From an uncultured bacterium (lineage in GTDB: Bacteria > Verrucomicrobiota > Kiritimatiellia > CAIKKV01): a DNA stretch of 64,000 nucleotides. Shown here piece by piece: positions 1 to 64,000 of the stretch. Location: NCBI GenBank assembly GCA_938038445.1, contig CALHRZ010000017.1, forward strand, positions 12,065-76,064, in the 5' to 3' direction. Below the pieces are notes generated by a model. That model was not told the DNA's origin, did no database searches, and saw only the letters and a program-made list of their open reading frames with translations. The stretch's first letter is position 1. Each line of letters begins with the position of its first letter. Both the position numbers and the translations under genes were made by a program.

Positions 1-1928
1 AGCGGGCCGGCATCAATCGGACACGGCTTGTTCGTGGACGAAACCCCCGCCCGCCCTTCGAGATCACTCGTCAGGGCCCGACCTTCCTCAGCCGTTGACA
101 CAACTCGGGGGGTAACAAAAACCAGAAGATTGGTGCGTTCCCGTCCGTCCGCCGTTCGCCGGAACAGCCTCCCGATTAGGGGGATGGCACTCAAAACCGG
201 AATCCGCCGTTCTGTACGGACCTGATCTTCACGGATCAAGCCGCTGAGCACAATCGTCTCGCCGTTGGCCACGGTGACGGTCGTCGAAACTTCACGCCGG
301 GCAATTGTCGGCGTAAAGGGAGTCCCTGAAGGACCGGGATCCACAATGGCCTCGATGCTGGGATTCAGGGTCATGCGAACCAAACCATCCGGGGTGATAT
401 GGGGTGTCAGTTTGAGCTTGATCCCCACATCCATACGCTCAATGTTTTGTATGACATCCCGAGCCGTTCCGGTCCCCGCTTGAATGGTGGACCGTAGGAT
501 GGGAATGTTGTTCACCACGCTCACACTGGCATCCCGATTGTTCTGCGCAAGCAGCGGCACGTTCGAGAGAATCTTGAACCGTCCTTCCTTCCGCAACGCC
601 TGAATGTTGACGAGCGCCGGAAGCGCCGTCTGAAGCGTACCGTCCGCTGCCAGGCGCATGCCCCGTGCAAGGCCGATCGTCAAGCCCTGGGGAAACAGCC
701 CCCCTTCGACGGCCCTCATAATGGCCTCGGCGGATTCATTAAGCATTCCGCTCCCCTGAAACGCATACCGCCCCACGTCGCCGGGCGCCCCTAATGCCGC
801 CCATTCCACGCCCCATTCGCCCCCCTCGCTGGCCGAGACTTCCGCAATCAGCACTTCGATCAAGACTTGACCGGGAAACTGATCCAATTGCCGGACAAGG
901 GCTTCCACCTGCTCGAAGTCGCGAGGGGCAGCGTCCACCAGCAGTGCATTGTTGGCCGGATTCGCTTCGAGAAACACAGCGCCGGTTGGCCCAGCTCCTT
1001 TCGGACTCGAGGCGGAGGCCGCCAGAAGCGCTTTCAGGCTGGCCGCCGCTTCCTCAGCCGGCAAATGCTTCAGAAAGATGGCACGCAGCCGTCCCCGCCC
1101 TGCTTCCGGCTCCGAATCCAAACGGGCCACAAGGGTTTTCATTTCCTCGACGGCCGCCCGAGATCCCACAAGGATCAACCCGTTAATCTGCGGCGCTGCG
1201 ACAGCCTTGACCGCCCCGGTTCGCTCTCCAGGCGCAATCTGGCGACGAATGCGATCCGCTTCGGTTTCCAGAACGGCCATGGCTTCCGTCAGTTGGCGGG
1301 CTGCCTCTTCGGCCGAAGCGTGCCGCAAAGGGACTACCTCGACAACCCGAGCCAGCCCTGGCCGGTCTACGTTCGCCGCAATCTGTTCGACTCGAATGAC
1401 CCAATCGGCCGGCCCGCCGGCCACCAACATGTTGGCCGACGGAAGAACTCCAACGTAGCCTTTCCTCTCGCCACCGCCCATTTCGTTCAGCGCATTGCGT
1501 AACTCCTGGGCAGGAATGTGTTCCAACCGAAAGACCTTGGTGACCCACCCCGCCCCCGCCGGAGACTCGTCGGGACCTGCCACACGCCCCAAGACGCCGG
1601 CGGCATCCGCACGCGCGGTCACACGCGTAAGGCCGTCTTCCCCCTCCCAGACCACGCACCCCGCCGATTCCAAAACAGCCGCCAAGAGAGGATATAAATC
1701 CCCCACCGGAACATTCGCGGCCGTCAGCGAAACCCGCCCCTTGATCCCTTCAGCCACCAGGATCCGCCGACCGATCATCTCCCCCATCGTCGTGACAAAT
1801 GCCGGAATTTCTACCCCTTCGAAATGAAGGTCCACGCGCCCTTCGTTCATGGTTTGGGCGGGCAACAACGCGATGAACGACAACAGATAGACTATACCCG
1901 CTGTTCCAGTGATCCGAACGCGTTTCAT
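1..1928 (-). CDS. Secretin (GspD/PilQ family; type II secretion / type IV pilus outer-membrane channel). The 3' end runs off the window start.
   Basis: I translated the minus strand by hand from the ATG at 1928..1926: MKRVRITGTAGIVYLLSFIALLPAQT (signal peptide), then an N0-like domain (VDLHFEGVEIPAFVTTMGEMIGRRILVAEGIKGRVSL), then the C-terminal secretin core (VPLLAQNNRDASVSVVNNIPIL...TVTVANGETIVLSGLIREDQ...IPVLSAIPLIGRLFRR...LLVFVTPRVV). No stop occurs before position 1, which is why it is missing from the ORF track. The start overlaps the lptF/G stop (TAATG). Confidence 0.75.
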   Translation of the reverse strand, partial: MKRVRITGTAGIVYLLSFIALLPAQTMNEGRVDLHFEGVEIPAFVTTMGEMIGRRILVAEGIKGRVSLTAANVPVGDLYPLLAAVLESAGCVVWEGEDGLTRVTARADAAGVLGRVAGPDESPAGAGWVTKVFRLEHIPAQELRNALNEMGGGERKGYVGVLPSANMLVAGGPADWVIRVEQIAANVDRPGLARVVEVVPLRHASAEEAARQLTEAMAVLETEADRIRRQIAPGERTGAVKAVAAPQINGLILVGSRAAVEEMKTLVARLDSEPEAGRGRLRAIFLKHLPAEEAAASLKALLAASASSPKGAGPTGAVFLEANPANNALLVDAAPRDFEQVEALVRQLDQFPGQVLIEVLIAEVSASEGGEWGVEWAALGAPGDVGRYAFQGSGMLNESAEAIMRAVEGGLFPQGLTIGLARGMRLAADGTLQTALPALVNIQALRKEGRFKILSNVPLLAQNNRDASVSVVNNIPILRSTIQAGTGTARDVIQNIERMDVGIKLKLTPHITPDGLVRMTLNPSIEAIVDPGPSGTPFTPTIARREVSTTVTVANGETIVLSGLIREDQVRTERRIPVLSAIPLIGRLFRRTADGRERTNLLVFVTPRVVSTAEEGRALTSDLEGRAGVSSTNKPCPIDAGP

Positions 1929-3001
1929 TAGTTCAACCGACGCATCAGCCATGTTCCCAGAATAAGAGAAACCAGAATGGGAAGCCAGACCAAAAGATGA
2001 GGCCGATATTCGGGATGATCGCCCAGGGACTTGGGAATAATGATCGCCATGTAAAAGAGAACAGCCACCAGAAGACTGAGGCCAAGACTGATCGAAGACT
2101 CCTTGCGGGGATTAAACACCGCAAGGGGAACGCCAAGTAGAACAAAAACCACCGCCGCCAGCGCCATGACTATCCGTTTATGGATTTCCACCAAAAGCCG
2201 GTAGCGGCGGAGCGGGGCGGCGGCGGTTGCCGCCATCTCCTCTACGATCTCCGTCAGCGTCAGGGTGGTGGGCTTCTTTTCATCCGAAAGGGTAGCGGTA
2301 CTTCGGATCGGAAGCCGAATCGGCCACCGCTGAACAAACCCACCAGCGGCTCCCCCTTCGAGGAAGGGCGTGATCTTGACCTCTCGCAGATCCATTTCAG
2401 CATAATCGCCTTCGGGAGAAAGAGCCAGGTGGCCCGAGCGCGCCTCGATCCGCCGCAGCGAACCGTTCCGAAGGGTCTGCAAAATCAGGACATCGTAAAT
2501 GGCATCCCCCTCCCGTTTCCCGATCCGGACGGAAAGGGTCGGCCCAAGCGCGATAAACTGGCCTTCTTCCAACAGGCTAAGGGCCAGCGAGGACCGCATC
2601 TGGGAGAGCAGTTCCCGCTGCCGTGTCTCAATGCGGGGCGCAATTTCGAAATTGACAGTCAACTCGACGGCGGCAAGAAACGCGCCAATCAGCATGGGCA
2701 TCCGGATCGCCTGCCAAAGGCTGATTCCGCAGGACTTCATCGCCGTCAGCTCCTGATCCCTGGCCAACCGGCCAAACAGTAAAAGAGTGGCCGTCAGCAG
2801 ACTTATCGGAATCGAAAAGGAAAGAAAAATCAGAAAGGAAAGCCCGAAAAACCGCACAATATCCTGAGAAGGAGCCCCCCGCGCCAGAAGATCGGTCAGT
2901 TTAAACAGGCTGAGCAGGGACATGACAAACGTCATCACGACGAGCACGGCCGCCACGGTCGCCAGAAAAGAGAGACCGATGTAACGTTGAAGAATTCGCA
3001 T
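1928..3001 (-). CDS. LptF/LptG family LPS export permease (YjgP/YjgQ)
   Basis: The 357-aa product begins at MRILQRYIGLSFL (ATG at 3001). It has multi-TM N- and C-terminal halves around a periplasmic beta-jellyroll-like middle, the typical LptF/G architecture. The ORF-track start at 3223 is a spurious N-terminal extension. Confidence 0.75.
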   Translation of the reverse strand: MRILQRYIGLSFLATVAAVLVVMTFVMSLLSLFKLTDLLARGAPSQDIVRFFGLSFLIFLSFSIPISLLTATLLLFGRLARDQELTAMKSCGISLWQAIRMPMLIGAFLAAVELTVNFEIAPRIETRQRELLSQMRSSLALSLLEEGQFIALGPTLSVRIGKREGDAIYDVLILQTLRNGSLRRIEARSGHLALSPEGDYAEMDLREVKITPFLEGGAAGGFVQRWPIRLPIRSTATLSDEKKPTTLTLTEIVEEMAATAAAPLRRYRLLVEIHKRIVMALAAVVFVLLGVPLAVFNPRKESSISLGLSLLVAVLFYMAIIIPKSLGDHPEYRPHLLVWLPILVSLILGTWLMRRLN

Positions 3002-3039
3002 AAATAAATTAACCGGGCCGCCGAAACCGTTTCCGGTCT

Positions 3040-4458
3040 TCAATACCGGTAATGGTCCGGCTTGAAAGGTCCGTCGGGCGACACACCGAGATAGACCGCC
3101 TGGCGGCGCGTGAGACGGTCCAGTTTCACACCCAATTGGGCCAGATGAAGCCGGGCCACCTCCTCGTCCAGACGTTTGGGGAGAACATAAACGCCGGGCG
3201 CATACTGGCCCCGCCGAGTCCAAAGTTCAATCTGAGCAAGGACCTGATTCGTGAAACTGTTGGACATGACAAAGCTCGGGTGCCCGGTCGCGCATCCCAG
3301 ATTAACCAACCGCCCCTGCGCCAACAGGATAATGCTTTTCCCATTCGGAAAGGTGATTTTATCCACTTGCGGTTTAATATTTTCCCAGCGGTATTTTCGG
3401 AGGCGCTCCACCTGGATCTCATCATCGAAGTGGCCAATGTTGCACACAATCGCCATGTCCTTCATGCGCCGCATGTGCCGCTCTGTGATGACGTCGCAAC
3501 AGCCCGTCGCCGTCACAAAAATATCTCCAATCCGGCAGGCTTCCTCCATCGGCATGATTTCATATCCCTCCATGGCGGCCTGAAGCGCGCAAATGGGATC
3601 AATCTCCGTGACGATGACTCGGGCACCCTGGCCGCGAAGCGCGGCGCAACAGCCTTTGCCGACATCCCCGTATCCCGCCACAACGGCGATTTTTCCTGCA
3701 ATCATAACGTCCGTCGCGCGGTTCAGACCATCTACGATGGAATGACGGCAGCCGTAGAGGTTGTCGAACTTGGATTTCGTGACCGAATCATTGACATTAA
3801 AGGCGGGAAATCGGAGCCGCTTTTCCCGGTGCATCTGCAGCAAACGCCGAACCCCCGTCGTGGTTTCTTCGGAAACGCCCACCAGTCGCGCCGCCATCCG
3901 ATGAAAACGGCCGGGATCGCGTTCGAGCACCGACCGAATCCGCTTCAAAAGGGCCGCTTCGTCCCCACCCCGGGGACGCCGTTGGAGTACGGCGGGATCC
4001 TCCTCCGCTTGGCAACCGAGATGGAGGAACAGCGTAGCATCCCCCCCGTCGTCCACAATGAGGTCAGGCCCCCCCTCGGCCCCCCAGTCTAGGGCGCGAT
4101 CGGTAAACTCCCAGTATTCATCCAGCGTCTCGCCCTTGCGGGCAAACACCGGAACCCCTTTGACGGCAAGAGCCGCCGCCGCATGATCCTGAGTGGAAAA
4201 GATGTTGCAGCTTGCCCATCGAACGCGAGCGCCCAACGCGAGAAGGGTCTCAATGAGAACAGCCGTCTGAATGGTCATGTGAAGCGAGCCGCTGATGTGC
4301 GCTCCCTTCAAAGGTTTCGCTCCCGCATAGCGGCGCCGGATCTCCATCAAACCGGGCATTTCCTTTTCCGCCCACGCGATCTCTCGGCGGCCCCATCCCG
4401 CCAGCTCGAGATCCGCCACCACATAATCCGCTATATCGCGCGTTCGCTTCGCACCCAT
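3040..4458 (-). CDS. ahcY: S-adenosyl-L-homocysteine hydrolase (adenosylhomocysteinase)
   Basis: Start is [27 protein letters not shown]. It carries the NAD-binding motif [19 protein letters not shown] and the tail [17 protein letters not shown]. The 472-aa length is typical. Confidence 0.9.
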
Positions 4459-4474
4459 GATTATCCCTCCCCCC

Positions 4475-5641
4475 TCACACGGCTTCCCGCAAAGCCTCAA
4501 GACGGTCCGTCCGTTCCCATGTAAAGACTTCCGCCGGCGTTGTGCGCCCAAAATGCCCATACGAGGTCGTGTGGGTAAAGATCGGCCTGAGGAGATCAAG
4601 CGTCCGGATGATCTCGGCAGGCTTGAGCGGAAAAACACGCCGAACTGCCGCCTCAATTCGCGCTTCGTCCAGATGGCCTGTGCCAAACGTTTCCACCCGG
4701 ACCGAAACGGGATCGGGATATCCAATCGCATAGGCAAGCTGCACTTCGCACCGCCGCGCCAGACGGGCGGCCACAATGTTCTTGGCAATGTAGCGCGCCA
4801 TGTATGCGGCGCTCCGGTCCACCTTGGAAGGATCCTTCCCGGAAAATGCGCCGCCCCCGTGCCGCCCCATGCCCCCGTACGTGTCCACAATGATCTTGCG
4901 CCCCGTCAACCCGCAGTCGCCCTTAGGACCCCCCAGGACGAATCGCCCCGTAGGATTGACGAGTATCCGCGTTTTCCGGGTTAGAAGATCCGCGGGAACA
5001 GTCGGGCGGATGATCGTCTCGATAATCCCTTCCCGAAGCGTCCGGTACCCAACTTCGGGCGCATGCTGGGACGAAACGACCACCGTGGTCACTTCCCGAG
5101 GGCGTCCCTCTTCATAAGCCACCGTAACCTGCGTTTTGCCGTCGGGGCGAAGAAACGGCAGCGTTTTTTTGCGACGAGCCGTCGCCAGCGCTTGACTCAG
5201 CCGATGGGCCAGCATGATGGGCATCGGCATCAACTGGGGCGTTTCGTCGCATGCATACCCAAACATCATCCCCTGATCCCCAGCCCCCTGCTCCCGATTG
5301 TACAATCCCTGACCGGGAGTCACGCCCCGCGCAATGTCCGGAGACTGGCGTTCGATCGCCACCAACACCGCAACCGTCTCGTCCGAAAAGCCCAGTTCCG
5401 GGTCCGTATATCCGATCCGCCGAATCTGGGCGCGGGCCACATCCCCGTAATTCACCTGGACCGCACTGGTGATTTCACCGGCGATGACCACCATACCGGA
5501 TTTGACAAGCGTTTCGCAGGCAACTCGGCTTCCCGGATCCCCCGCAAGATGCGCATCCAGCACAGCATCTGAAATCGCATCCGCCACCTTGTCCGGATGC
5601 CCCTCCGTAACCGATTCTGAAGAAAATAGACGTTGTTTCAT
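4475..5641 (-). CDS. metK: S-adenosylmethionine synthetase
   Basis: Hallmark motifs are [30 protein letters not shown] and [19 protein letters not shown]. The product is 388 aa. Confidence 0.92.
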
Positions 5642-5667
5642 CACAGCTCCCTGAAAACCGAATAGTA

Positions 5668-7452
5668 TCATGAAAAGGCGCCAATAAGGTCAAGCAATTC
5701 GGGCGCCACCCGGCGAATCATTCCCCGGCACATGGCGAGAACTGCGTCGGCCGTTTCCGCCGCAAGCGCCTCTTCCGCCAACGCACGGCATTCCGACGAC
5801 GAGCATTTGAGAAGGTAATGCTTGACGAGCGGAATGTTCGCCGGATTCATGCTCAGCCGGCGGACGCCTAATCCCACCAGCAGAGGGGTCAAGACCGGAT
5901 CGCCCGCCATTTCGCCGCAAACCCCCGTCCAAATACCCGCGTGGCGTCCTCCTTCCACGGTCGTTCGAATGAGTCGAAGGATCGCCGGATGGGTCGGCGC
6001 ATAAAGCGACGCCACCCGATCGTTTACCCGATCCACGGCCAGGGTGTATTGGATGAGATCGTTGGTCCCCAGACTGAAAAACGCAACCTCCTTCGCCAGG
6101 ATATCCGCCGCGACCGCAGCCGCCGGCGTTTCAATCATGATCCCAACCGGCATGCGTTCACCAAAGGGCATGCCTTCCCGGTGGAGTTCTTCGCGGACCT
6201 CCTGAAGCAGCGCATTGGCTCGCCGGACTTCCTCGACCGTCGTGATCATCGGATACATCAAGAGGACATTTCCTCCCACAGCCGCACGCAAGATGGCCCG
6301 CAGCTGGATTTTAAAGATTTCAGGATAGGCAAGACAAAACCGGATCGCGCGGAACCCAAGGAACGGATTGGCTTCTATAGGAGTTCGAAAGGCGGGCAGA
6401 ACTTTGTCCCCCCCACTGTCCAGGGTCCGAATGATCAGGGATGCCGGCGCAACAGCCTCCGCCGCCTTCCGGTAGGCTGCATATTGTGTCGCTTCGTCCG
6501 GTAACGTATCGGCTTTCATAAACAGATATTCCGACCGCATCAGGCCGACCCCTTCGGCCCCGTGCCGACGAACCTCCCGGGCTTCCTCCGGCGTCTCAAT
6601 GTTTGCCTCCACCGCAATGTCAACGCCGTCGGCCGTCCGTCCCTTCTCGTGTTGATGGCGAACCGCCAAATCCCGCCGAATCTTCTGCCGCCATTCGACC
6701 AGTTTCCCATATTCCCGCAGCCGGGACGCCGCAGGATGAATGACCACCAGCCCTTTGTCGCCATCCACCAGCAGTTCATCCCCCGGCGCGACCGATCGGC
6801 AAACGTCCCGAAGCCCAACCACAGCCGGTATTTCGAGCCCCCGCGCCATGATCGCCGTATGCGAAAGGGGGCTGCCCCCTTCCGTCACAAACCCCAACAC
6901 TTGATCTTTTCGAAACATGGCGGTTTCCGACGGCCCCAAATCATTCGCGACCACCACACATTTCGTCTGAACCCCCGAAAGCGAAGGAACCTGACGGCCC
7001 ATGAGATTCCGGATCAAACGCCGCGCGACGTCTCGAATGTCGGCAACGCGCTCCTTCAAATAATCGTCTTGCAAAGCCGAAAGCGCTTTGGAATATTCGA
7101 CCGCCGCTTCCTGCGTCGCCTGCTCGGCGTTCATCCCCTGCTCGCGGATTTTTCGGACAACCCGGTCAATAAATAAACCGTCTTCCAACACCATCTGATG
7201 CATCTCGAAAATGCCTGCGTCGGCACGCCCAATCGTCTCGGTGGCATGGGATTGAATCTCGCGCAACTGCCGCCGCGTTTCGATGACCGCCCGCTCAAAA
7301 CGCGCGATCTCCTTCATAATCTCGCTCTCGGCAATCGCCCGAACGGGCACCTCCTCGTCCTCTCGAGAAAGGACAACCGCAGGGCCTACCGCCACTCCGC
7401 TGGAAACCCCCATGCCTTGCAGCAAAATCTCCGGTTTTTCCCTTCCCGGCAT
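5668..7452 (-). CDS. ptsI: Phosphoenolpyruvate-protein phosphotransferase (PTS Enzyme I)
   Basis: 594 aa. It has the active-site-His region [22 protein letters not shown] and a PEP-utilising C-terminal domain ([16 protein letters not shown]). Confidence 0.88.
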
Positions 7453-7459
7453 CCGACGC

Positions 7460-7759
7460 CTACTCCTCGTAAAACTTGTTCTCGATCAACTGCTCAAGTT
7501 CCTGGAGTACGCGATCGGCATCGGTTCCGATCGCCGTCACCTTCATTTTGGAGCCCAACCCCGCTTCCAATGTCATGAGCCCCATGATGCTTTTCCCCGA
7601 AACCGTATTCCCGTCTTTTTCCACCAACACATCGGAATCGTATTTCGATGCAATCTTGACAAAAAGCGCCGACGGCCGGGCATGCAGACCGAATTTGTTC
7701 TTGATCGTGAACACTTTCAGCCGTGTAAGAGGCTTTTGCGAATCCGAATTCTGGCTCAC
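7460..7759 (-). CDS. ptsH: Phosphocarrier protein HPr
   Basis: 99 aa. The KNKFGLHARPSA motif places the His15-equivalent correctly, and GKSIMGLMTL places Ser46 correctly. Confidence 0.85.
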   Translation of the reverse strand: MSQNSDSQKPLTRLKVFTIKNKFGLHARPSALFVKIASKYDSDVLVEKDGNTVSGKSIMGLMTLEAGLGSKMKVTAIGTDADRVLQELEQLIENKFYEE

Positions 7760-8715
7760 GAAGGACGTTCTCCCGTCAGTATGGCTTTCAGTTTGCGATC
7801 CAATTCAGCCCCCGCATCATGTCCCTGCAGCCTCAACCGATGGACAAGAGCCGCCGTTTCCACCACATTGGCCAGATCGCGGCCCGGCGCCACAGGAATC
7901 TCCACAAACGGAATTTCAACCCCAAGCACGTTGCGAGTCGGCTGCTCCTGTCCGTCTCGTATCAGCTCGGTTTCGACTTGGCTGTCCGGAGAAAGATGGA
8001 TGATCAAATCGAGAGTCTTTTCGTCCCGAACAGCCGCAATCCCATACAAGCTGGGAACATGGATGATTCCGACGCCTCGAATTTCCATGTGGTGCCGCGT
8101 CACCTCGGAAGGCGTTCCAATCACCGACCCTGTACTGTCACGGCGCATCCACGTCACGTCGTCTGAAACCAACCGATGGCCGCGTTTGATAAGGGAAAGC
8201 GCCAGTTCGCTCTTCCCCATCCCCGCCTTACCTTGCAGAAGAACCCCCAGCCCAAACACCTCCAACAGCGTCCCTTGCATCAGCAGACGAGGCGCAATGA
8301 GATTCTCCATCAGCACCGTCGCCGAATTGATGAAATTCATCGTCACCATCGGACTCCGCAAAGCCGGCGTTTGCGTCTGATCGCAGAGCTCCTGGACCTC
8401 CGCCGGCAACCGTCGTCCCCGCGTCACCACAAGGCAGGGGATGTCGCAGGCGAGCACCCGCGCCATACGGTTTCGCCGCTCCGCCAAGGGAAGAGAGGCG
8501 AGATACGCCAGCTCCGCATTGCCCAGGATCTGGACGCGCCGATGCGCAAAATAACTGAAAAAACCCGTCAACGCTAGCCCCAAACGGTTGAGCGAGGGCT
8601 CCTGAATCGGCCGTTTAAGCCCCGCATTCCCGGCCACAAGATCCAACTGAAGGCGGGCTCGACCGCTTTGATAAAAGGTTTCAACCGTCAACGTGGGTTT
8701 TCCAGGCGGAATCAT
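7756..8715 (-). CDS. hprK: HPr kinase/phosphorylase
   Basis: 319 aa. It has the P-loop GKAGMGKSELAL and the HprK signature LVSDDVTWMRR...HMEIRGVGII. A 4-nt overlap joins it to ptsH. Confidence 0.85.
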   Translation of the reverse strand: MIPPGKPTLTVETFYQSGRARLQLDLVAGNAGLKRPIQEPSLNRLGLALTGFFSYFAHRRVQILGNAELAYLASLPLAERRNRMARVLACDIPCLVVTRGRRLPAEVQELCDQTQTPALRSPMVTMNFINSATVLMENLIAPRLLMQGTLLEVFGLGVLLQGKAGMGKSELALSLIKRGHRLVSDDVTWMRRDSTGSVIGTPSEVTRHHMEIRGVGIIHVPSLYGIAAVRDEKTLDLIIHLSPDSQVETELIRDGQEQPTRNVLGVEIPFVEIPVAPGRDLANVVETAALVHRLRLQGHDAGAELDRKLKAILTGERPS

Positions 8716-9068
8716 TCTGAATTCTCTTCCCCTTTCAGGCGCTGGACTTCCAACCGCCCCAGTTTCTCCCCGTTCTGATGCTGGGTGATCCGCTTCTCAC
8801 GAAACCGATTCAGCTGACGCACTATCTTGTCCACCGCCCGATCAATCGAAGCATAAAGATCTTCCGATTCATCTTTCACCTCTGTTTGAAGATGGGAACG
8901 GCCGGTCACGACAATCTCCGCGATGCGGCGAAATTTCGAGACATCCAGGATGACATGGACGGACTGGACGAACGGAAAATCGGCCAGATGATGCTCGACC
9001 CGTTTCCGAGCGTACTCCTTGATGGCATCCGTTACTTCCACGTGGCGTCCCGTGATTTCGATGCGCAT
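8712..9068 (-). CDS. hpf: Ribosome hibernation promoting factor (HPF / RaiA / sigma-54 modulation protein family)
   Basis: Start is MRIEITGRHVEVTDAIKEYARKRVEH..., the classic YfiA/HPF N-terminus. The ATG at 9068 is preferred over the ORF-track start at 9143. Confidence 0.8.
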   Translation of the reverse strand: MRIEITGRHVEVTDAIKEYARKRVEHHLADFPFVQSVHVILDVSKFRRIAEIVVTGRSHLQTEVKDESEDLYASIDRAVDKIVRQLNRFREKRITQHQNGEKLGRLEVQRLKGEENSE

Positions 9069-9093
9069 GGCATCTCCCTTTGGTTGTTCGGTT

Positions 9094-9849
9094 TTACATA
9101 CTAAACCGGGGACCCAGATAGAGCTCCCGGCTAACCGGATCATGAATCAGGAACGAGGCGGAACCCTCCCGTAGGACCTTTCCTTCGCAAATAAGACAGG
9201 CACGGTCCACGATCGAGAGCGTCTCGCGAACATTATGGTCGGTGATCAGAATCCCAAGTCCCCGTTCCCGCAAATCCGAAATGATCTTCTGCACGTCGTA
9301 AACCGCCAACGGATCCACCCCGCTGAAGGGTTCGTCAAGCAAAATCATCGCCGGCTCCGTGACCAGGGCCCGGGTAATCTCCAGGCGGCGCCGCTCCCCA
9401 CCACTCAGGGTGTGAGCCGGCTGTTTCGCCAGCGTCGTCAAACCCAACCGCGCCAGAAGCCGTTCCAGCCGTTCCCGCCGTTCGCGGGCCGTCAACGGCA
9501 GCGTCTCGAGAATCGCCATCACGTTCTCGGCAACCGTCAATTTCCGAAAAATAGAAGGTTCCTGCGACAAATACCCCATTCCGGCCCGCGCACGTCGATA
9601 CATCGGCCACGCGGTCACATCCTTCCCCCGAAACCATACCCGCCCCCCATCCGCACGGATCAACCCCACAATCATGTAAAACGTGGTGGTCTTTCCGGCG
9701 CCATTCGGACCCAACAAGCCCACCACCTCTCCCGGCCGTACGGCCAACGAGACGCCGTCCACCACCCGCCGCCCCCGGTACACCTTCACCAAACCCTCCG
9801 CTCGCAAGAGCTCCCCATTCGATGCTTCGCCTCCGGTCACAACCCCCAT
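9094..9849 (-). CDS. lptB: LPS export ABC transporter ATP-binding protein LptB
   Basis: Walker A is GLLGPNGAGKTT, the signature is LSGGERRRLEI, and Walker B is ILLDEPFSGVD. It sits immediately downstream of lptA/lptC, as in Proteobacteria. Confidence 0.85.
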   Translation of the reverse strand: MGVVTGGEASNGELLRAEGLVKVYRGRRVVDGVSLAVRPGEVVGLLGPNGAGKTTTFYMIVGLIRADGGRVWFRGKDVTAWPMYRRARAGMGYLSQEPSIFRKLTVAENVMAILETLPLTARERRERLERLLARLGLTTLAKQPAHTLSGGERRRLEITRALVTEPAMILLDEPFSGVDPLAVYDVQKIISDLRERGLGILITDHNVRETLSIVDRACLICEGKVLREGSASFLIHDPVSRELYLGPRFSM

Positions 9850-10328
9850 CCCTTCGATCCCTCTTTCCCGGGCGATAGAATCATGACCGGCCGTTCGCAT
9901 TCAACCCGATTGGTGGTTCGCCAGAATGTGATTTTCGTACCACTCAACTGTTCCGTTCCACGCAGGACCATCGCATTGCCGGTCAACACCAACCGACCAT
10001 CCTCAACAGTATACTCCGCCTCGTCCGCCGTGGCAATCCGATCCTGCTCGGTGATCCGCACCCGACCCGTTGCTCGGGCCGACTGAAGCTGCTGGGTCTT
10101 GGAATCCAGCTGAACAACCAACCGCTCGGCCTCGATTCTCATCGTCGGATCCTTCGCGACGACTTCCCCCTCGAAAACCGCCGTCATTTTCCCATAATCG
10201 AAAACCAGCTTTCGGGCCGTGATTTCCGTTCGGTTGGTGCCACTCTCCCCCCCTGAAGCAAGGTCCTGAGCCCGAAGCCCAGGAATGCAAAAAATGATGA
10301 TTAGAATGACCTCCAAAATCCGCTTCAT
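9837..10328 (-). CDS. lptA: LPS transport periplasmic protein LptA (OstA-like N-terminal domain)
   Basis: Start is MKRILEVILIIIFCIPGLRAQ (signal peptide), followed by an OstA_N-like beta-jellyroll (AERLVVQLDSKTQ...ATGRVRITEQDRIATADEAEYTVEDGRLVLTGNAMV). The ATG at 10328 is verified in the sequence. Confidence 0.7.
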   Translation of the reverse strand: MKRILEVILIIIFCIPGLRAQDLASGGESGTNRTEITARKLVFDYGKMTAVFEGEVVAKDPTMRIEAERLVVQLDSKTQQLQSARATGRVRITEQDRIATADEAEYTVEDGRLVLTGNAMVLRGTEQLSGTKITFWRTTNRVECERPVMILSPGKEGSKGWGL

Positions 10329-10792
10329 GGCCTCTTCTCCCGCTCGAACCATTGTGTTCCCAGAGTGGTCACCACCCGGACATTCCGAAGAATGGTCACT
10401 TCGGTTCCGCCATTCTGCCACCGAAGTCCTTCCCCCGTCATTTGAAGTCCCGCACGGGTGACGCGAACTTCGCTCTCGGAAGTCATGCGCCCCGTCCGGA
10501 CATTGTAAAGACACTCCGCCGTCCACATTGTCATGCTCATCCGCCCTTCCTCATACACTTCCACACGGGCGTCGTAAAGGCGAATGAACGCCCCCTCCTT
10601 GACCGCCCTCTGTCCGTACAGTTCCGCCTTGAGTCGCCCCCCCTCGTCATAATGCGGCAAACGAAATTGCTCAAAGGTCATCGGCCCCGTTCCGGCTTCG
10701 GGAACGCGGATTTGGGCACGGGCGGCTCCCAAGACAACCCAAAGGCCAACCCCGGTCGCCAAAAGCCCTTCCCTAACCGGCCACAATCGCAT
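10325..10792 (-). CDS. LptC-like LPS export periplasmic/anchor protein
   Basis: The 155-aa product has an N-terminal hydrophobic anchor (LLATGVGLWVVLGAARA). It lies directly upstream of lptA-lptB, and the start overlaps lptA by 4 nt. The call rests on position and size. I did not see a sequence motif. Confidence 0.5.
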   Translation of the reverse strand: MRLWPVREGLLATGVGLWVVLGAARAQIRVPEAGTGPMTFEQFRLPHYDEGGRLKAELYGQRAVKEGAFIRLYDARVEVYEEGRMSMTMWTAECLYNVRTGRMTSESEVRVTRAGLQMTGEGLRWQNGGTEVTILRNVRVVTTLGTQWFEREKRP

Positions 10793-11597
10793 GGATCCTC
10801 CTAGCCTCTTCCCAAAGAGAGGGAAGGCGCTCAAATGGTAGGGAATTTTCTCGGTCCGACAGCGCCTTCTCAGGCGTCAAATAGGTTTCAAGAAAGAGGG
10901 CATCGCAGGCACCCGTGGCCACTGCAGCACGGGCCAGCGCCGGCGCCCATCGCCCATCTCCCCCCGAATGATCACCCGCTCCACCCGGCCGTTGCACACT
11001 GTGCGTTGCGTCGAAAATAACCGGATAGCCCAGGTCACGAAGCACAAGCAGGCTCCGCATGTCCGCCACAAGATTATGATAACCGAACGACGCCCCACGC
11101 TCCGTAGCCAGAAGACGGCGGTTGCCGGCGCTCTCGGCTTTTGCAAAGACCGCCGCCATATCCTCCGGCGCGAGAAATTGCCCTTTCTTAACGTTCACCA
11201 CCCGGCCCGTTTTCGCCGCAGCCACAATCAGATCGGTCTGCCGGCAAAGAAAAGCAGGAATCTGAAGAATATCGGCAACCGCAGCCGCAGCTTCCACGTG
11301 AATGGTTTCGTGAACATCCGTCAAAATCGGCACGCCGAATCGTGCCTTAACCTCCGCAAGAATCGCCAAGCCTTGCTCAAGTCCCGGCCCGCGAAACGAA
11401 GCGCCCGACGTCCGATTGGCTTTGTCATAACTGGCCTTGAAAATAAGAGGAACCCCCGCGCGACGGGCCCAATCCGTCAACGCCTGCGCCAATTCCAGAC
11501 AATCCTCCCGGCTGGAGATGACACACGGCCCCGCCACAAGCGCCAAAGGCCGGCCTTTCCCGATTTCAATTGCACCGATCCGAACGGTGAGCATCAC
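10773..11597 (-). CDS. kdsA: 2-dehydro-3-deoxyphosphooctonate aldolase (KDO-8-phosphate synthase)
   Basis: 274 aa. The N-terminus is IGAIEIGKGRPLALVAGPCVIES-like, and the family motifs are FKASYDKANRTS and VIFDATHSVQ. Confidence 0.85.
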   Translation of the reverse strand: MMLTVRIGAIEIGKGRPLALVAGPCVISSREDCLELAQALTDWARRAGVPLIFKASYDKANRTSGASFRGPGLEQGLAILAEVKARFGVPILTDVHETIHVEAAAAVADILQIPAFLCRQTDLIVAAAKTGRVVNVKKGQFLAPEDMAAVFAKAESAGNRRLLATERGASFGYHNLVADMRSLLVLRDLGYPVIFDATHSVQRPGGAGDHSGGDGRWAPALARAAVATGACDALFLETYLTPEKALSDRENSLPFERLPSLWEEARRIHAIVAG

Positions 11598-12349
11598 ACA
11601 GCCTCCATCGCATTCGGCGCCCCCAACCGCGAGAAAACCTCTTCTGCGGCACAGAGATCTTCCGGCGTGTCGACTCCCAATCCCCTGTAAACGGTTTCCA
11701 GCACCAAAATTCGTCCGCCTGCATGGAGAGCGCGGAGTTGCTCCAGTTTTTCCGCCTGTTCCAGCGCACAGGGGGGAAGACGCACCAGCTGCATCAGAAA
11801 CGGCCGGCGATAGGCATAAATCCCGATGTGCCGCCAGCGGACAAAAGCGCCCGTTCCTTCCCGCTCATACGGAATGGGGAGGCGTGAAAAATACAACGCC
11901 CCGCCGTCCGCCCGGCATACGACTTTAACCACGTTCGGCGACTGGGTCTCTTCGGCCGTTCGAATGGGACAAGCCGCCGTCGCCATATCCCACTCCCCAT
12001 CGCCAAGAAGACGCTCCGCGAGTTCGTCAATCAACCGAGGTTCCACAAACGGTTCGTCCCCTTGGATGTTGACCACCACGTCGGCATCCATTTCCGCCAC
12101 GACCTCGGCCGCCCGATCCGTCCCGCTCGGATGATCGGAACGGGTCATCACAACCCGCCCGCCAAAGGCTCTCACAGCCTTCGCAATCCGCTCATCATCC
12201 GTCGCCACCGCCAGCCAGTCGAGCCGATGAGCGGTGGAGCACCGCTCCCAAACCCACTGAATAAGCGGTTTCCCTCCCAGCCGCGCAAGGGCTTTGCCGG
12301 GAAAACGTGTAGAACCCCATCGGGCCGGAATAACGCCAACCGCCCTCAC
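11594..12349 (-). CDS. kdsB: 3-deoxy-manno-octulosonate cytidylyltransferase (CMP-KDO synthetase)
   Basis: 251 aa. The N-terminus is VIPARWGSTRFPGKALARLGGKPLIQWVWER, and NIQGDEPF is present. Confidence 0.85.
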   Translation of the reverse strand: MRAVGVIPARWGSTRFPGKALARLGGKPLIQWVWERCSTAHRLDWLAVATDDERIAKAVRAFGGRVVMTRSDHPSGTDRAAEVVAEMDADVVVNIQGDEPFVEPRLIDELAERLLGDGEWDMATAACPIRTAEETQSPNVVKVVCRADGGALYFSRLPIPYEREGTGAFVRWRHIGIYAYRRPFLMQLVRLPPCALEQAEKLEQLRALHAGGRILVLETVYRGLGVDTPEDLCAAEEVFSRLGAPNAMEAV

Positions 12350-13365
12350 GACACTCCCCCCTGGTCGTTTCGAATGGTCAAAAGCAATTCCTCAGGCGAA
12401 CAGGAAGCCGTGCCCAGTTTCCCGACCACGACACCCGCCGCATGATTGCCAAGGGAAGCGGCTTCCAAAGCCGTCGCTCCGGCGGACCGGGCCAGAAGGC
12501 AGGTGGCAATCACCGTATCCCCCGCCCCGCTTACGTCAAAAACCTCCCGCGCCCGCGTCGGCAAATGGATCAGAGGCCGCCGTTGTTCGGCAATCACCAT
12601 CCCTTTGGGACCCAGCGTCACGACCAGCGCCTCGGTCTGCCATTTGGCCTTCAAAATCCGTACCGCATGCGCCAGCTCCCGATCCTTTAAGGGATCCTCT
12701 ACTTCCGAGCGCGGCGGAAGCCCCGCGCAGACATGGGCCTCACGACAGTTCGGTGTCGCCAGCGTCACCGGGCGAACCCGTAGGTCGCGATCTTCCTTGG
12801 GATCATAGCCCGTGGGTATGCGAAGGAGTTCAGCCGCGTGCAACAGGGCATCAACAACGGGTTGACGAATCGCTCCCTTGCCGTAGTCCTCAAGGATAGC
12901 CCCCGTGCAACCCCGAATTGCCTTCGAAAGACGGGAGGCCAGCCGTTCGAGATCTTCCCGTCGAACCGGCTGATCGTGCTCCTGGTCGACCCGAACCACC
13001 TGCTGCCGCTCGGCAATGATCCGCGTTTTTTCCGTCGTACACCGATCCCGCAGACGGATGACGCCCGCCGTGGAAAGCCCGCGGCACTCCAGAAGTTCCA
13101 ACAGTTCGTCACCGGCCTTATCGCACCCCACAAAGCCTGCGACAACCGCCTCCCCTCCCAACGCCCGGATGTTCACGGCCACATTCGCCGCCCCGCCCGG
13201 CATGATCGAGACTTCGGCAACGCGTACGATAGGAACCGGCGCCTCCGGGGAAAGCCGTTCCGCATGTCCCCGAATATAGCGATCCAACATCAGGTCACCC
13301 AATACCAAAATCCGTTGACGGGAAAAACAACGCACCAACGCTTCCGCCCGTGCCCGCTCAATCAT
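12346..13365 (-). CDS. D-glycero-beta-D-manno-heptose-7-phosphate kinase (HldE domain I / HldA-type, PfkB carbohydrate kinase). There is no adenylyltransferase domain.
   Basis: The ~340-aa product has the PfkB kinase signature DVSGAGDTVIATCLLA and the GGAANVA motif. It is too short to include the HldE domain II. Confidence 0.75.
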   Translation of the reverse strand: MIERARAEALVRCFSRQRILVLGDLMLDRYIRGHAERLSPEAPVPIVRVAEVSIMPGGAANVAVNIRALGGEAVVAGFVGCDKAGDELLELLECRGLSTAGVIRLRDRCTTEKTRIIAERQQVVRVDQEHDQPVRREDLERLASRLSKAIRGCTGAILEDYGKGAIRQPVVDALLHAAELLRIPTGYDPKEDRDLRVRPVTLATPNCREAHVCAGLPPRSEVEDPLKDRELAHAVRILKAKWQTEALVVTLGPKGMVIAEQRRPLIHLPTRAREVFDVSGAGDTVIATCLLARSAGATALEAASLGNHAAGVVVGKLGTASCSPEELLLTIRNDQGGVS

Positions 13366-14119
13366 GACGATCGTCCTCCTCCGGTCGGCGTTCCACCCCG
13401 GCCAGCCGAATGATTCGTCCATCCATCCATAGCCATTCCCGCGGGAAAACACGGGGAATTGCTCTCAGACCGGTCCCAACAACCGAATCAAGCTTCCAGT
13501 ATATCGCGTCGTGAGCCGGAATGTCCAGACGACACGCCACTCCCCGAATCTTATCAACCCGCCAACGGACTCGCCCTCCCATGTCCATGCTTTCGATCGC
13601 CCCTTCCCGCACTTCCCATCGGCCGGAAGGGATGGGACCTGAAAGGGATTCTTCGATCTCCTCCCAGTGTTCGGCCTTCTCAAGACCGCGCAACCCCTCA
13701 AAGAACGCTCCTCCCCGACCGTCCAACCGAAGCACCGGACGAACTAAAATCCGCTGCGTCCCAATCCGGGGGCGCCACCGAAACCGAACTTCCGGGATCT
13801 GGAGAATCGCCGATCCCCCCTCGGATATTCCCACGTGAACCCCGTGGAAGACTAAATCGCCGTTGAAGGAAAGCCGGCTGGAACCAATATGCGGGCGAAC
13901 ACCCAGCGTCTCGGACCACCGATCCGCAATCAGTTCACGGAAACCCGCTGTGCGGGCAGCAATGAAGAAGAATACCCCCAGAATCACCCCCAGCAAAAGC
14001 ACGACTCCCATGCCTCGAATTCCCCGATAACCCTCGGGGCCCTTTTCGCCATTCGCCGCCTGTCCCTCCTCCAGCGGCCATTCCGAAGTCCGCTCGTCGA
14101 ATCGCCCCCGAAGCGTCAT
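13358..14119 (-). CDS. Hypothetical single-pass membrane protein
   Basis: The 253-aa ORF has one TM (GMGVVLLLGVILGVFFFIAA). It overlaps the yggS stop (ATGA) and the hldE start, so it is embedded in the LPS operon. I recognise no family. Confidence 0.5.
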   Translation of the reverse strand: MTLRGRFDERTSEWPLEEGQAANGEKGPEGYRGIRGMGVVLLLGVILGVFFFIAARTAGFRELIADRWSETLGVRPHIGSSRLSFNGDLVFHGVHVGISEGGSAILQIPEVRFRWRPRIGTQRILVRPVLRLDGRGGAFFEGLRGLEKAEHWEEIEESLSGPIPSGRWEVREGAIESMDMGGRVRWRVDKIRGVACRLDIPAHDAIYWKLDSVVGTGLRAIPRVFPREWLWMDGRIIRLAGVERRPEEDDRHD

Positions 14120-14856
14120 GCCGTCTCCTCCTCTACCGTCCGTCGGGAGCCGAAAAGGGCGGTGCCTACCCGAATCCAGGTGGCGCCTTCTTCGATCGCC
14201 GTCTCAAAATCGTGGGACATTCCCATGGAAAGCTCCGGCAAAGGCGTTCCCGTGGCCGCTTCCGTTTCGTCCCGCAACTGTCTCAGAAGCCGGAAATAGG
14301 GGCGGACCTCTTCGGGGTCGGGGCGAAAAGGAGGAATGGCCATCAGACCCATCACTTCGAGATGGGGGCACGCGTTGGCCGCTCGAACCGCTTCGGAAAC
14401 CTGAGACGGTGCAAACCCAAATTTAGAAGCTTCTCCCGCCACGTTGACCTCAAGTAGAATCCGCATCCGCCGGCCGGCACGGTCACATGCGCTCTCCAGC
14501 GTCCCCATCAGAGAAAGCGAATCCACCGAGTGAATCCACACAAACAGAGGCACCGCCGGCCGAACTTTGTTGGTCTGTAGATGGCCGATCAAATGCCACT
14601 CCACCCCCCCCGGACAGAGTGGAATCTTGCGTCGGGCTTCCTGCACGCGATTTTCCCCAAAGGCCTTTATGCCTGCGGCAACCGCCTCACGGATGCGGTC
14701 AGGTTCCACCGTTTTCGTCACGGGAAGAAGTCGAACGCTTTCCGGCGGCCGATTCGCACGCGCACACGCGCGCCGCATCCGCTCGCGTACCCTCGCAAGC
14801 CGCTGTTCAAATGTGTCCGTCACGCCGCATGCCTCGTCCCCCATGGCTCCCTCCAA
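14116..14856 (-). CDS. yggS: YggS-family pyridoxal-phosphate homeostasis protein
   Basis: Conserved features are LLPVTKTVEPDRIREAVAAGIKAFGENRVQE, HLIGHLQTNK and ELSMGMSHDFETAIEEGAT. The product is 246 aa. Confidence 0.85.
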   Translation of the reverse strand: MEGAMGDEACGVTDTFEQRLARVRERMRRACARANRPPESVRLLPVTKTVEPDRIREAVAAGIKAFGENRVQEARRKIPLCPGGVEWHLIGHLQTNKVRPAVPLFVWIHSVDSLSLMGTLESACDRAGRRMRILLEVNVAGEASKFGFAPSQVSEAVRAANACPHLEVMGLMAIPPFRPDPEEVRPYFRLLRQLRDETEAATGTPLPELSMGMSHDFETAIEEGATWIRVGTALFGSRRTVEEETA

Positions 14857-14860
14857 ACTT

Positions 14861-15463
14861 TCAGAGTTCCTGACGCCCCTGAAGCGCCCGCGCCAGCGTC
14901 AAGGGGTCGGCATACATCAAACCGCTCCCGGCCGGAAGCCCCATCGCCAAGCGGGTGACCCGAATGGGAAACGCCCGTAACTGTTCCCGAATATAGGCGC
15001 AGGTTGCTTCGCTCTCCACATCGGTGTTCAACGCAAGAAGGATCTCCCGAACCGATCCATCTTGCGCACGTTGAATCAGACGGTCGAGCCGGAGATCGGC
15101 AGGACCCATGTTGCCGGCGGCGGAAAGCTTTCCCCCAAGGGCATGGTAGCGGCCATGAAAAACCCCGGTCTTCTCAATCAGTGCGATATCACCGGCATCC
15201 TCCACCACGCATAACAGGCTCGCGTCTCGACGCGCATCCGAACAGAGCGCGCAGGGGTCCTGGCCGCGCGTCGTCAACCCCCCGCAAAGCGAACACACCC
15301 TGGCCTGTTCGGCCACTTTCGCAAGCGCTTCCTGCAGCCCCCTTAACAGACCCTCCGGATCACGCGCCAACCGCCAGGCCATCCGTTCGGCTGTCCGACG
15401 GCCCACCCCCGGCAGCCGCGCGAGCTGCGCCGACAAATGAGCCAGACATTCCTCCGCCTTCAT
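14861..15463 (-). CDS. recR: Recombination protein RecR
   Basis: 200 aa. It has the HhH N-terminus LPGVGRRTAERMAW, the C4 zinc finger CSLCGGLTTRGQDPCALC, and a Toprim domain. Confidence 0.88.
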   Translation of the reverse strand: MKAEECLAHLSAQLARLPGVGRRTAERMAWRLARDPEGLLRGLQEALAKVAEQARVCSLCGGLTTRGQDPCALCSDARRDASLLCVVEDAGDIALIEKTGVFHGRYHALGGKLSAAGNMGPADLRLDRLIQRAQDGSVREILLALNTDVESEATCAYIREQLRAFPIRVTRLAMGLPAGSGLMYADPLTLARALQGRQEL

Positions 15464-15778
15464 TTAGGGACCCATTCCAGGAATCGGAAGACCCGCCGTA
15501 ACCTGACTCATCGCCGCTTGAACCATCGCCCGCGCCTCGGTCAAAGCCCCATTGACCGCCGCAACCACACTATCCTCCAGCATCTCCACATCGCCGGCCG
15601 TCACGGCCCGCGGATCAATTTTCAGAGCCGCTAAAGTTCCATCGCCACGGGCGGTGGCCGTGACCATCCCCCCACCGACCGAATGGGACACGGTCTTTTC
15701 ACTCATCTCCTTCTGAACCCGCTCGATCTCCTTCTGCATCGAAGCAGCCTGTTTCATCAGTTTCATCAGATTTTTCAT
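15464..15778 (-). CDS. ybaB: Nucleoid-associated protein YbaB/EbfC
   Basis: MKNLMKLMKQAASMQKEIERVQKEM is the classic YbaB N-terminus. Its 5' end overlaps the dnaX 3' tail by about 80 nt. Confidence 0.8.
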   Translation of the reverse strand: MKNLMKLMKQAASMQKEIERVQKEMSEKTVSHSVGGGMVTATARGDGTLAALKIDPRAVTAGDVEMLEDSVVAAVNGALTEARAMVQAAMSQVTAGLPIPGMGP

Positions 15779-17501
15779 GGAGGGACTCCTTGGAGCCGGG
15801 GCGCGACGATCCGCCCGATATGGAACGCACATCGCCTTTGAACAATTCCACCGTCTTTCGAACCAACGGATGGTTCAAGAGATCCTGCCGGGAGTAGGCC
15901 GGAACCGCAACGGGGGATGCCGGCTCGCTGGGGCGAACGGACGGTTCGGCTGCAGAGGGAAGCGCTGAGTCCTCCTCCTGCACCGTCCATAAAGGTCGAA
16001 CGGGACGACGCAGGACCTCCTGAAGCGCTACCCGAACGGCTTGTTCGAGGCGGGGAAGGCGGTTTAACCGCGCCAGTTGGGAGGCAAAGGCAGGGTCGAA
16101 GGCAATCTCGACCTCATTTCCTTTGACGCCGATCGGGCGTCCGTGCAGGAGAATCTCACGAACAGTCGGAGCGCGGCGGGCCGCAACCTCGATCAGATCC
16201 GTCCACTGGTTGCGAAGACGCTCCAAGTCTGCCGGAATTTCGAGAGGCGCATCGGTCGTTTCAGAAGGTTCAGCAGCCCGGATCGCGTACGCCGATTCGA
16301 TCGCCCGTTTTTCGGCCACTTGGCCGTTCTCGACAGCAGAACCTCCTCCTCCCTCAATCCGATTTTTCAACTCCTGCAGGCGGACGAGGATATCGTCGAG
16401 CGAGACCGCCGTGGCCCTTCGGGCGCATCGAAGCAGAGTCGTCTCAAGAAGCGTAACGGGAGAAAGCGCATACCGCATCCGACTTTCTGCCTGGCTCAGC
16501 CATTCGATCATCGTGAGGAGATGGTCCGGAGATGTCTGTTCCGCCCATTTTCGGACAACGGCCAGTTCATCATCCGTCAATTCCAGCACCCCTTCCGCCT
16601 TAGACGTCGAGGCAAGAACCAGCACATTCCGCAATCGTTCGATCAGTTCCACGGTCAACCGGTGAATGTCTTTTCCCGCTTCATCCAGTTCATGAACCAG
16701 GCGAACCACCTCGGAAAGATCCCCAGTAAGAATGGCCTCGACCAAACGATCCAGCCTCGCGCGTGCGACCAGCCCGAAAATACCGAGAACGTTCTCCTCC
16801 TCGATGGCGCGGCCGCAAAATGCGATCAACTGGTCGAGCGCGGATTCAGCGTCCCGCAGACCGCCTTCCGCCCCCCGGGCTATCGCCAGGAGGGCATCCG
16901 GTGTCACCTGCACCCCTTCGGCTTCCGCGATTTTTCGGAGTTGGGCCACGATCTCTTTTACCCCGATCCGGCGCAGATCAAACCGCTGACATCGGGAAAC
17001 GATCGTGGCGGGAACTTTGTGGGGTTCCGTGGTGGCAAAGACAAATTTGACGTGTGCGGGCGGTTCCTCCAGCGTCTTGAGCAGCGCGTTGAAGGAACCG
17101 GTCGACAGCATATGGACTTCGTCCACGATGTAGATCTTGAATCGGCAACGCGCTGGAGCGAAGGGAACATGGTCCAGAATGATCTCACGGACTTTCTCCA
17201 CTTGCGTGTTCGATGCCGCGTCGAATTCGATCACATCCAGGCAGGCGCCCGCAGCAATCTCCCGACAGGGGGCGCAGACGCCGCAAGGCGTGACCGTTGG
17301 CCCCTTTTCGCAATTCAGCGCTTTGGCAACAACCCGAGCCAGCGAAGTCTTTCCTACGCCTCGGGGTCCGACAAACAGATACGCATGAGCAACGCGTCCG
17401 GTTGCGATGGCATTTTTCAGGGTCTCCGTGACGGGGCGTTGCCCGATCACTTCATCAAATTGCTGGGGTCGCCACTTGCGCGCCAGGACTTCGTACGCCA
17501 T
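15699..17501 (-). CDS. dnaX: DNA polymerase III subunit gamma/tau
   Basis: The true start is MAYEVLARKWRPQQFDEVIGQ (ATG at 17501, verified). It has a Walker A (FVGPRGVGKTS), a zinc module (CEKGPTVTPCGVCAPC), and the SRC-like VDEVHML. The ORF-track start at 17708 is a spurious extension into the ffs region. Confidence 0.9.
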   Translation of the reverse strand: MAYEVLARKWRPQQFDEVIGQRPVTETLKNAIATGRVAHAYLFVGPRGVGKTSLARVVAKALNCEKGPTVTPCGVCAPCREIAAGACLDVIEFDAASNTQVEKVREIILDHVPFAPARCRFKIYIVDEVHMLSTGSFNALLKTLEEPPAHVKFVFATTEPHKVPATIVSRCQRFDLRRIGVKEIVAQLRKIAEAEGVQVTPDALLAIARGAEGGLRDAESALDQLIAFCGRAIEEENVLGIFGLVARARLDRLVEAILTGDLSEVVRLVHELDEAGKDIHRLTVELIERLRNVLVLASTSKAEGVLELTDDELAVVRKWAEQTSPDHLLTMIEWLSQAESRMRYALSPVTLLETTLLRCARRATAVSLDDILVRLQELKNRIEGGGGSAVENGQVAEKRAIESAYAIRAAEPSETTDAPLEIPADLERLRNQWTDLIEVAARRAPTVREILLHGRPIGVKGNEVEIAFDPAFASQLARLNRLPRLEQAVRVALQEVLRRPVRPLWTVQEEDSALPSAAEPSVRPSEPASPVAVPAYSRQDLLNHPLVRKTVELFKGDVRSISGGSSRPGSKESLHEKSDETDETGCFDAEGDRAGSEGDE

Positions 17502-17541
17502 GATTACGCTTTGGGTTCTTCCATCGTTCAAGTTTTCCCGT

Positions 17542-17657
17542 CCGTTCCGACGCCCAGGGGGTTCCCGGCTCCGCCGGACCTGCCTGCCGTTGCTCCCTTC
17601 CGGGCCTGGCGGGGTTCGGAAGGCCGTACGGCCCGAAAGTCCCGGGCGCCGGAACGG
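17542..17657 (-). ncRNA. ffs: Signal recognition particle RNA (small bacterial 4.5S type, ffs)
   Basis: The minus strand reads ...CCGCCAGGCCCGGAAGGGAGCAACGGCAGGCAGGUCCGG... This matches the conserved domain IV core of E. coli 4.5S RNA (CCAGGUCAGGUCCGGAAGGAAGCAGCCAAGGCAG). A terminal helix can form between CCGUUCCGGCGCCC at the 5' end and GGGCGUCGGAACGG at the 3' end, with one G-U pair. The ~116-nt length matches 4.5S. The position immediately upstream of dnaX-ybaB-recR is conserved synteny. Confidence 0.7.
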
Positions 17658-17697
17658 ACTGGAAAACTCGTTCGTTATTCGGTACTGTAACGGGCCG

Positions 17698-18210
17698 ATG
17701 AAGAACAATCAAGAGAATACACCCGAACTGCCGGACCCCTCCTCTCTCGTGCGCTTCATGCAAATGGCCCTGCAGGAGGCCAAGGCGGCAGCGGAAGAAG
17801 GCGAGGTGCCGTGCGGCGCAGTGATCGTTTGGAGTGGCCGCATCATTGGACGTGCCCATAATCAAGTGGAAACCCTGCGCGACCCCACGGCACATGCCGA
17901 AATACTGGCCATCACGCAGGCCGCAGGAGCGATCGGTGACTGGCGGCTGGACGGGGCAGATCTTTACGTCACCAAAGAACCCTGTCCCATGTGTGCAGGC
18001 GCTCTCGTGCTCGCGCGCGTCCGACGGTTGATCTTCGGCGTGCGAGATCCGGTCCGCGGAGGAGCAGGGTCGGTATTTCCCATCGTGTCGCATCCGTCCT
18101 CCCCGCACCGACTGGAGATTTTGGAAGGCATCCTCGAAGCCGAATGCAAAGCAATCCTTCAGACCTTTTTCCGCCGCCGCCGCCAGGAAGAAAACGAAAG
18201 GCCCTCTTAG
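17698..18210 (+). CDS. tadA: tRNA-specific adenosine deaminase
   Basis: Start is MKNNQ (ATG at 17698, verified). The deaminase zinc motifs are HAEILA and PCPMCAGAL. The ORF-track start at 17407 is an extension over the ffs locus. Confidence 0.85.
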   Translation: MKNNQENTPELPDPSSLVRFMQMALQEAKAAAEEGEVPCGAVIVWSGRIIGRAHNQVETLRDPTAHAEILAITQAAGAIGDWRLDGADLYVTKEPCPMCAGALVLARVRRLIFGVRDPVRGGAGSVFPIVSHPSSPHRLEILEGILEAECKAILQTFFRRRRQEENERPS

Positions 18211-19700
18211 CCGAACCGAATGACAAACTCCTCCTCTTTCGAGGGTTCGGGCGGTTTCTCTTCAACCTTAATCGGCTGATAGGTCGGAAGAAACCGATAG
18301 TAAACGGTCAACATGAGGCAGTTGAGCGCCGTGCAATACACCGGACCGAAGATCGCTTCCGATGAGGCCGGGGCCGGCCCCCAGCTCCCATCAGGATTTT
18401 GCATCGCACAAAGGGTAGGCGCAAATTGACGGTTCCAGGTGACCCATGTCGTCCCGCCCTGATGAAACCGAGCCTGCGTCACGTAATACCAGGAATAGAT
18501 GGGCCAGGCTCCCATCTGCCGCAAATCGAGATTCGGCGTGGCCGGATCGGTTTTGGTCCAACGAAACGGCACGTTCTGAAGCGCGCGCACCCCCGCCCGG
18601 GCTTCCGCATCCATCGCATGCCCCGTCAACTGCATGCACAGAACCGCCACACCGGTCATAGGAACATTGGGCGCCGCATGCCGTTCCCGCGTGCTGTACC
18701 GGAAAAAACCGGAACTGTTGTCAAACAACACCGTCAATCCGCGTATGCCCGTATCAATGGCCGCCCGCAAACCCCGATTTTCCGCTCCCGCATTCAAAGC
18801 GGCTTCCAATGCCTGAAGATGCCAGCCCGCTAGAGAAACGTCCATATGAGCCTCGGGCCCCCGCGCATACCCATAGTCCCAACTGCCCCCCTCATGTTGC
18901 CCATCGAGAATCACCTGAACGGCATCTTCCATCGCGATGCGTAGGTAGGGAATCCCGGTCAGCGCGTAAGCCTCGCTGATCGCATACGTCGCGATGGCAT
19001 GCTCGTAACAGTGAATCTGAGACGGCGCCTGAGCGGGACCCCACTGCGGCCCGCCGGAACGGAACCACCCGTCCTTCTGAAGCCGCAGCAGATAGCGGAG
19101 CCCCCGTCGAATCGCATCGCCAAATTCCGGCGAAGCCGTCGTCTCGCCATGCGCAAGAAACGCCAGCAGGGCCAATCCCGTCATGCTGGCCCGATAGTGG
19201 GGCCCCCAACTGCCATCCGGATACTGATGATCGCGAAGCCATCGGAGCGCCTTGAGAACCGCAATCTCCGTCCGTTCCCCCAACCCGCCGCTGTACTTGG
19301 CCAGCCCTTCCGCTCGCCCGGCAGCGCTACGCCCCGCGATAATTCCGCGAAACTGAACGGGCGAAACAGACTCGAGCATGTTGAATTCCGAAAGATCCAT
19401 CGCCTCACCCGCCGTCCCCAGGACGTCGACAGCCGGTGGCTCCTGATCAAGACTCACGGTCGGCGGAGTCACCACATCTACAGTCTGGGGGAGATCCTCG
19501 AACTTTTGTAGCTCCTCGGTCAACTTTTCCAACTCCTCCATCGGAGTCGGCTCAATCACAATCGCCTCGATCCCCTCATCGGTTCGAGGACGTTCAAACT
19601 GCACGAAGGTCGCCAACAATAGGAGCACTATCAAGTGAATGACGATGGAACCGGTCGGCCCCCAGAGATTGTCGATAATGCGTCTGACTCTCCAGTCCAT
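18207..19700 (-). CDS. Membrane-anchored prenyltransferase/squalene-cyclase-repeat (alpha-alpha toroid) protein
   Basis: 497 aa. It has an N-terminal TM (IVIHLIVLLLLATFV), an acidic linker, and repeated QW-like motifs (YPDGSWG, NPDGSWG, HEGGSWDYG) typical of terpenoid-cyclase/prenyltransferase repeats. It lies last in the TPR-exbB-exbD-exbD module. Confidence 0.6.
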   Translation of the reverse strand: MDWRVRRIIDNLWGPTGSIVIHLIVLLLLATFVQFERPRTDEGIEAIVIEPTPMEELEKLTEELQKFEDLPQTVDVVTPPTVSLDQEPPAVDVLGTAGEAMDLSEFNMLESVSPVQFRGIIAGRSAAGRAEGLAKYSGGLGERTEIAVLKALRWLRDHQYPDGSWGPHYRASMTGLALLAFLAHGETTASPEFGDAIRRGLRYLLRLQKDGWFRSGGPQWGPAQAPSQIHCYEHAIATYAISEAYALTGIPYLRIAMEDAVQVILDGQHEGGSWDYGYARGPEAHMDVSLAGWHLQALEAALNAGAENRGLRAAIDTGIRGLTVLFDNSSGFFRYSTRERHAAPNVPMTGVAVLCMQLTGHAMDAEARAGVRALQNVPFRWTKTDPATPNLDLRQMGAWPIYSWYYVTQARFHQGGTTWVTWNRQFAPTLCAMQNPDGSWGPAPASSEAIFGPVYCTALNCLMLTVYYRFLPTYQPIKVEEKPPEPSKEEEFVIRFG

Positions 19701-19712
19701 GCGCGTCCCCCG

Positions 19713-20123
19713 TCAGTTCATGCTCCCTACGGAAATGTTGGTCAATTTGGAGCGGGCGCAAAGATCAAGCACTTCCACCAGTTCCCGGTGCCGCGAATCG
19801 ATCGAACAGAGGATCATAACCGTCTGTTTTGGGTTCAACGCACCCAGTTGGCCCAGAATCTTCGCCAGTCCCGTCATGTCCACTCCGGAACCGTTGATCA
19901 GAACACCGCCTGGAAAAATTTCGATCTTGATCATGGGCGGCGGAGGGGTTTCGCTTTCCTGAGGTTTGGCGGACGGACTGAACACGTCAAGATGAGCAAA
20001 AACATCCACGGGCCGAATGGTCAATACGAAATAGATGAGGAGTTGAAAGACGACGTCAATCATCGGCGTCATCGAAATCTCCCCCGACTCTTCGCTCTTG
20101 CGCCTTTTCCTGAAATCGGCCAT
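19713..20123 (-). CDS. ExbD/TolR family biopolymer transport protein
   Basis: 136 aa. The N-terminus MTPMIDVVFQLLIYFVLT is the canonical ExbD TM region with its conserved Asp. Confidence 0.8.
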   Translation of the reverse strand: MADFRKRRKSEESGEISMTPMIDVVFQLLIYFVLTIRPVDVFAHLDVFSPSAKPQESETPPPPMIKIEIFPGGVLINGSGVDMTGLAKILGQLGALNPKQTVMILCSIDSRHRELVEVLDLCARSKLTNISVGSMN

Positions 20124-20138
20124 TTCCCGTCCTCCCTT

Positions 20139-20561
20139 TTAATTCGAAGGCGCCTTTTCTTTCAATGCCACGAAGGATACGCGGTACAGCCCCGCCTTTC
20201 CCGCCGCCTGCATCGCCCGGCGGACGAACTCGTGACGTGTGGACTGGTGGGCCCGAATATGGACCGGCGTATCCTGCCGCCCAGCGATCCGGGCCTGGGT
20301 CAAAACCGTCACCAACCGCGCTTCAGAAAGGCGGTTTCGGGCAATGGAAATCGTACCGTCCTCATGCACCTCCACGTAAACCGTCCGCGGATCCCGTTTC
20401 TCGACGGTAGGCCCATGGGGCGAACGGGCCAGGACAATCGTTTCGTCGAAAGCCTGGCGGTCGAGCTCCACGGTCACTACAAAGAAAATGATGAGTTGGA
20501 AGACGATGTCAATCATCGGCGTCATGTTGACGCCAACCTCTTCGGTGGACCGTTTGGCCAT
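20139..20561 (-). CDS. ExbD/TolR family biopolymer transport protein
   Basis: 140 aa. The N-terminus is MTPMIDIVFQLIIFFVVT. It is a paralog of the adjacent exbD. Confidence 0.8.
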   Translation of the reverse strand: MAKRSTEEVGVNMTPMIDIVFQLIIFFVVTVELDRQAFDETIVLARSPHGPTVEKRDPRTVYVEVHEDGTISIARNRLSEARLVTVLTQARIAGRQDTPVHIRAHQSTRHEFVRRAMQAAGKAGLYRVSFVALKEKAPSN

Positions 20562-20601
20562 GACCGTCTCCCCTTCGGCACCCGATCGGGTGCGTTTTCA
20601 G

Positions 20602-21438
20602 TTACTCCTGAACAACCTCGACGTTCCGCAGCGTCTTGATGAGATCGTTCGTCAGGATCACCATGCTCAAAATGATGTTGTTGGCACGGTTGCGGAAAAA
20701 ATAAAAGAAAGCCACGGCGGGAACCGCCACCGAAAGACCGGCGGCCGTCGTGTAGAGCGCCTGGGAGATGTTCTGCGCAAGGAGCGCCTGCTGGGCGGCA
20801 CCGGCTTGCTGCGTTCCAAGGGTCGCAAACGCATAGATCATTCCTTGCACGGTTCCCAGAAGCCCCAGCATTGGGGCCAGGTTGGAGACAACGGAAAGAT
20901 AGGAAACCTTCTGAAGCAGCCTTTCGCTCTCCAAATCCGCAACCGCATTGATGGATTCCTGAATCACGTCGAATCCTTCTTCCACATTTTCAAACCCGGC
21001 GCGCAGAATGTTGGACAAAACCGTCGGCTCCTCCTTGCAGTACTCCAACGCCTTCCCAAGGTCCCCCTCATTCATCGCAGTCCTGACTTTCTCCAGAAGC
21101 GGAGCCGGCATGATCTTGCTCGGCCGGATTTTGACGAACGAATCGATAATCAGGTAGATGCCGGCCAGTGAAGTGGCGAAAAGGCCGGCCCAGAGGAGAA
21201 TTCCCAACGCGCCGCTCCCGGTCACCACATCCCAGAAGTTTGTGGCGCCTGCTTGCTGCTCTGCCTGCGTTTTGCGGGCGGCCGCCTCTTCCGCCGTCAT
21301 GGTTTCCTGGGCAAACGCCGATCCAGAACCGATGATGATCCAGCCTGCCGCGATGGCCGCCACGGCGGCCCGTTTCCACTGTCTGCTCATGGTGTCGACT
21401 CCTCGTTTCAACCGCTCAAGTCCGATGCTCGCCCGCAA
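20602..21438 (-). CDS. MotA/TolQ/ExbB proton-channel family protein
   Basis: A putative signal-peptide-like N-terminus is followed by three TMs and the conserved ExbB C-terminal region (APMLGLLGTVQGMIYAF...TTAAGLSVAVPAVAFFYFF). An alternative start is at 21390. Confidence 0.8.
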   Translation of the reverse strand: MRASIGLERLKRGVDTMSRQWKRAAVAAIAAGWIIIGSGSAFAQETMTAEEAAARKTQAEQQAGATNFWDVVTGSGALGILLWAGLFATSLAGIYLIIDSFVKIRPSKIMPAPLLEKVRTAMNEGDLGKALEYCKEEPTVLSNILRAGFENVEEGFDVIQESINAVADLESERLLQKVSYLSVVSNLAPMLGLLGTVQGMIYAFATLGTQQAGAAQQALLAQNISQALYTTAAGLSVAVPAVAFFYFFRNRANNIILSMVILTNDLIKTLRNVEVVQE

Positions 21439-21440
21439 CT

Positions 21441-22250
21441 TCAGGATCCCTTTTCCAACCGGGTTTTCGCTCGCACTCCAAACTCAGACTCGGGATATTG
21501 CCCGGCTTGCCGATAAAATTCAAGACTCTGTTCCGGTTTCCCCATCCGCTCCAACGTTTCGCCTGCTCGCCAGGCGGCTTCCGGAACCCATTCACGTACC
21601 TCCCGAAAAAACCGAGCGGTGCGCATAAAATCGAACAAACCCCCTTCGATATCGCCATTCTCAAGGCGTACGCGCCCCCGAATAACCTGGGCCGCAGCGG
21701 CTTCCCGCCGCGTCCCCTTGCGGACCATCTCGTCCAACAACGGATCCAGCCGATCCCGGCGTCCCAACCCCGCCAGCGATCGGGCAAGGCCGACCCTCAT
21801 CGCTTCATCACTCGTCAGATCGGCCGCACCTTCCGACGCCGCATCCAGGTTCCGGATCGCCTCGTCCCAGCGTCCGATCTCGACGTGGCAAAGGCCCATA
21901 TATTTCAACGCCTTTAGATCCCAACCCAAAAAGCGATACTGCTCCACAATTCCCTGAAGCAGACGGATGGCTTCGTCGTATTCCTTCTTCCGCATCCGTT
22001 CCAGCGCCTGACCCATGGCCACAGGTTCGTCCATGATTACCCGGGTCCCTTTCGGGTATTCCAGCCGGGCACCCTCCGGCAGGATGAGTATGATCGTACC
22101 ATCCGCCGCCGCACGAACCTCGCGGCCCTCCACCCGGCGTCCGTCAGGCAACACCACGATAGGATTTCCAGCCCATACCCCTTCCCAGGCTCCCTCCAAA
22201 CCCAAAGCGAACACCGCAAACGCCTGCGCGGCCAACCGTCTCACCCTCAT
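21441..22250 (-). CDS. TPR-repeat protein (secreted)
   Basis: 269 aa. It has an N-terminal signal-like segment and TPR-like helical repeats (EYDEAIRLLQGIVEQY...WDEAIRNL). An ATGA overlap joins it to the upstream TPR gene. Confidence 0.6.
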   Translation of the reverse strand: MRVRRLAAQAFAVFALGLEGAWEGVWAGNPIVVLPDGRRVEGREVRAAADGTIILILPEGARLEYPKGTRVIMDEPVAMGQALERMRKKEYDEAIRLLQGIVEQYRFLGWDLKALKYMGLCHVEIGRWDEAIRNLDAASEGAADLTSDEAMRVGLARSLAGLGRRDRLDPLLDEMVRKGTRREAAAAQVIRGRVRLENGDIEGGLFDFMRTARFFREVREWVPEAAWRAGETLERMGKPEQSLEFYRQAGQYPESEFGVRAKTRLEKGS

Positions 22251-25200
22251 GATCCTGAACCTCCCGTGGTTCGGCGCAGAATAGCTTCACTGCGCCACCG
22301 GCGAACCTCCTCGGCACCCCCCGCGTGGGGAAATTCCGAGGTAAACCGGTTGGCGTTTTCGACCACATCATCCCAACGCCCACCCTCCCGGAAGAGACGA
22401 ACGCTTTCATAAAGCGCCTTTTGGTAAAAGGGGCGAATGACCGGATCATCCGGTTTGCTCAAGAGGACAATCCGCTGGTAGGACGCAAGGGCTCCGTCTC
22501 GATCGCCCTGGGCAAGCTGGAGTTCAGCAAGTTCCGTGGTCGCCCGGGTAATCAACCGCTGATCGGTCGCCCGCAAAAAGACATCGCGCAAGACCTCGGT
22601 CGCCTCCTTAAGGCTTCCGGCGCCACGTAACGCCCGTCCAAGAAGGAAACGCGCTTCAAAGAAAAAGGGCGACCGCGGATACTCTTCGATTAGCCGACGC
22701 AACGCTTCAGCCGCTTCCGCCGGCCGATTGAGCGCCAGACGGGATTGCCCTAGCGCCATAAGGACACGCTGTTCCACATCCCCGCGCCGAACTCCCTCGG
22801 TCAGAGCATCCATCCGCTTGAGGGAAGCCTCAAACGCTCGAGCAGCCGCCTCGTGACGACCGCGATCTTGAAACAGAATTCCCGCTCGAAGAAATTGATC
22901 GGCCGGATAGCGGTCCGCCTCCCGAAGCATTTCCTGCAATACCTCCTCCGCCTTTTCCAACCGCTGAATCTCAATCAGACTCCTCAGCATGGCAAGCCGG
23001 GCGTTCTGACCGGCTTCCGACTGGGGATACTGCGTCGCCAGCTCTTGGTAAACCGCAGCCGCCTCATCCGAACGCCCTTCCACCAGCAGGATTGCGCCCA
23101 TCGTGCTGAGCGCGGTCGGCGCAAGCGTCGATTTCGGATAGGTTTCCACAAACCGGCGAAGATGGGCAATCGCTTCCTTACGGGATGCGGCGCCGGCCTC
23201 TCCCGCCCCCGCCATCAACATCTTGCAATATCCAAGATAGAAAAAGGCTTGCTGGTGGATCTCCTCATTCTTGCGCAACGCCTCAATAGATGTACTAAAC
23301 GCCCCACCTTTGTTATCCAGCCAACCCGTCAACTCCGCGTAATGTTGAAAAGCGTCCGCATAAGCGCCCATCTGGCGGTAGGCATCGGCCAGACAAAGCT
23401 TCGCCTGAGCCTTTTCCGTCCCCGCCTGCGCATCCGCCAGAAAGCGGGAGAACCCCTCGACCGCCCGGGGAAAATCACCCCGTAAATAATAAGCCCACCC
23501 GATCCGGTTGAGGGATTGGAGATAGCGGGGGGTCTTCGTGTACCGCTCGACGAGACGCCGGTAATAGACAACGGCACCCTCGTAATCCTCCACTTTCCAA
23601 CGCTGCTCCCCTAACATGAACAGAATTTCAGCCGCACTCGGATGCTCCGGAAACCCTTCCAGATAGCGCTCGTAGAGAAAGAGATAGAGATCCCGATTGT
23701 TTTGCTCGAAGAAATAACGGCCCACCCGAAGAAAAGCCTGGGCCGCAAGGGGATTGCCTCCAAACCGTTCCGCAAGATACTCCGCCGTGACCCGCAAACT
23801 CAACAGATCGCTCACCCGAGCATAACATTCGAGCAGATTCCCCAGCGCCGCAAGAGGCTCTTCTCCCTCGGGAAAATCATTGAGCCCTTTCAAATACTGC
23901 TCAATTGCTTTTTCGTACTCTTTCCGGCTGAACAAATTGTGCCCCTCGCGAAGCACAACGCGGGCGATTTTCTCCCTGCCCCCTTCCCGCGCCTCGATCG
24001 TAACCTCTTTTCCCGTGAGTTCCTTCACTCGGCTCTTGATGCGATCAATCGCTTCCCCCGCATTTTGACTCCAATCCGTCCCCGGATAACCGGAAAAAAC
24101 CCCGTAATAACGCCGAAGCGCTTCCGCATAATGCGAGAGGGCCAATTCCAGCCGTTTTTCCTCCAAGGCGACGTGATTCCGTCCGCGTTCCATCTCCACA
24201 AAACCCGCAAACTTCTCGCCCGGCAACAGGTCGGGCTGGGGAGAAACCCCATGCTTTTTGTCGAAGGAGTCTGCCGTCTGAATCAGTTTCTGAACCCGTT
24301 CCTTGAGTTTATTCTTCCGGTCCGCGACGGCGGGCGTCCATCCGTCTCCGCTTTCCAACTCCAAAAGGACACGCTCGAATTGGCGAGCGCTTTCGAGAAA
24401 ACGGAGAAATGGTTCCTGCCGCGCCTCGGGGGTTCCAGGCAACGTCACAGTCGTTTTTTCCTTCGCGGCCCGATCCAGGATCGCCGCGTCCCGCTGGGCA
24501 ACACGGGCGATCAGGCTCCAGAGTTCTTCAAATTCACCTGCCGCGCGTTCCAGAAACCGAAGGGCTTCCGCTTCCCGCACCTCACGGGAGGCCGTTAAAA
24601 AATCTCCACGGTCCTTATGAATCCGCCCCAAAAGGCTGAGCGCGCCGGCATAAGGGCTCTCGGAAACCAACCCCGCTTCGGACAGCCGTTCATCCAGTTT
24701 CCGAAGCATCTCCATGTTCTTGTTGAGAAGCGCGATCGCCTTGTCTTCATTCCCCTCCAACAATTCCACATGCGCCAACGCAGCAACGGCTCGGCCGAAC
24801 CAAAGGTCCATGCCTCCCCAAACAACCTCGTCACTGTTCGCCCGCGCCTTGCGAATTAAAGACTCCCGTTCCTTGCCGGCCGGAAGGCCACGGGCCGCTC
24901 GCAGAAGAAGTTCGGCCTGCTCCAATTTGAGTTGCCGAAGAGCGTCCCGATCGTCCGGCCCCAGCAGGGGAAAAATGCGGTCGTACATTCCGGCGGCAGC
25001 AAGGGGATCGTTGGCCATCGCCAACATCTGAGAAAACTTGTATGCGGCATCCCGAAAAAAGCGCCGAACATCTGGATCGGTCGGAACGGCATTCGTGTGC
25101 CGATTGAAGAAATCCGCATAGATCGCGCGGGTCTTTTCACGCTCGCCTGCCATGAAATAGCCGTCCGCGAGCGCAAGAAGGATCGCCTGCGCTTTGGGAC

Positions 25201-25522
25201 TATCCTTGGGAACCGTAGCCAACAACTCCTCGGCCTGACGGAAACGACGCCGTTCAATCATCGCCTCCGCTCGAACCACCGTCGTCCGCTCCCGAAGGGT
25301 CGGATACTCCATCTCAATCCGATCCATGACCCGTTCGGCCAGATCGGGCATCTTAAGTTTGTGGATCAGGCCGGACGCAAACTCAAACTCTCGCTCCAAA
25401 AGAGGGTCGGCGATAGAACTCCCCGCAGGCGCCTGCTGACCATGCAACGGGACCGCCAGAACGATCGCAAGCGAAAGCAGAAGAAGCCCTCTGCGCATTC
25501 TTCCGCCGTTTCCGTTCTGCAT
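22247..25522 (-). CDS. Giant secreted TPR-repeat protein (1091 aa)
   Basis: It has an N-terminal signal peptide (LLLLSLAIVLAVPLHGQQ) and more than 20 TPR-like repeats throughout. It lies first in the module. Confidence 0.65.
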   Translation of the reverse strand: MQNGNGGRMRRGLLLLSLAIVLAVPLHGQQAPAGSSIADPLLEREFEFASGLIHKLKMPDLAERVMDRIEMEYPTLRERTTVVRAEAMIERRRFRQAEELLATVPKDSPKAQAILLALADGYFMAGEREKTRAIYADFFNRHTNAVPTDPDVRRFFRDAAYKFSQMLAMANDPLAAAGMYDRIFPLLGPDDRDALRQLKLEQAELLLRAARGLPAGKERESLIRKARANSDEVVWGGMDLWFGRAVAALAHVELLEGNEDKAIALLNKNMEMLRKLDERLSEAGLVSESPYAGALSLLGRIHKDRGDFLTASREVREAEALRFLERAAGEFEELWSLIARVAQRDAAILDRAAKEKTTVTLPGTPEARQEPFLRFLESARQFERVLLELESGDGWTPAVADRKNKLKERVQKLIQTADSFDKKHGVSPQPDLLPGEKFAGFVEMERGRNHVALEEKRLELALSHYAEALRRYYGVFSGYPGTDWSQNAGEAIDRIKSRVKELTGKEVTIEAREGGREKIARVVLREGHNLFSRKEYEKAIEQYLKGLNDFPEGEEPLAALGNLLECYARVSDLLSLRVTAEYLAERFGGNPLAAQAFLRVGRYFFEQNNRDLYLFLYERYLEGFPEHPSAAEILFMLGEQRWKVEDYEGAVVYYRRLVERYTKTPRYLQSLNRIGWAYYLRGDFPRAVEGFSRFLADAQAGTEKAQAKLCLADAYRQMGAYADAFQHYAELTGWLDNKGGAFSTSIEALRKNEEIHQQAFFYLGYCKMLMAGAGEAGAASRKEAIAHLRRFVETYPKSTLAPTALSTMGAILLVEGRSDEAAAVYQELATQYPQSEAGQNARLAMLRSLIEIQRLEKAEEVLQEMLREADRYPADQFLRAGILFQDRGRHEAAARAFEASLKRMDALTEGVRRGDVEQRVLMALGQSRLALNRPAEAAEALRRLIEEYPRSPFFFEARFLLGRALRGAGSLKEATEVLRDVFLRATDQRLITRATTELAELQLAQGDRDGALASYQRIVLLSKPDDPVIRPFYQKALYESVRLFREGGRWDDVVENANRFTSEFPHAGGAEEVRRWRSEAILRRTTGGSGS

Positions 25523-25583
25523 ATATCCACCCTTTCCTTGCCTTTTTATCCGATCGGCACGATTGTTTCAAGTAAAACCTTGC

Positions 25584-27395
25584 TCATTTCGGAACCTCCC
25601 CGCCGAAATTGATCGCCATATACTGGGTAAAGGCATAATAGATGATGTTCACCCCCAGTTTGTAAGCCTGGCTGGCCACGGACTCGGAAGCGCCGGAATG
25701 GCCCGTCTTCCAGGCATCGTTGATATCCCCCTGGTGGTAGAATACAACCCAGCGCCCCTTGTACTTGACCCCCAGCGCTTCCTTGCCGGAGTGATGCCAA
25801 AGAGGGGGCGCTCCGTTGGGGAAATAAAAGGGATATTGGAAGATCACGTCATCCTTGGAAATCACGACCAGAGGAAGATCGGGAAAGACCCGCCGCAACA
25901 TTGTCCGGAAACTCCGGTCGAAATTCCCTCCCCCATTGTCCGCAAAGAGCATCCCTCCCATTTCCAGGCAATACTCCCGAAGAATGTTGACTTCCGACTG
26001 GGAGAGATTGATGCTCCCGCGCAACCCGCCGGTGATATAGACAAAAGGCGGAGCTCGATTCTTTGGAAAACGCTTCAACTGGTGGATGCGGATGGACTCC
26101 GTGTGAGGCCAGATGTCAAAACCGGTAAATTCCCGAAACTTGAGAAGCATGTTGTAATCGGCGCCAAATCCCATGTCCTGATCCCAGTCTCCCCCGTCGT
26201 ATTCCAGACGAATAAACCGGACCCTTGCCCGCTCCATTCCGTTCGGCCACCCCCCTTTCTTCCCGCCTCCCGCCCCGAGCTTGCCGAGCTGCTGCGCTTC
26301 GTAAGTCTGTTCGGTCTGGCGATCGATCTCTTCCAGCACCTCGCTGTCCTCGATGCGGGGTATATAAAAGGATATGGGCGCATTCAGGTTGATAATGAAC
26401 TTCTTTTCCGGCTTCTTCTGAATCCGCCGGACCTTGATCATCTCGATCATCGGCGTTCCGCTGCCTTGCGGAATCCCATACGGCAGTTCCATGCATCCCC
26501 ACCGAAACGCGATCAGGGGGAGAATAAAAATGAAGAAAAGGTGCAGCAGAGAGGAAAGATAGAGCGATTTCCTAAAGGGAGGATCCTCTCCGTGACGGCG
26601 GAGGTTGTCCCAAAGCCAGTCCGCCCAACCCGGTTGTTCCCCCTTCCGCCCGTACCAAGCGCCCGTCCGACAAAGCCATAGCGCCATGGTAAAAGCCGCC
26701 ACACCAACGATCCACGGCAGCACCCGTATCGTGCCCCAGGTCCAAAGTTCATTGCGTACCGTATTCCCATAAGCATCCGGTTGAAAGCGGCGGAGGAGCG
26801 AAGGAATCACCAGAACCCACCGCCAGATCAGGAGAAAGTAGAAAACCAGGGCAAGGGCAACCCCGCGCAGAAAAACAATCACCCCAGGGCGACGATAAAA
26901 CGACGCCAACGCCGCCAAAGGAAGAAGGACCATCAAAACGCCGGAAAAGACCGCCAGAACCCCATAGAACCCTCCCCAACTTTCCCACGGAAGGGTGTTC
27001 AGTGTCGGAACATCCATGTCCAGCAAATGGGCCAGCGCCGCCACGCCGTAACCGGTCACCCGAGAAGGAAGCCAGGCAACCCCAACGAAAAGAATCCCGA
27101 TCACGCACGGGGGAGTGACCCAACGAAGAGACTCCTCCCCAACCGTTCGACACCACGCCCGAAGACGAAGAAAAATTGGCGAAAAAAACCCTTGCAGCAG
27201 AATCGCGGTCCTAAGAGCGAGCTCACGTATCCTTCCCGCCAACGGACGAACTCGTACGGTCGCGAGAGAGAACAGGGCCATCAGGCCGTCATCCACCCGG
27301 CCTGGAAGACGCACCAAAGTCCGAATCGGACCGATGCGCCCGATTCGGTAGATCCATCTCCGCCCTTCGAACCTCACCCGGCCCCCCTTGATCAA
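25584..27395 (-). CDS. Polytopic membrane protein with C-terminal DUF4159-like domain
   Basis: 603 aa. The N-terminal half has many TMs. The C-terminal ~200 aa (VYITGGLRGSINLSQSEVNILREYCLEMGGMLFADNGGGNFDRSFRTMLRRVFPD...KGRWVVFYHQGDINDAW) resembles DUF4159. The match is from memory and not searched. An ATGA overlap joins it to the upstream gene. Confidence 0.55.
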   Translation of the reverse strand: MIKGGRVRFEGRRWIYRIGRIGPIRTLVRLPGRVDDGLMALFSLATVRVRPLAGRIRELALRTAILLQGFFSPIFLRLRAWCRTVGEESLRWVTPPCVIGILFVGVAWLPSRVTGYGVAALAHLLDMDVPTLNTLPWESWGGFYGVLAVFSGVLMVLLPLAALASFYRRPGVIVFLRGVALALVFYFLLIWRWVLVIPSLLRRFQPDAYGNTVRNELWTWGTIRVLPWIVGVAAFTMALWLCRTGAWYGRKGEQPGWADWLWDNLRRHGEDPPFRKSLYLSSLLHLFFIFILPLIAFRWGCMELPYGIPQGSGTPMIEMIKVRRIQKKPEKKFIINLNAPISFYIPRIEDSEVLEEIDRQTEQTYEAQQLGKLGAGGGKKGGWPNGMERARVRFIRLEYDGGDWDQDMGFGADYNMLLKFREFTGFDIWPHTESIRIHQLKRFPKNRAPPFVYITGGLRGSINLSQSEVNILREYCLEMGGMLFADNGGGNFDRSFRTMLRRVFPDLPLVVISKDDVIFQYPFYFPNGAPPLWHHSGKEALGVKYKGRWVVFYHQGDINDAWKTGHSGASESVASQAYKLGVNIIYYAFTQYMAINFGGEVPK

Positions 27396-28426
27396 AGCTT
27401 GAGTTCAATATCAGTAGGCCGGGGCGTTTCGCCCGGCACGGGAAGCGTCTCCCATTCCTGGGTGGACGAAGGAGCCACCGGCGAAGGCGGGGGAGACGTA
27501 GCCGGGGTCGCGGGAATCGGCGCCGTCACGGTGCCCGTTTCCGCGCCCGCCGAACCCGGCGGCGCTTGGGTGACCGATCCGCCCGTCGCAACCGCAGCTG
27601 TCGGAACTTCCGGTTCAGGTTCTTTCGGCCGGATGCGCCGATACAAATATCCCAAAGAGGTCAATCCGAGAACCACAAGATGTATCGCAACCGCCGCCCG
27701 CAAAAAGCGGGCAAACGAAACCTTGCGAAGATCGGACATGGCCACGTCCGCACGAGCGGCCTCCGATTCCCAGTCGATCTCACCCCCGCGCTTCAGAAGG
27801 TCCCGTTCTATGGCGGCGGCCGACACATTCTCCCCGGCAGGAGCCGACGCCCGTTCCCGGAGTTCTTGCTCGAGGCGAGTGATGACGGCTCGCGCCGCCT
27901 CAAGTTCAGCACGGGACTGCGCCGTCCATTCCAGCCGCTGCCGTTCCATGTCCTCCGCATGCCGGGTCTGAACAGACGCCAATTCCCGTTCCGCGCGCTC
28001 CAGACGCAAACGCGATGTCTCAAGCAAGGTTTCGAGTTCCTTGATGCGCTCGGACAACAAGCGAATTTCAGCCTCTTTCCGATCCAACCGTTCCTTCCAA
28101 ACCCGATCCTCACCTGAAACTGAAGAGGACGACAACGCGGAAACCGGAGGCGGAGCCGGCGCAGGCTCTTTCGTTTCCGGCGACGGTGAAAGGGGCGCGG
28201 CCGCAGATTTCGAAGGCTGCTCGGTCATCGCCGCATCCGCAGGAAATGACTTCACCGGCGCCGAAGGGGCAGGAGCTTCGCCCGACATGCGACCGGCAGG
28301 TTCCGTCTCGGTCGGAACAGGCGTCTTTTTGGCGCACCGGGGACAAAGAATGGTCTTTCCCGCAAAGGTTTTGAGCACTTTGAGGGCCGCCCCGCATCGA
28401 GCACAAGAAAAAGCAATCGTATTCAT
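27392..28426 (-). CDS. Zinc-ribbon / coiled-coil / single-TM / Pro-rich protein (candidate TonB/TolA-like coupling protein)
   Basis: Start is MNTIAFSCARCGAALKV...CPRCAKK (CxxC...CxxC zinc ribbon). A long heptad coiled coil follows (EIRLLSERIKELETLLETSRLRLERAERELASVQ), then one TM (AVAIHLVVLGLTSLGYLY), then a Pro/Thr/Ala-rich C-terminus. The ATG at 28426 is verified, and an ATGA overlap joins it to exbD. Confidence 0.55.
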   Translation of the reverse strand: MNTIAFSCARCGAALKVLKTFAGKTILCPRCAKKTPVPTETEPAGRMSGEAPAPSAPVKSFPADAAMTEQPSKSAAAPLSPSPETKEPAPAPPPVSALSSSSVSGEDRVWKERLDRKEAEIRLLSERIKELETLLETSRLRLERAERELASVQTRHAEDMERQRLEWTAQSRAELEAARAVITRLEQELRERASAPAGENVSAAAIERDLLKRGGEIDWESEAARADVAMSDLRKVSFARFLRAAVAIHLVVLGLTSLGYLYRRIRPKEPEPEVPTAAVATGGSVTQAPPGSAGAETGTVTAPIPATPATSPPPSPVAPSSTQEWETLPVPGETPRPTDIELKL

Positions 28427-28830
28427 TGTCCGGATCCCGTCTTTTCGCCGATCAGAACCAGTTCCGCCTCGGATTGGGCCAGGGCGGCGAGCACCCGACC
28501 GAATTCGCGATACCGCCGATCCCGATCCATTTTCAAATACACCCGCCGGTCCTTCCGGTCGCCAAGTAAGGAGGACACCAGCGGCTCCAGCGCATCCAAC
28601 GCGCATTCTTCACCCTGCACCCACAGCCGGCCTTGTTCGTCCAGAACCACGCTGAGGGGTGCCTGCTCGAGAATCTCGATATCGGGCGATTCGGGCGGCC
28701 GGCTTTTAATATGCGCCTCCTTCATGAAGACCGACGCCAGCACAAAGAAAATGATGAGCTGAAAAGCAATATCGCCGAAGGATGTGAGGGGAAGAAGGGG
28801 TTGGCGGCGCCGTCTGCGGGCAATCTTCAC
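28423..28830 (-). CDS. ExbD/TolR family protein
   Basis: 135 aa. The ExbD-like TM is LTSFGDIAFQLIIFFVLASVF. Confidence 0.75.
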   Translation of the reverse strand: MKIARRRRRQPLLPLTSFGDIAFQLIIFFVLASVFMKEAHIKSRPPESPDIEILEQAPLSVVLDEQGRLWVQGEECALDALEPLVSSLLGDRKDRRVYLKMDRDRRYREFGRVLAALAQSEAELVLIGEKTGSGQ

Positions 28831-29300
28831 GAGCCCTCCTTTCCGCCGCCTCCGGAGGGAGGTGAACCCGATGCCCCCCCGCCTCCCTCTCCGCTTTCGG
28901 CGCTTTCCACAAGGGCCAGGATTCCACCCTCGCGGGCAATCGCGGTCACCACCTTGTAGTAGCGATCGTAATCCACGTCAGGAGCGCACTCTACGATCAA
29001 AACCCGCTCGCTCTCAGAACGTTCCCGCAGCTTCATCTGTTTCAGCGCCTCGCGGAACTCTTCGATCGTAAGGGTTTCCTCCTTGAATTGCAGCGTCTCC
29101 GCCGTCAGAGCAACAGTGGGGTATTCCTCCTCCGGTTTCTGGGACTCCTCCTGCGTGCTGGCCGGGATCATGACGGAAACCCCCATGCTTTTGGAAAAGG
29201 TCGTCGTCAGAATGAAGAAAATGATCAGAAGAAACGCGACGTCGGCAAAGGAGGTGACGTCCACGTCTCGGAATTCACGGGGTTTTCGCGCAATACGCAT
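28827..29300 (-). CDS. ExbD/TolR family protein
   Basis: 157 aa. The TM region is VTSFADVAFLLIIFFILTT, and the C-terminal tail is Gly-rich. Confidence 0.75.
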   Translation of the reverse strand: MRIARKPREFRDVDVTSFADVAFLLIIFFILTTTFSKSMGVSVMIPASTQEESQKPEEEYPTVALTAETLQFKEETLTIEEFREALKQMKLRERSESERVLIVECAPDVDYDRYYKVVTAIAREGGILALVESAESGEGGGGASGSPPSGGGGKEGS

Positions 29301-29317
29301 CGGAAAAGCCAGGAATT

Positions 29318-29956
29318 TCAGTCCCGCAAATGCAAAAAGTTAACGAGTTCGTTGGCCGAATCTTCGATCGCGATCGTCAGTTGTTCAACGCGATTGACAA
29401 AGAGGTTGTAGGCAATGACCGCCGGGACCGCGATCAAGAGCCCTGCCGCCGTGGTAATCAACGCCTCCGAGATGCCGGCCGCCACATCGCCGCCTTGCAG
29501 AGTGCCGCCCGCCTTGGCCATTTCGTTGAACGCCTTGATCATACCCGTAACCGTTCCCGTCATGCCAACCAGCGGCGCCGTACTGCCCACCAGCAGCAAC
29601 AGCCCGACCCGTTTCTCCAATTCCGCCAACACATGCGGCGCATAATCCTCCATACATTTGGAGACACTCGCTTCGATTTCCGCTTTCTGTCGCCTCAGCG
29701 CCATTAACGCCCGGTAGCGATTGAGCCCCGCAAGCAAAATCGCCGCCACAGGACCTTTGGTTTCTTCACATAAGCGGATCGCTTCGTCCACCTTGCGCTC
29801 CGCGAGCAATTGCAAAACCATGCGCCGGAGCAATGAGGTATCCCGGCTGGCGGTCGCCAAAACCCTCCAGCGCTCCAAAATCACAGCCAGTCCGGTGATC
29901 GAAAGAGCGAGCAACACCCACATCAGGGGGCCGCCGTCGAGCATGAATTTCAGCAT
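29318..29956 (-). CDS. MotA/TolQ/ExbB proton-channel family protein
   Basis: 212 aa. The three-TM topology ends in the conserved region LVGMTGTVTGMIKAF...ITTAAGLLIAVPAVIAYN. Confidence 0.8.
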   Translation of the reverse strand: MLKFMLDGGPLMWVLLALSITGLAVILERWRVLATASRDTSLLRRMVLQLLAERKVDEAIRLCEETKGPVAAILLAGLNRYRALMALRRQKAEIEASVSKCMEDYAPHVLAELEKRVGLLLLVGSTAPLVGMTGTVTGMIKAFNEMAKAGGTLQGGDVAAGISEALITTAAGLLIAVPAVIAYNLFVNRVEQLTIAIEDSANELVNFLHLRD

Positions 29957-29973
29957 GGGACAGAACTCCGGAG

Positions 29974-32139
29974 TTATCGGTTAATCAGTTCCAACACCTT
30001 GTGCGCCTTGCCTGCAGCGACACTGTTCGGATAATCGCGAATCAGGGCGGTCAGTTTTTCGCGGGCTTCATTCTGCCGGCCAAGGCGGACCAGGACCACG
30101 CCCCATTTCAGGAGCATTTCGTCCAGGAAGGGGGCATCAGGATAATCCTGAAAAACGGTTTGAATCATCTCCAGACAGCGGGCGTAATCTCGTGCTTCCA
30201 GGTGGAAGTCGATCACCTTGCCCAGCGCTTCCCCGGCAAAAGGCGAATCGGGATACTGCTCGGCCACGGAGCGGTAAGCCGCAATCGCCTGCCCCAAGGC
30301 GCGCAGGCGTTCTTCTCGGCTGAGATTGGATCGGATGCTCTGCTCCAGTGTCTGCGCCAGCAAAAATTGGGCCTCCGCCTTCAGATCGGGGGATGTCTTG
30401 AGCCCCAAAATGCCACGCAGGAGTCCCGCGGCTTCGTTCGGCTTTCCCGCGTTGAGATAAGCCCGTGCAATCTGCATCATCGCCACATCGGCCAGCGAAG
30501 AAGTGGGAAAAAGCGCCATGAGCTGGCGGCAGGTGGCGATCGCCCCGCTCAGATCGTCCTTGGCAATCTGAAGTTCCCACTTCAACTGATAGGCCTCTTC
30601 CACCAGTTCGGGCGGAAGCGAGGCGCGGGCATACCGCCGGAGCACATCCTCGACCTTTTCCAACCCTGTATCCGCCTTTTCATGCGACCGAGCCATCAAT
30701 CCCACATCCTTGAAAATCTGGGCTAATCGAAGATAAAACTTGGCCTCCGTCACATTTTTGCGGGCCCGCAGCACCTCCGTCGCCACCTCCCGTTGCGCCA
30801 CCATGACGTCGGGAATCTCGCCGGCCAGAAATTCCGCGCGAGCTGAAACCAAACGCGGTTCCTTCCGGCTCCCAATGTGTGCCTTGTCCTCATATTCGAG
30901 AAAGATGATGTCTTTCTCCGCCGCCGATAGAATGCTGTCAGCCGTGTTCAAGGGCTGGCCTTCCTCCCATTTCTGAATGTTCAAGGTTCCCGTAAACACT
31001 CCCGTCATCGGCCCGCTCTCCCGAAGCGTCAAAGAGAGGCTGTCCCGATCCAATAACTCCTCCACTTCCAACGCAGCCGCCGTTTCCTCGCGCGGGGCCG
31101 GGTAGCGGGCAATAATCCGTACCACGACCGTGTCCGGACCGTCGGTGACATCGGCATCCAAGTCCTTGACCCGAAGAAACGCCGGTTGGCCGACAAAAAG
31201 ACCTCGCACATATTCCCGGTAGGCACCGTCCGTAAAGCCTGCCACGGCCGTCGAAACAGTCCGCGCAAAGGCTTTGCGCTCCACGTTTCGCCCCCCGTCC
31301 TGCGTGTTGGCATCCAGATAGGAAACCGTAATGCGGTCCCCGCCGCGCACTTCCAGAATGCCGTTGGTCGCCACCGCCTTTCCTTGTTCCATTCGGATGC
31401 TGCCCAAATAGAACTCCCCCTCTGCATCAAAGGGTTCCAGCGTCAAACGTTCCCGATCGCCCGAATCGGTTGTGACCGTGACTTCCAACGGGCGGCCCGC
31501 GATTTTGAGAACACGCAGGTCCTTGTCCTGAATCTTGACAAAAAACCGCTGCCCGGCTTCGACAAGGGACTCCTCTTCTCCTTCGTTAGGAGGAACGCTG
31601 GTCCCAACCATTTTGAGGGCTTCAACCGCCTGTCGCCACCGTTTCAACTGGAAATGGCACAGTCCAATATAATAGTAGGCTTCGTTGGCAAAAACGCTCC
31701 ACGGATACTGGTCCGTCACCTTCCGCAAGGTCGAAAGGGCGCGGGGATAATCCCCCAATCCGTAATGAGCGATCCCCATGCGGTAGAGCGCCTCCGCCTT
31801 TTCGTCCGGTCCCGCATCTTCCGCATCCAGCACCGGCTGAAGATTCTTGAGCGCGAGGGCGAAATCGGGCCTGTTCTCGGTGTAATACCGCCCAATTGCC
31901 AGCCAGGCCTGGAGCCGAACGGGCGATTTGGGAAAGGTGGCGGGAATCGAGGCCAACACCTTGAGCCCGCGCTCGTCCTGCCGGTCTTCAATCAGGGCAA
32001 GCCCCTGCCGGAATAACCGCATCGCCGCCGGGTCGCCCGCGCCGGAAGAATCGGTCGGCGTCTGCTGGGCCCTGCCGGCGGCCCCCGCCAGCAGCCCTCC
32101 GATTGTTACTGCCGCCATCACCATCGTTTTCCACTTCAT
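29974..32139 (-). CDS. Secreted TPR-repeat protein (~720 aa) with central beta-rich region
   Basis: It has a signal peptide (MVMAAVTIGGLLAGAAGRAQQ). TPR blocks sit at both the N- and C-termini, flanking a non-TPR middle of about 250 aa. Confidence 0.6.
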   Translation of the reverse strand: MKWKTMVMAAVTIGGLLAGAAGRAQQTPTDSSGAGDPAAMRLFRQGLALIEDRQDERGLKVLASIPATFPKSPVRLQAWLAIGRYYTENRPDFALALKNLQPVLDAEDAGPDEKAEALYRMGIAHYGLGDYPRALSTLRKVTDQYPWSVFANEAYYYIGLCHFQLKRWRQAVEALKMVGTSVPPNEGEEESLVEAGQRFFVKIQDKDLRVLKIAGRPLEVTVTTDSGDRERLTLEPFDAEGEFYLGSIRMEQGKAVATNGILEVRGGDRITVSYLDANTQDGGRNVERKAFARTVSTAVAGFTDGAYREYVRGLFVGQPAFLRVKDLDADVTDGPDTVVVRIIARYPAPREETAAALEVEELLDRDSLSLTLRESGPMTGVFTGTLNIQKWEEGQPLNTADSILSAAEKDIIFLEYEDKAHIGSRKEPRLVSARAEFLAGEIPDVMVAQREVATEVLRARKNVTEAKFYLRLAQIFKDVGLMARSHEKADTGLEKVEDVLRRYARASLPPELVEEAYQLKWELQIAKDDLSGAIATCRQLMALFPTSSLADVAMMQIARAYLNAGKPNEAAGLLRGILGLKTSPDLKAEAQFLLAQTLEQSIRSNLSREERLRALGQAIAAYRSVAEQYPDSPFAGEALGKVIDFHLEARDYARCLEMIQTVFQDYPDAPFLDEMLLKWGVVLVRLGRQNEAREKLTALIRDYPNSVAAGKAHKVLELINR

Positions 32140-32155
32140 GGGCTTGTTGCTCCGC

Positions 32156-33982
32156 TTAGAGGTCCTCATCCAAAATACCGCCTCCCGTCGCCACGCCATA
32201 CCGTTCCAGCCACTGATGCGCCTGAGACGAAACCGGATGCTGAGGATACTTTTTCAGCACAGCCCGCAAGGCCGCAATCGTTTTCTCACGGTTCTTGGCT
32301 CCTTCCCACACCTGCGCTTTGCGCAACGCGGCCTGCGGCGCATCGCGTTCGAAAAAGTTCTCGATTTCCGTAAGGGCTTCCACCGCCTGCTCCGGTTTGC
32401 CCCACCGTTGATAGCATTCGGCCGTAGCCCAGATCGTCGCGGGGGGATCATTGATCATCGCGTAAAGTTTGATCGCCTCTTCATAACGAGCCAGCCGATC
32501 TTTATAGAGGGTGGCGCGCAAACGCAAGGCCCTAAGGGAATAAGTCTTATCGTCCATTTTCTCAAGTTCTTCACATTTTTCGGCTTGAACCGCCCATTTC
32601 TCCTGCGCGCCCAACACTTCGATCTCCTTCCAAAGAGCCAGCGGAGGCGATTCGATCCGTCGAGCCATTTCGATCGCCCGCTCAAACTGCCGAGCGTTTC
32701 GAAATCGATCGCATAGACCCGCAAGACCGTTGTCCCGTTCGGGATTCGGCATGCGGAGATAATGCTCCCGGGCCCGAGCGATCAGGGCGTTCCATACGTC
32801 CGCGTGCGGCTCGGTTCCTGCGATCGGCATCGGAAAGCGATCCAGCGCCGGAAGAATCACCGCCAGTTGGCCCGCAGCATCCAGCCGATCCAACCGTCCC
32901 GCCAGAACTTCCCCAAAGTTTTTCCATTCGGGGGCAACGGTAAACTTCACCTGCCCCCCCTCGACCAGCCGGGGAATCATCCACTGGACCGATGAGCGAA
33001 GCGCGTCGCGGTTCTCCACTCGGCGAAAATCGTCCAGGGCGCTCTTCCAGATTTCCCCCCACTCCCGGCTCAAGCGCGCCCGCGCCGCAAGTGTGAGCAT
33101 GCGATTATACCAGTCGGAAAGACGCCCCGCTTCGGAAAAGACGGTCCTCTTCATCCGAGCCCATTCAAAAAAAACCCGCCGCTGCTTCTCGGGGATCGAA
33201 TCGAAAACGGCAAGTCCCCGATCGAGAATAAAAACCGCCTGGTCGGGCGGCTTGGCTCCAGTTGGAGGAAAACGGCCCAGAAGGCGATCCGCATCCTCGT
33301 ATCGTCCTTGCCGACAGTATAAATCCGTCAGCTTCTGTCGGGCCGTTGTTGCCGCGCTTTCCGGCCTTCCAACGAAGGATTCGAGATAGCCGTCAACAAT
33401 CCGCGTCCAACACCGTTCGGCTTCCCGCCACTTTTCTTGCTGCGCATAAAAGTCGGCCAGCCGGTCCAGCATGAGGTCCGCGACCGGATGGGCCAATGCC
33501 GCATCACGGTCGGTCATCTCCTGCCACACGGCGAAACCTTGCTCGAGATTCCCGTTCTCAATCAACGCAAGCCCCTTTAAATAGGCCGCCGGAACTGCCT
33601 CGTCCATGGACTTGCCGAAAAAGTCGAGCACCTCATTGTACCGCTGAATCGCCTTGTTCCGAAACCGGGCGAGATGATAGCCTAACCCCTGCATGAGAAG
33701 GGCGTGGCCATACACCGGCGTTTGAGGATTGGCGGTCACAAACTTTTCGTATTCGAGCGCCGCCGCCTCGAACTTGCTTTCCCGGATGAGTTTTTCCGCC
33801 GCTTCATACTGAAGCCGTTCCGCCTGGGACAGCAACCCGTACTTTCGCGGCGGGAGAGTCCAGGACCAAACGCCCTTGAAAATATCCTCCGCAGGTCCTG
33901 CACACAGGCGAACAGAAGCCATCCCCCACGTCCACGCCACAAGGATCTGAAGCCACCGACCTTTCACCCTCAATCCCGGCAT
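32156..33982 (-). CDS. Secreted TPR/helical-repeat protein (~608 aa)
   Basis: The start is chosen at MPGLRVKGRWLQILVAWTWGMASVRLCAGP (signal-like), 1 nt after the stop of the 1527-aa TPR gene. The body is alpha-helical repeats. Confidence 0.55.
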   Translation of the reverse strand: MPGLRVKGRWLQILVAWTWGMASVRLCAGPAEDIFKGVWSWTLPPRKYGLLSQAERLQYEAAEKLIRESKFEAAALEYEKFVTANPQTPVYGHALLMQGLGYHLARFRNKAIQRYNEVLDFFGKSMDEAVPAAYLKGLALIENGNLEQGFAVWQEMTDRDAALAHPVADLMLDRLADFYAQQEKWREAERCWTRIVDGYLESFVGRPESAATTARQKLTDLYCRQGRYEDADRLLGRFPPTGAKPPDQAVFILDRGLAVFDSIPEKQRRVFFEWARMKRTVFSEAGRLSDWYNRMLTLAARARLSREWGEIWKSALDDFRRVENRDALRSSVQWMIPRLVEGGQVKFTVAPEWKNFGEVLAGRLDRLDAAGQLAVILPALDRFPMPIAGTEPHADVWNALIARAREHYLRMPNPERDNGLAGLCDRFRNARQFERAIEMARRIESPPLALWKEIEVLGAQEKWAVQAEKCEELEKMDDKTYSLRALRLRATLYKDRLARYEEAIKLYAMINDPPATIWATAECYQRWGKPEQAVEALTEIENFFERDAPQAALRKAQVWEGAKNREKTIAALRAVLKKYPQHPVSSQAHQWLERYGVATGGGILDEDL

Positions 33983-33983
33983 G

Positions 33984-36900
33984 TCAGTTTTCCGTCGCAA
34001 ACTTCCGGAACGCCTGATCGTTTTGAACCAGTTGCCCCCGGGCAAATTTCGCCCATTTACTCTCCGGATAATCCCACGTCAACCGTTTGAATGCGATATA
34101 GGCGTTCTTCATGTCCTGTGTCTTCAGGTAGCAGTCGCCGAGCCAGTACATCGCCTCCGCCCGAAGATCCTTGTCCTCGTACAACGCGAGAAGCCGCTCA
34201 AATTTGGCGATGGCTTCCGTTAGCCAGGACTTCGCTTTCTCATCGTACCGACCCTCCAAAACCGTCTTCCGTTCCTCCGCCCCCTTCATGTAGCTCTGGG
34301 CCGAAAGGAAGAGCGCTTTGGCCGCCAACTCGTGTTCCGGATTGCGGGACTGGAAGTTCCCAAAGATTTTGCCAGCAACCTCGTATTCTTTCGTACGATA
34401 AAAGTATTGCGCCAACCGGAGAATCGCATCGGAAACCAGAGGGCTGCGGGGATAGGCATACGTCAGTTCGACATAGGCATCGAGCGCATTGTCATTGTCC
34501 CCCATTCGCTCCAGACAGATCCCTTTCCGCAGCTGGGCTTTCGGTGCAAACTCGCTATCCGGCCAGTTGCTCAATACCTTGTTGTATCGCTCCAGCGCCT
34601 CTTCAAATTTCTCCAACTCCTGCGCCAGATTGCCGAGCAAAAATTCGGCATGGGGCGCATGAACCGTATCGGGATAATCCGCAATCGCCTCTTCCAAGAT
34701 CTGCTTGCCCTCCGCAATTTCTGCTTCGGCTTGAGATTTCTGCCCGGTTTCGCGATGTTCTTTGGCCAACTCGAACAATGCTTCGGCCATCAACAGGCGC
34801 GTTTTGACCGCAATGTCTTCGTTCGAGAACCGCTTGGTAAACGTTGCCAACCGCCCATCATCACCCATGAAAACCTGAACCTGAGCGGTCACGGCCCGCG
34901 GTTGAGTCGCAATCACGCTGACGGCATCTTGGTAAATCGCCGTGATCGTCTCCCCATATTCGACCGGAAGAACGCCCTCCTGAACGGCCCCAGAGCCTGC
35001 AAGTTCCGTCTTGATCCGCCCCGAAAAGACGCCGGAATGCGGCAGGGTTTCGGTCAAAACCATCGGAAATTCCCCCGCCTTGACGCGCAGACGAACCTCC
35101 ACCGGATCGAGTTCGTCCGTTTGATCCATATCCCGATCCATGAGCAGCAAATGGGCGTAATCCCCCACGAAAATCTGCCGTTCCGGCTCAAGATAGCGTC
35201 GGTCCATAAACCGCATGGAGGCATCGGTCGCAAGCGCAAACCAGCCCCGCGTCGCGGGTTCTTTCCGAACCGTAGGAATCACTACCCGCAACAGGTCAAC
35301 GCTCCGCATGTAAAAACGGGCCCGTCGAGCGTTGAGACGGCCCAGGGCCTCCTCCCGGCTGTCCTCCTCAACATATCCTGAGGAATCGCCAAGCCGCACG
35401 TCCACAAAGACCGAAAACTCCCCGTTCGTCGGGTCGCTCAACGTCATCGGAATCTCCTGATACGGAGGCCGCCTTCCCGCCGCTTCCGCCTCAGCGGCTT
35501 CCCGTTCGGTCGTCAGCCAAGCCACATGGGTGGATTTGGCGCCCAAAGCCGCCGCCGGATAGAGAACCCGGAAATGGACCGATGTGTCCATGCTTGTGAC
35601 CAGGGGCGCTTCGGGTCGTTGCCCCGCGCCCGCCGGGGCTGGACGGATCTGAACAACCGGACCCTTCTTTCCGGTCAGCCCTTCGTCGTCCCTCAAAAAT
35701 ACCGTTTGATAAAGGAGGAGTTCAGGAGGGTCCTGGGGAGCATCCGTGACCGAGGCGGTCCGGACAAGCTGTCCGTCGCTGCTTTCCTCGTCCCGGTACT
35801 CCAGGGTTACGGTGTCGCCCGAGGTCACCGCGATCGTGTCCCCTGCCGTCTGTCGGCCAAGACGAAGAATCGCGACAAAGACCCCAGAGTGAGGTTCCGT
35901 TTCGATCGCCTCCATTTCCAGAGACTCGCCCGAAGCCGTCGTAATCCACACGGGCACCTTGTCATGCTCCCGGCTCACATCGGCGTCATAGTCGGTGATG
36001 TGCACAACGAGCGATTCGGTCTCGCCCGTCCGAAACCGAAAGGCGGGATCATGTACGATCTCCCGTTCGCCTTTGGCATTCATCTCGATCGTTTCATAAG
36101 CAAACATCACTCGCGCATTGAAAAACCCGGATCGCAGCACCGCCGTCAAGCGGTTGTTGTCGCGTCGAATTCGACGTTCGTCCATATAAGAAATTTCGAT
36201 TCGGTCTCCCGGTCCGAGATGCAATACCCCGTCCGCCGCCCCCTTCAACCGTTCGGGCGGGAGAGGCAGAATGGCTTCGCCGCGCGGGCCAACAATGGTG
36301 GCCGTCCGAATGGCCACGTCGTTTCCTTCAAAACCGTCAAATACCCATCGAAGCTTCCGGACGGAAACAGGACGCGTGAAACGGGCCGTCGCCTTCTGCG
36401 ATTCCAACACCAGATGACCCGCGGGCGTCACGTCAACACTCTTCCAGCGAAATATTTGATCCCGGATGCGAACCGGCTTCTCCGTCTGCACCCGCGCGCC
36501 GAATTCGACACTCTCTTCCGGAGTCGGTCGGTTGAAGAGATGCCACTTGAGTACGACTCCTGGCGCCGCCGGCGGCACGGAGGGCATGGAAGCCAAGGGG
36601 TTGTTGGCTTTGTCCAGGACCGTCATGCTGGCTCCCCACGGTCCGCTGATCTGCGCCACCCGTAGTACGACGCCGTTCGTCCCCGCCTTCAATGAGCCCG
36701 TGACCGCATCCTCTTCGGGTTTCCAGATCCGCCCCGCCGGCCGACTATGGATCCGCTGGCCGTTCAGCCAAACCGTCACTCCATCACAACTGCCGATTTT
36801 GAAAACCGCCTCCTGGTCCGTTTCGCTGACGAGTTCCGTATAGAGAAAGGCCGCGGTGTTGCGCAGCGAACCAAAATGAGCGGCCAGATCCACGTAGCCA

Positions 36901-38567
36901 TAAACCTGCTCGCGGGATGGCTTCGTACTGAGAAGCGGCGTAAGCTTGTCGCCCGCCCCGCCCAACAACGTAAGATCGCGGACTGTGCCCCCGCCCGATA
37001 GATCCAACACTGCACTCCCGATCGGTTGGACGTTCATCAGATCCACCTCCCACCACGGCGGTTCACTGCCGCGAGATCCGCTCTTCCAGCCCGCCGATCC
37101 TGTAGCCAGGGGCCCGGCGGGATCCCGGCCGCTTGCCGTGTCGGATGCCGTCGCGCGGGGAGGCGACTTGGCCGTGGGAAGCTCACCGCGAAAGATCCCC
37201 GTATTGGGTCCCGTCTCTGTCAACCGCACCGGGTCAACCACATCCCCCGAGGAGGCGGCGGCACGCACTTCCACGGCATCGGGAGTTGGACTGACGCTCC
37301 GGTCATAGTCCACAACTTGAATGCGGATTGGATTGCCAGGACGAACCAGCCAGGGATCCCGTTCCCGCTCAAATGCGGCCATGGATTTTCCGTCCCGCTG
37401 CAGAAGAATCGCCATCCGTTGGCGAAGCAATGCCTCATCGCGCTGCTCGGCGCTCTGAAATTCCCCCGCTGTTGCGGTCAATTCCCCATCGGAAATCACG
37501 GCCATTTGTTTGGCCTCGTACTTCAGATTGTTCGCTTTTTGAAACGCTTCTTCAATTTGATATGCCACCGCATCGCCCCCCAATACCTGAAGCCGCAAGT
37601 CCCCCGGAACAGCCGGCCCGAGAACCGTGCTGATGGAGCCGCGGAACAAGGTCGGATCCCGCGGCGTAGGCAGGAGATTGAGCTTCTCTCGATCGCCTCC
37701 TTTGAGCGTCCGAATTTCGACCGGAATGCCTGCGCCCCCGCGAACAATCGCAAGATTCGGATCCTGCATCCTCATGGTAACAGGCCGGCCAGGTACCACG
37801 TATGAGGTCAGCACCCGTTCGCCGATTTCGAGTTCAGGATCCTGCAGACGGTCTTCGCGCAGATTGATTTCCGCTTCCAAAAAAATCGCCTCCACATGTT
37901 CGGGCACCCGTTTTTTTACCTCCAGCAGATTGGCCCTCGCCTCCGCATAATCCTCTCGATCAAAGGCAATCCGAGCCGCCAGAAAATACGCTTCCGCCTG
38001 AGCGGCCGCTTCCGGCGCATCCTTCAACCGCTCGATCAGCATGTCTGCGCCATCAAAGTCCCTTGTTAAGCGTAAAATGTCCACCACCCGAAATCTCGCG
38101 TGGCGTCCCGATTCGGTCAGGCGGAGATCCCGGTCCCGATCGAGACTTTCATACTCCAGTTTCGCCGCCGCATAATTTTGCTGATCCCGATACGTATCCC
38201 CCTTGATCAACCGCAGCCGAGCCGTCTGCTCCGGATTCATCCGCCGAGCAGCGAGCACCATATCGGCCACTGCGATCGCCTCTTTGTACTCTTTGTGCCG
38301 ACGATGCTGATCGGCAACCCAGATCACGAAGTCGCTGTCAAGCGAACTCCAGTGCTGCCGCAGCGTCTGCGCCTTGGGAAGATAGAGGTCCCATGCCCGC
38401 GCTTCCTGCCCCTCTTTGTAGGCCTGAGCCGCCGCTTTGAGCGCCTCAAGGGCGGAATCAGATGCTTGCTGCGCACGAACGGCGCTCAACGGAACAAGCA
38501 GCGAAATGATCGCCAGCGCGAGACTCCACGGTTTAGAACGGGAAGACGGGGGGCGGGAAACCATCAT
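33984..38567 (-). CDS. Giant secreted TPR-repeat protein (1527 aa) with internal beta-sandwich/jelly-roll-like regions
   Basis: It has a signal peptide (LALAIISLLVPLSAVRAQQ) and TPR arrays at both termini. The large central non-TPR segments include a ConA/LamG-like stretch (FKIGSCDGVTVWLNGQRIHS...). The ATG pair at 38567 and 38564 is verified. Confidence 0.65.
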   Translation of the reverse strand: MMVSRPPSSRSKPWSLALAIISLLVPLSAVRAQQASDSALEALKAAAQAYKEGQEARAWDLYLPKAQTLRQHWSSLDSDFVIWVADQHRRHKEYKEAIAVADMVLAARRMNPEQTARLRLIKGDTYRDQQNYAAAKLEYESLDRDRDLRLTESGRHARFRVVDILRLTRDFDGADMLIERLKDAPEAAAQAEAYFLAARIAFDREDYAEARANLLEVKKRVPEHVEAIFLEAEINLREDRLQDPELEIGERVLTSYVVPGRPVTMRMQDPNLAIVRGGAGIPVEIRTLKGGDREKLNLLPTPRDPTLFRGSISTVLGPAVPGDLRLQVLGGDAVAYQIEEAFQKANNLKYEAKQMAVISDGELTATAGEFQSAEQRDEALLRQRMAILLQRDGKSMAAFERERDPWLVRPGNPIRIQVVDYDRSVSPTPDAVEVRAAASSGDVVDPVRLTETGPNTGIFRGELPTAKSPPRATASDTASGRDPAGPLATGSAGWKSGSRGSEPPWWEVDLMNVQPIGSAVLDLSGGGTVRDLTLLGGAGDKLTPLLSTKPSREQVYGYVDLAAHFGSLRNTAAFLYTELVSETDQEAVFKIGSCDGVTVWLNGQRIHSRPAGRIWKPEEDAVTGSLKAGTNGVVLRVAQISGPWGASMTVLDKANNPLASMPSVPPAAPGVVLKWHLFNRPTPEESVEFGARVQTEKPVRIRDQIFRWKSVDVTPAGHLVLESQKATARFTRPVSVRKLRWVFDGFEGNDVAIRTATIVGPRGEAILPLPPERLKGAADGVLHLGPGDRIEISYMDERRIRRDNNRLTAVLRSGFFNARVMFAYETIEMNAKGEREIVHDPAFRFRTGETESLVVHITDYDADVSREHDKVPVWITTASGESLEMEAIETEPHSGVFVAILRLGRQTAGDTIAVTSGDTVTLEYRDEESSDGQLVRTASVTDAPQDPPELLLYQTVFLRDDEGLTGKKGPVVQIRPAPAGAGQRPEAPLVTSMDTSVHFRVLYPAAALGAKSTHVAWLTTEREAAEAEAAGRRPPYQEIPMTLSDPTNGEFSVFVDVRLGDSSGYVEEDSREEALGRLNARRARFYMRSVDLLRVVIPTVRKEPATRGWFALATDASMRFMDRRYLEPERQIFVGDYAHLLLMDRDMDQTDELDPVEVRLRVKAGEFPMVLTETLPHSGVFSGRIKTELAGSGAVQEGVLPVEYGETITAIYQDAVSVIATQPRAVTAQVQVFMGDDGRLATFTKRFSNEDIAVKTRLLMAEALFELAKEHRETGQKSQAEAEIAEGKQILEEAIADYPDTVHAPHAEFLLGNLAQELEKFEEALERYNKVLSNWPDSEFAPKAQLRKGICLERMGDNDNALDAYVELTYAYPRSPLVSDAILRLAQYFYRTKEYEVAGKIFGNFQSRNPEHELAAKALFLSAQSYMKGAEERKTVLEGRYDEKAKSWLTEAIAKFERLLALYEDKDLRAEAMYWLGDCYLKTQDMKNAYIAFKRLTWDYPESKWAKFARGQLVQNDQAFRKFATEN

Positions 38568-38654
38568 GGCGCGTCCTGTCAGTTGGGCTTGCGATAACGA
38601 ATGAGAGCTTTTAAGATAACCGAAACCTCAAAAATCATCAATTTGTTTTTCACC

Positions 38655-39374
38655 ATGCCTATTTTCCGCTGTCCATATTGTCGCGGCCTCTTTTCCGAGC
38701 TCCTCCAACACGCCTGCCCCCACTGCGGCCGAACCCCCTTGATGCCGGCCGACCGGCGAAAATCGCCCGCACATTCCTCCACTCCCCCTCTTGCCTCCCG
38801 GCGTCGCCCACCGCCCCCGTTTCTCCTCGGATTTCTCGGTCACAACGGGTTCAAGCTGACCGCTGCTCTCCTGATCCTGCTCGCTGCCGGCAGCGCCCTC
38901 TTGAGCCGCGCCCGCACTCCCCCGGTGGACAGCACGCCAAGAAAAATCGAACGGACACGCCAAAGCCTCGCCAATCTGCGGGTCGCTGTGGAACAGTTCC
39001 GCCTGGATACCGGCCGCTATCCTTCCACCGAGGAAGGACTCGCCGCCCTCGTTCATCCCCCCGACGGAATTCAGAACTGGGACGGCCCCTATATCGTCGT
39101 GCTCAAAAACGACCTCTGGGGGCGTCCCTTTCGCTACCGTCTGAACGGAAATTCACCCTTCCTCGCCGGCGATGGGCCGGACCGCGAAAGCAATACCCAG
39201 GACGATCTCGTGGTTGAGGAAGAACAGACCCGAATCGAGTTTCCAACCGCCGGCGGACTCCGGGCCGTTATCGCTTTCTGGGACGGCTCCCGCCAAGCCA
39301 TTGTGGATGAAACGCTCCCCCCACCCCGCGCCATTCGAACCCGTATCGTGCCGAACCCTCCGGGCACGCCCTAG
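38655..39374 (+). CDS. Type II secretion GspG-like pseudopilin domain protein with N-terminal zinc ribbon
   Basis: Start is MPIFRCPYCRG...CPHCGRTP (C4 zinc ribbon), followed by a basic/Pro-rich linker and a hydrophobic helix (LGFLGHNGFKLTAALLILLAAGSALL). The C-terminal domain matches the T2SS-G fold (LANLRVAVEQFRLDTGRYPSTEEGLAALVHPP...WDGPYI...DLWGRPFRY). The canonical G/FTLxE cleavage motif is absent. It is divergent from the 1527-aa TPR gene. Confidence 0.6.
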   Translation: MPIFRCPYCRGLFSELLQHACPHCGRTPLMPADRRKSPAHSSTPPLASRRRPPPPFLLGFLGHNGFKLTAALLILLAAGSALLSRARTPPVDSTPRKIERTRQSLANLRVAVEQFRLDTGRYPSTEEGLAALVHPPDGIQNWDGPYIVVLKNDLWGRPFRYRLNGNSPFLAGDGPDRESNTQDDLVVEEEQTRIEFPTAGGLRAVIAFWDGSRQAIVDETLPPPRAIRTRIVPNPPGTP

Positions 39375-40621
39375 CATCCGCCTCCAACTTCTTGTTCCAA
39401 CACGTCCCGTGCCAGGGCAGTCCATCGCCGCAGGCGGTCGGGTTCCCCTTGCACCGTTTCGACATCCTTGAGATGGACATGGAAAACCGTTCCTCGTAGG
39501 GCGTTGGCGCCTTCCCGCAGAATTCGTCTGATCCGGTCCTCATCCCAGCTCGTGCAGACCATGTCGGACGGGTTTGGCCGCCACGAGATCACATAATCCC
39601 GCCCGATCGCCTCCGCGCACCGGCCAACGTTTGCACTGGGTGTCACCGCAATGCTTCGGAGATTTGGCAGTTGACGCAACATCCCGATCTTTTCCGTAAG
39701 ATCCTCGCAACACCCGTAATGGACCAGGCCGAACGGTTCCATAATGGGGCGTTGATAACGAAAAAGGAACTCCTCGTGCTGGGCGGGCGAAACCAGTGTA
39801 TACTCCTGCGCGGCGCAGAAACCCCAGAGCGCACTCCGTTTAACCGGTTCGCTGTTCGGCTGTGGACGCGGCAACTCTTCAGCATAGGGTGGCGCCTGCT
39901 GGTTGCCACACGTAAGGGTATAGTGCCCCGCCTCTTCGGCTTGACGGTTGTTTGCCAGTATCCCATCCCGCATGAACGCCAAAACCCGATGCAGTTCCGC
40001 GGGATGCTCATACATGTCGAGCATGATTTCGTTTAAGCCACGCAACCGAATCAGAAAAGTGGAAATGTCCGCTGCAAATCCTGCATAGAATGGACCCCGA
40101 TGGATGTCGATCGGAAGCAGATCGCCCACCGCTTCGGCCAGTTTTTCCACTCGTCGGGCGGTCTCCGCTTCGTCCACGATATGCGGTATCGCCCGCAAGG
40201 CGGACGCATCCACCCATTCCCGAATGGGAGGCTGAAACGTGCGCGCTCCGCCGCGTTCGGGCGCTTCACTCAGATCGGCCACCAGCCCCCAAGGCGCACG
40301 CCAGTCGCCCTGAACCGCCGCCCGCACGGTCAACCACGGCTCCAATACGGAATCATCCCCCGTCTCCACTTGGAATAATGCCATCTTGAGCGTTCGCTCA
40401 TACTCCCGATAAAAAGGATCTTCACACTCCATCGCGGCATCGCCAAACCGGTCGGCGCACCAGACGTTCCACATGCCAAAGGTGGCAAGGATCAAGGGTC
40501 GGGTCGGTTTCAACGAATGATGAGCCGCCCATAGGCGCCGCTTCATTTCCATTTCCGGGGCCAGGGCATGTTCCCGGTACCGTAGGACGAGATCGCGAAG
40601 AAGGGTTCGGTCACGGTTCAT
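39371..40621 (-). CDS. Hypothetical protein (possible TIM-barrel enzyme)
   Basis: 416 aa, starting at MNRDRTLLRDLV (ATG verified). An ATGA overlap joins it to the upstream O-antigen-ligase gene. I recognise no confident family. Confidence 0.45.
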   Translation of the reverse strand: MNRDRTLLRDLVLRYREHALAPEMEMKRRLWAAHHSLKPTRPLILATFGMWNVWCADRFGDAAMECEDPFYREYERTLKMALFQVETGDDSVLEPWLTVRAAVQGDWRAPWGLVADLSEAPERGGARTFQPPIREWVDASALRAIPHIVDEAETARRVEKLAEAVGDLLPIDIHRGPFYAGFAADISTFLIRLRGLNEIMLDMYEHPAELHRVLAFMRDGILANNRQAEEAGHYTLTCGNQQAPPYAEELPRPQPNSEPVKRSALWGFCAAQEYTLVSPAQHEEFLFRYQRPIMEPFGLVHYGCCEDLTEKIGMLRQLPNLRSIAVTPSANVGRCAEAIGRDYVISWRPNPSDMVCTSWDEDRIRRILREGANALRGTVFHVHLKDVETVQGEPDRLRRWTALARDVLEQEVGGGC

Positions 40622-41859
40622 AGAGGCTCTTTTCCTTTCCTTGCACAGGGGAAGGTACCCCCCCCCTCCATGGCAGCGGCTAGTCCAAACGCCAAGAGAA
40701 GTCCGACCCCACGAACCAGCATCGGGCTCCAAACGCCCGCCACCATAAACGCCGCCACGATTCCAACTCCACCCAAACGAAGAGCCCGCGTCCAACCTCC
40801 CTCCCCACTGCGCCCAGAGGTCAGACCGGCTGCCAACGCGGCCCCCAAAAGACCCAGAAAAGCGAGAAGTCCGGGCAACCCGATCGAACCAGCCATTACC
40901 AGATAAAGATTTTGCGAATCAGGCTCCGCCGGTCGGCCTCCCTCGATCGGTAACACCCCGTAGTATTCGCCGATCCGTCTCTGATACATTCCGGCCCCCA
41001 CTCCCAGAACAGGATGATCCGCCGCCATCTCCACCGCCGCCTGCCATTCCGCATACCGCCGGACGGGGTCGCCCTCCCCGTCGAAAACCGCTACCGACTC
41101 CCGCGCCAGTTCCAAATTCGGCCGCGGAAGAAGAGGGGCAATGCCCAGTCCCCAAACCAGCATCAAAAACGCCCACACAACATAAGTCCCCCGTCCCTTC
41201 GCAAAGGCCAAAACACCGGTGGCCACTGCGAGGGCAAGAAGCGCACCACCGGAAAGCAAGGAACATAGACCGATGAGAAAAAGCAAAACGGCCACTCCGC
41301 GCCACCAAAATGGGAACGGCTCGAACGCAAACGCCGCCACAGCCGCAAGCCCCATGGCCATATATCCTCCAAAGACGGTCCGATTGGGAAACGGCCCCCG
41401 AACCTCAAACGGCGGAAGTTCTCTCAGCGCATAATGCCATAACCCCCAGCCGAGCGTTCCAAGAACCGCCAGCAAAACCGCCACCGTCAAGGTACGGCGG
41501 GAGGCCGTCTCGGACAACGCCCAAGCAAAGAGAGGCGCCGCCACTAAAAAATATTCTGCTGCTTGAACCCCCTCTGCCGCTGAACGAAACGGCGCGTCGC
41601 TGTTCAACCCTGAAAGAAGCGTCCAGCCGGTGAAAAGCCCCCCAAATAAAAGAAAAGGACGAAAAAACCGCCAGGCGGTGCCCCATCCCACCGCCCAAAG
41701 CGCAGCCAGTCCCAAAAGCCACACAAGAGGATCCGCAAGGGTCACATGGAGTTTCGGTGCGACTTGAACGCTCACCGGCAACGGAGCCGTCAAAATCAAC
41801 ACGGCAACGCTATGAGGCAAAAACCGTCGAAGCCTCACTCGCAACCGCTCCCATATCAC
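40618..41859 (-). CDS. O-antigen ligase (Wzy_C) family polytopic membrane protein
   Basis: About 10 TMs with a large periplasmic loop resembling the Wzy_C region. There is no in-frame ATG before the upstream gene ends. A GTG at 41859 overlaps the upstream TGA stop (GTGA), and I take that as the start. Confidence 0.55.
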   Translation of the reverse strand: MIWERLRVRLRRFLPHSVAVLILTAPLPVSVQVAPKLHVTLADPLVWLLGLAALWAVGWGTAWRFFRPFLLFGGLFTGWTLLSGLNSDAPFRSAAEGVQAAEYFLVAAPLFAWALSETASRRTLTVAVLLAVLGTLGWGLWHYALRELPPFEVRGPFPNRTVFGGYMAMGLAAVAAFAFEPFPFWWRGVAVLLFLIGLCSLLSGGALLALAVATGVLAFAKGRGTYVVWAFLMLVWGLGIAPLLPRPNLELARESVAVFDGEGDPVRRYAEWQAAVEMAADHPVLGVGAGMYQRRIGEYYGVLPIEGGRPAEPDSQNLYLVMAGSIGLPGLLAFLGLLGAALAAGLTSGRSGEGGWTRALRLGGVGIVAAFMVAGVWSPMLVRGVGLLLAFGLAAAMEGGGTFPCARKGKEPL

Positions 41860-42422
41860 GGCAGCTTCTCCCGCATCACAGGTTCCTCTCCGACCGGCAC
41901 ATAGGTCCGATCGGTGGTCAGCAAAATTTGGCTGATGGCGGCTCCGTCTTCTCGATTTCGGATCACCAGTTTCTGCAGTCCCCTCTCCAACACCAATTGC
42001 TTGAGACGAGCCGGAGCCTTGACCCAATGCCACACTTTGAAGGTCGCATTCTCCCCAAAAACGAACGGCTTTGCGTCATTGAGGGCCATCCAAAAAGAAT
42101 TGCCGCATTCATCGGGCCACCACACCCGGCACCAAAGATAATATTCCCCCGAGGCCGGCACTTCGAAGGTATAAACCGCTTCGCCGGCATTCACAGCCGG
42201 CGGATTTCCCGCACCTTGCGGAATTTCGAGATAGCGCCCGCCGGAAAGTTCACGGCCAAGGCTGGCACGCAAAGCGGGTGGCGCATTGGACACCCAGGCG
42301 ACCGCCATCGGCGGTTCAATCCGATCCGCGGACACGGCATCAAAACAAATCCGCACCCTCTCAGCGTGAACCATCGCCGTAACAGCAAACACTCCCAACC
42401 CAGCAACGACAAAACACTTCAT
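41856..42422 (-). CDS. Secreted hypothetical protein
   Basis: Start is MKCFVVAGLGVFAVTAMVHA (signal peptide). The ~188-aa protein is Trp-rich (YYLWCRVWWPDECGNSFW) and has no recognised family. An ATGA overlap joins it to the ROK kinase gene. Confidence 0.5.
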   Translation of the reverse strand: MKCFVVAGLGVFAVTAMVHAERVRICFDAVSADRIEPPMAVAWVSNAPPALRASLGRELSGGRYLEIPQGAGNPPAVNAGEAVYTFEVPASGEYYLWCRVWWPDECGNSFWMALNDAKPFVFGENATFKVWHWVKAPARLKQLVLERGLQKLVIRNREDGAAISQILLTTDRTYVPVGEEPVMREKLP

Positions 42423-43417
42423 GGCGACAACCTCCTCTTCTCGGAACCCCTCCCCTCCGAAGACTCCCAACCAACCAACGCCACCGCAAGGCCGGCGAGA
42501 TCGCCGATCCGATCCCCCAGCGAAGCCGGCGCTATCCTGCACTTTTCGAGCGGCCATTTCCACGCGTACCGAGGCAGCCTTTCCATCAAAAGGGGCATCA
42601 CGATGTCCGCCTCCCGAATCGCCATGGTGCCCAGAAGAATCACTTGGGGATCCAAAGCCATCAGAATGATGCCGATTCCCTGGGCCAACCGCTCCAAGAC
42701 CTCACTCCAGACCTCCACGGCAAGAGGATCCCCTTTCCGATAGGCCTCTGTGATAGCCCGCATGGAAATCGCCTCGACGTCTCCGCCCGCTTCCGCCACG
42801 ATCTGGGTGCGAATCGCCTCGCGCCGAATGCGCCCCTTCACCTGCTCGCTGACCATCCGCCCCCCCACAAAGGATTCCCAACACCCCCTCAGACCACAGC
42901 CACAGGACGGGCCGCTCGGATCGAGAACCATGTGGCCGAACTCCCCGGCGCTGTCGGTCTTCCCCTGCACAAGTCGGCCGTTCGTAATGACGCCACCACC
43001 CATGCCAGTGCTAAAGGTCAGATAAACCAGATCCGGCGTTCCTCGAAAGGCTCCAAATCGCCATTCCGCGAGCGCAGCCGCATTCGCATCATTGTTGAAA
43101 TAAACTGGAACGTTCACCCCTTCCTGCACAATGCGCACAATGGGTAAATTGGCAAACCCCGGATTATTCGGAGGCGCAAGCAGCAGGCCATCCTGCACCG
43201 AAAGAGGACCAGGAGCGGAAATGCCGACCGCTCCCACATCCCCCAGTCGCCAGCCCGCCTCCTCCGCCGTCCGCCGGCAGGCGATCAGAAGATTCCGACG
43301 ATAGGTATCGGCATCCTGAGGCGTCGCCATCCGTTGGGAAGCAAACAAGCGCCCCGTTTCGTCCCCCGCACATACCGCGGTTTTGGTTCCCCCGATGTCA
43401 ATCCCCAGCAATTTCAT
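42419..43417 (-). CDS. ROK family sugar kinase (glucokinase/N-acetylglucosamine kinase-like)
   Basis: The N-terminal ATPase motif is LGIDIGGTKTAV. It has the DNDANAAALAE motif and the zinc motif GHMVLDPSGPSCGCGLRGCWE. Confidence 0.8.
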   Translation of the reverse strand: MKLLGIDIGGTKTAVCAGDETGRLFASQRMATPQDADTYRRNLLIACRRTAEEAGWRLGDVGAVGISAPGPLSVQDGLLLAPPNNPGFANLPIVRIVQEGVNVPVYFNNDANAAALAEWRFGAFRGTPDLVYLTFSTGMGGGVITNGRLVQGKTDSAGEFGHMVLDPSGPSCGCGLRGCWESFVGGRMVSEQVKGRIRREAIRTQIVAEAGGDVEAISMRAITEAYRKGDPLAVEVWSEVLERLAQGIGIILMALDPQVILLGTMAIREADIVMPLLMERLPRYAWKWPLEKCRIAPASLGDRIGDLAGLAVALVGWESSEGRGSEKRRLSP

Positions 43418-43450
43418 TGCTGCCTGCTCCTCCGTAAGAACTCCCCTCGT

Positions 43451-44719
43451 TCATCCCCATTCGAGATGAGTGGCCGCCAGAACGGCCAGCAATCCCAATA
43501 TGCCACCCCGAAGGACCACCAGTTGAAAAAAACCCCGTAGGAGATTCTGGACCTCAATACGGCTACTTTCGGCTGCCTGTTCAACGGGATCGAAATCGCG
43601 CACAGCCCCCACCGCCCGATCGAGAAAGCGGTACATTCCCTTCAGACCTCGTTCGACCGCTTCGCGCAGGGGAGTGGAATGATGCTCCGTACACGGTTCG
43701 CCTCCATGGGTATGGGGAGGTTCGACAAGCTGCCCCGTTCGGACCACCCACCCAATCTGACCGCTCAACAGGATCAGCAGAAGCAAAAAGGTGGACATGA
43801 AGATCGCCACGGGCGTCGAAAAAAGCGTCCCCATCGTGAGCCCCGCCGCGGCTAACAAAAGGAGACGAAACCAAATCAGCGCCAGTCCTCGAAGCAGGTT
43901 GGTCGCAAAGCAGCCCGCTTCGCTCCATAGCGTCACGCTCTTCTCCTCATCAAAAAGAATCGTATCGCGGTCCAAGTTCCTGTACCGGACCTCCCAAACC
44001 CCAGCTGCTATCGTGTCCGAAGGCGCCGGAAGGGAAATTTCCTGCACCACGCCCGGTCGAAGCTCCAGCCGTTCGTAATAATACATACGCCCTTCGGGGT
44101 CCCGAATCTCCCACTCCCCCGGAATCGTCCACCGGGAGACAACCGCCGGCGAGAAAAATCGAGCCCGAAGCAACAACGGCTTTCCGGCGGAAACAGTCGG
44201 CATCTCCAACCGCCATACCCCCATTCCTTCCCCTTCGACCCATCGGGTGCCTGCAACAGGACGCGTCAGCCGGCGGACAGTCCAAACGCGATTCCGCAGC
44301 TCGGTTTGATCACTCGGCAAACGGCCGCTTCCAAATGACCGAACCATCATGAAAAAAAACAGCCCAAAACTGCCCAACAGCAAAACACCGTTGATCAAGC
44401 AAAGGGCCAACCATTTTCCAAGCCACACCGCGACAAAAGGGACGGGCTTGACCAAAATTTGCTGAAGATGCCGGCGCTCGCGCTCCCCAGCCACAAGACC
44501 CGGCCCTGCGCCCAATGTCGCCACAGAGAGCCCCAGCAGCATCAGATGGAATTGGTACTGGATCCAGACCCGCGCACGCCCCACCGCCGTCCCGTCGTCA
44601 CGCAGCATCCAGGGTAGAATCAGGGTAAAGCCCAGAAGGAAAATCGCCGTCACCACAACCCAACGGGACCGAATCAACGCGCGAACGGTGAGTCCAACGA
44701 CTGCAAACGTTGCCTTCAT
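43451..44719 (-). CDS. ABC-2 type transporter permease with large extracytoplasmic loop
   Basis: Start is MKATFAVVGLTV. N- and C-terminal TM clusters are separated by a soluble region of about 160 aa. An ATGA overlap joins it to the ATPase gene. Confidence 0.55.
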   Translation of the reverse strand: MKATFAVVGLTVRALIRSRWVVVTAIFLLGFTLILPWMLRDDGTAVGRARVWIQYQFHLMLLGLSVATLGAGPGLVAGERERRHLQQILVKPVPFVAVWLGKWLALCLINGVLLLGSFGLFFFMMVRSFGSGRLPSDQTELRNRVWTVRRLTRPVAGTRWVEGEGMGVWRLEMPTVSAGKPLLLRARFFSPAVVSRWTIPGEWEIRDPEGRMYYYERLELRPGVVQEISLPAPSDTIAAGVWEVRYRNLDRDTILFDEEKSVTLWSEAGCFATNLLRGLALIWFRLLLLAAAGLTMGTLFSTPVAIFMSTFLLLLILLSGQIGWVVRTGQLVEPPHTHGGEPCTEHHSTPLREAVERGLKGMYRFLDRAVGAVRDFDPVEQAAESSRIEVQNLLRGFFQLVVLRGGILGLLAVLAATHLEWG

Positions 44720-45654
44720 GGCGGCGCGCTTTCTCCCTTCCCTTTCAGAAATGGAGCCAAAGGCGCCTCCTCCTCCACAGCAGCACCACTCGCGCCCTCC
44801 GGCGGCGGAGGCGCGTGACGGATCGTTTCGAGAAAAACGGTCTCCAGGTCCTTCCTCGGATGTTCCCACAGGGGGACTGCGCCCGTCCGCCGGCGAAGCC
44901 ATTCCAGCGATTCCTCCCGCACCGCTGGGTCCAGCGCCGGAAGGAGAATCCGAATCTGACCATGTTCCTCGAGCAAATCATTCACACAGCCGAGCGCACA
45001 GAGCAAGCCATGATACAGAATGGCAATCCGGTCGCATACATCCTCCACATCGGCCAGCAAGTGGGAGGAAAGAATGACGGTGCGTCCCCGCTGTGCAAGG
45101 GCCCGAATCATCTCTTTGACCTGCCGACTTCCCACGGGATCCAATCCCGCCGTCGGTTCGTCGAGCAGTATCAGATCGGGATCGTTAATCAGCGTCTGGG
45201 CCAAACAGACACGGCGCGCCATCCCCTTGGAAAATTCCCCCACCCGCCGACATCGAGCATGTGCCAAGCCTGTCATCGCCAACAGTTCTTCCACCCGCCG
45301 CGCGCGTTCCGCCGCCTCCAGCCCGAACAGCTGGCCAAAAAAGTCCAGCGTCTCTTCAGCCGTCAAAAAAGGATAAAGAGAGGACTCCTCCGGCATGTAA
45401 CCGATCCGAGCCCGAATCGCCGTCGTGTCGGGCGATTGCCCGAGAACCCTAATTTGACCGGCCGTGGGACGCAACAGACCCAGCATCATCTTCATCAGCG
45501 TGCTCTTGCCCGAGCCATTCGGTCCCAACAAGCCAAACACCTCACCAGCGGCCACATCAAAACTCACCCCCCGGACCGCCCGGACCCGCGCCCGTCCCCA
45601 GAAATCTCGAAACGTCTTCTCCACCTTTTCGATTTGGACTCGGCACTCGGTCAT
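44716..45654 (-). CDS. ABC transporter ATP-binding protein
   Basis: Walker A is GLLGPNGSGKST, the signature is FSKGMARRVCLAQ, and Walker B is ILLDEPTAGLD. Confidence 0.85.
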   Translation of the reverse strand: MTECRVQIEKVEKTFRDFWGRARVRAVRGVSFDVAAGEVFGLLGPNGSGKSTLMKMMLGLLRPTAGQIRVLGQSPDTTAIRARIGYMPEESSLYPFLTAEETLDFFGQLFGLEAAERARRVEELLAMTGLAHARCRRVGEFSKGMARRVCLAQTLINDPDLILLDEPTAGLDPVGSRQVKEMIRALAQRGRTVILSSHLLADVEDVCDRIAILYHGLLCALGCVNDLLEEHGQIRILLPALDPAVREESLEWLRRRTGAVPLWEHPRKDLETVFLETIRHAPPPPEGASGAAVEEEAPLAPFLKGKGESAPP

Positions 45655-45667
45655 CGAACATCGCCTT

Positions 45668-46651
45668 TCATCCGAGTTCCCGTTCCGCGAACCACGCCGT
45701 GCCGACCGATAAAAAAAACGCCGTCCATGTCACGGAATAAAGAGCAGCCCAACCCAAATAAGTGAGCGGAAGCGACCGACCCGCATACAACGCATCGGCC
45801 GGCCAAAAAAGGGACCAGGAAGGCATCAGCCAGGCAATCCCCATCACCCGAAGGCTTTCCGCAACTGCGCCCCTCCATTCATGAATCAACGGCTCGAGGG
45901 ACAGCCCCAATACGAGAAGCAGAGTCATGAACCCCGCAAGAACAGGCGCTGAACTGAAACGAGCCGCCAGCGTATGGGCAGCGGCTGCAAGAACCCCCAA
46001 CCCCAGATAGACCAAACCAAAGGCGGGAAGCAACCGAACCCCCGAAGCCAAAACCCTTCCGGCCGAAGCGACATCCGCGCGAAGATCCCGTATCAGAAGA
46101 AAGGACAGCGCCATCCCCAGCGCAATGGGCAACAGGAAAAAAGACCACTCGGCATAAGGTGATCCCCGCCGATAGTTGATCATACCGGAGATTCCATGAG
46201 CCGCCGCAACAGCGGCCAAAATAATCAAACCGGCCCGTTCGTCCTCCCCATGTTCCAAAGGCCCGATTTGTTGGCTTAACACCGCGGCGGTCCAAAGACA
46301 GAACGAAAAAAGCGCAAGCACGACGAGAACCCCCGTAAAGCGCGCGAGGAAAAATTCCGCGCGCCGAACTGGCTTGCATAGAATCAGCCCGGCCGCACGC
46401 CCTTGAAGGTCCAACCCCAAACCGAGTTGACTGACTGCCCCGGCGAGATAAGCACCCAAAAGGAAGTGAAGCGCCAGAATTCCGTCCATAACCAACCGAT
46501 TCTCTTCTCCAAATTGAAAGGCCGTCATAAAAGGCATAAGGGCCGCCAGGAGAATCGCCACGGTCGTCACCAACAGAATCACCGGCTGCCGGAGGGATTC
46601 TCGGACCGACTGAACCACCAACGCGTGAAATATGTCAAGCCGGAAAGCCAT
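45668..46651 (-). CDS. ABC-2 type transporter permease
   Basis: 328 aa with 6 or more TMs. Start is MAFRLDIFHALVVQSV. Confidence 0.55.
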   Translation of the reverse strand: MAFRLDIFHALVVQSVRESLRQPVILLVTTVAILLAALMPFMTAFQFGEENRLVMDGILALHFLLGAYLAGAVSQLGLGLDLQGRAAGLILCKPVRRAEFFLARFTGVLVVLALFSFCLWTAAVLSQQIGPLEHGEDERAGLIILAAVAAAHGISGMINYRRGSPYAEWSFFLLPIALGMALSFLLIRDLRADVASAGRVLASGVRLLPAFGLVYLGLGVLAAAAHTLAARFSSAPVLAGFMTLLLVLGLSLEPLIHEWRGAVAESLRVMGIAWLMPSWSLFWPADALYAGRSLPLTYLGWAALYSVTWTAFFLSVGTAWFAERELG

Positions 46652-46743
46652 GAACTTTTCATGATACGAGAATATCCCCCTTCGGAAAAGATTCTTTTTC
46701 CCCCCTTTACGAAACGAGATACAAGTCCTATCCTGTACAGACG

Positions 46744-47412
46744 ATGCATGACGTAGCCTCCAGCGGCCTGATGGGCCGAGTGTTCTCCGCCCTTCTCCTG
46801 CTCTTAATAATGGAAGGAACGACCGACCTCGTCGCCGGGGTTTCATTCCTCCCGGCAGGCAAGAAACGCGTTCTCATCCTGCATCACGGCGAACCCATCT
46901 CATCGAAATCGGCGTCCGCAGCCCGCCAACCAACCGCCTTCTCAGAAGCCGTTACCCATGCCACAACCCCGGGGGTCAATGTGGAACGCTTGGCCAGAGC
47001 GTTGGAAGAAGGGTTCACACAAAAGGGGTGTCAGGTTGCTCGAAAAACACCCGCCGATCTTGCCTCCTTCCGAGATTTGTTGGGTTACGACGCAATTCTG
47101 ATCGGTTCCCCCGTCTGGTTCAGCAACATGTCCTGGCCGATGAAAAAACTATTCGACACCTACTTCTTCACCATTTATGAACATCATCCCGGCCGGCTTC
47201 AGGGAATCGTGATGAGCGCGTTTTGTACGGTGATGGAATCGGGGAATAGCGGCCCCCGCGCCCTGCAGGCCATGCAGGCGGGTTTGGAACATCTCACGGA
47301 TCGCGTGGTACCCGGACTTGTGATTCAAACCACTATGTCCGAAGCCCAATGGCGCCCCCTGCTCCACACGTTCATCGAGCAAATCCATAACGCCTTCCCT
47401 CAAAAACCATGA
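46744..47412 (+). CDS. Flavodoxin-like fold protein (NAD(P)H-dependent FMN reductase-like)
   Basis: It has KRVLILHHGEP...YDAILIGSPVWFSNMSWPMKKLFD, the flavodoxin-like FMN-binding loops. The start is uncertain, with an alternative at 46810. An ATGA overlap joins it to the downstream gene. Confidence 0.55.
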   Translation: MHDVASSGLMGRVFSALLLLLIMEGTTDLVAGVSFLPAGKKRVLILHHGEPISSKSASAARQPTAFSEAVTHATTPGVNVERLARALEEGFTQKGCQVARKTPADLASFRDLLGYDAILIGSPVWFSNMSWPMKKLFDTYFFTIYEHHPGRLQGIVMSAFCTVMESGNSGPRALQAMQAGLEHLTDRVVPGLVIQTTMSEAQWRPLLHTFIEQIHNAFPQKP

Positions 47413-48152
47413 CGGATGGGAATCCCTTCTCTCCTCCCCGCCCCGTTTCGTTTTCCGCCGTCCCGTTCTCTCTTGCGGACGCTTTCCTCGCCGGAGCAAT
47501 GGCCCTCGTCCTCCATCGCCTCCTTTCTCACTTGCTCCCCGCCCTCTTCCCCCAAATTCCCCTCAGTGTTAATATCGCCCTGTCCGCCTGGATCCTCCCC
47601 GCCTGCCTGGCGCTTCCCGTCTGGCTCGTCGTCCGGCGAAAGGGACTTTCCCTCGTCACCGCCTTCCGGCTCCAACGGTCCGCCTGGCCCCGATCGCTTC
47701 TGATCGCCTTTGCCGTCACTCTCGTTCTGCAGCCCATTTGCAGACTTCTGTTCCAACTCAATTTGGCCCTGAGTTCCCTCGCGCCGCTTCCTCGTCCCCC
47801 TCTGCCGAGCTTTGAAATCCTTGCCCTCCGCGCTTCTCCAACGGCTTTGGCGCTCGCCTTGCTCTCCGCTGTGCTTTTCGCACCTTTTTGCGAAGAACTT
47901 TTCTTCCGCGGCATCCTTTTTTCCTCCTTTCGCTCCTTCCTTTCCGCTCCCTGTGCACTGGTCGTTACCTCCGCCTTTTTCGCCTGGATTCACGGCCAAC
48001 CGATGGATTCGATTTCGTTGACCGTCTCGTCCATCGGTTTTACGCTCGCCGCGCTTTGGGCCCGCTCCCTCGCCGCTGCAATTCTCGTTCATGTCTTCTC
48101 CAACCTATTGGCCACTGCCACCCTTCTCTTCTTTCAGATCCCCTCCTCCTGA
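47409..48152 (+). CDS. CPBP family intramembrane glutamic endopeptidase (CAAX protease-like)
   Basis: A multi-TM protein with the motifs EELFFRG and FAWIHG. Confidence 0.7.
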   Translation: MTDGNPFSPPRPVSFSAVPFSLADAFLAGAMALVLHRLLSHLLPALFPQIPLSVNIALSAWILPACLALPVWLVVRRKGLSLVTAFRLQRSAWPRSLLIAFAVTLVLQPICRLLFQLNLALSSLAPLPRPPLPSFEILALRASPTALALALLSAVLFAPFCEELFFRGILFSSFRSFLSAPCALVVTSAFFAWIHGQPMDSISLTVSSIGFTLAALWARSLAAAILVHVFSNLLATATLLFFQIPSS

Positions 48153-48169
48153 AACCCTCGGAGATTTCC

Positions 48170-49246
48170 ATGCCCCCTGCAATCCGAACCCTCGAATGGA
48201 TCCCCAAACAGCCGGACCGTCTTCTCCCCGGGTTCATCCGACTGCTGGACCAAACCCGGCTGCCCGAAACGCTCACGTTCCGCGAAGTGCGCGACCCAAC
48301 CGACCTTTGGCTGGCCATCCGTACCCTCCAAGTCCGTGGCGCGCCCGCGATCGGCGTCGCCGCGGCAATGGGGCTCTTGTTGAGCCTCCAAAACACACCG
48401 TTTCATTCGGCAAACGAGTTGCTGGCGGCCGTGCGGAAGACCGCCCAGTATCTCGCCACCGCTCGCCCCACAGCGGTCAACCTCTTTTGGGCGCTCGACC
48501 GCATGAGCCGGGCCGCTGAACACCTCGCTTCGACTTTCGCAGACCCTCCGGCTCTCGCCGAAGCCATCGCACGCGAAGCCCTCGCCATCCAAAACGAAGA
48601 CATCGCGATGGGCCGAGCGATCGGCGAACACGGCGTCCGGCTCCTCGACGGCGTCGACGCCATCCTCACCCATTGCAACGCGGGAAGCCTTGCAACCGCC
48701 GGGTACGGCACTGCCCTCGCCCCCCTTTATGTGGCCCAAGAACAGGGCCGTTCCGTCGCCGTCTATGTGGATGAAACACGCCCCCTCCTTCAAGGCGCCC
48801 GCCTCACGGCATGGGAACTCATCCAATCAGGGTTTTCCGTTACCCTCCTGTGCGACAACATGGCCGCTTGGCTCATGCGCCAGGGAAAGATCGGTGCCGT
48901 GCTAGTCGGAGCCGACCGCATCGCATCCAACGGAGACACCGCCAACAAAATAGGCACCTATGCCCTCGCCCTCCTCGCCGCGGCTCATCGCATCCCATTC
49001 TATGTCCTGGCCCCAACTTCAACCTTCGACCGCGCCCTCCCCGACGGAACCGCCATTCCGATCGAGCATCGCCCAGCCGAGGAAATCACTCAGTTCGCCG
49101 GTCGCGGTATCGCCCCGGAAGGGGTTTCCGTTTTCAACCCCGCCTTTGATGTCACGCCCGCGGCACTCATCACGGCGATCGTCTGCGAAAAAGGCCTTGC
49201 ACGACCGCCATTCGAAGAATCGCTCCGAATTTTTTCCGCCGGATAA
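48170..49246 (+). CDS. mtnA: S-methyl-5-thioribose-1-phosphate isomerase
   Basis: Start is MPPAIRTLEW (ATG at 48170, verified). It belongs to the eIF-2B/MtnA family (VRGAPAIGVAAAMG...THCNAGSLATAGYGTALA...VLVGADRIASNGDTANKIGTY) and is 358 aa. Confidence 0.8.
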   Translation: MPPAIRTLEWIPKQPDRLLPGFIRLLDQTRLPETLTFREVRDPTDLWLAIRTLQVRGAPAIGVAAAMGLLLSLQNTPFHSANELLAAVRKTAQYLATARPTAVNLFWALDRMSRAAEHLASTFADPPALAEAIAREALAIQNEDIAMGRAIGEHGVRLLDGVDAILTHCNAGSLATAGYGTALAPLYVAQEQGRSVAVYVDETRPLLQGARLTAWELIQSGFSVTLLCDNMAAWLMRQGKIGAVLVGADRIASNGDTANKIGTYALALLAAAHRIPFYVLAPTSTFDRALPDGTAIPIEHRPAEEITQFAGRGIAPEGVSVFNPAFDVTPAALITAIVCEKGLARPPFEESLRIFSAG

Positions 49247-49249
49247 CCT

Positions 49250-50194
49250 CTACGGCTGGACCTTCAACGACTGAATGGCTTCCCAGACGGTTTCAACCGA
49301 AAGATGCGCCAGCGCTTCGGTCGTTCGGACCGGCGTCTGCACAATTCGGACCGTGGAAGCACGGGATGCCCATACCTGAGGGTCGGAAGGACCAAAAATC
49401 ACCACGGTCGGCGTTCCCGTGGCGGCGGCAATATGCGTCACTCCGGAATCGTTCCCCACATAAAGGCGAACTGCTGAACAGACCGCCGCAAGACCCGGGA
49501 GATCCACGGGCGGCAGAACCGGAAAGGGAGCCTTCTTTGTGGCATAGAGGGCCGCCTCCCGATCATCCGCTTCCCCGAAACTGAAGAGGGGGTTGAACCC
49601 AGCACCTTGGAGACGATCGGCGATTTCAAGAAAGCAGCCGAAAGGCCAATTTTTGTTCGGACTGCCACTTCCGGGATGGATGAGAACGGGAGCCGAACCC
49701 GCTTGACATGCCAGTTGGCGACCTCGTACCCGGAGGATCTCGGGAAGCACAAGACGAGGAACCGGCTCCTCCTCCGGATAAAGAGCCAGCGTTTCCAGAG
49801 GCTTCATGAGTTGCCGGGCCGCCGGCTGATCGGACATGCGCGGCGAACCCGTTAGGACTAAACGCGCTCCCGCCCGTTCAAGCGACGTTCGAACGGAATC
49901 GTCCGGATCGTAAAGATAACTGAGGATGACGTCGAACCCCCGAATGTAGTCGGCCAGCGGCCCGCGCAACGGTCGCTCCGGAACGAACAGCATCGCCACC
50001 TGTGCCTCGTCCAACGAACGAATTCGGTCCACCAGCCCTGCCGCCAGCGCCAGCGAGGCGATATGGGGATATCCGATGAGTTCAATTCGTCCTGAAGGCC
50101 ATCGCCGCCGCAGCGCCTCGAAGACCGGCAACGTCATGACAAAATCGCCGATCGCGCCCCCGCGAAGTATCAAAAACCGAGGCGTGGAATTCAT
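49250..50194 (-). CDS. Glycosyltransferase family 9 (LPS heptosyltransferase-like)
   Basis: The N-terminus RFLILRGGAIGDFVMTLPVFEALRRRWP is the GT9 signature, and the C-terminal block is YVGNDSGVTHIAAATGTPTVVIFGPSDP. Confidence 0.8.
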   Translation of the reverse strand: MNSTPRFLILRGGAIGDFVMTLPVFEALRRRWPSGRIELIGYPHIASLALAAGLVDRIRSLDEAQVAMLFVPERPLRGPLADYIRGFDVILSYLYDPDDSVRTSLERAGARLVLTGSPRMSDQPAARQLMKPLETLALYPEEEPVPRLVLPEILRVRGRQLACQAGSAPVLIHPGSGSPNKNWPFGCFLEIADRLQGAGFNPLFSFGEADDREAALYATKKAPFPVLPPVDLPGLAAVCSAVRLYVGNDSGVTHIAAATGTPTVVIFGPSDPQVWASRASTVRIVQTPVRTTEALAHLSVETVWEAIQSLKVQP

Positions 50195-50254
50195 GAGCAT
50201 ACCGAGGGTTTAAAGATTGACCCCTTTGTCTTCAATTTCTACCATGAAGTTCCG

Positions 50255-51262
50255 ATGAAACGAATCTTTTTCCTTCTGTTGTTCGCAATGCTTGGACTTC
50301 CGTTGACTCCCCTTCGGGCGCAACAAGAAAGCGGCGAACCTATCATTTCCACGGGTCGAAGTGCTCAGGGCACATTCCGGGGACCCAGCCTTTGGGGGCG
50401 TTTGTTCGGAAAGCCCGCAGCACCGACGCCCTCCGAACAGTTCGCACTGGCCGAACGGCTCGAAACCGAAGGACAGTTCAAGGCAGCACGCCGTGCCTGG
50501 GAATCCCTCTTCCTGTGGTGGCCCCTTGCGCCCGAAGCGCCCGAAGCAGTTCAACGTCTGGCAGAACTCCTGGCGGCTGCCGGAAAAAATGAGGCCGCGT
50601 TTCAGGAATATCAATATCTCCTCGATCTCTATGGAAGCAACCTGAAGGATCTTGCCGCCGTGATTGCCCGCCAAATGGAACTCGCCAACACCGTGGCCGC
50701 CGCCCGCTCGGCTCGTTGGCTCCTCGGGGGATTCCCCAAACGGGAAACCGCCATTCCCCTCTATCTCCAAATCGCCAGCAACGCCCCACGTTCTTCGCTT
50801 GCATTCGAAGCCGGCTTCAAAGCAGCCCAACTCTATGAAATCGAACGGGAGCCGCAACAGGCCATCGCCCTCTACTACGACCTTTTGACACGACATCCCT
50901 CTGCGGCGCAAGCGGCCGACATCCCTTTTCGGATTCTCCAGGCCCAGGTGGCCCTATGCCGACGCTATCCCCATGACCAGAATCTGGCCGCCACCGTTTA
51001 TACGGATGCTCGCCGCTACCTCCAGCAGAACCCCCAAACTCCCCACGCCGAGTGGTTGCGCGAAACGATCGCCTGGCTCGAAAACCGCCTGGCCCACGCC
51101 CTAATAGACCGCGCCCGTATCTATGAACGGGCCGGACGGACGGCCCTCGCCATCCCCTTGTACGAACAATGCATCCAGCAATTTCCCAAAACCACGCCGG
51201 CGGAAAAGGCCCGCCTGCGACTTGAAACAATTCGTCCACTGGTCCAGGAGCCCCGCCCATGA
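50255..51262 (+). CDS. Secreted TPR-like helical-repeat protein
   Basis: The signal peptide is MKRIFFLLLFAMLGLPLTPLRAQQ, with no lipobox. The body is TPR-like helices. An ATGA overlap joins it to the downstream lipoprotein gene. Confidence 0.55.
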   Translation: MKRIFFLLLFAMLGLPLTPLRAQQESGEPIISTGRSAQGTFRGPSLWGRLFGKPAAPTPSEQFALAERLETEGQFKAARRAWESLFLWWPLAPEAPEAVQRLAELLAAAGKNEAAFQEYQYLLDLYGSNLKDLAAVIARQMELANTVAAARSARWLLGGFPKRETAIPLYLQIASNAPRSSLAFEAGFKAAQLYEIEREPQQAIALYYDLLTRHPSAAQAADIPFRILQAQVALCRRYPHDQNLAATVYTDARRYLQQNPQTPHAEWLRETIAWLENRLAHALIDRARIYERAGRTALAIPLYEQCIQQFPKTTPAEKARLRLETIRPLVQEPRP

Positions 51263-51774
51263 TCCCCGCTCGTATCTCCCGCCTCCTGCTTGCGCTCGTT
51301 CTGCTCGCTGCCGTCGCTTCAGGCTGTGCCACCTACTACCTCGGCTCGACCCTCCGGGGCTATGCCACCGTTGCCGTAGCCCCCTTCGTAAACCAGACGG
51401 GCGAACCGAACCTCGAATTCACCGCAACACAGGAAACTCTCGCCGCCTTTCAGCGGGATGGCACGTTGGATGTCGCAGATCCTGCATCCGCCGATCTGCT
51501 TGTTGAAGTCGTGCTCCAAGAGGCGCAATTCGAAGCCGTAGGTTTTGTCCGCCGCCGTTCCGCAACGGCCAACGAATTCCGCTATACGCTCACGGCCCGA
51601 ATGACGGTCACCGATCGAAAAACGGGACAAAAATTGTTCGACAACCGTCTCGTGCGGGGAGAATACACCTTTCAAACGGAAGGCGACGCCCAGCAGGCCC
51701 GACTTTCCGCCCAGCAGGGCGTGACGCGCGACCTGGCTCAACGGCTGGTGCGTGTGATCGTCGAATACTGGTAA
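51259..51774 (+). CDS. Lipoprotein (LptE-like is speculative)
   Basis: The lipobox is LLAAVASGC. The 171-aa protein has LptE-like size. It is translationally coupled to the preceding TPR protein gene. Confidence 0.45.
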   Translation: MIPARISRLLLALVLLAAVASGCATYYLGSTLRGYATVAVAPFVNQTGEPNLEFTATQETLAAFQRDGTLDVADPASADLLVEVVLQEAQFEAVGFVRRRSATANEFRYTLTARMTVTDRKTGQKLFDNRLVRGEYTFQTEGDAQQARLSAQQGVTRDLAQRLVRVIVEYW

Positions 51775-52053
51775 TCAGGCCGGAACCGTCGGCAGCGCCT
51801 TCTGCATACGAAGCGCTCCACGGCTTTTGTTGCGGTCGGCTGTGTTTTTTTTGAGAATGCCCCGTTTCACGGCCTTGTCCAGTTCCGAACAATAGGCCCG
51901 GTACTGGGTTTCCATCGCTTCCCGGTTGCCGGTCGCGAGGCTTTCGTCGAATTTGCGGCGAAGCGTCCGCAGCTTATTCTTCTCCGCCACGTTTCGCTGA
52001 TGATGCTTGCGGTTCTGACGTAACCGCTTGGCGGCGCTTTTCGTCGTGGGCAT
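51775..52053 (-). CDS. rpsT: 30S ribosomal protein S20
   Basis: 92 aa. MPTTKSAAKRLRQNRKHHQRNVAEKNKLRT is the canonical S20 N-terminus. Confidence 0.85.
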   Translation of the reverse strand: MPTTKSAAKRLRQNRKHHQRNVAEKNKLRTLRRKFDESLATGNREAMETQYRAYCSELDKAVKRGILKKNTADRNKSRGALRMQKALPTVPA

Positions 52054-52152
52054 GAATAATCCCTTCTGCTGATAACAATTGAGGGGATGATCTTAGGGAA
52101 ACCAGCGAAATTGTCAAGCACATCGCAGCAGGTTCCGCCTGCGGCGGAGCCG

Positions 52153-52857
52153 CTACACCCCTTCGATGACAACTTCCCGAACGTAGGAACGCATCAGCGC
52201 GCGGATCTCTTCCATCCGGCGGGCAGGGGTCCGGGGCCGAGTTCGATAGGCCGGGTCGGGAAGATCGGGTCGCGGGACAAACGGTTGAAGGCGATAGTGA
52301 CTTGCCCCACGAATCCACTCGCCCACCGCATGCATCACCTCGTCTGTGTGCTCCGGAACAAGAACAGTGGTCCGAAAAATTCCCCGTCCCTCCATGCCCC
52401 GCACCAACGCAATCGAGCGGCCAATGGCGGCCACATCGTCCCACCCCGTCAAGTCGGGATAAAGCGCCGGGGATGCCTTGACGTCCATCGCCACACAGTC
52501 GGCCCATTCGGCGAGTTTCTGCACAACCGCAGGTATCGTCCCGTTCGTATCCACCTTCACGGCGAAACCCAACCCTCGAAAAAAGGAAATAAGATCTCCC
52601 AGATCGTCAACCAGGGTAGGTTCTCCCCCCGTGATTACCACGCCCGTCACCCAGTTCTCGCGGAACGCACGGCAGACCTCCTCCAGCCGGCTCCAAGGCA
52701 ATCCCGGCTGAGGCGCCCCCATCAAGGCGGCATTATGACAGAATCGGCACCGCAAATTGCAACCCGAAACGAAAAAAACAGCCGCCAACCGCCCCGGCCA
52801 GTCGGTCAAGGTCGGTTGCCGTTGAAAACCCAACACCGGCGATGGATCTTCCCTCAT
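52153..52857 (-). CDS. nrdG: Anaerobic ribonucleoside-triphosphate reductase activating protein (radical SAM)
   Basis: The radical-SAM motif is CNLRCRFCHN, and VITGGEPT is present. An ATGA overlap joins it to the upstream glutaredoxin-like gene. Confidence 0.8.
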   Translation of the reverse strand: MREDPSPVLGFQRQPTLTDWPGRLAAVFFVSGCNLRCRFCHNAALMGAPQPGLPWSRLEEVCRAFRENWVTGVVITGGEPTLVDDLGDLISFFRGLGFAVKVDTNGTIPAVVQKLAEWADCVAMDVKASPALYPDLTGWDDVAAIGRSIALVRGMEGRGIFRTTVLVPEHTDEVMHAVGEWIRGASHYRLQPFVPRPDLPDPAYRTRPRTPARRMEEIRALMRSYVREVVIEGV

Positions 52858-53270
52858 GAGGCGCTCGCAAGGGATTCGGCTAGAACGGCCTCGATCATCG
52901 CCTTGGTAAGGATCCCCTTGCCAACCTCACTGTAATCGGTCTGGAGCCCGAAATATTGATACAGCTTGCGGGAACCGCAAACGGGGTCCGGCTTCCCCGG
53001 CGAAGGATTCGGGACCGGCTCCATCCGGCCCGTCTGAGGGTCCCGCTTCAGGATCAAAAAGGCCGGAATTCTCTGGGGATTAAGACATTCCGCCTTGCAG
53101 AAGGCGACAATCCCTTCCTCCGTCTCGACATCCACATACTCTTTTTCGAACCGATCACGCCAATCCGGCCGGTTGAGTACGTCCTCCAAACGATCCTGAA
53201 GAATCTTGCATTTCGGGCAACCGGCTTTGCCGAAAACACGGATGACAAGCTTTCCATTCGTTCCCGTCAT
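52854..53270 (-). CDS. Glutaredoxin/NrdH-like thioredoxin-fold protein
   Basis: Start is MTGTNGKLVIRVFGKAGCPKCK (CxxC, ATG verified). The 138-aa gene sits between nrdD and nrdG, with ATGA overlaps to both. Confidence 0.65.
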   Translation of the reverse strand: MTGTNGKLVIRVFGKAGCPKCKILQDRLEDVLNRPDWRDRFEKEYVDVETEEGIVAFCKAECLNPQRIPAFLILKRDPQTGRMEPVPNPSPGKPDPVCGSRKLYQYFGLQTDYSEVGKGILTKAMIEAVLAESLASAS

Positions 53271-56029
53271 GCGTGCGTCTCCCCTTCCCCATCCGAAACG
53301 AACATCCTCACGGCGCCTTCTACGCCGCCCTTTTCTTCCGCTGCAGCCGTCATCGTCACCGCTTCCACCGCATAGGTTCCTCGCTGCCGGGCCGGCAGTT
53401 CTCCAAAGCGTTTGGACTTGTTCCAGTTCTGAATCTTGCTGAAGTATCCCACCACGCGGGTTTCCCCCACCACGTTCTTCGAACCACAATGGCGGCAGAC
53501 TTCCTGAAGCCCCCGATCGGTCTGATAGCAGTCGTTGCAATACGTGAACTCCGGCGAAATCGTGACCTGCGCCGCCTGGGTCCGGGAAAACACCTCGCGA
53601 ATGAGCACCCCGATCGAATCGGGATCCGGCCGTTGTTCGCCCACGAAAGCATGAATGATGGCCCCCGACTCAATCATGCTGTGAAACATGCTCTGTTTGC
53701 GGATCCGCTCAATGAGAGAAACGGGCGCGTCGGCCGCGAGATGGATGGAATTCGTATAGTAGGCGTAGTCTTCATCGCCGCCCTTGACGACTTGCATTGC
53801 CTCCTCGCGGAAATAGATGAGATCCGCCTTCGCCAACCGACGGGCCGCGCTCTCCGCCGGCGATTCCTCGAGCGAAAATTTCATCCCGTGCTTTTTCGAA
53901 AGCTTGCGCGCCCGCTGATACATGTGGGCGCAAATTCGAAGAGCCAAATCAAAGGCTGCCTCCGACTCATGCATCTGAGCGCCCGTGAGAAACTGAACGG
54001 CATCGTTAAGCCCGATCAGGCCCAGAATATACGTGCTGCTTTCGAGCGAGACATACGGCTTGCCGTCGCAGGCATTCTTCCCAATCTGGTAGAGTGGCCA
54101 ACCAGGACCGCTCATGAGTTGACGCACCTTTGCCTGCTTCTGGAGGTGGGCCTGGACCGCAAGGTCCATCGTCGCATCCAACTGCTCGAAGAGTCCTTCC
54201 AGACTCTTCTTCCCAACCCGCGCCGCCCGGTACGCCGCCTGCGGAATATTGATCGTCACATTCTGGAAACCGCAGAATCGCAAGGACTCGGGGTGTTTCA
54301 ACATCCGATTGTCATGAATGGTAGTCCGAAGACGACAGCAAGCGGAAAGGGTTACCTCGTCCCGGTCAAAGATAAAATAGGTCGAACCGTTCCGACTGGC
54401 CAGTTCGCACGCCTTTCGGAAGATCGCATATTGAGCCGGATCCCCAAACGTTTCTTCACTGACATGAAAATCGCACTTCGGAAATTCGAATACCCGGCCA
54501 TGTCGGTCCCCCTCCCCCCATACTTCGAGAAGCGCCACGGCAAACCGCTGCGCCTCCCGCTCAAAATCTCCGTACGTCACAATCGCTTCGCCGCGCGACT
54601 GAAGATCCGCCGCGACTTGCTCATCATACCGAATGTTTTCGACTTTGTCCGCCAGTTCGCGCAAAACCAGTCGCCGCGTTCCGTCAGCTTCCCGAACATA
54701 CAGGTCCATCAGCCGATAGCCCGCGGGGTCCTTATCCTCACGCGGAACCTCTTCCAATTCGACAATCCGGCCGTCGGCCCGGCGGAGCAGATAGTGCCCT
54801 CCCGGCCCAATGGCAGGAACCTTCTTCAGATAGCGGGGTACGCCGGTGTGAATGTTGAAATCCAGAAAGAGGGTCTGACCCCCGCGCGAAAAGGCGTTTT
54901 GCGAACCGTTGAAAATCAGTTCCTGGGCAATCTGCTTGATCTCCCGGTCACTCATACCCACAAGAAACGGCGCATACATGATGTTGATGTACGCCAGGCC
55001 GAGTGCGCCCGCGTAGTTCGCCTGCATCGAGGCGAGAAAGGTGTTGATATGGCCCGTAAGAACCGATGCGCTCCGAGCGGGGCGTGACTCCGTGTTGAGA
55101 TTCGCCAGCCCCGTCAGGCCATACTTCTTCACATATTCCACCGAATGAGAAGAGCAATACACCCGATGCGGATACCCCAAATCATGCAGATGAATCGCCC
55201 CCGTATCGTGGGCCCGCTTGACCTCGGGGGAGAAAATCGTATCCAGCGCCCACTGCTTGAGCACCAATTCCGCAATGCCCAGATTGACCGCCTCGGGGTT
55301 GTTGTTCACGATGTTGCTGTTCTCGGTGGACTTCGTGAACATCAGGCTTTCCACAAACTCCTTCGGAACCGCATAGAGCGAAAGATCCCGCAGCTGGGCG
55401 TGATAACCCCTTTCTTCCAGTTCGTTGTTGACCAACGCCCGGATCAGCGCAGTGCTGATCGTCTTGAGTTGACTGGTAATGATCCGATTTTCGACCGCTT
55501 TCGCAATACTCTCCGCCACATCCAAGGACAGATCCGTCTTCTGCACCAGCTGTTTGACAATCCGAGTCCGATCCCAGGGCATCGTCTCGTTCCGGGTGGC
55601 CGATTCCACCAGCAGAAGACTCGCGTCCGTCACATCCACCGAGCGTTTGTGGAGATCCCGTACCCGAATCCGTTGCCGTGCAAGTTCCCGTTGCTTGCGG
55701 TAGCGCTTGTACGCCGAAACAATCGCCGTCTGCCCCTCTTCCGCCAACACAATCTCCACCAAATCTTGCACGTCCTCAATCTGGGGAATCCGCTTGCCGC
55801 CGTCCGAGGGAGAAGGATAGACGTAATACTCACTCTGTGGAGTGTCAAGTTGACGCAAAACCTCATCGGTAATCCGCACCGGAAGCGTCGAATCGAACGG
55901 AACCCCCTCTTTGCGGGCAACCTCCTCCGCCGCACGCTGGATCGCTGTCTCGATCTTCACTCGCTGAAACGGAACCACATTTCCATCCCGCTTCCGGAAC
56001 CCATCGAAATGAACCTCTACTGTCGCCAT
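53267..56029 (-). CDS. nrdD: Anaerobic ribonucleoside-triphosphate reductase (class III) with N-terminal ATP-cone
   Basis: Start is MATVEVHFDGFRKRDGNVVPFQRVKIETAIQRA (ATP-cone), verified by hand translation at 56029. The C-terminal glycyl-radical/zinc region has a CxxC...CxxC cluster (CNDCYQTDRGLQEVCRHCGS) and a glycyl-radical-like G in VVGYFSKI. The 920-aa length is unusually long. Confidence 0.85.
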   Translation of the reverse strand: MATVEVHFDGFRKRDGNVVPFQRVKIETAIQRAAEEVARKEGVPFDSTLPVRITDEVLRQLDTPQSEYYVYPSPSDGGKRIPQIEDVQDLVEIVLAEEGQTAIVSAYKRYRKQRELARQRIRVRDLHKRSVDVTDASLLLVESATRNETMPWDRTRIVKQLVQKTDLSLDVAESIAKAVENRIITSQLKTISTALIRALVNNELEERGYHAQLRDLSLYAVPKEFVESLMFTKSTENSNIVNNNPEAVNLGIAELVLKQWALDTIFSPEVKRAHDTGAIHLHDLGYPHRVYCSSHSVEYVKKYGLTGLANLNTESRPARSASVLTGHINTFLASMQANYAGALGLAYINIMYAPFLVGMSDREIKQIAQELIFNGSQNAFSRGGQTLFLDFNIHTGVPRYLKKVPAIGPGGHYLLRRADGRIVELEEVPREDKDPAGYRLMDLYVREADGTRRLVLRELADKVENIRYDEQVAADLQSRGEAIVTYGDFEREAQRFAVALLEVWGEGDRHGRVFEFPKCDFHVSEETFGDPAQYAIFRKACELASRNGSTYFIFDRDEVTLSACCRLRTTIHDNRMLKHPESLRFCGFQNVTINIPQAAYRAARVGKKSLEGLFEQLDATMDLAVQAHLQKQAKVRQLMSGPGWPLYQIGKNACDGKPYVSLESSTYILGLIGLNDAVQFLTGAQMHESEAAFDLALRICAHMYQRARKLSKKHGMKFSLEESPAESAARRLAKADLIYFREEAMQVVKGGDEDYAYYTNSIHLAADAPVSLIERIRKQSMFHSMIESGAIIHAFVGEQRPDPDSIGVLIREVFSRTQAAQVTISPEFTYCNDCYQTDRGLQEVCRHCGSKNVVGETRVVGYFSKIQNWNKSKRFGELPARQRGTYAVEAVTMTAAAEEKGGVEGAVRMFVSDGEGETHA

Positions 56030-56102
56030 TGAAATCTCTCCACTTTGATCGCTTCCACCCTCTATCTCCTCCCAAATGAAACCCTCACTGTTATCTTCAA
56101 TA

Positions 56103-56118
56103 CCACTATATATTGTGT
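56103..56118. promoter_or_regulatory. Candidate NrdR box (CCACTATATATTGTGT) in the nrdD upstream AT-rich island
   Basis: It resembles the NrdR consensus acaCwAtATaTwGtgt and is near-palindromic. It lies 74-89 nt upstream of the nrdD start. I could not find a second tandem box. Confidence 0.35.
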
Positions 56119-56337
56119 TGTTATGGTTGTCAACCCCCCTATGTTGCTTTTTTCTTTTTGTTTCCCCTATGATGGCGAAGAGCATTTCAAGGGTCAAGTC
56201 TTTCCCTGTTTCCCACTCCCAAAACACTCTTTTTACAAGGTTTTTATGCTTAAATAACTTTCCGAATTTTTACTTTTTTCTTGCGTTCACCCCCGCGGCC
56301 GTTAGAGTATTTCCACGTACACCAAAAGGAGTACACC

Positions 56338-57309
56338 GTGAAGCGATCCCTCCTTCTTCTCGTCTCGCTGATGTTGGTCTTCTCTTCCACCCCCAGCCGG
56401 GCCCTCTGGGGAAAGGCCGAAACAAAAACCGAGTCCGGAAATGCCGATCTCAAACTGGGGACATACAAAGGACTCAAACATGCCATCGGCTGCAAAGAGT
56501 TCGAAAACGAAGCCGGATGGCGCGGAGAATGGGACCTCGGCCGAAATCTCACCACGATGCTCGAGTCTGCCCTTTACGACTCGGGCCGATTCATTATCGT
56601 TGAACGTGAAAAACTTAAGGATGTCATCGCGGAGCAAGACCTCATAACCTCCGGCCGCGCAGCCAAGGCAAAAAACGTCGCGCAAACGGGACTCATCCGA
56701 CCCGCCCGTTATATCGCCGCCGGCGCAATCACAGAAGTCTCCCATAACCAGTCGGGTGGCGGAGCCGGAGTGAACATCGGAGGATTCCGAATCGGCGGCA
56801 GCCGCTCGGAAGCCCAGATCGCCCTCATCGTCAAACTGGTGGACACCACGACAGGCGAAATTGTGGCCAAGGAACGGATCGTCGGAAAGGCCGGCGCTAC
56901 CGGCCTTAACGTCGGCCTAACCTCGGGCTCCGTGGGCGTGGATCTCGGCGGATTCAAAAAGACCCCCATCGGACAAGCCGCTCAAGATTGCATCAACCAG
57001 GCCGCCGCCTTCATCGCCAAAAAAATGGAAACGTTCCCATTCGAAGGCAGTGTCGTCCGCGCCGCCGGCGGCAAAATCTATATCAACCGCGGCGCCGAAT
57101 TCGGAGTCGAACCGGGTCAAATTCTTGTCATGATGACGGAAGGCGAATTGCTGACAGATCCTGACACGGGAGCCATCCTGGGCCGAACCGAGAGCGAAAC
57201 CATCGGAAAAATCAAAGTCGTGCGGGTAGAGGAAAAAATTGCAGTCTGCGAGGTGCTCGAGGGCGAAAAAAATCCCTCAATCGGTGTTCGAGTCATTCCC
57301 GGCAGCTGA
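56338..57309 (+). CDS. CsgG family (curli production assembly/transport component-like) periplasmic/OM protein
   Basis: A GTG start at 56338 follows an AAAAGGAG RBS. The signal peptide is VKRSLLLLVSLMLVFSSTPSRA. The CsgG-like core is GEWDLGRNLTTMLESALYDSGRFIIVEREKL...AGAITEV. There is no lipobox cysteine. Confidence 0.65.
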   Translation: MKRSLLLLVSLMLVFSSTPSRALWGKAETKTESGNADLKLGTYKGLKHAIGCKEFENEAGWRGEWDLGRNLTTMLESALYDSGRFIIVEREKLKDVIAEQDLITSGRAAKAKNVAQTGLIRPARYIAAGAITEVSHNQSGGGAGVNIGGFRIGGSRSEAQIALIVKLVDTTTGEIVAKERIVGKAGATGLNVGLTSGSVGVDLGGFKKTPIGQAAQDCINQAAAFIAKKMETFPFEGSVVRAAGGKIYINRGAEFGVEPGQILVMMTEGELLTDPDTGAILGRTESETIGKIKVVRVEEKIAVCEVLEGEKNPSIGVRVIPGS

Positions 57310-57459
57310 ACCCCACGGTTTGCGACGTCGTGCCAGTTCCTCCATTAGCCGCTTCAATTCCCGCTCTTGGCATGCCGGGCAAAGCCCATGAGAAATGAGA
57401 TGCAACCCACCCGGCTTGACGCCCAGCCATTCGCCACACACCGAACACCGAACGTACAT
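57277..57459 (-). CDS. Small zinc-ribbon protein (hypothetical)
   Basis: MYVRCSVCGEWLGV...GLCPACQERELKRL has two CxxC pairs. It is convergent with the csgG-like gene and overlaps its 3' end. It may be spurious. Confidence 0.3.
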   Translation of the reverse strand: MYVRCSVCGEWLGVKPGGLHLISHGLCPACQERELKRLMEELARRRKPWGSAAGNDSNTD

Positions 57460-57591
57460 AAGTTCGCCGCTCTCTTCCGGTTCCGAAGCGGGCGGATTGG
57501 CAGATTCTTCCGGCATTCCCACACCCATACCTTATTTTCCATTGTAAGCGTTCCCTCCTTAAATGCAACATCCTAACGCCTATTTCTTTTT

Positions 57592-58500
57592 ATGGCCGAT
57601 TTAACCCTCGTCGTCCTCGCCGCCGGCATCGGCAGCCGCTACGGCGGTCTCAAACAGATCGAAGCCGTCGGACCTGCGGGTGAGCTCGTGATTGATTACT
57701 CGCTCTTCGACGCAAAAAATGCCGGCTTTCAAAAGGTCGTGTTTGTGATTCGGCGCGAAATCGAACCGTCCTTCCGAGAGGCGATCGGCCGGCGAATCGA
57801 ACGCCTGATGAACGTCGCCTATGTTTTCCAATCTCTTGACGACCTGCCGCCTCCCTTTACCCCCCCTTCTCCTCGATCCAAACCCTGGGGAACCGGCCAC
57901 GCCGTCTGGTCAGCCCGCTCCGCCGTTACAACCCCTTTCGCCGTCATCAATGCCGACGACTTCTATGGCCGAAACGCTTACCGTTTGCTCGCCGAGTTTC
58001 TCACCGCTACTCCCCCCCTCTCCCCCCATTTCGCCCTGGCCGCCTATACCCTCCGCAATACGCTTTCCGACCACGGATCGGTCGCCCGCGGCGTCTGCCG
58101 TGTAACCCCCGATGGCTTCCTGGCCGGTGTCACGGAATATACCCACATCACGCGAGATGGACGCGGCGCCCGCGCCGAAGACGCGCAAGGCCAAAAATTT
58201 TGTTTCACAGGAGACGAACCCGTCTCGATGAATATCTGGGGCTTCACCCCCACCCTCTTCCCCCTGCTCGAAAGCGCGTTCCGTTCTTTTCTCGCTGAAC
58301 GAGGAACCGACCCAAAGGCCGAGTTCTTTCTCCCCACCGCCGTCGATGGGTTTATCCGGAATGGCCGGGCTTCCGTCCGGGTGCTCGCCACCGCCGACCC
58401 TTGGTTCGGTATAACCTACCCCGCCGACCGCGAAACGGTCCGCGAAGCCATTCGCCATCTCGTCCGGCGCGGGGAATACCCCGCACCCCTCTGGCGTTGA
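57592..58500 (+). CDS. Sugar-phosphate nucleotidyltransferase family protein
   Basis: The N-terminus LVVLAAGIGSRYGGLKQ is the NTP-transferase glycine-rich loop. The product is 302 aa. Confidence 0.65.
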   Translation: MADLTLVVLAAGIGSRYGGLKQIEAVGPAGELVIDYSLFDAKNAGFQKVVFVIRREIEPSFREAIGRRIERLMNVAYVFQSLDDLPPPFTPPSPRSKPWGTGHAVWSARSAVTTPFAVINADDFYGRNAYRLLAEFLTATPPLSPHFALAAYTLRNTLSDHGSVARGVCRVTPDGFLAGVTEYTHITRDGRGARAEDAQGQKFCFTGDEPVSMNIWGFTPTLFPLLESAFRSFLAERGTDPKAEFFLPTAVDGFIRNGRASVRVLATADPWFGITYPADRETVREAIRHLVRRGEYPAPLWR

Positions 58501-58518
58501 CCCCCCCTCCAGCCCGAA

Positions 58519-59550
58519 CTACGGATGCTTGGCTCGAAGGGCCCTCCCCTGTGCCGCACTGCGGCAGGCAAGATCCAGAATATGAATCGGCCGACGCGCC
58601 CACTCGGGGGTGATGATCAGGGGCTGGCCTTGGACCAAGTGATCGGCGATATTCTGATACAACCGCCACCCTTCACTGGGCGGATTCGCGCCTCGCGTGA
58701 TCACGGTTTCCCCATCTCGATGCTGAATCAATTGGAACGTCCCTCCCTCCATCACGTAAGAACCCTCAGTCCCCGTGATCTCCAACCAACCTTCCTTGGG
58801 TTTGGAATCAAGATGAGAGATGATTAATGTGGACCACTGACCACTCGCGTACCGAACAACCGCAAACGCCTCGTCCTCGTTCGTATCCTCCTTCCAAGCC
58901 GTCCGCGGGGCCCAGAATCCCCGCCGGGCAAACCCGCTGACCTCGCGGATTTCGGCCCGAATCAGCTGCAGGGTGTACTCCAACAGATGCACCCCCCAAT
59001 CGTAGAGGATGCCGCCGGAAATCGTCTTGCTCGACCGCCACCAGTCACGGGGCTGCCCCCACCCACCCATGTGCGCTTCGATCCGCACAATCTCCCCAAT
59101 GGCCCCCGCCCCGATCCGTTTGACCGCCTCCAGAATGCACCCATCCCAATGGCGGTTGTGGTAGGTGGAGAGGACGACCCCACTCCTCCGCGCCGCCGCA
59201 ATCATTGCATCACACTCCGCCGTCGTCACCGCCATCGGCTTTTCAACTACAACATGACGGCCCGCCTTCAAACACTGCAGCGCCAGCTTCGCGTGCGTGT
59301 TATGAGGCGTAATAACCGCGAGCAATTGAACGTCGCTCTTTTTCAACATCTCGGAGAGGTTCGCAAACGTCTTAATGCCCGGAAACTCCTGCTCCGCGAC
59401 CTTGCGCCGCTCCGGATCAATCTCACATACAGCCGTAGGGGTCATTCCCGCCTTCGCCATCTCGTTCAGATGATGGCGGCCCATGTTGAACGCCCCGCCA
59501 TATCCGACAACACCCACCTTGATCGCCGATGCTTGTGCGTACCGTTTCAT
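58519..59550 (-). CDS. Gfo/Idh/MocA family oxidoreductase
   Basis: The Rossmann N-terminus is IKVGVVGYGGAFNMGRHH. EKPMA and a C-terminal alpha/beta domain are present. Confidence 0.75.
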   Translation of the reverse strand: MKRYAQASAIKVGVVGYGGAFNMGRHHLNEMAKAGMTPTAVCEIDPERRKVAEQEFPGIKTFANLSEMLKKSDVQLLAVITPHNTHAKLALQCLKAGRHVVVEKPMAVTTAECDAMIAAARRSGVVLSTYHNRHWDGCILEAVKRIGAGAIGEIVRIEAHMGGWGQPRDWWRSSKTISGGILYDWGVHLLEYTLQLIRAEIREVSGFARRGFWAPRTAWKEDTNEDEAFAVVRYASGQWSTLIISHLDSKPKEGWLEITGTEGSYVMEGGTFQLIQHRDGETVITRGANPPSEGWRLYQNIADHLVQGQPLIITPEWARRPIHILDLACRSAAQGRALRAKHP

Positions 59551-59597
59551 TGGATCTCCTTTCCGAATAATCTTCGGAATATAAAAGGGTAAACCGA

Positions 59598-60254
59598 TCA
59601 GCAGGCCGCCCACGCCATGCCACGGCGAAGAAGAGCCCGGACTTCCGGCACTTCAAAATCTTTGGCCACGTGACCAAGTGACATGTAAAATACACGTCCC
59701 TCCCCCCATCGCCGTTTCCACACCACCGGCATAACCGTCCCCTTGATCCACGGCGTGCCGTACTCCCCCGTGAACGTGGTGGTCGCCAAAACCTCGTTGC
59801 CTGGATCCACATGCATGTAATACTGCTCGGATTTCATCTTGAAATCCTTAAGCCCTTCTGTGATGGGATCGGTGTGGTTTGTGATGTTGACTGTGTACTC
59901 GACAATCCCCCCCGGATGCGCCACCCATTGGCCGCCGGTCATGAACTGATACGATGTGTTCTGACGGAACGCATCGCACATCCCGCCATGCCAACCCGCA
60001 ATCCCAACGCCCGCGGCGATCGCCTCCAGCAGCCCTTTTTCCTGCTCAGGGGTAATCTGCCCCATCGTCCAACAAGGCACAACAAGACTCAGTCCCTTCA
60101 TCTTCTGCCCGTCACAGTAAACATCCATCGTGTCGAACACCTCGACCTCAAATCCCATCTGACGAAGGTCTTCAGCCGCAAGAGCCGTCGTTTCCTTCGG
60201 TTCGTGCCCCTTCCACCCCCCCCATACAACCAACGCCTTCTTTGCCATGTCCAT
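59598..60254 (-). CDS. ThuA-like (trehalose utilisation / class-I glutamine amidotransferase-like) protein
   Basis: [15 protein letters not shown] and WHGGMCDAF point to the ThuA family fold. Confidence 0.6.
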
Positions 60255-60281
60255 CCCTTTCGTTTGTGTGTCGTGTCTTCC

Positions 60282-61547
60282 CTATCCAACCCGTTCCGGC
60301 ACGGCCAAATCCCGAAACAACCGATGCGCATACATCCGATCGCGAAACCCCGCCCGATCCGGCTTCAGGTCCGCCGGCAAGGCGATTTCACAAAACGTTC
60401 GCGTGGCCGCGCTTTCTTTCGCCTTGAGGCACATGAGAGCACTCAGCAGCCCGGCACTCAGTGGCGCTGCGGAATCCGCTTCCTTTCGCAATATTTGAAG
60501 AAAGTTCCACACGAGAATCGCATCACCCCCTCCATGACCCGCCTTCCCCGGCTCGATCGTATGAACCGCCGACCGCGTCTGATGATGATAAAAAATCCTT
60601 ACCTCGTTTGTGTACCAGTCAAACTCCAGCGTCCCCTTGTACCCAAAAAACCGTGCCCCCCGCGCCCCCGCCCCCCGTCGAGCAAAAAAGTTCTGGCTGT
60701 ATGCCACATGCATTCCCGTCTCGTATTCCACCAGCGCGCTCCCGGAATCCTCATTCCCCGTGTCCACCGCAAAGCCGCATCGCAAAAGACGGCCCCCCTC
60801 CCGCTCCACCCTTTCGGTGATTCCCCGGCTTAGGTAGCGGTGCAACGAACTCTCCGGACACTCTTCGTCCAGGCCGCATTCACCACACCGAAGCCCGGCT
60901 TTCATCGGCCCTTTGTAAACCTGCTTGGCCGTCATCGCCGCCACCTGGACCGGACGCAGCCCCAATAGACGGGTGATGTAATCGAAATCGTGGGTCGCCT
61001 TTTGAAGAAACAACCCCTGTGTCTCCTGTTCGTCCCGATACCAACCAAGATAATAACAGTCGCCATACGGCACATTATTCCAGGCTTGCACATGATGCAC
61101 GGTCCCAATCTCCCCCGCCCGAATCAATTTCTCCGCCAGCCGGGCATGAGCCGTGACACGCAGGGGGAACGACACGACCACGGGACTCTTCGACCGCTTC
61201 CATGCAGCATACAATCGCCGCCAATCCGTTGCGTTCGTACACACCGGTTTTTCAAGAAACAAAGGAAGATTCCGCCGAAGCACCGGCACGGCATACCGCG
61301 TATGGAGAGAACAGCGCGTACCGATCATCACCCCATCCAATTCTTCTTCGGCCAACAGCCGGTCCCCCTCGGAATAAAATCGGATGGCCTCGACAGACCT
61401 GCCGTCCTTTCGAACTTGCTCCCGAACCTCCTCAACACGGGGATCCGCAATCGCGACAATCCGCACATCCTCCGGCCGAAACTGGTCCATCTGCCAAAGA
61501 AGACCGCGCATCCTTCTGCCATACCCGATCAACCCGATCTTTTTCAT
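60282..61547 (-). CDS. Gfo/Idh/MocA family oxidoreductase
   Basis: The Rossmann N-terminus is MKKIGLIGYGRRMRG, and EKPV is present. Confidence 0.7.
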   Translation of the reverse strand: MKKIGLIGYGRRMRGLLWQMDQFRPEDVRIVAIADPRVEEVREQVRKDGRSVEAIRFYSEGDRLLAEEELDGVMIGTRCSLHTRYAVPVLRRNLPLFLEKPVCTNATDWRRLYAAWKRSKSPVVVSFPLRVTAHARLAEKLIRAGEIGTVHHVQAWNNVPYGDCYYLGWYRDEQETQGLFLQKATHDFDYITRLLGLRPVQVAAMTAKQVYKGPMKAGLRCGECGLDEECPESSLHRYLSRGITERVEREGGRLLRCGFAVDTGNEDSGSALVEYETGMHVAYSQNFFARRGAGARGARFFGYKGTLEFDWYTNEVRIFYHHQTRSAVHTIEPGKAGHGGGDAILVWNFLQILRKEADSAAPLSAGLLSALMCLKAKESAATRTFCEIALPADLKPDRAGFRDRMYAHRLFRDLAVPERVG

Positions 61548-61745
61548 GAAACCAACGCCTCGCGAGAAAGAAAATTCGCGTTATCATGAGGTCGTCTCCC
61601 CTTCCAAGTCAAGCCCTCTTGCCGTTTCCAACCTCCGTTCCGGCAGCCTGCAAGTTCCGAAAACATCAGCGGAAAGTTCCCTTTCGTCTTTTGACTTTTA
61701 CCCTGAAATCGCCTAGGATACCTCTGCAAAAGGAAGAATGAATCC

Positions 61746-62105
61746 ATGCACCTCATCATGCTGAAAAGCAAACTCCACATGGCGCGTGTGACGGATGCCC
61801 AACTCGATTACCACGGCAGCCTCACCATCGATTCGCGCTTGATGAAGGAGGCGGAAATCTTGCCCTTCGAAAAGATCCTCGTCGCGAACGTCGAAAACGG
61901 GGAACGGTTTGAAACCTACGCAATCCCCGGCAAAGCCGGGAGCGGAGAAATTTGCTTGAACGGCGCTGCGGCCCGAAAAGGAAAAGTCGGCGATCGGTTG
62001 ATCATCTTCGCCTTTGCCCTCATGACCCGCAAAGAGGCCGCCCGTGCCAAACCCGTCATTCTCTGCCTCAACGCCCAAAATCAGGTCGCCGAAGTCCTCC
62101 ACTAA
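61746..62105 (+). CDS. panD: Aspartate 1-decarboxylase
   Basis: 119 aa. MLKSKLHMARVTDAQLDYHGSLTIDSRLMKEA is present, and the pyruvoyl-forming Ser falls within GSLT. Confidence 0.88.
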   Translation: MHLIMLKSKLHMARVTDAQLDYHGSLTIDSRLMKEAEILPFEKILVANVENGERFETYAIPGKAGSGEICLNGAAARKGKVGDRLIIFAFALMTRKEAARAKPVILCLNAQNQVAEVLH

Positions 62106-62114
62106 ACCCGCCGT

Positions 62115-63359
62115 TCAGGCCGCGCGGGTCTTCCCTTCGACGCGGGAAAAATGCCGGCTAATGACCGCCTGGGTAATCTTGACCGGTCGAGGATTCGCTT
62201 GGCGCGGCGTCTCAAACATTACGTCCAACATCAACTGCTCAAGAATCGCCCGCAGCCCCCGCGCTCCCGTGCGCTTCCGATGGGCAATCCGAGCCAACTC
62301 GCGGAGCGCCCCCTCGGTGAAGGTCAATTCCACTCCCTCCATCGCCAGTAACTTCTGATACTGCTTGACCATGCTGTTCTTCGGATCCGTCAGAATATGA
62401 ACCAGATCCTCCACCGTCAGCGGGTCCAAAACAGCCACCACGGGAAGCCGCCCGATGAACTCCGGAATCATGCCGTATTTAAGAAGATCTTCCGGCGCCA
62501 CCTGGAAGCCGGGCGCGTCCTCCGCCCCAGCAGCGGCCGGACGGAAACCCAAATTCTGCTTTTCAATCCGGCGGCGAATGATGTCCTCCAGCCCCACAAA
62601 AGCCCCGCCGCATATAAACAAAATGTGCTCCGTGTTGATCTTGATGAATTCCTGCTGGGGATGTTTGCGCCCCCCCTGAGGTGGAACATTCGCGACCGTC
62701 CCCTCTAAAATCTTAAGTAACGCCTGCTGTACCCCTTCCCCCGAAACGTCTCGCGTAATGGAAACGTTCTCCGTCTTTCGGGCAATCTTGTCAATCTCGT
62801 CAATGTACACGATCCCCCGTTCGGCACGCCGAACATTCCCGTCCGCCGCCTGAATCAGCCGGAGCAACACATTCTCGACATCCTCCCCCACATACCCCGC
62901 CTCCGTCAGCGTCGTCGCATCCGAAATGCTAAAGGGCACATCCAGACAGCGGGCCAGCGTCCGCGCAAGCAACGTCTTGCCGCTTCCGGTCGGCCCAATG
63001 AGAAGGACATTACTTTTTTCGATCTCCACATCCGCAAATTCGGGACGATCTTGCAACACCTCGCCCTGTTGAAGCCGCTTGTAGTGGTTATGAACGGCCA
63101 CCGAGAGAATTTTCTTCGCCTGCTCCTGGCCAATCACATACTGATCGAGAAAGCCCTTGATCTCGTGCGGCTTCGGCACCCGAAGCGGACCGGAAGAAAC
63201 CTGCTCCTTCGCCGAAGAGTCCTCTGCCCCCAGAATTTCCCGGCATAACCCCACGCATTGCTCGCAAATCGCCACGCCGGGTCCCGTCACCATCCGCCCC
63301 GCCTCCCGGCGGGGCCGACCGCAAAAGGAACACCGCGAAACTCCTTCCTCTCGGGGCAT
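62115..63359 (-). CDS. clpX: ATP-dependent Clp protease ATP-binding subunit ClpX
   Basis: The zinc finger is CSFCGRP...CEQC, Walker A is [14 protein letters not shown], and the IGF-like loop is present. The product is 414 aa. Confidence 0.92.
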
Positions 63360-63368
63360 GCCTCCTCC

Positions 63369-63995
63369 CTATCCCTTCGAACGTCCCACCGCAACGGTCT
63401 TCCGCGGATGCACCACCTCGTCCACCAGCCCGTAAGCCTTCGCTTCCTCCGCCGACATGAAATAGTCCCGATCGGTATCTTTCTCTACCGTCTCAACCGG
63501 TTTTCCCGTATGGGCGGCCAGAATCGCGTTCAACCGTTCCCGTAGTCGTAAAATCTCACGCGCTTGAATGCCCACGTCGGTCGCCTGCCCCTGCGCCCCA
63601 CCCCATGGCTGATGAATCATGATTCGCGCGTTCGGAAGCGCATATCGCTTGCCTTTTGTACCCGCCGCCAGCAACAACGCCCCCATGCTCGCCGCCTGCC
63701 CGACACAGTAGGTCGCGACGTCGCATTTCAGATACTGCATCGTGTCGTACACGGCCAAGCCCGCCGTTACGGATCCTCCCGGCGAGTTGATGTAAAGGCT
63801 GATCTCTTTCTCCGCATCCTCGCTCTGCAAAAAAAGCATCTGCGCGATCAGGAGATTGCTCACCTCATCGTCAATGGCCGTGCCGACAAAAATGATCCGT
63901 TCCTTCAGCAGGCGAGAGTAAATGTCGTAGGCCCGCTCGCCACGCCCCGTCTGCTCCACCACCATCGGGATAAGGATCTGATTATGACTGCGCAT
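63369..63995 (-). CDS. clpP: ATP-dependent Clp protease proteolytic subunit ClpP
   Basis: [28 protein letters not shown] is present, and the catalytic Ser is in [14 protein letters not shown]. It lies upstream of clpX. Confidence 0.9.
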
Positions 63996-64000
63996 CCGTG

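Follow-up and report, generated by a model that had tools for sequence, protein, structure and literature searches.

The Locus and the Secretin Gene

The window, a 64,000-nucleotide stretch of DNA from an uncultured Kiritimatiellia bacterium, opens within the 3' end of a secretin gene that adjoins a gene encoding an LptF/G-family permease. The features of this part of the window are the following.

1..1928, minus strand: gspD, type II secretion (T2SS) secretin, codons 1-642 of 645 (translation, Pfam, TIGR02517, and PDB alignment)
99..599, minus strand: secretin C-domain, aa 444-610 (PF00263, 1.6e-44, profile positions 1-168 of 169)
885..1547, minus strand: three N1-N3 domains (Secretin_N, beta-alpha-beta-beta-alpha), about aa 128-348 (PF03958, three stretches, 2.3e-32)
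1620..1826, minus strand: N0 domain, aa 35-103 (PF21305, GspD-like N0, 1.9e-09)
1851..1928, minus strand: signal-peptide-like N terminus, MKRVRITGTAGIVYLLSFIALLPAQT, with a basic n-region and then a single hydrophobic segment, aa 11-22
1926..1930, minus strand: TAATG, the lptF stop (TAA) and the gspD start (ATG) with one shared base; no Shine-Dalgarno-like motif upstream
1928..3001, minus strand: LptF-like LPS-export ABC permease, 357 aa, solitary (PF03739 LptF_LptG, 1.3e-66)

Translation of the minus strand gives 642 complete codons from the ATG at 1928..1926 to position 3, with no stop inside the window. The window edge removes only the 3' end of the gene, which a 100%-identical public contig supplies as three codons (L-K-P) and a stop. 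In a 100%-identical Logan contig and in an ENA contig the gspD product is 645 aa long, with a C terminus ending in GPLKP that is in register with those of 19 homologs, whose lengths range from 635 to 665 aa. The stop three codons past the window is therefore the natural end of the protein, which settles the concern, raised in the initial annotation, that the frame might prove to be a pseudogene. Because the edge cuts the 3' end and not the 5' end, the sequence beyond position 1 is downstream of gspD; the earlier suggestion to look there for pilMNOP or gspC as upstream neighbors had the orientation reversed, and the genes found are gspE and gspF. The gene had also been described as unannotated. 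This is correct insofar as it is missing from the open reading frame list, in which frames running off the source go unlisted, but an identical 645-aa protein, unnamed and with the same Pfam domains, has already been predicted in public collections.

An upstream ATG at window position 1952, the start called on the Logan contig (653 aa), was considered and rejected in favor of the TAATG start. The extension that it would add lies inside lptF, and between the window and an 81%-identical relative this region carries two substitutions that are synonymous in the lptF frame and non-synonymous in the extension frame; the choice of start codon rests on these two substitutions only, which is thin evidence.

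The domain content agrees with the initial proposal of a secretin of at least 642 aa with a signal peptide, an N0 domain, and the conserved core. The N0, Secretin_N, and Secretin matches are far beyond chance, and the N-terminal segment is signal-like, contains no Cys, and is thus not of the lipoprotein type; GspD homologs have equivalent short hydrophobic N termini. The product also passes the GspD model TIGR02517 (370.9 bits; cut-off 351.35), matching profile positions 1-600 of 600. Consistent with this, alignments of PDB GspD chains span aa 33-611 (E values of about 1e-50 to 1e-53), such that solved GspD, PulD, and XcpQ chains cover nearly the full length of the window secretin. An AlphaFold model of moderate confidence (mean pLDDT 61.9, monomer pTM 0.36), used for domain count and family ranking and not for detail, contains three N-domain repeats at aa 128-187, 195-270, and 281-348, is beta-rich over aa 354-610, and ends in a short helix at aa 613-627. 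Its N0-N1-N2 region superimposes on XcpQ N012 crystal structures with TM scores of 0.70-0.75, normalized to the target. In a fold search with the model, T2SS secretins were the best matches, with an identity to the solved proteobacterial secretins of only 21-26%.

The gspDEF Module Closes a 15-Gene Co-Directional Run

Directly 3' of gspD lie gspE and then gspF, followed by a convergent PHP gene. Thus, the secretin, which had been thought to stand outside a gsp operon, is the first gene of gspD-gspE-gspF. The best model for the gspE product is TIGR02533 (553.6 bits, compared with 495.5 for PilB), though the GspE cut-off of 630 is not reached, and that for the gspF product is TIGR02120 (215 bits, below the cut-off of 424). 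The window and the 8 kb beyond it yielded neither gspC, L, M, or O nor any canonical pseudopilin gene, and none of these was found 3' of gspF in any of 52 related loci. Within the window, the one related item is an atypical protein with a T2SSG domain, encoded at 38601-39374.

The module ends a co-directional run of 15 genes, kdsB-kdsA-lptC-lptA-lptB-hpf-hprK-ptsH-ptsI-metK-ahcY-lptF-gspD-gspE-gspF, in which the gaps from kdsB through gspD range from -20 to +38 nt. The genes upstream of lptF are as follows.

3040-4458, minus strand: ahcY (Pfam)
4475-5644, minus strand: metK (Pfam)
5668-7452, minus strand: ptsI (Pfam)
7460-7759, minus strand: ptsH (assigned by synteny with the 81% relative)
7756-8715, minus strand: hprK (Pfam)
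8712-9068, minus strand: hpf (Pfam)
3040..9068, minus strand: the ahcY-to-hpf chain upstream of lptF as a whole, intergenic gaps of -4 to +38 nt
9094-9849, minus strand: lptB (Pfam; NCBIfam LptB, 341 bits, cut-off 240)
9837-10328, minus strand: lptA (Pfam)
10325-10792, minus strand: lptC (Pfam; NCBIfam LptC, 38.2 bits, cut-off 38)
10773-11597, minus strand: kdsA (Pfam)
11594-12349, minus strand: kdsB (Pfam)
9094..12349, minus strand: the LPS block heading the chain as a whole, overlaps of -4 to -20 nt

In Proteobacteria, the corresponding cluster is ordered kdsD-kdsC-lptC-lptA-lptB-rpoN-hpf-ptsN-rapZ-npr. The kdsB-to-ptsI run of the window resembles it in order and logic. In contrast to the proteobacterial cluster, the window chain lacks rpoN and ptsN and continues into metK-ahcY-lptF-gspDEF.

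The secretin and permease genes run in the same direction with an overlap of 1 nt (TAATG, 1930..1926), as noted initially. Judging from this spacing, gspD would be co-transcribed with lptF and may be translated by termination-reinitiation coupling to it. Promoter-like sites (sigma-70-type consensus only) and terminator-like sites in the chain do not exceed the counts expected from shuffled sequence, and the scan is thus silent for or against a single transcript. A GGAG-like motif precedes most genes of the chain, but not gspD.

The lptF-gspD Contact Derives from the Loss of fabZ-lpxA at This Position

To place the junction in context, a search found 361 relatives, and the locus was compared with 80 species loci from Kiritimatiellia, Lentisphaerae, and Verrucomicrobiota metagenome-assembled genomes, with denominators that vary by gene. 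Of 76 related species genomes, 72 have lpxA as the gene next to gspD on its upstream side, a finding that removes the ground for regarding a linkage of the secretin to LPS genes as unusual; fabZ and lpxA together precede gspD in 69 of 74 loci. The FabZ and LpxA proteins of the relatives pass their NCBIfam equivalog cut-offs. On the other side, gspE is next after gspD in 68/71 loci, and gspF is present in 60/63. The nearest relatives (GspD identity 54-59%) all have the same flanks, in the order ptsI-metK-ahcY-lptF-fabZ-lpxA-gspDEF. In the window lineage and in the 81%-identical relative, a segment of ~1.25 kb carrying fabZ-lpxA is absent at this locus.

Three independent assemblies, namely the window, Logan ERR9287890, and ENA ERZ6864144, share an identical TAATG junction, and the 81%-identical relative has the equivalent junction as TGATG, again without fabZ-lpxA, in three further samples (ERZ27247264, SRR10848475, and SRR9650341). 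Loss or movement of the fabZ-lpxA segment explains how the stop of lptF came to be fused with the start of gspD; by this comparison of sequences, the lptF-gspD contact is a derived state that arose from the loss of fabZ-lpxA at this position. The same loss took away the Shine-Dalgarno-like sequence that many relatives (an estimated 43 of 66) carry before gspD.

Neither fabZ, lpxA, nor prepilin-type N termini were found elsewhere in the window and the adjoining contig extension. A search for LpxA homologs gave no match from samples carrying the window lineage, and together with the five contexts inspected it returned only fabZ-lpxA-gspD arrangements from other lineages, with no displaced fabZ-lpxA. 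One of the five is an E. coli-like contig with an internally duplicated lpxA and is irrelevant here. As the lineage retains kdsAB, lptABCE, and waaL-like and heptosyltransferase genes, a complete absence of lpxA would be surprising.

Interpretation of the Locus

Collectively, these data indicate that the frame at the window edge is a complete, ordinary gspD heading gspD-gspE-gspF. We put the probability of the full reading, a T2SS-type secretin GspD whose gspDEF genes form the tail of a co-directional run from which fabZ-lpxA has been lost or moved, at roughly 0.85. GspD secretins form a gated outer-membrane channel, roughly a 15-mer, that secretes folded proteins. By analogy, the window protein would leave the cytoplasm by the Sec route and multimerize into the outer-membrane pore of a T2SS-type machine, with GspE as the putative cytoplasmic ATPase and GspF as the putative inner-membrane platform; the three would constitute a conserved core module, and pseudopilins and other components would be encoded outside it.

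The window secretin shares its domain order, a similar length, and the adjacent gspE and gspF with known GspD proteins (PulD, XcpQ, EpsD; PDB 5zdh, 5wq7, 6hcg, 5wln). Unlike the proteobacterial GspD loci, the operon has no gspC or gspG-M and is appended to LPS genes. As with the reduced T2SS of Chlamydia trachomatis and Cytophaga hutchinsonii, the gene set differs from the proteobacterial operon of 12-15 genes. The organism, of whose genome ~72 kb was covered, resembles Kiritimatiella glycovorans as a member of the PVC group with T2SS-like genes. Incomplete T2SS gene sets outside Proteobacteria have been noted (PMC6617341) and a T2SS has been reported in Kiritimatiella (PMC5148204); neither paper mentions a module made up of gspDEF alone, or one joined to fabZ-lpxA or lptF. 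The locus represents no new kind of system. Its value for annotation is a complete GspD heading gspDEF, overlooked at the window edge. A modestly useful by-product of the comparison is that gspDEF is joined to lipid A/LPS-export genes across ~75 species-level genomes and that this lineage has cleanly lost 1.25 kb, which coupled gspD to lptF anew; this could guide studies of the operons and regulation of secretion in polysaccharide-degrading PVC bacteria.

The adjacency of LPS and T2SS genes might instead be functional, with the T2SS core placed in an outer-membrane biogenesis supraoperon that ties secretin production, by stoichiometry or regulation, to LPS synthesis and export; for example, insertion of the secretin might need newly delivered LPS. 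The lpxA-gspD adjacency does persist across genomes whose GspD proteins are only 42-57% identical, and the spacing is very tight (estimated median 25 nt, with the genes overlapping in 16 of 66). In addition, gspD is still attached to another LPS gene after the loss of fabZ-lpxA, and kdsBA-lptCAB lie upstream on the same strand. However, synteny alone does not demonstrate functional dependence. The chain also includes unrelated housekeeping genes (hpf, hprK, ptsHI, metK, and ahcY) and thus has the appearance of an unspecific, compact run of genes; lptF has no fixed place, only 15 of 65 loci having it within 3 kb of gspD; and the papers searched for secretin linkage to lpxA or lptF report no such link, offering nothing relevant beyond general statements. 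We therefore regard a functional supraoperon as unlikely, and the adjacency would represent an operon structure that was inherited, or shared regulation of envelope genes, and not a new secretin function. The more specific proposition that lipid A/LPS-export operons (fabZ-lpxA, or lptF where these were lost) carry gspDEF as a fixed 3' appendage in Kiritimatiellia, Lentisphaeria, and relatives, with the genes co-transcribed and often translationally coupled so that secretin and T2SS output is mechanistically tied to outer-membrane LPS supply, appears distinctly unlikely; if true, it would be an envelope-biogenesis link undescribed for any T2SS.

As an alternative to the T2SS, the window protein might be a PilQ-like or MshL-like secretin serving a type IV pilus or another type IV filament; with PilQ it shares a homologous C-terminal secretin domain and partners from the same ATPase and platform families. 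The strong PilB score of the gspE product, its MshEN-type N-terminal domain, the failure of GspE and GspF to reach the T2SS equivalog cut-offs, and the lack of gspC, L, and M nearby are all compatible with such a system. The T2SS models are nonetheless the best ones for both GspE and GspF, and the secretin, which passes TIGR02517, reaches only 180.1 bits with the PilQ model TIGR02515 (cut-off 284.35), over its C-terminal half only. Moreover, it has N0 and three GspD-like N domains with no Pfam AMIN match, and the match to PDB PilQ chains is confined to aa ~270-614 (~1e-25), whereas that to GspD chains is full-length (1e-53). The gene context points in the same direction, with no pilMNOP upstream but lptF, or lpxA in relatives. 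A pilus-type assignment is therefore very improbable.

Finally, the idea that the junction is an assembly artefact (a chimeric join deleting fabZ-lpxA), or that gspD is a pseudogene truncated past the window, could appeal to the retention of fabZ-lpxA here by nearly all relatives and to the stop codon missing from the window itself, but it can be set aside with near certainty, the artefact being refuted by independent contigs with the same junction from two other sample accessions and by the TGATG counterpart in the 81% relative, and the truncation by the in-register end of the protein at 645 aa.

A Solitary LptF-Like Permease

The initial annotation had also remarked that a single LptF/G-family gene is present, and this is upheld. 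No second LptF/G-family ORF was found in the window and its 8-kb extension by phmmer (--max) or with a clade HMM (E<=1), or by Pfam among the window's remaining ORFs of membrane-protein size. Likewise, no second paralogue was found in 84 related loci (~1.3 Mb total), the gene being solitary in every related locus that carries one. A partner for the solitary permease could lie elsewhere in the genome. There is precedent for a single LptF/G homologue in the diderm Firmicutes Negativicutes and Halanaerobiales (PMC5007114).

The PF03739 match covers profile positions 1-353 of 353, and six hydrophobic segments (3+3) flank a hydrophilic stretch of ~160 aa, the topology of the family. The protein scores 175.9 bits with the LptF model TIGR04407 (cut-off 230) and 133.2 bits with the LptG model TIGR04408 (cut-off 240). 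PDB LptF chains match over the full length (E 1e-16), whereas LptG chains match only the N-terminal part (1e-6 to 5e-4). Because it falls below both equivalog cut-offs and is nearer to LptF by PDB comparison, the 357-aa permease is filed only as an LptF-like family member.

In E. coli, lptF and lptG form a tandem. The window differs from the E. coli LptB2FG system in having one LptF-like gene in place of this pair. It resembles the LptB2FG extractor in the complete PF03739 domain, the 3+3 transmembrane arrangement, and the central periplasmic domain of the permease, as well as in the lptC, lptA, and lptB genes located 6 kb upstream on the same strand and an LptE-like gene within the window.

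The Clipped Gene Encodes a GspD Secretin

The left end of the window carries a stop-free minus-strand frame preceded by an LptF/LptG-family gene, with two further genes of the same module lying beyond the edge.

3001..1928, minus strand: lptF-like gene, 357 aa, full-length LptF/LptG permease (PF03739, 1.3e-66)
1930..1926, minus strand: TAATG junction; TAA is the lptF-like gene stop and ATG the gspD start
1928..1926 (ATG) to the left edge, minus strand: gspD frame, 642 complete codons, stop-free by translation
Downstream of gspD, outside the window: gspE, 535 aa, MshEN and T2SSE domains
Downstream, outside the window: gspF, 402 aa, T2SSF domains

The initial annotation had described a secretin gene running off the window and overlapping the LptF/G stop by 1 nt, and both points hold. 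The frame was absent from the ORF list only because the lister leaves out any ORF that continues past the end of the source. Pfam searches, including the proposed Secretin and Secretin_N check, matched its product to GspD-like N0 (aa 35-103, 1.9e-09), Secretin_N (three stretches, 2.3e-32), and Secretin (aa 444-610, 1.6e-44), and the product spans the NCBI curated GspD equivalog TIGR02517 end to end at 370.9 bits (cut-off 351.35 bits); these matches far exceed chance. In an AlphaFold model of moderate quality (20 homologs, mean pLDDT 61.9, pTM 0.36), N0 is followed by three N domains of beta-alpha-beta-beta-alpha pattern, then by a secretin domain rich in beta structure and a short helix at the C terminus, and a PDB fold search with this model ranked PulD, GspD, ExeD, EpsD, and XcpQ at the top, followed by T3SS InvG and PilQ. 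Among named homologs, GspD proteins from MAGs of Kiritimatiellia, Lentisphaerae, and Verrucomicrobiota are the nearest, with a top non-self match of 81% identity and a next group at 54-59%. Solved T2SS secretins (5zdh, 5wln, 5wq7-9, 6hcg) align across nearly the full product (E 1e-50 to 1e-53); PilQ chains align to its C-terminal half only (~1e-25). A type IV pilus secretin is disfavoured, as the PilQ score is under its cut-off, the AMIN domain is not matched, and the locus lacks the pilMNOP context for which a check had been suggested. The gene is an ordinary gspD clipped by the window edge.

An exact-sequence look-up of the LptF/G protein retrieved Logan contig L001 (ERR9287890), which matches window positions 1..3775 at 100% identity and continues beyond position 1, placing the gspD stop three codons outside the window (…GPLKP, then stop) and giving a protein of 645 aa, which already existed as an identical unnamed prediction (P0001). 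In an alignment with 19 homologs (624-693 aa), the C terminus is in register with the closest relatives, and therefore this stop is the natural end, not a truncation, which lays to rest the earlier concern that a stop just beyond the edge would mark a pseudogene. ENA contig ERZ6864144 has the same gspD sequence and lptF-gspD junction, and the presence of junction and intact gene on independent contigs rules out both an assembly artefact and a pseudogene. The Logan gene call starts gspD at an in-frame ATG 24 nt farther 5′, inside lptF (653 aa). Within this extension, the two positions at which the window and the 81% relative differ are silent in the lptF frame but non-synonymous in the extension frame, which tentatively favours the TAATG start.

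gspD Heads a gspDEF Module

On L001, gspE and gspF lie directly downstream of gspD, and a convergent PHP-family gene after gspF closes the operon. gspD therefore heads a gspDEF module and is not, as had been supposed, stranded outside a gsp operon. The top model for GspE is T2SS GspE (553.6 bits, versus 495.5 for PilB) and that for GspF is GspF (215 bits), each under the strict equivalog cut-off. In T2SSs generally, GspD is exported by Sec and forms multimers in the outer membrane, where it is the exit pore for a machine that is driven by a pseudopilus and powered by GspE on the GspF platform; the product of this gene would most likely act in the same way. Neither the window plus 8 kb nor the region after gspF in 52 related loci contained gspC, L, M, O, or canonical pseudopilin genes, in agreement with a remark in the literature that T2SS-like sets outside Proteobacteria can be incomplete (PMC6617341). 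The genome of Kiritimatiella glycovorans is reported to contain a T2SS (PMC5148204).

Elsewhere in the window, the product of 38601-39374 (+) is 257 aa long; it starts with a zinc-ribbon-like motif (CPYC...CPHC), has a single TM segment, and carries a globular domain of the T2SS GspG type (PF08334, 2.9e-18; TIGR01710, 56.5 bits, under the 88.85 cut-off). The canonical prepilin G-F-T-L-I-E cleavage motif is absent from this protein, which would seem to be pseudopilin-like but anchored in the membrane and not cleaved. In three related loci (L045, L071, and L073) a second secretin gene lies <10 kb from gspDEF, in L071 as part of a gspE-gspD-gspE set encoded on the other strand, pointing to further type IV filament or secretion systems in these species.

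gspDEF Is Attached to Lipid A Genes across the Clade

Scanning a single genome for each GTDB species yielded 80 loci (L002-L081), annotated by phmmer and locally built HMMs.

Gene order around gspD (denominators, loci with enough flank)
lpxA directly upstream: 72/76 loci (a 73rd is a sorting artefact and is uncounted)
fabZ and lpxA both upstream: 69/74 loci
gspE next downstream: 68/71 loci
gspF downstream: 60/63 loci
lptF <=3 kb upstream: 15/65 loci

The fabZ and lpxA products exceed the FabZ and LpxA equivalog cut-offs, and the estimated lpxA-gspD spacing has a median of 25 nt, with overlap at 16/66 junctions. From this synteny and tight spacing, gspDEF is as a rule attached to lipid A genes in the clade. 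The conserved fabZ-lpxA-gspD-gspE-gspF block, often preceded by lptB...ptsI-metK-(ahcY)-(lptF), was not found described in the literature searched. Functional coupling between LPS and the T2SS, for which the support is synteny, is an unlikely reading; we regard the synteny and the small deletion described below as minor comparative-genomic notes.

The Window Lineage Lacks fabZ-lpxA at This Site

The closest relatives (L002, L003, L085, P0011, and L089-L092) all have the order ptsI-metK-ahcY-lptF-fabZ-lpxA-gspD-gspE-gspF, followed by the same convergent PHP gene in L085 and P0011, where the downstream flank is seen. The window and the 81% relative (L082-L084, three samples) are colinear with them minus fabZ-lpxA, and the lptF-gspD contact is therefore a derived, lineage-specific version of the conserved block, created by loss or relocation of ~1.25 kb. 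The secretin-LPS gene linkage, initially considered unusual, is accordingly commonplace in this clade, and only the contact with lptF is a variant.

The organism clearly keeps the LPS pathway, as the window holds kdsA, kdsB, lptC, lptA, lptB, an LptE-like gene, a Wzy_C-type O-antigen ligase (40618-42033, −), and a GT9 heptosyltransferase (49250-50200, −), the last two showing that genes for assembly of the LPS core and O antigen have been kept although fabZ-lpxA is missing from its usual place. Because these genes are retained, lpxA is expected elsewhere in the genome, relocated instead of lost, although an LpxA homolog search and context look-ups did not find it. A 411-aa "LpxA" on an ENA contig (L087, 6444-7679), E. 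coli-like with an internal duplicated segment and lying in rseP-bamA-skp-lpxD-fabZ-lpxA, has no connection with the window organism and is most likely an assembly artefact.

The Solitary lptF-Like Gene and the Upstream Chain

The LptF/G-family protein has the expected topology, 3+3 hydrophobic segments around a ~160-aa hydrophilic stretch, and is LptF-like by sequence: NCBIfam LptF scores 175.9 bits versus 133.2 for LptG, and PDB LptF chains align full length (E ~1e-16) versus the N terminus only for LptG chains (1e-6 to 5e-4). As first noted, no tandem pair is present here; the gene stands alone in the window, as it does in each related locus that has it, and the related loci, ~1.3 Mb in all, contain no lptF-lptG pair. 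Diderm Firmicutes offer a reported case of a single LptF/G homologue (PMC5007114). In one locus (L018, 1184-2352) the lptF-like gene is in two adjacent ORFs (HMM positions 11-234 and 232-379), the result of either a frameshift or an error in sequencing this MAG.

On the same strand, kdsB, kdsA, lptC, lptA, lptB, hpf, hprK, ptsH, ptsI, metK, ahcY, the lptF-like gene, and gspD follow one another 5′ to 3′ with gaps of just −20 to +38 nt, and simple promoter and terminator scans of the chain gave no excess over shuffled expectation. The one-base lptF-gspD overlap is TAATG in the window and TGATG in the 81% relative. A GGAG-like motif lies 5-12 nt upstream of most genes of the chain but not of the window gspD; it precedes gspD in an estimated 43/66 relatives. 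Given the gene spacing and these motifs, gspD would be co-transcribed with the upstream genes, and the ribosomes that translate it would be those that terminate at the lptF stop. The lptC-lptA-lptB-hpf-hprK-ptsH(-ptsI) run (7460-10792, −) mirrors the proteobacterial lptCAB-rpoN-hpf-ptsN-rapZ-npr order, but lacks rpoN and ptsN and has HprK and PtsI instead.

Other envelope-related genes are present in the window. At 50255-51774 (+), a TPR/YfiO (BamD-like) lipoprotein gene overlaps the LptE-like gene that follows it (PF04390, 1.9e-11) by 4 nt, forming another outer-membrane biogenesis pair. A long cluster (20602-38567, −) of two MotA/ExbB genes, one ExbD, a DUF4159 protein, unassigned ORFs, and five TPR proteins (269-1527 aa, four of at least 629 aa) resembles an energised envelope or transport complex. 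Finally, 56281-57309 (+) encodes a CsgG-family protein (curli-type secretion channel; PF03783, 4e-35).

Follow-up and report, generated by a model that had tools for sequence, protein, structure and literature searches.

The closest published relatives of the system described here come from the same bacterial group, the Kiritimatiellota and other PVC bacteria, in which non-TonB heads with a vWA fold are encoded behind TPR-tolQ-tolR-tolR genes (Mol Biol Evol 2025, PMC12204202). These vWA-headed transducers, found in Tichowtungia and other PVC bacteria, begin with a transmembrane (TM) helix whose His is of the SHLS type; a disordered stretch containing a "motor box" follows, and the globular head is of a type other than TonB. 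In some loci two transducers are encoded in tandem. The motor box is a β-strand in domain II lying just after the TM helix of TonB/TolA-type transducers (PMC12204202). In the TonB (ExbB-ExbD-TonB) and TolA (TolQ-TolR-TolA) systems, the transducer gene follows exbD or tolR, and its product has a single N-terminal TM helix with the pattern S-x3-H-x6-L, in which the His is required for binding to the motor.

Here we describe a locus in which the gene behind two exbD genes encodes a predicted toroid. This locus, module B, occupies positions 18207-25522 on the minus strand of the window (the whole 64,000-nucleotide stretch of DNA that was analyzed). It consists of six intact, uninterrupted ORFs, and their Pfam matches bear out the TPR-TPR-ExbB-ExbD-ExbD architecture, followed by a 497-aa toroid gene, that an earlier note on this DNA had read there. 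The features of the locus are as follows.

22247..25522, minus strand: TPR protein, 1091 aa; multiple Pfam TPR families; predicted secreted
21441..22250, minus strand: small TPR protein, 269 aa; Pfam TPR_12, TPR_6, and others; signal-peptide-like N terminus, predicted secreted
20602..21438, minus strand: ExbB/TolQ-type proton-channel subunit (ExbB-B), 278 aa; PF01618 MotA_ExbB, 2.3e-26, 92.5 bits, above the gathering score
20139..20561, minus strand: ExbD/TolR-type subunit 1, 140 aa; PF02472 ExbD, 5.5e-21, 75.4 bits, above the gathering score; membrane Asp kept, MIDIVFQLIIFF
19713..20123, minus strand: ExbD/TolR-type subunit 2, 136 aa; PF02472, 3.8e-17, 63.0 bits, above the gathering score; membrane Asp kept, MIDVVFQLLIYF
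18207..19700, minus strand: whole gene of the toroid-headed 497-aa protein, a TonB/TolA-like transducer candidate
19602..19661, minus strand: GPTGSIVIH motif and TM helix, residues 14-33; proposed motor-docking helix, equivalent of TonB S16/H20/L27
19548..19574, minus strand: conserved alternating-hydrophobic strand GIEAIVIEP, residues 43-51, about 22 residues past His22; proposed motor box equivalent
19341..19601, minus strand: acidic disordered periplasmic linker (domain II), residues 34-120, Pro/Val-containing, from pLDDT and composition
18291..19328, minus strand: single (α/α)6 barrel (toroid) domain, residues about 125-470, from the AlphaFold2 model; predicted periplasmic
18210..18290, minus strand: C-terminal tail, residues 471-497, with YYRFLPTY, an acidic segment, and a terminal strand that is conserved, from the alignment and the tails of 76 loci

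The 1091-aa TPR protein has a signal-peptide-like N terminus (MRRGLLLLSLAIVLAVPLHG) that lacks a lipobox Cys, and its C-terminal half carries CpoB/YbgF-like and BamD-like TPR repeats (TIGR02795, 137 bits over five stretches). An ortholog lies upstream of the motor in most related loci, where the 269-aa TPR gene, whose first 4 nt coincide with the end of the gene before it, is likewise conserved in position. Among NCBIfam models, ExbB-B matches TolQ best (75.7 bits, compared with 45.5 for ExbB), both scores being far below the equivalog cutoffs. As annotated, ExbB-B has a signal-peptide-like N-terminal extension; its true start is probably Met17 (nt 21390), giving a protein of 261 aa that matches the gene call in the close relative L084. 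The two ExbD subunits are only 28% identical to each other (pairwise BLAST), which suggests that they may form a heterodimer.

The 497-aa gene begins 12 nt after the second exbD, in the slot occupied by tonB or tolA. Its product was modeled with AlphaFold2 on 36 homologues, giving an overall layout of TM helix, disordered linker, and globular C-terminal domain. The N-terminal TM helix reported in the earlier note was confirmed at residues 17-35; the cytoplasmic part amounts to about 13 residues and has no output domain. In the alignment of the 36 homologues (mean column identity, 53%), G14, P15, G17, and H22 are invariant, and 76 of the 78 proteins from the genome loci carry the pattern GPxG[S/T/A]xxxH, the residue at position -4 to the His being Ser in 67, Thr in 7, and Ala in 2. 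The family thus keeps three of the four positions of the SHLS motif (Ser-x3-His-x6-Leu-x3-Ser): the consensus at +7 is Leu, and the fourth position, Ser at +11, is unconserved, with Val as the consensus in the same 36 sequences. Profile alignment (hhalign) placed S18-A30 of the 497-aa protein in exact register with TonB S16-L28 (P = 4e-4; reversed control, P = 7e-3). In absolute terms this match is weak (35% probability over 13 columns), and searching the PDB with an N-terminal profile gave no match. The Tichowtungia vWA transducer also shows the S-x3-H pattern, as do the N termini of TolA and TonB from many phyla.

Beyond the membrane, the GIEAIVIEP strand has the consensus VEVxxxEP, alternatively written xIEVxVIEP; its E45 reaches at least 90% conservation in the 36-sequence alignment, and it is visible in nearly all loci. 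The E. coli strands for comparison are ISVTMVTP in TonB and IDAVMVD in TolA. We propose that the GIEAIVIEP strand may serve as an ExbD-contacting motor box. The linker is short (about 70 to 90 residues) and acidic, with 14 Glu, 6 Asp, and 9 Pro in 87 residues, and lacks classical Pro-richness; pLDDT is below 50 at residues 34-59 and 69-120. In the barrel that follows, most of the stretch from about residue 140 to residue 340 reaches a pLDDT of about 90 or more, and the C-terminal end of the barrel is less certain (pLDDT 56 to 94 per 10-residue block). QW-like DGSW motifs, a feature described in the earlier note, lie at residues 162 and 437. The tail is predicted to be disordered (pLDDT below 50 at residues 483-497) and ends in EEEFVIRFG, which corresponds to DDVxIEI[L/I] in most relatives among the tails of 76 loci. 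It is a candidate for a β-strand-addition or TPR-binding peptide.

The earlier note had proposed examining whether the toroid family co-occurs with exbBD in other genomes. Among 77 informative species-genome loci, drawn from MAGs of Kiritimatiellia, Verrucomicrobiota, and Lentisphaerae, the motor proved to be a conserved partner: 62 loci have an exbD within 400 bp upstream of the toroid gene, and 5 more have a motor within 7 kb. At 4 of those 5, a second, tandem toroid gene with the same anchor intervenes. The order TPR-TPR-ExbB-ExbD-ExbD-toroid persists at identities as low as 38-44%, and ExbB-B is 51-83% identical to the ExbB proteins of toroid loci in other genomes. The family numbers 17,125 clusters when grouped at 50% identity (E ≤ 1e-3), making it very large.

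Module B has in common with the vWA system the His-bearing N-terminal TM helix, a proposed motor box within a disordered segment, and a globular head of a type other than TonB, and tandem transducers occur at toroid loci (L046, L052, L062, and L079) as they do at some vWA loci. The heads differ, being a vWA fold in the published system and an (α/α)6 toroid here, with no vWA Pfam match; module B also has two TPR genes, and its head is followed by a conserved acidic peptide at the C terminus. By its head, the 497-aa protein lies outside the TonB/TolA family, since its C-terminal domain is an (α/α)6 barrel with no match to TonB_C (PF03544) or TolA_C (PF06519) in Pfam or NCBIfam searches (E ≤ 0.01), but it is like TonB and TolA in its anchor, layout, and probable mode of action. 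Unlike those systems, module B has an acidic spacer rather than a Pro-Glu/Pro-Lys or helical one, and two different ExbDs rather than one. Its operon encodes no outer membrane partner and no TonB-dependent transporter, and neither the operon nor its immediate flanks, in the window and at loci L001, L003, and L084, contained a gene for TolB (PD40) or Pal (OmpA-like). The resemblance to Tol-Pal extends to the preference of ExbB-B for the TolQ model, the CpoB/YbgF-like units of the large TPR protein, and a neighborhood of housekeeping and envelope biogenesis genes (lptFG, lptB-like, kdsA-like, and a heptosyltransferase), although the TPR proteins of module B are much larger than CpoB.

Taken together, module B is probably a self-contained six-gene operon for a trans-envelope machine driven by the proton motive force (PMF), with the 497-aa protein as the force transducer of the motor. 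This protein most likely attaches to the ExbB-ExbD-ExbD motor in the manner of TonB or TolA and carries its barrel across the periplasm. Judging from family membership, pentameric ExbB/TolQ and a heterodimer of the two ExbDs would form a 5:2-type motor in the inner membrane. The N-terminal helix, with its invariant His22, Ser/Thr at -4, and Leu at +7, would dock on the outside of the ExbB pentamer as in TonB and TolA, and the conserved strand would touch the periplasmic domain of ExbD. The roughly 70-residue stretch of acidic disordered linker would then cross the periplasm, allowing the barrel and the acidic C-terminal peptide to grip a putative target in the outer periplasm or outer membrane, which would be pulled or remodeled. 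The two secreted TPR proteins may serve as scaffolds or adaptors in the periplasm, in a role comparable to that of CpoB in Tol-Pal.

The fold of the head raises the question of whether the 497-aa protein is instead a membrane-tethered periplasmic enzyme (terpene-cyclase-like, prenyltransferase-like, or an (α/α)6 scaffold with glycan epimerase or hydrolase activity), with a gene that would be cotranscribed with the motor because both act on the same envelope polymer. The protein resembles squalene-hopene and oxidosqualene cyclases (SHC/OSC) and prenyltransferase β-subunits in its modeled α/α-barrel and QW-like DGSW turns, and it has weak Pfam and NCBIfam similarity to squalene cyclases. Public annotation pipelines label its relatives "terpene cyclase/mutase family protein." The structural neighbors of the barrel are mostly enzymes (SHC-like proteins, cellobiose and GlcNAc 2-epimerases, GH76, and AprG), and the epimerases and GH76 among the top ones would, by fold alone, be compatible with catalysis on a glycan; moreover, invariant aromatic and polar residues (W154, W165, H184, E243, D287, W293, Q296, W399, Y402, Y405, N423, and E448) could form a pocket. 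However, identity to any enzyme is at most 17%, and no one enzyme family stands out. None of the terpene cyclase or prenyltransferase models gave a significant match (PF13243, PF13249, PF00432, TIGR01787, and TIGR01507): PF13243 SQHop_cyclase_C scored 22.8 bits against a cutoff of 26.1, TIGR01787 scored 28.4 against 322.7, and TIGR01507 scored 21.4 against 431.1. DxDD occurs in only 7 of the 36 homologues, DDxxD in 2, and NSE/DTE in none; no Cys, such as a Zn ligand, is invariant or nearly so, columns with at least 50% Cys reaching only 26/36 and 21/36. The structure prediction suggested in the earlier note as a means of telling an active site from a scaffold returned a confidently modeled single barrel, rather than the two toroid domains of SHC/OSC. 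Unlike those enzymes, the protein is predicted to be periplasmic behind a TM anchor, and the invariant intramembrane His, the conserved post-TM strand, and the invariant position after exbD would be superfluous for an enzyme. Elsewhere the barrel is fused to anti-sigma zf-HC2 domains, Ser/Thr kinases, and PD40 repeats, and its place in these anti-sigma factors and kinases, outside the cytoplasm, is one typical of sensor or binding domains. The description of the protein as an accessory prenyltransferase or terpene cyclase was accordingly abandoned, the TonB/TolA-like anchor, linker, and operon position also speaking against it; the barrel is most likely a binding module, and we consider the wider enzymatic explanation quite improbable. 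The same fusions bear on a role at the motor without force transduction, in which the 497-aa protein would be a stator anchor or regulator (as a tether to peptidoglycan or the glycan layer, or in gating) or a sensor of envelope status. Paralogues in which anchor, strand, and barrel are identical have an anti-sigma domain at the N terminus, on the cytoplasmic side, and are encoded beside an ECF sigma factor (L028, L034, L059, L074, and L078), and with one zf-HC2-fusion and one kinase-fusion representative it is apparent that the barrel can feed signaling. Yet the short cytoplasmic part of the module B protein leaves it with nothing comparable as an output, the usual periplasmic anchoring domain is already supplied by the ExbD subunits, and the His-anchored anti-sigma fusions may be better read as TonB-like coupling added to signaling, by analogy with FecA/FecR/TonB logic. 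Such a role has a small chance of being the right one.

A further explanation concerns the neighboring motor genes. Module A (25584..38567, minus strand), which falls outside the operon family of module B, lies directly upstream of module B, across a 61-bp gap in which no convincing terminator was found, and comprises the following features.

33984-38567, minus strand: TPR protein, 1527 aa
32156-34045, minus strand: TPR protein, about 605-629 aa
29974-32199, minus strand: TPR protein, 741 aa
29318-29956, minus strand: ExbB (ExbB-A), 212 aa
28827-29300, minus strand: ExbD, 157 aa
28423-28830, minus strand: ExbD, 135 aa
27392-28426, minus strand: Zn-ribbon/coiled-coil/His-TM/Pro-rich protein, 344 aa
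25584-27395, minus strand: polytopic DUF4159 protein

An independent gene call on L084 gave the same 14 genes, all four ExbDs of the two modules keep the Asp in the TM segment, and neither module showed the frameshifts that the earlier note had named as a sign of a pseudogenized module A. The shared gene logic (TPR proteins, ExbB, ExbD, ExbD, and last a membrane protein whose TM helix contains a His), the narrow gap, and the retention of this adjacency in the close relatives L006 and L084 would suit a tandem duplication of one dedicated machine, specialized through different accessory proteins. Against this, identity between ExbB-A and ExbB-B is only 28%. The ExbDs align weakly across modules, and all four are 24-32% identical where alignable. 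ExbB-A is 28-38% identical to the ExbB proteins of toroid loci elsewhere, well short of the values for ExbB-B. Most genomes have module B without an adjacent module A (for example, L001), module A lies directly upstream of B only in close relatives (L006 and L084), and in L011 the A-type ExbB lies downstream instead. Given the low cross-module identities, the usual absence of A beside B, and the arrangement in L011, any common origin of the modules appears to be ancient and their adjacency secondary and clade specific. The modules are thus best regarded, from these comparisons, as ancient paralogues rather than a recent tandem duplication, two old and distinct systems that happen to lie side by side here. 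Of the reading in the earlier note, the adjacent stator modules, each with its own accessory protein, stand; its description of them as duplication and specialization is misleading, and origin of the pair by tandem duplication and specialization of one machine is very improbable.

For the cellular role of the PMF-driven machine with a toroid-headed transducer, we favor Tol-like envelope maintenance; the lineage has been reported to lack a recognizable TolA or TonB. A bolder proposal, which we consider unlikely, is that toroid-headed transducers are the main lineage-wide substitute for TonB/TolA in the Kiritimatiellia and their relatives. The barrel would grip a nonprotein ligand (an envelope glycan, LPS or capsule, or an isoprenoid-linked carrier) that is pulled by the motor, as a third functional class of PMF-driven trans-envelope machine serving, for example, polysaccharide capture or import, and the anti-sigma and kinase fusions would be mechanically gated sensors. 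The largely carbohydrate-active nature of the structural neighbors of the barrel is compatible with the gripping of a glycan. K. glycovorans has been reported to lack genes for TonB-dependent polysaccharide uptake, and the bacteria in question have been reported to lack SusC-like transporters.

The toroid appears to be a head type not yet described for ExbBD-type machines. In agreement with the statement in the earlier note that prenyltransferase-repeat proteins are not known partners of ExbBD, a literature search found no paper linking the two or describing a toroid head for ExbBD/TolQR-type machines, and a toroid, terpene, or prenyl head is not mentioned in the account of the vWA transducers or its supplement (PMC12204202). 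The finding would extend the recent idea that ExbBD/TolQR-type motors drive heads other than TonB_C and TolA_C, adding a second and very abundant head type, and would account for thousands of proteins labeled "terpene cyclase/mutase family" or "prenyltransferase repeat," labels that would mislead metabolic or biomarker inference on terpenoids in PVC bacteria. Toroid transducers also point to what may replace Tol/Ton functions in the Kiritimatiellota. Finally, anti-sigma and kinase fusions with a retained motor-docking anchor suggest a link between motor coupling and envelope signaling that is testable in cultured Kiritimatiella, Pontiella, and Tichowtungia.

The six genes that the earlier note had grouped as a second module (module B) are borne out as six intact open reading frames on the minus strand, separated by short gaps or 4-nt overlaps and running from 25522 to 18207:

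22247-25522, minus strand: TPR protein, 1091 aa, with a signal peptide and CpoB-like units
21441-22250, minus strand: TPR protein, 269 aa, with a signal peptide
20602-21438, minus strand: ExbB/TolQ (PF01618, 2.3e-26)
20139-20561, minus strand: ExbD, here ExbD1 (PF02472, 5.5e-21)
19713-20123, minus strand: ExbD, here ExbD2 (PF02472, 3.8e-17)
18207-19700, minus strand: 497-aa protein, whose family matches are to squalene-cyclase models only and sub-threshold

Every gene of interest lies on the minus strand of a window whose GC content is ~59% throughout, and the module B operon terminates against a convergent tadA, with dnaX next to it. An independent gene call at L084, a locus from a close relative, gave an identical order of the same 14 genes, tadA and dnaX included. 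In a scan of 17900-26000, no promoter-like sites were found, and the number of terminator-like sites, 16, was compatible with chance (11.7 ± 3.2). In the module B ExbB (ExbB-B), the first channel helix is preceded, within residues 1-60, by a stretch resembling a signal peptide (AAVAAIAAGWIIIGSGSAFA-QE) and by an acidic extension in the periplasm; this recalls the "long ExbB" class and is absent from the 212-aa ExbB of module A (ExbB-A).

The 497-aa protein resembles TonB/TolA in its outline. In an alignment of 36 family members (43-91% identity), the N-terminal helix region carries GPTGSIVIH, in which the G-P-x-G before the helix and His22 are invariant, position -4 from His22 is Ser, Thr or Ala, and position +7 has a consensus Leu. 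The pattern GPxG[S/T/A]xxxH recurred in 76 of 78 assessable proteins from species-representative genomes (Ser in 67, Thr in 7, Ala in 2). Some 22 residues past His22 the alignment shows an alternating strand, GIEAIVIEP (consensus VEVxxxEP, with Glu45 at least 90% conserved), then a variable acidic segment, and then a conserved domain at about residues 125-470 that closes with YYRFLPTY and is followed by an acidic stretch and a conserved C-terminal strand (EEEFVIRFG here, DDVxIEI[L/I] in most members). AlphaFold2, given the alignment as input, modeled the anchor as a helix, residues 34-59 and 69-120 with pLDDT below 50, a single α/α barrel with pLDDT ~90 or higher over about residues 140-340 and less confident towards its C-terminal end, and the last 15 residues as disordered. 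The barrel is predicted to be periplasmic, because the single N-terminal transmembrane (TM) helix is preceded by basic residues.

In E. coli, the segments for comparison are ..LLSVCIHGAVVAGLL..PISVTMVTP in TonB and ..IISAVLHVILFAAL..SIDAVMVD in TolA. TolA and TonB have been described as three-domain proteins in which a TM helix bearing a Ser-His-Leu-Ser motif leads into a disordered spacer, where a "motor box" strand lies, and the third domain is a globular head; TolA/TonB N-termini from other phyla likewise show S-x3-H followed by a motor-box-like strand (Mol Biol Evol 2025, PMC12204202 and its supplement). The 497-aa protein shares this arrangement of TM helix, disordered spacer with strand, and globular head. 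When the family N-terminus was compared with nine TolA/TonB N-termini using hhalign, S18-A30 aligned with TonB S16-L28 residue for residue (P = 4e-4 and a probability of 35%, against P = 7e-3 and 5% for a reversed-sequence control). These statistics are modest because the aligned segment is short, and the invariance of the intramembrane His is the stronger argument for the likeness. When all PDB sequences were searched with a profile of residues 1-65, in order to reach the TonB/TolA chains of motor cryo-EM structures, there were no matches at E <= 10. The protein stands outside the TonB/TolA family proper, because the C-terminal domain that defines that family was tested for and is absent. We consider it probable, with room for doubt, that the 497-aa protein is a motor-coupled, TonB/TolA-like transducer.

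Of the accessory protein with prenyltransferase/terpene-cyclase repeats described in the earlier note, the toroid survives, as an (α/α)6 barrel in the structure prediction, but an accessory prenyltransferase enzyme is not the best reading, and the terpene-enzyme motifs are not conserved in the family. DxDD is present in 7 of the 36 aligned members and DDxxD in 2, and NSE/DTE is not conserved; there is one barrel, whereas SHC/OSC enzymes have two, and the family scores under the thresholds of Pfam and NCBIfam. The protein is neither a terpene cyclase nor a prenyltransferase. The clade called "SHC-like" in triterpene-cyclase papers, whose function is unknown, is two-domain and 550-700 aa long and is a different group, and a thioester function like that of the α2-macroglobulin TED was rejected because no Cys is invariant among the 36 members. 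The barrel also forms the extracytoplasmic part of a zf-HC2 anti-sigma factor (P0219, Pfam-confirmed), a Ser/Thr kinase (P0218) and PD40-repeat proteins (P0249 and P0251), and such reuse across architectures is the behavior of a binding or sensor module. Five representatives from the exhaustive homology search (P0218, P0249, P0251, P0161 and P0225) hold the barrel within much longer proteins, where its partners are a Ser/Thr kinase, PD40 (a TolB-like β-propeller), DUF2135 and TED/prenyltransferase-like repeats.

The family is large. A word-indexed search returned at least 1449 homologues, and an exhaustive search, clustered at 50% identity, returned 17,125 clusters at a cutoff of E <= 1e-3 and 5,278 at E <= 1e-30. 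Named homologues come from Kiritimatiellia, Verrucomicrobiota, Lentisphaerae and one Marinimicrobia-labelled metagenome-assembled genome, and their public annotation includes "terpene cyclase/mutase family protein." A species-level scan with one genome each gave 161 relatives; 80 of their loci were examined by tblastn with the window proteins, followed by classification, and 77 had sufficient upstream DNA for linkage counts. In 62 of the 77, the second ExbD gene lay upstream of the toroid gene at a distance of no more than 400 bp, usually preceded, in order, by genes for a large TPR protein, a small TPR protein, ExbB and ExbD1. The motor was farther off but within 7 kb in 5 more. In four of these (L046:7066-8547, L052:8423-9919, L062:8236-9879 and L079:6583-8085), the gene in between encodes another toroid transducer that shares the anchor, strand and C-terminal tail, so that two stand in tandem behind the second exbD. 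The fifth (L010:3333-11548) is a variant in gene order, with ExbB-ExbD-ExbD first and the two TPR genes placed between this motor and the toroid transducer. The linkage of toroid genes to exbBD on which the earlier note had depended is real and apparently undescribed. The same six genes also occur at L001 and L003 (41-44% identity; gene calls with precomputed Pfam) between unrelated flanks (mutL, YkuD and MFS), and they therefore constitute an autonomous unit. L001, from a Kiritimatiellia genome, further encodes, at L001:1-1351 and ~3 kb upstream of its module B, a bacterial α2-macroglobulin of 1944 aa, in which the thioester domain likewise folds as an α/α toroid; this proximity is probably coincidental.

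No motor was nearby in the remaining 10 of the 77 loci, which comprise five paralogues with an anti-sigma-like domain and otherwise orphans; the His anchor and strand were shown to be kept in nine of the ten (the exception is L083). Orphan or multiple anchor-bearing copies are usual among tonB paralogues that share one ExbBD, and the orphan and multiple toroid copies resemble these. The anti-sigma-like paralogues (L028:9728-11416, L034:4314-6035, L059:~9644-11344, L074:~5948-7756 and L078:1879-4188) have an extra N-terminal cytoplasmic domain (ELIEKYLDxLLxxxEL...) and have lost neither the barrel nor any of the GPxGSxxxH anchor and post-TM strand, and an ECF-sigma-like gene lies directly upstream in L034 and L074; this arrangement suggests a motor-coupled anti-sigma factor. 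Close to one orphan toroid transducer is a further small, motor-like gene cluster: at L068:3951-6670 on the minus strand, two ExbD-like open reading frames with a TM Asp (SFCDIITV and PFLDSLMIM) lie beside a gene for a 521-aa membrane protein.

Directly upstream of module B lies module A, which contains the following:

38567 to 25584, minus strand: module A as a whole, with three TPR proteins, ExbB, two ExbDs, a 344-aa protein and a DUF4159 membrane protein
27392-28426, minus strand: 344-aa protein, starting at Met61 of a 404-aa open reading frame and overlapping the ExbD stop
25584-27395, minus strand: last gene, a polytopic membrane protein with ~5 predicted TM helices and a C-terminal DUF4159 (PF13709, 1e-30)

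Neither module is frameshifted (the earlier note had seen no frameshifts in module A), but the tandem duplication to which the note pointed is not the best reading. ExbB-A and ExbB-B are 28% identical, and the ExbD pairs between modules share 24-32% identity over part of their lengths, compared with 28% for the two ExbDs of module B itself. The ExbBs beside toroid genes elsewhere are 51-83% identical to ExbB-B and 28-38% identical to ExbB-A, and among the matches listed in a homology search with ExbB-B there were only close orthologues, with at least 55% identity. A recent tandem duplication was rejected on the low ExbB identity and the closer relatives of ExbB-B in other genomes. Given also that module A directly adjoins module B in close relatives only (L006 and L084), the tandem arrangement is one in which two old systems have come to lie side by side in a single clade. 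All four ExbDs retain the membrane Asp, and the two ExbDs of each module probably pair as a heterodimer. The module A 344-aa protein has a CxxC...CxxC Zn-ribbon-like N-terminus, a long coiled coil, a His-bearing TM helix (AVAIHLVV) and a periplasmic tail that is Pro-rich and bears no globular head. At most two homologues were detectable, and the TM His is retained in P0388; the helix suggests a related docking principle.

In the mechanism that we propose for module B, ExbB5-ExbD1/ExbD2 would turn proton flow into movement, the transducer helix would dock on ExbB via His22, and the next strand would engage ExbD. The linker would bridge the periplasm, a target would be bound by the barrel together with the C-terminal peptide and then pulled, and the TPR proteins would scaffold the distal end. 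We prefer a Tol-like envelope function, because TolQ is the model that gives ExbB-B its best score, the large TPR protein has CpoB-like units, and the neighborhood is one of LPS/envelope housekeeping; tolB and pal are absent from the operon. The region around module B is rich in genes for the outer membrane and LPS (1928-3223, 9094-9900, 10773-11597, 40618-42033 and 49250-50200, all on the minus strand); their products are an ABC ATPase, an LptF/G permease, a DAHP_synth_1 (KdsA-like) protein, a Wzy_C O-antigen ligase-like protein and a family-9 heptosyltransferase, and the surrounding housekeeping genes include metK, ahcY, ptsI, hprK and nrdD. Ton-like uptake or glycan handling could also be the role. 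K. glycovorans is reported to lack genes for TonB-dependent polysaccharide uptake, while Pontiella carries some TonB-related genes.

The closest published system is the one found when genomes without recognizable TolA/TonB, among them that of the kiritimatiellote Tichowtungia aerotolerans, were searched (PMC12204202). The proteins found there, of unknown function, carry the SHLS motif in a TM helix and a motor box in a disordered linker, and their head is of the vWA type; the Tichowtungia locus has two such transducers, which the tandem toroid transducers parallel. A toroid, terpene or prenyl head is mentioned neither in that paper nor in its supplements. Literature searches pairing ExbD with squalene-oxidase repeats or pairing Pfam accessions, and full-text searches pairing Kiritimatiellota with ExbB/ExbD or TonB, returned no description of such a system. 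Module B is like the vWA transducer system in all but the head, and we class the toroid as an additional head type of a recently recognized kind of transducer.

Follow-up and report, generated by a model that had tools for sequence, protein, structure and literature searches.

The eight minus-strand genes at 25584-38567 form a real operon, a strongly conserved unit in PVC-group bacteria and Sumerlaeota. Their products do not make up an entirely new type of machine but belong, as an uncharacterized variant, to the known Tol/Ton/Agl motor family. The reading preferred here, with a probability of roughly 0.6, is a trans-envelope force-transduction architecture of the Tol/Ton/Agl type, in which a proton-driven motor acts through a transducer lacking a globular head on large TPR partners. 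Throughout, the window denotes the whole 64,000-nucleotide stretch analyzed, and genes are numbered g01 to g14 (Table 1).

The conserved operon, its motor, and its scaffolds

Pfam confirmed the identities that an earlier sequence-only reading had given to the eight co-directional genes. Four-nucleotide overlaps join g05 to g06 (GTGA; the GTG start of g06 overlaps the g05 stop) and g06 to g07 (ATGA), and a TTGA overlap is possible at g07/g08. The other core junctions have gaps of 1 (g01/g02), 16, 17, and 17 nt. Nearly all related loci that have sufficient flanking sequence preserve the order g01-g02-g03-ExbB-ExbD-ExbD-g07-g08, so the neighborhood comparison across PVC genomes proposed in the sequence-only reading came out strongly positive. 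With about 55 of 83 related loci sharing this order, and short contigs accounting for most exceptions, the arrangement lies far beyond chance. Related loci occur in Kiritimatiellia, Lentisphaeria, Verrucomicrobiota, Planctomycetota, and Sumerlaeota (221 species matches), and single MAGs can hold paralogous loci (three in CAZNWT01, two each in CAZSBQ01 and CAZKKD01). The surroundings of the locus are housekeeping genes, including dnaX, recR, lptF/G, and metK.

Table 1. Genes of the operon (g01-g08) and of the adjoining downstream module (g09-g14), with positions in the window.
Gene	Product	Position	Strand	Length (aa)	Basis
g01	Giant secreted scaffold	33984..38567	-	1527	Signal peptide
g02	Secreted all-helical TPR-like protein	32156..33982	-	608	Weak TPR matches
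g03	Secreted TPR scaffold	29974..32139	-	721	TPR_6 E 1e-31, YfiO E 8e-16
g04	ExbB/TolQ-type stator subunit	29318..29956	-	212	MotA_ExbB PF01618 E 1e-29
g05	ExbD/TolR paralogue a	28827..29300	-	157	PF02472 E 1.6e-18
g06	ExbD/TolR paralogue b	28423..28830	-	135	PF02472 E 1.3e-16
g07	Probable TolA/TonB-class force transducer without globular head	27392..28426	-	344	Motif statistics, hhalign
g08	Polytopic inner-membrane protein	25584..27281	-	565	PF13709 E 1e-30
g09	Secreted TPR protein	22247..25522	-	1091	TPR families; TIGR02795 137 bits, over cut-off
g10	TPR protein	21441..22250	-	269	ATGA-coupled to g09
g11	Second ExbB/TolQ-type stator	20602..21390	-	262	PF01618 E 2e-26
g12	ExbD/TolR	20139..20561	-	140	PF02472 E 5.5e-21, TM Asp kept
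g13	ExbD/TolR	19713..20123	-	136	PF02472 E 3.8e-17, TM Asp kept
g14	Candidate second transducer	18207..19700	-	497	Sequence read directly

The stator subunit and the two distinct ExbD/TolR paralogues retain the residues required for proton-driven 5:2 motors. g04 keeps the TM2 Thr and the TM3 Glu/Thr and shares 32% identity with E. coli TolQ, and its top NCBIfam match is tolQ (127 bits, equivalog cut-off 221), with ExbB at 84 bits. The TM Asp of g05 lines up with TolR D23/ExbD D25, and this residue does not vary among the four ExbD proteins (g05, g06, g12, and g13). Domain scans, for those window ORFs that they covered, found no TonB C-terminal domain (TonB_C), TolA, TolA domain III (TolA_C), TolB, Pal, or adjacent TonB-dependent receptor. 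Together with the ExbB/ExbD Pfam matches, these empty scans bear out the earlier proposal of an envelope system centered on a PMF motor and devoid of classical Ton/Tol partner domains.

The secreted scaffolds share a modular design. g01 carries TPR at its N-terminus, about 1000 aa of beta-rich modules, and CpoB/BamD-type TPR at its C-terminus, and in g03 two beta-rich modules lie between an N-terminal TPR region and one of the CpoB/BamD type at the C-terminus. The g03 insert at residues 191-390 aligns to g01 255-467 (E 3.6e-10) and to g01 777-927, and by sequence g03 is taken to be a paralogue of g01. g01, g03, and g09 all exceed the NCBIfam cut-off of the CpoB/YbgF-type TPR model, with g03 scoring 101 bits against TIGR02795 (over cut-off), and g02 reaches 49.5 bits against a YbgF-type model, under cut-off. 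The place of g02 in the gene order is kept across syntenic loci. Weak but convergent signals suggest a candidate discoidin/PA14-like jelly roll at about residues 470-660 of g01; its carbohydrate-binding reading is weakened by the sub-threshold sequence matches and the pLDDT of 48 of the model behind it. Of the jelly-roll inserts earlier described for all three scaffolds, the one in the 1527-aa protein thus holds weakly, the 721-aa protein shares its beta-rich modules, and none is seen in the 608-aa g02.

The putative transducer g07 and its membrane partner g08

The sequence-only reading saw no recognizable TonB or TolA in the locus. This view has to be revised, since the single TM helix of the g07 family carries the S-x3-H motor-binding signature of TolA and TonB, with the His present in 70 of 71 orthologues. 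Among 67 distinct His-bearing sequences, the family motif comprises His (67/67), Ser at -4 (47/67), Thr at +7 (54/67), and Ser at +8 (65/67). Two features count against the assignment: the window protein has Ala, not Ser, at -4, and the conserved downstream Ser lies at +8 rather than at +11 as in SHLS. hhalign sets the helix in register with TolA S18/H22 (P 1.1e-4) and fits it better to TolA than to TonB (P 0.009), although the hhalign probability is only 56% and the similarity is a short motif. The signature and the TolA register therefore argue that g07 is a headless transducer and not an absent one.

Beyond the helix, the window protein continues with about 85 aa of Pro/Ala-rich spacer before its conserved C-terminal tail (...LPVPGETPRPTDIELKL). 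Across the family, the periplasmic part measures 70-159 aa (median 103.5 aa) and is of low complexity, and it cannot accommodate a TonB_C fold, which takes about 90 aa. PF03544, the model for the TonB_C fold that the earlier reading had proposed to look for in this protein, has no match even at E<=10 in eight diverse orthologues. Many orthologues have an Ala/Lys/Glu-rich stalk resembling TolA domain II, and Pro-rich spacers are present in the window clade. The conserved tail is acidic: the last 12 residues contain 31% Asp/Glu, compared with 15% elsewhere, and the tails sort into four recurring classes. On the N-terminal side of the helix, the window protein has a cytoplasmic CxxC...CxxC Zn ribbon, a Pro-rich segment, and a coiled coil; a weak Zn_ribbon_8 match (E 0.009) is its only Pfam domain. 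The earlier description of g07 as a Zn-ribbon/coiled-coil protein is thus accurate for the window but not for the family, in which 8 of 68 orthologues have these features. Judged by this distribution, the Zn ribbon and coiled coil were added in particular lineages and do not belong to the core; the Pro-rich segment is likewise lineage-specific.

In the synteny survey, the g08 gene invariably comes after g07. In the encoded protein, which extends to 603 aa if translation begins at an alternative TTG at 27395, a disordered stretch of about 90 aa, rich in Lys, links about five TM helices to a C-terminal DUF4159 alpha/beta domain. The positive-inside rule, applied by eye, and N-terminal FHA fusions in homologues suggest that this domain is periplasmic. 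An AF2 model (pLDDT 71) matches 4i66 in Foldseek (E 1.6e-8, TM 0.81) and has no Foldseek match to a vWA structure. Homologues fall into 908 representative clusters at E<=1e-3, and the listed ones include no Akkermansia protein. The conserved His of the final TM helix in g08 is found in only 44 of 80 orthologues, which makes a link between this residue and the motor doubtful.

In the preferred reading, ExbB5 and an ExbDa/ExbDb heterodimer would use the PMF to move the g07 helix, which would bind at the motor periphery. The g07 stalk would span the periplasm, and its C-terminal peptide may dock in a groove of one TPR scaffold, by analogy with the predicted docking of GltG and GltF segments in the TPR proteins GltD and GltC (PMC11761067). 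Motor work could thereby reach a large periplasmic TPR/beta-sandwich assembly, and g08 would serve as an inner-membrane accessory subunit presenting its DUF4159 domain to the periplasm. An outer-membrane component is not recognized, which counts against this reading. A possible output, proposed tentatively, is energized work on polymeric substrates, for instance glycans, which would be handled, captured, or imported. Polymer handling is favored over pure outer-membrane tethering because some genomes have several copies and the giant scaffold has candidate sugar-binding jelly rolls; the locus neighborhood contains no CAZyme or transporter gene that would back a glycan role.

Relation to known trans-envelope motors

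The sequence-only reading also held that no Ton, Tol, Mot, Agl, or Gld system described so far matches the locus. This claim does not survive comparison with a PVC transducer class (PMC12204202) and the Agl-Glt core complex (PMC3169522; PMC11761067), which share its recipe. In PVC bacteria, SHLS-anchored non-TonB force transducers with a vWA domain are encoded behind TPR, tolQ-like, and two heterologous tolR-like genes (Mol Biol Evol 2025, PMC12204202). Such loci were first noted in Tichowtungia aerotolerans, and recognizable TolA and TonB are reported absent from Tichowtungia (Kiritimatiellota) (PMC12204202). The present locus resembles them in its phyla, its single TolQ-like protein and heterologous TolR pair, its upstream TPR gene, and a His-bearing TolA/TonB-type TM helix followed by a disordered/Pro-rich linker of about 100 residues without a TonB/TolA C-terminal domain. 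Unlike those transducers, g07 ends in a conserved peptide tail instead of a globular domain, and the next gene encodes a 5-TM DUF4159 protein with a 4i66-like fold and no match to a vWA structure. Further differences are the number of TPR genes (three, one of which encodes a giant with beta modules) and the alpha/alpha-toroid head in the downstream module (g14).

The locus could be a PVC stand-in for Tol-Pal, in which a TolQ/TolR-type motor with a headless TolA analogue and CpoB-like TPRs would stabilize the outer membrane or constrict it, and would coordinate the synthesis of peptidoglycan during division. The TolQ-leaning scores of g04, the hhalign preference of g07 for TolA, the S-x3-H anchor helix, and a motor with the conserved Asp, Thr, and Glu fit this idea, as do the domain-II-like helical stalks, the CpoB-type TPR units of g01, g03, and g09, the housekeeping context, and the reported lack of TolA and TonB in Tichowtungia. 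It is rather unlikely all the same: the motor proteins fall under the NCBIfam TolQ and TolR equivalog cut-offs, there are two TolR paralogues instead of one, and neither TolB nor Pal is found in the window or the conserved synteny. TolA domain III is also missing, and two to three diverged copies per genome would be unusual for a division-housekeeping system. The TPR proteins, at 600-2500 aa with beta-sandwich inserts, include scaffolds of 1500-2500 aa whose beta-sandwich/jelly-roll modules have no Tol-Pal counterpart.

That the locus is related to the Agl-Glt/Nfs core complex and drives surface-coupled transport (gliding, adhesion-complex trafficking, or surface-polymer deposition) is improbable. 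The core complex, found in Proteobacteria and Fibrobacter, consists of aglR, aglQ, aglS, gltC, gltD, gltE, gltG, and one extra gene (PMC3169522), and gave rise to the Myxococcus gliding and Nfs sporulation machines (PMC3169522; PMC11761067). AglR5QS-GltG is modeled like TolQ5R2-TolA (PMC11761067). The likeness in composition is close. Each system combines a single TolQ-like protein with two distinct TolR-like proteins and with three secreted, signal-peptide-bearing TPR proteins, one of them some 1000 aa long or longer. A bitopic TonB-like transducer, whose cytoplasmic domain varies (FHA or Zn ribbon), and one additional gene complete the eight-gene operon, which often exists in several copies. 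Gammaproteobacteria and Fibrobacter have this block order too, and diverged multi-copy loci are typical of Glt-like systems (PMC3169522). The N-terminal Zn ribbon of GltJ recalls that of the window g07 (PMC11761067), and FHA domains in some g08 homologues recall GltG. However, membership is not detectable by sequence, since the sole match to a Glt model is GltE on g09 (28 bits, cut-off 225). GltG and GltJ retain a TonB-CTD-like domain that g07 lacks, DUF4159 is not reported for Agl-Glt, and taxa and details of gene order differ. Extra Glt genes (e.g., GltA, GltB, GltH, and GltK), which are argued to have made the core complex a motility machine, are not evident in the locus. Ordinary TonB-dependent uptake of the Bacteroidetes exbB-exbD-exbD-tonB-TPR type, with a TonB too divergent to recognize, would match the order of ExbB, two ExbD, and an S-x3-H-anchored protein, the TPR genes, and the Pro-rich spacers of the window clade, but is highly improbable, given the short, low-complexity periplasmic part of g07 without TonB_C, the lack of a TonB-dependent receptor in the window or conserved flanks, and the DUF4159 gene and three TPR genes kept as invariable partners in the synteny survey.

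Mul1A and Mul1B, which we take to be TPR proteins, offer another comparison within the PVC group. According to accounts of Davey et al. (2023) in two later papers, the MUL1 locus of Akkermansia muciniphila encodes Mul1B (amuc_0543), Mul1A (amuc_0544), and ExbB/D and is needed for mucin uptake and use (PMC13174399; PMC12570417). Compared by description only, both loci belong to PVC organisms and unite periplasmic proteins with ExbB/ExbD. Aquatic Akkermansiaceae are reported to lack MUL1 synteny (PMC13174399), in contrast to the broad conservation seen here.

A second module downstream

The eight genes had been presented as the whole cluster, which overlooked a second motor module directly downstream. 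The co-directional run extends past 25584 by six further genes (g09-g14), down to 18207. They make up a second, differently equipped module with two TPR proteins, an ExbB, two ExbD, and an anchored alpha/alpha-toroid protein, and its first gene, g09, adjoins the core only in the closest relatives. The stator g11 has a signal-peptide-like N-terminal extension, and its TM3 Glu is replaced by Gln. g14 begins with a TM helix bearing S-x3-H-x6-L (GSIVIHLIVLLLL), followed by an acidic Pro-rich linker. Its alpha/alpha-toroid domain is terpene cyclase/prenyltransferase-like (PDB 8j5z, E 3.8e-6) and matches SQHop_cyclase_C under cut-off (E 5e-5).

The core operon and its conservation

The core operon (g01 to g08) lies on the minus strand throughout. 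By Pfam, it encodes three TPR proteins of 1527, 608, and 721 aa (g01, g02, and g03; lengths counted from trimmed, plausible start codons), one MotA/ExbB protein (g04), two ExbD proteins (g05 and g06), and one DUF4159 protein (g08). For the 344-aa product of the remaining gene, g07, a weak Zn-ribbon match is the sole Pfam signal. Four-nucleotide overlaps join the two ExbD genes (GTGA) and link ExbD to g07 (ATGA), and the other core junctions are gaps of 1 to 17 nt. These identities and tight junctions bear out the gene set that a sequence-only reading had put forward as a candidate undescribed envelope machine driven by the proton motive force. The same reading had seen no recognisable TonB, TolA, TolB, Pal, or TonB-dependent receptor, and no domain of these kinds (TonB_C included) occurs in the window ORFs scanned; the conserved flanks likewise encode no TonB-dependent receptor. 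The flanking genes are housekeeping genes (lptF/G, metK, ahcY, ptsI, dnaX, recR, nrdD, and clpX). A promoter and terminator scan gave counts at chance level, with no internal intergenic terminator, and was uninformative on transcript boundaries.

A plus-strand gene diverges from the start of the operon. Its product combines a TM segment with a CxxC...CxxC Zn ribbon and a pseudopilin G domain of type II secretion (PF08334, E 2.9e-18). Its start codon and that of the operon are only about 33-87 bp apart.

Full-length homologues of the DUF4159 protein number in the hundreds; across 1.84 billion proteins, 908 representative clusters match it at E<=1e-3. In a scan of one genome per species, 221 matching stretches were confirmed. 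The best 80 of these 221 come from Kiritimatiellia, Lentisphaeria/Victivallales, Verrucomicrobiota including Opitutales, and Planctomycetota/Phycisphaerae, the closest among them being Kiritimatiellia at 62-77% identity. A Sumerlaeota contig has the same arrangement. When the 14 window proteins were searched by tblastn against 83 related loci, the order g01-g02-g03-ExbB-ExbD-ExbD-(g07)-DUF4159 was recovered in nearly all loci whose upstream sequence is long enough, and the genes called on three contigs follow an identical order. The g07 protein is too divergent for detection by tblastn, yet an ORF is always present at its position. The TPR and DUF4159 partners are invariant, and conservation is broad across the PVC group. 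Three MAGs hold two or three diverged core copies each, which suggests specialised paralogous systems.

Locations of features in the window and in related genomes
Feature	Location	Strand	Remark
Second motor module	18207-25522	-	directly downstream of core
Zn-ribbon/pseudopilin G domain gene	38601-39374	+	divergent from operon start
g07 orthologue with two Zn ribbons	L004:3306-4631
g07 orthologue with two Zn ribbons	L005:8531-9742
g07 orthologue with two Zn ribbons	L006:8477-9853
Core copies in one MAG, CAZNWT01	L009, L016, L021
Core copies in one MAG, CAZSBQ01	L054, L065
Core copies in one MAG, CAZKKD01	L012, L019

Motor, probable transducer, and partner proteins

The motor encoded by the core operon is intact: PF01618 (ExbB) and PF02472 (ExbD) are present with the essential TM Asp. 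This Asp is kept in all four ExbD proteins of the window and aligns with TolR D23 and ExbD D25. The TM2 Thr and TM3 Thr are kept in both ExbB proteins, and the second of these (g11, in the downstream module) has Gln at the position of the TM3 Glu. The motor proteins score under the NCBIfam exbB and exbD equivalog cut-offs. The nearest NCBIfam model to g04 is TolQ (127 bits versus a cut-off of 221), and the TolR model gives 35 bits against a cut-off of 127. An anti-phage defence motor such as Zorya was considered and rejected, as PADLOC models match 0 of 10 proteins.

A conserved His-helix protein occupies the transducer position. Of 71 extracted g07 orthologues, 70 contain one TM helix, and this helix bears a conserved His. 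In the motif around this residue (His in 67/67), Ser is found at -4 in 47/67, Thr at +7 in 54/67, and Ser at +8 in 65/67; the distal Ser thus stands at +8, compared with +11 in the S-x3-H-x6-L-x3-S Ton-type helix. The S-x3-H core is common to the g07 family and the E. coli proteins TonB (S16, H20) and TolA (S18, H22), and in hhalign the profile of the family lines up in register with the helices of both (TolA, P 1.1e-4; TonB, P 0.009). The post-helix part spans 70-159 residues (median 103.5) of low-complexity sequence that is either Ala/Lys/Glu-rich, as in TolA domain II, or Pro-rich. At its end stands a conserved acidic tail, of which there are a few kinds, e.g., PPEVQPLPPKKEFEYGDDLSLD, and Asp and Glu make up 31% of the last 12 residues versus 15% elsewhere. 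The TonB C-terminal domain (PF03544) has no match at E<=10 in g07 or in seven diverse orthologues, and no Pfam domain is detected even at E<=10. Because of the conserved His helix, the TolA/TonB register, the acidic tail, and the absence of Pfam domains, g07 is best read as a TolA/TonB-class force transducer whose globular head has been lost.

Only 8 of 68 orthologues share the Zn ribbon and coiled coil seen in the window g07. The closest orthologues carry two tandem Zn-ribbon modules with Pro/Ala-rich spacers between them, the window g07 has one, and most others have none. These elements are lineage-specific cytoplasmic additions. The combination of a Zn ribbon and a TM helix could also describe an anti-sigma factor; this candidate was rejected, given that just 8/68 orthologues have the Zn ribbon and that no sigma factor gene adjoins.

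In CAZNWT01, the g07 tails of the three core copies are visibly unlike. In another group of loci (L048, L053, L054, L065, L069, L075, L078, and L079), the tail reads IPxxPDDLGISIDxTN, and tblastn detected no g02 or g03 counterparts in these loci. Since this subfamily has both its own tail and no g02/g03 match, TPR repertoire and g07 tail type co-vary. L048 has one 2389-aa g01 upstream of ExbB and no separate ORF of g02 or g03 size.

The scaffolds themselves contain CpoB/YbgF-type TPR units (TIGR02795, NCBIfam) above the cut-off in g01 (107.6), g03 (101), and g09 of the second module (137.1), in each case as domains inside much larger proteins. The g01 and g03 proteins are paralogues, and the g03 insert matches g01 at three places. 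A conserved stretch of g01 (~residues 470-660) gives sub-threshold matches to F5/8-type-C, GH2 sugar-binding, and PA14 domains, and a PDB profile search returned non-significant matches to fucolectin, CBM32, and PA14 entries. These signals hint at glycan binding as a candidate function. They also agree with the jelly-roll inserts of the sequence-only reading, which stand as candidates.

In the AlphaFold model of g08 (pLDDT 71), some 90 disordered, Lys-rich residues link a helical membrane domain to an alpha/beta domain. The sole structural match of the latter is a structural-genomics DUF4159 structure (4i66; E 1.6e-8, TM 0.81), and vWA structures do not match it. When the window protein and L048 were judged by eye with the positive-inside rule, g08 was predicted to have five TM helices, a cytoplasmic N-terminus, and a periplasmic DUF4159 domain. 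The N-terminal FHA fusions of some homologues agree with this N-terminal location, and they bring to mind GltG, the gliding transducer, whose FHA domains are cytoplasmic. The g08 gene occupies 25584-27281 on the minus strand, and residues 345-524 of its product form the DUF4159 domain. Across 18 diverse homologues, this domain contains many invariant polar residues, in GGDWDQ, DNGGG, WHH, and FYHxGD. The pattern looks like that of a putative catalytic or metal-binding site and less like that of a domain with a structural role alone. A literature search on DUF4159 returned nothing beyond the Pfam database paper.

Two DUF4159-family proteins, P0109 and P0112, have N-terminal FHA/Yop-YscD_cpl domains, and several representatives of 700-1200 aa carry other long N-terminal extensions. 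A role for g08 as a second TonB-like transducer was rejected: an S-x3-H pattern had been noticed by eye in its last TM helix, and only 44 of 80 orthologues keep the His, with Phe in 30.

Relation to known systems and possible role

Members of the PVC group (Kiritimatiellia, Lentisphaeria, Verrucomicrobiota, and Planctomycetota) rank among the chief degraders of complex and sulfated glycans; some of them move whole polymers into the periplasm. To our knowledge, how events beyond the inner membrane are energised in these bacteria is poorly understood. The core operon marks out a system that is widespread and strictly syntenic, has a putatively headless transducer, and offers several testable parts: in g07 the His helix and the tail, and besides these the ExbD heterodimer, the DUF4159 domain, and the TPR scaffolds. 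The system is real, and it falls within the Tol/Ton/Agl family rather than being a categorically new machine.

An eight-gene Agl-Glt "core complex" of unknown function, present in Proteobacteria and Fibrobacter, comprises one TolQ-like and two TolR-like proteins, the TPR proteins GltC, GltD, and GltE, and the TonB-like GltG, plus a further gene (Luciano et al., 2011, PMC3169522). The gliding and sporulation machines of Myxococcus arose from it (PMC3169522). That recipe recurs here in a single operon, where a TolQ-like protein and two TolR-like proteins distinct from each other accompany a bitopic transducer and three or more secreted TPR proteins (compared with PMC3169522 supplement 5). Among the Glt models, only GltE matched, at 28 bits versus a cut-off of 225. 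The Agl-Glt transducer has a TonB-CTD-like domain, whereas g07 has no CTD. Structural modelling led to the proposal that AglR5QS-GltG is a TolQ5R2-TolA analogue; disordered GltG and GltF segments dock into TPR proteins in the models, and the GltJ N-terminus is a Zn ribbon (PMC11761067).

In Kiritimatiellota, Tichowtungia is reported to lack recognisable TolA and TonB, and PVC genomes to carry vWA force-transducer loci of unknown function (2025 study, PMC12204202). The order of TPR, tolQ-like, heterologous tolR pair, and transducer with an SHLS/His TM helix in those loci also occurs here. However, their transducer bears a C-terminal vWA domain, and here none is present on g07, g08 (4i66 only), or g14 of the second module (alpha/alpha-toroid-like). 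The motor recipe and anchor are common to the core operon, the Agl-Glt core complex, and the PVC vWA loci. The core operon differs from the other two in its apparently headless, tail-only transducer, its DUF4159 partner, and its giant modular TPR scaffolds. It ties together lines of work that are otherwise treated apart: the Agl-Glt core complex, the PVC force transducers described recently, and, as a possible third, mucin uptake in Akkermansia.

We infer that an ExbB5-ExbDa/b motor would pull on g07, that the g07 tail would dock into the TPR scaffold, and that work would reach an assembly in the periplasm, perhaps one with glycan-binding capacity. As the main rival explanation, the core operon would have a Tol-Pal-like, envelope-stabilising role. 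Proteins of the core locus share the CpoB/YbgF-type TPR feature with Tol-Pal; TolA domain III, TolB, and Pal were found neither in the window nor in the syntenic loci.

A more specific reading, which we regard as unlikely, is that the core operon is a PVC alternative to TonB-dependent SusC/D-type uptake that imports polymeric glycans without a TonB-dependent receptor, with the Akkermansia mucin utilisation locus MUL1 as a derived member. A 5:2 proton motor would pull the headless transducer, whose C-terminal peptide would plug into giant TPR scaffolds with lectin-like modules, and polymeric glycans would be captured and brought into the periplasm under motor power. The MUL1 locus contains Mul1A/B together with ExbB/D, and mucin use depends on it (PMC13174399 supplement, PMC12570417). 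There are no Akkermansia names among the listed DUF4159-protein homologues.

The second motor module

The cluster is longer than the sequence-only reading had reported, with six more co-directional genes (g09 to g14). Two ATGA-coupled genes for TPR proteins of 1091 aa (g09) and 269 aa (g10) head this module, followed by the second ExbB (g11), which has a signal-peptide-like extension, and two more ExbD proteins. The N-terminal helix of the last product, g14 (497 aa), reads GSIVIHLIVLLLL (S-x3-H-x6-L); a linker that is acidic and Pro-rich connects it to an alpha/alpha-toroid domain similar to terpene cyclases. By these features, g14 looks like another non-canonical force transducer; no description of an alpha/alpha-toroid head type on a transducer was found. 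The second module sits next to the core in the closest relatives alone (L004-L006 and, in part, L040), which indicates that it is a separate unit, fused here by chance.
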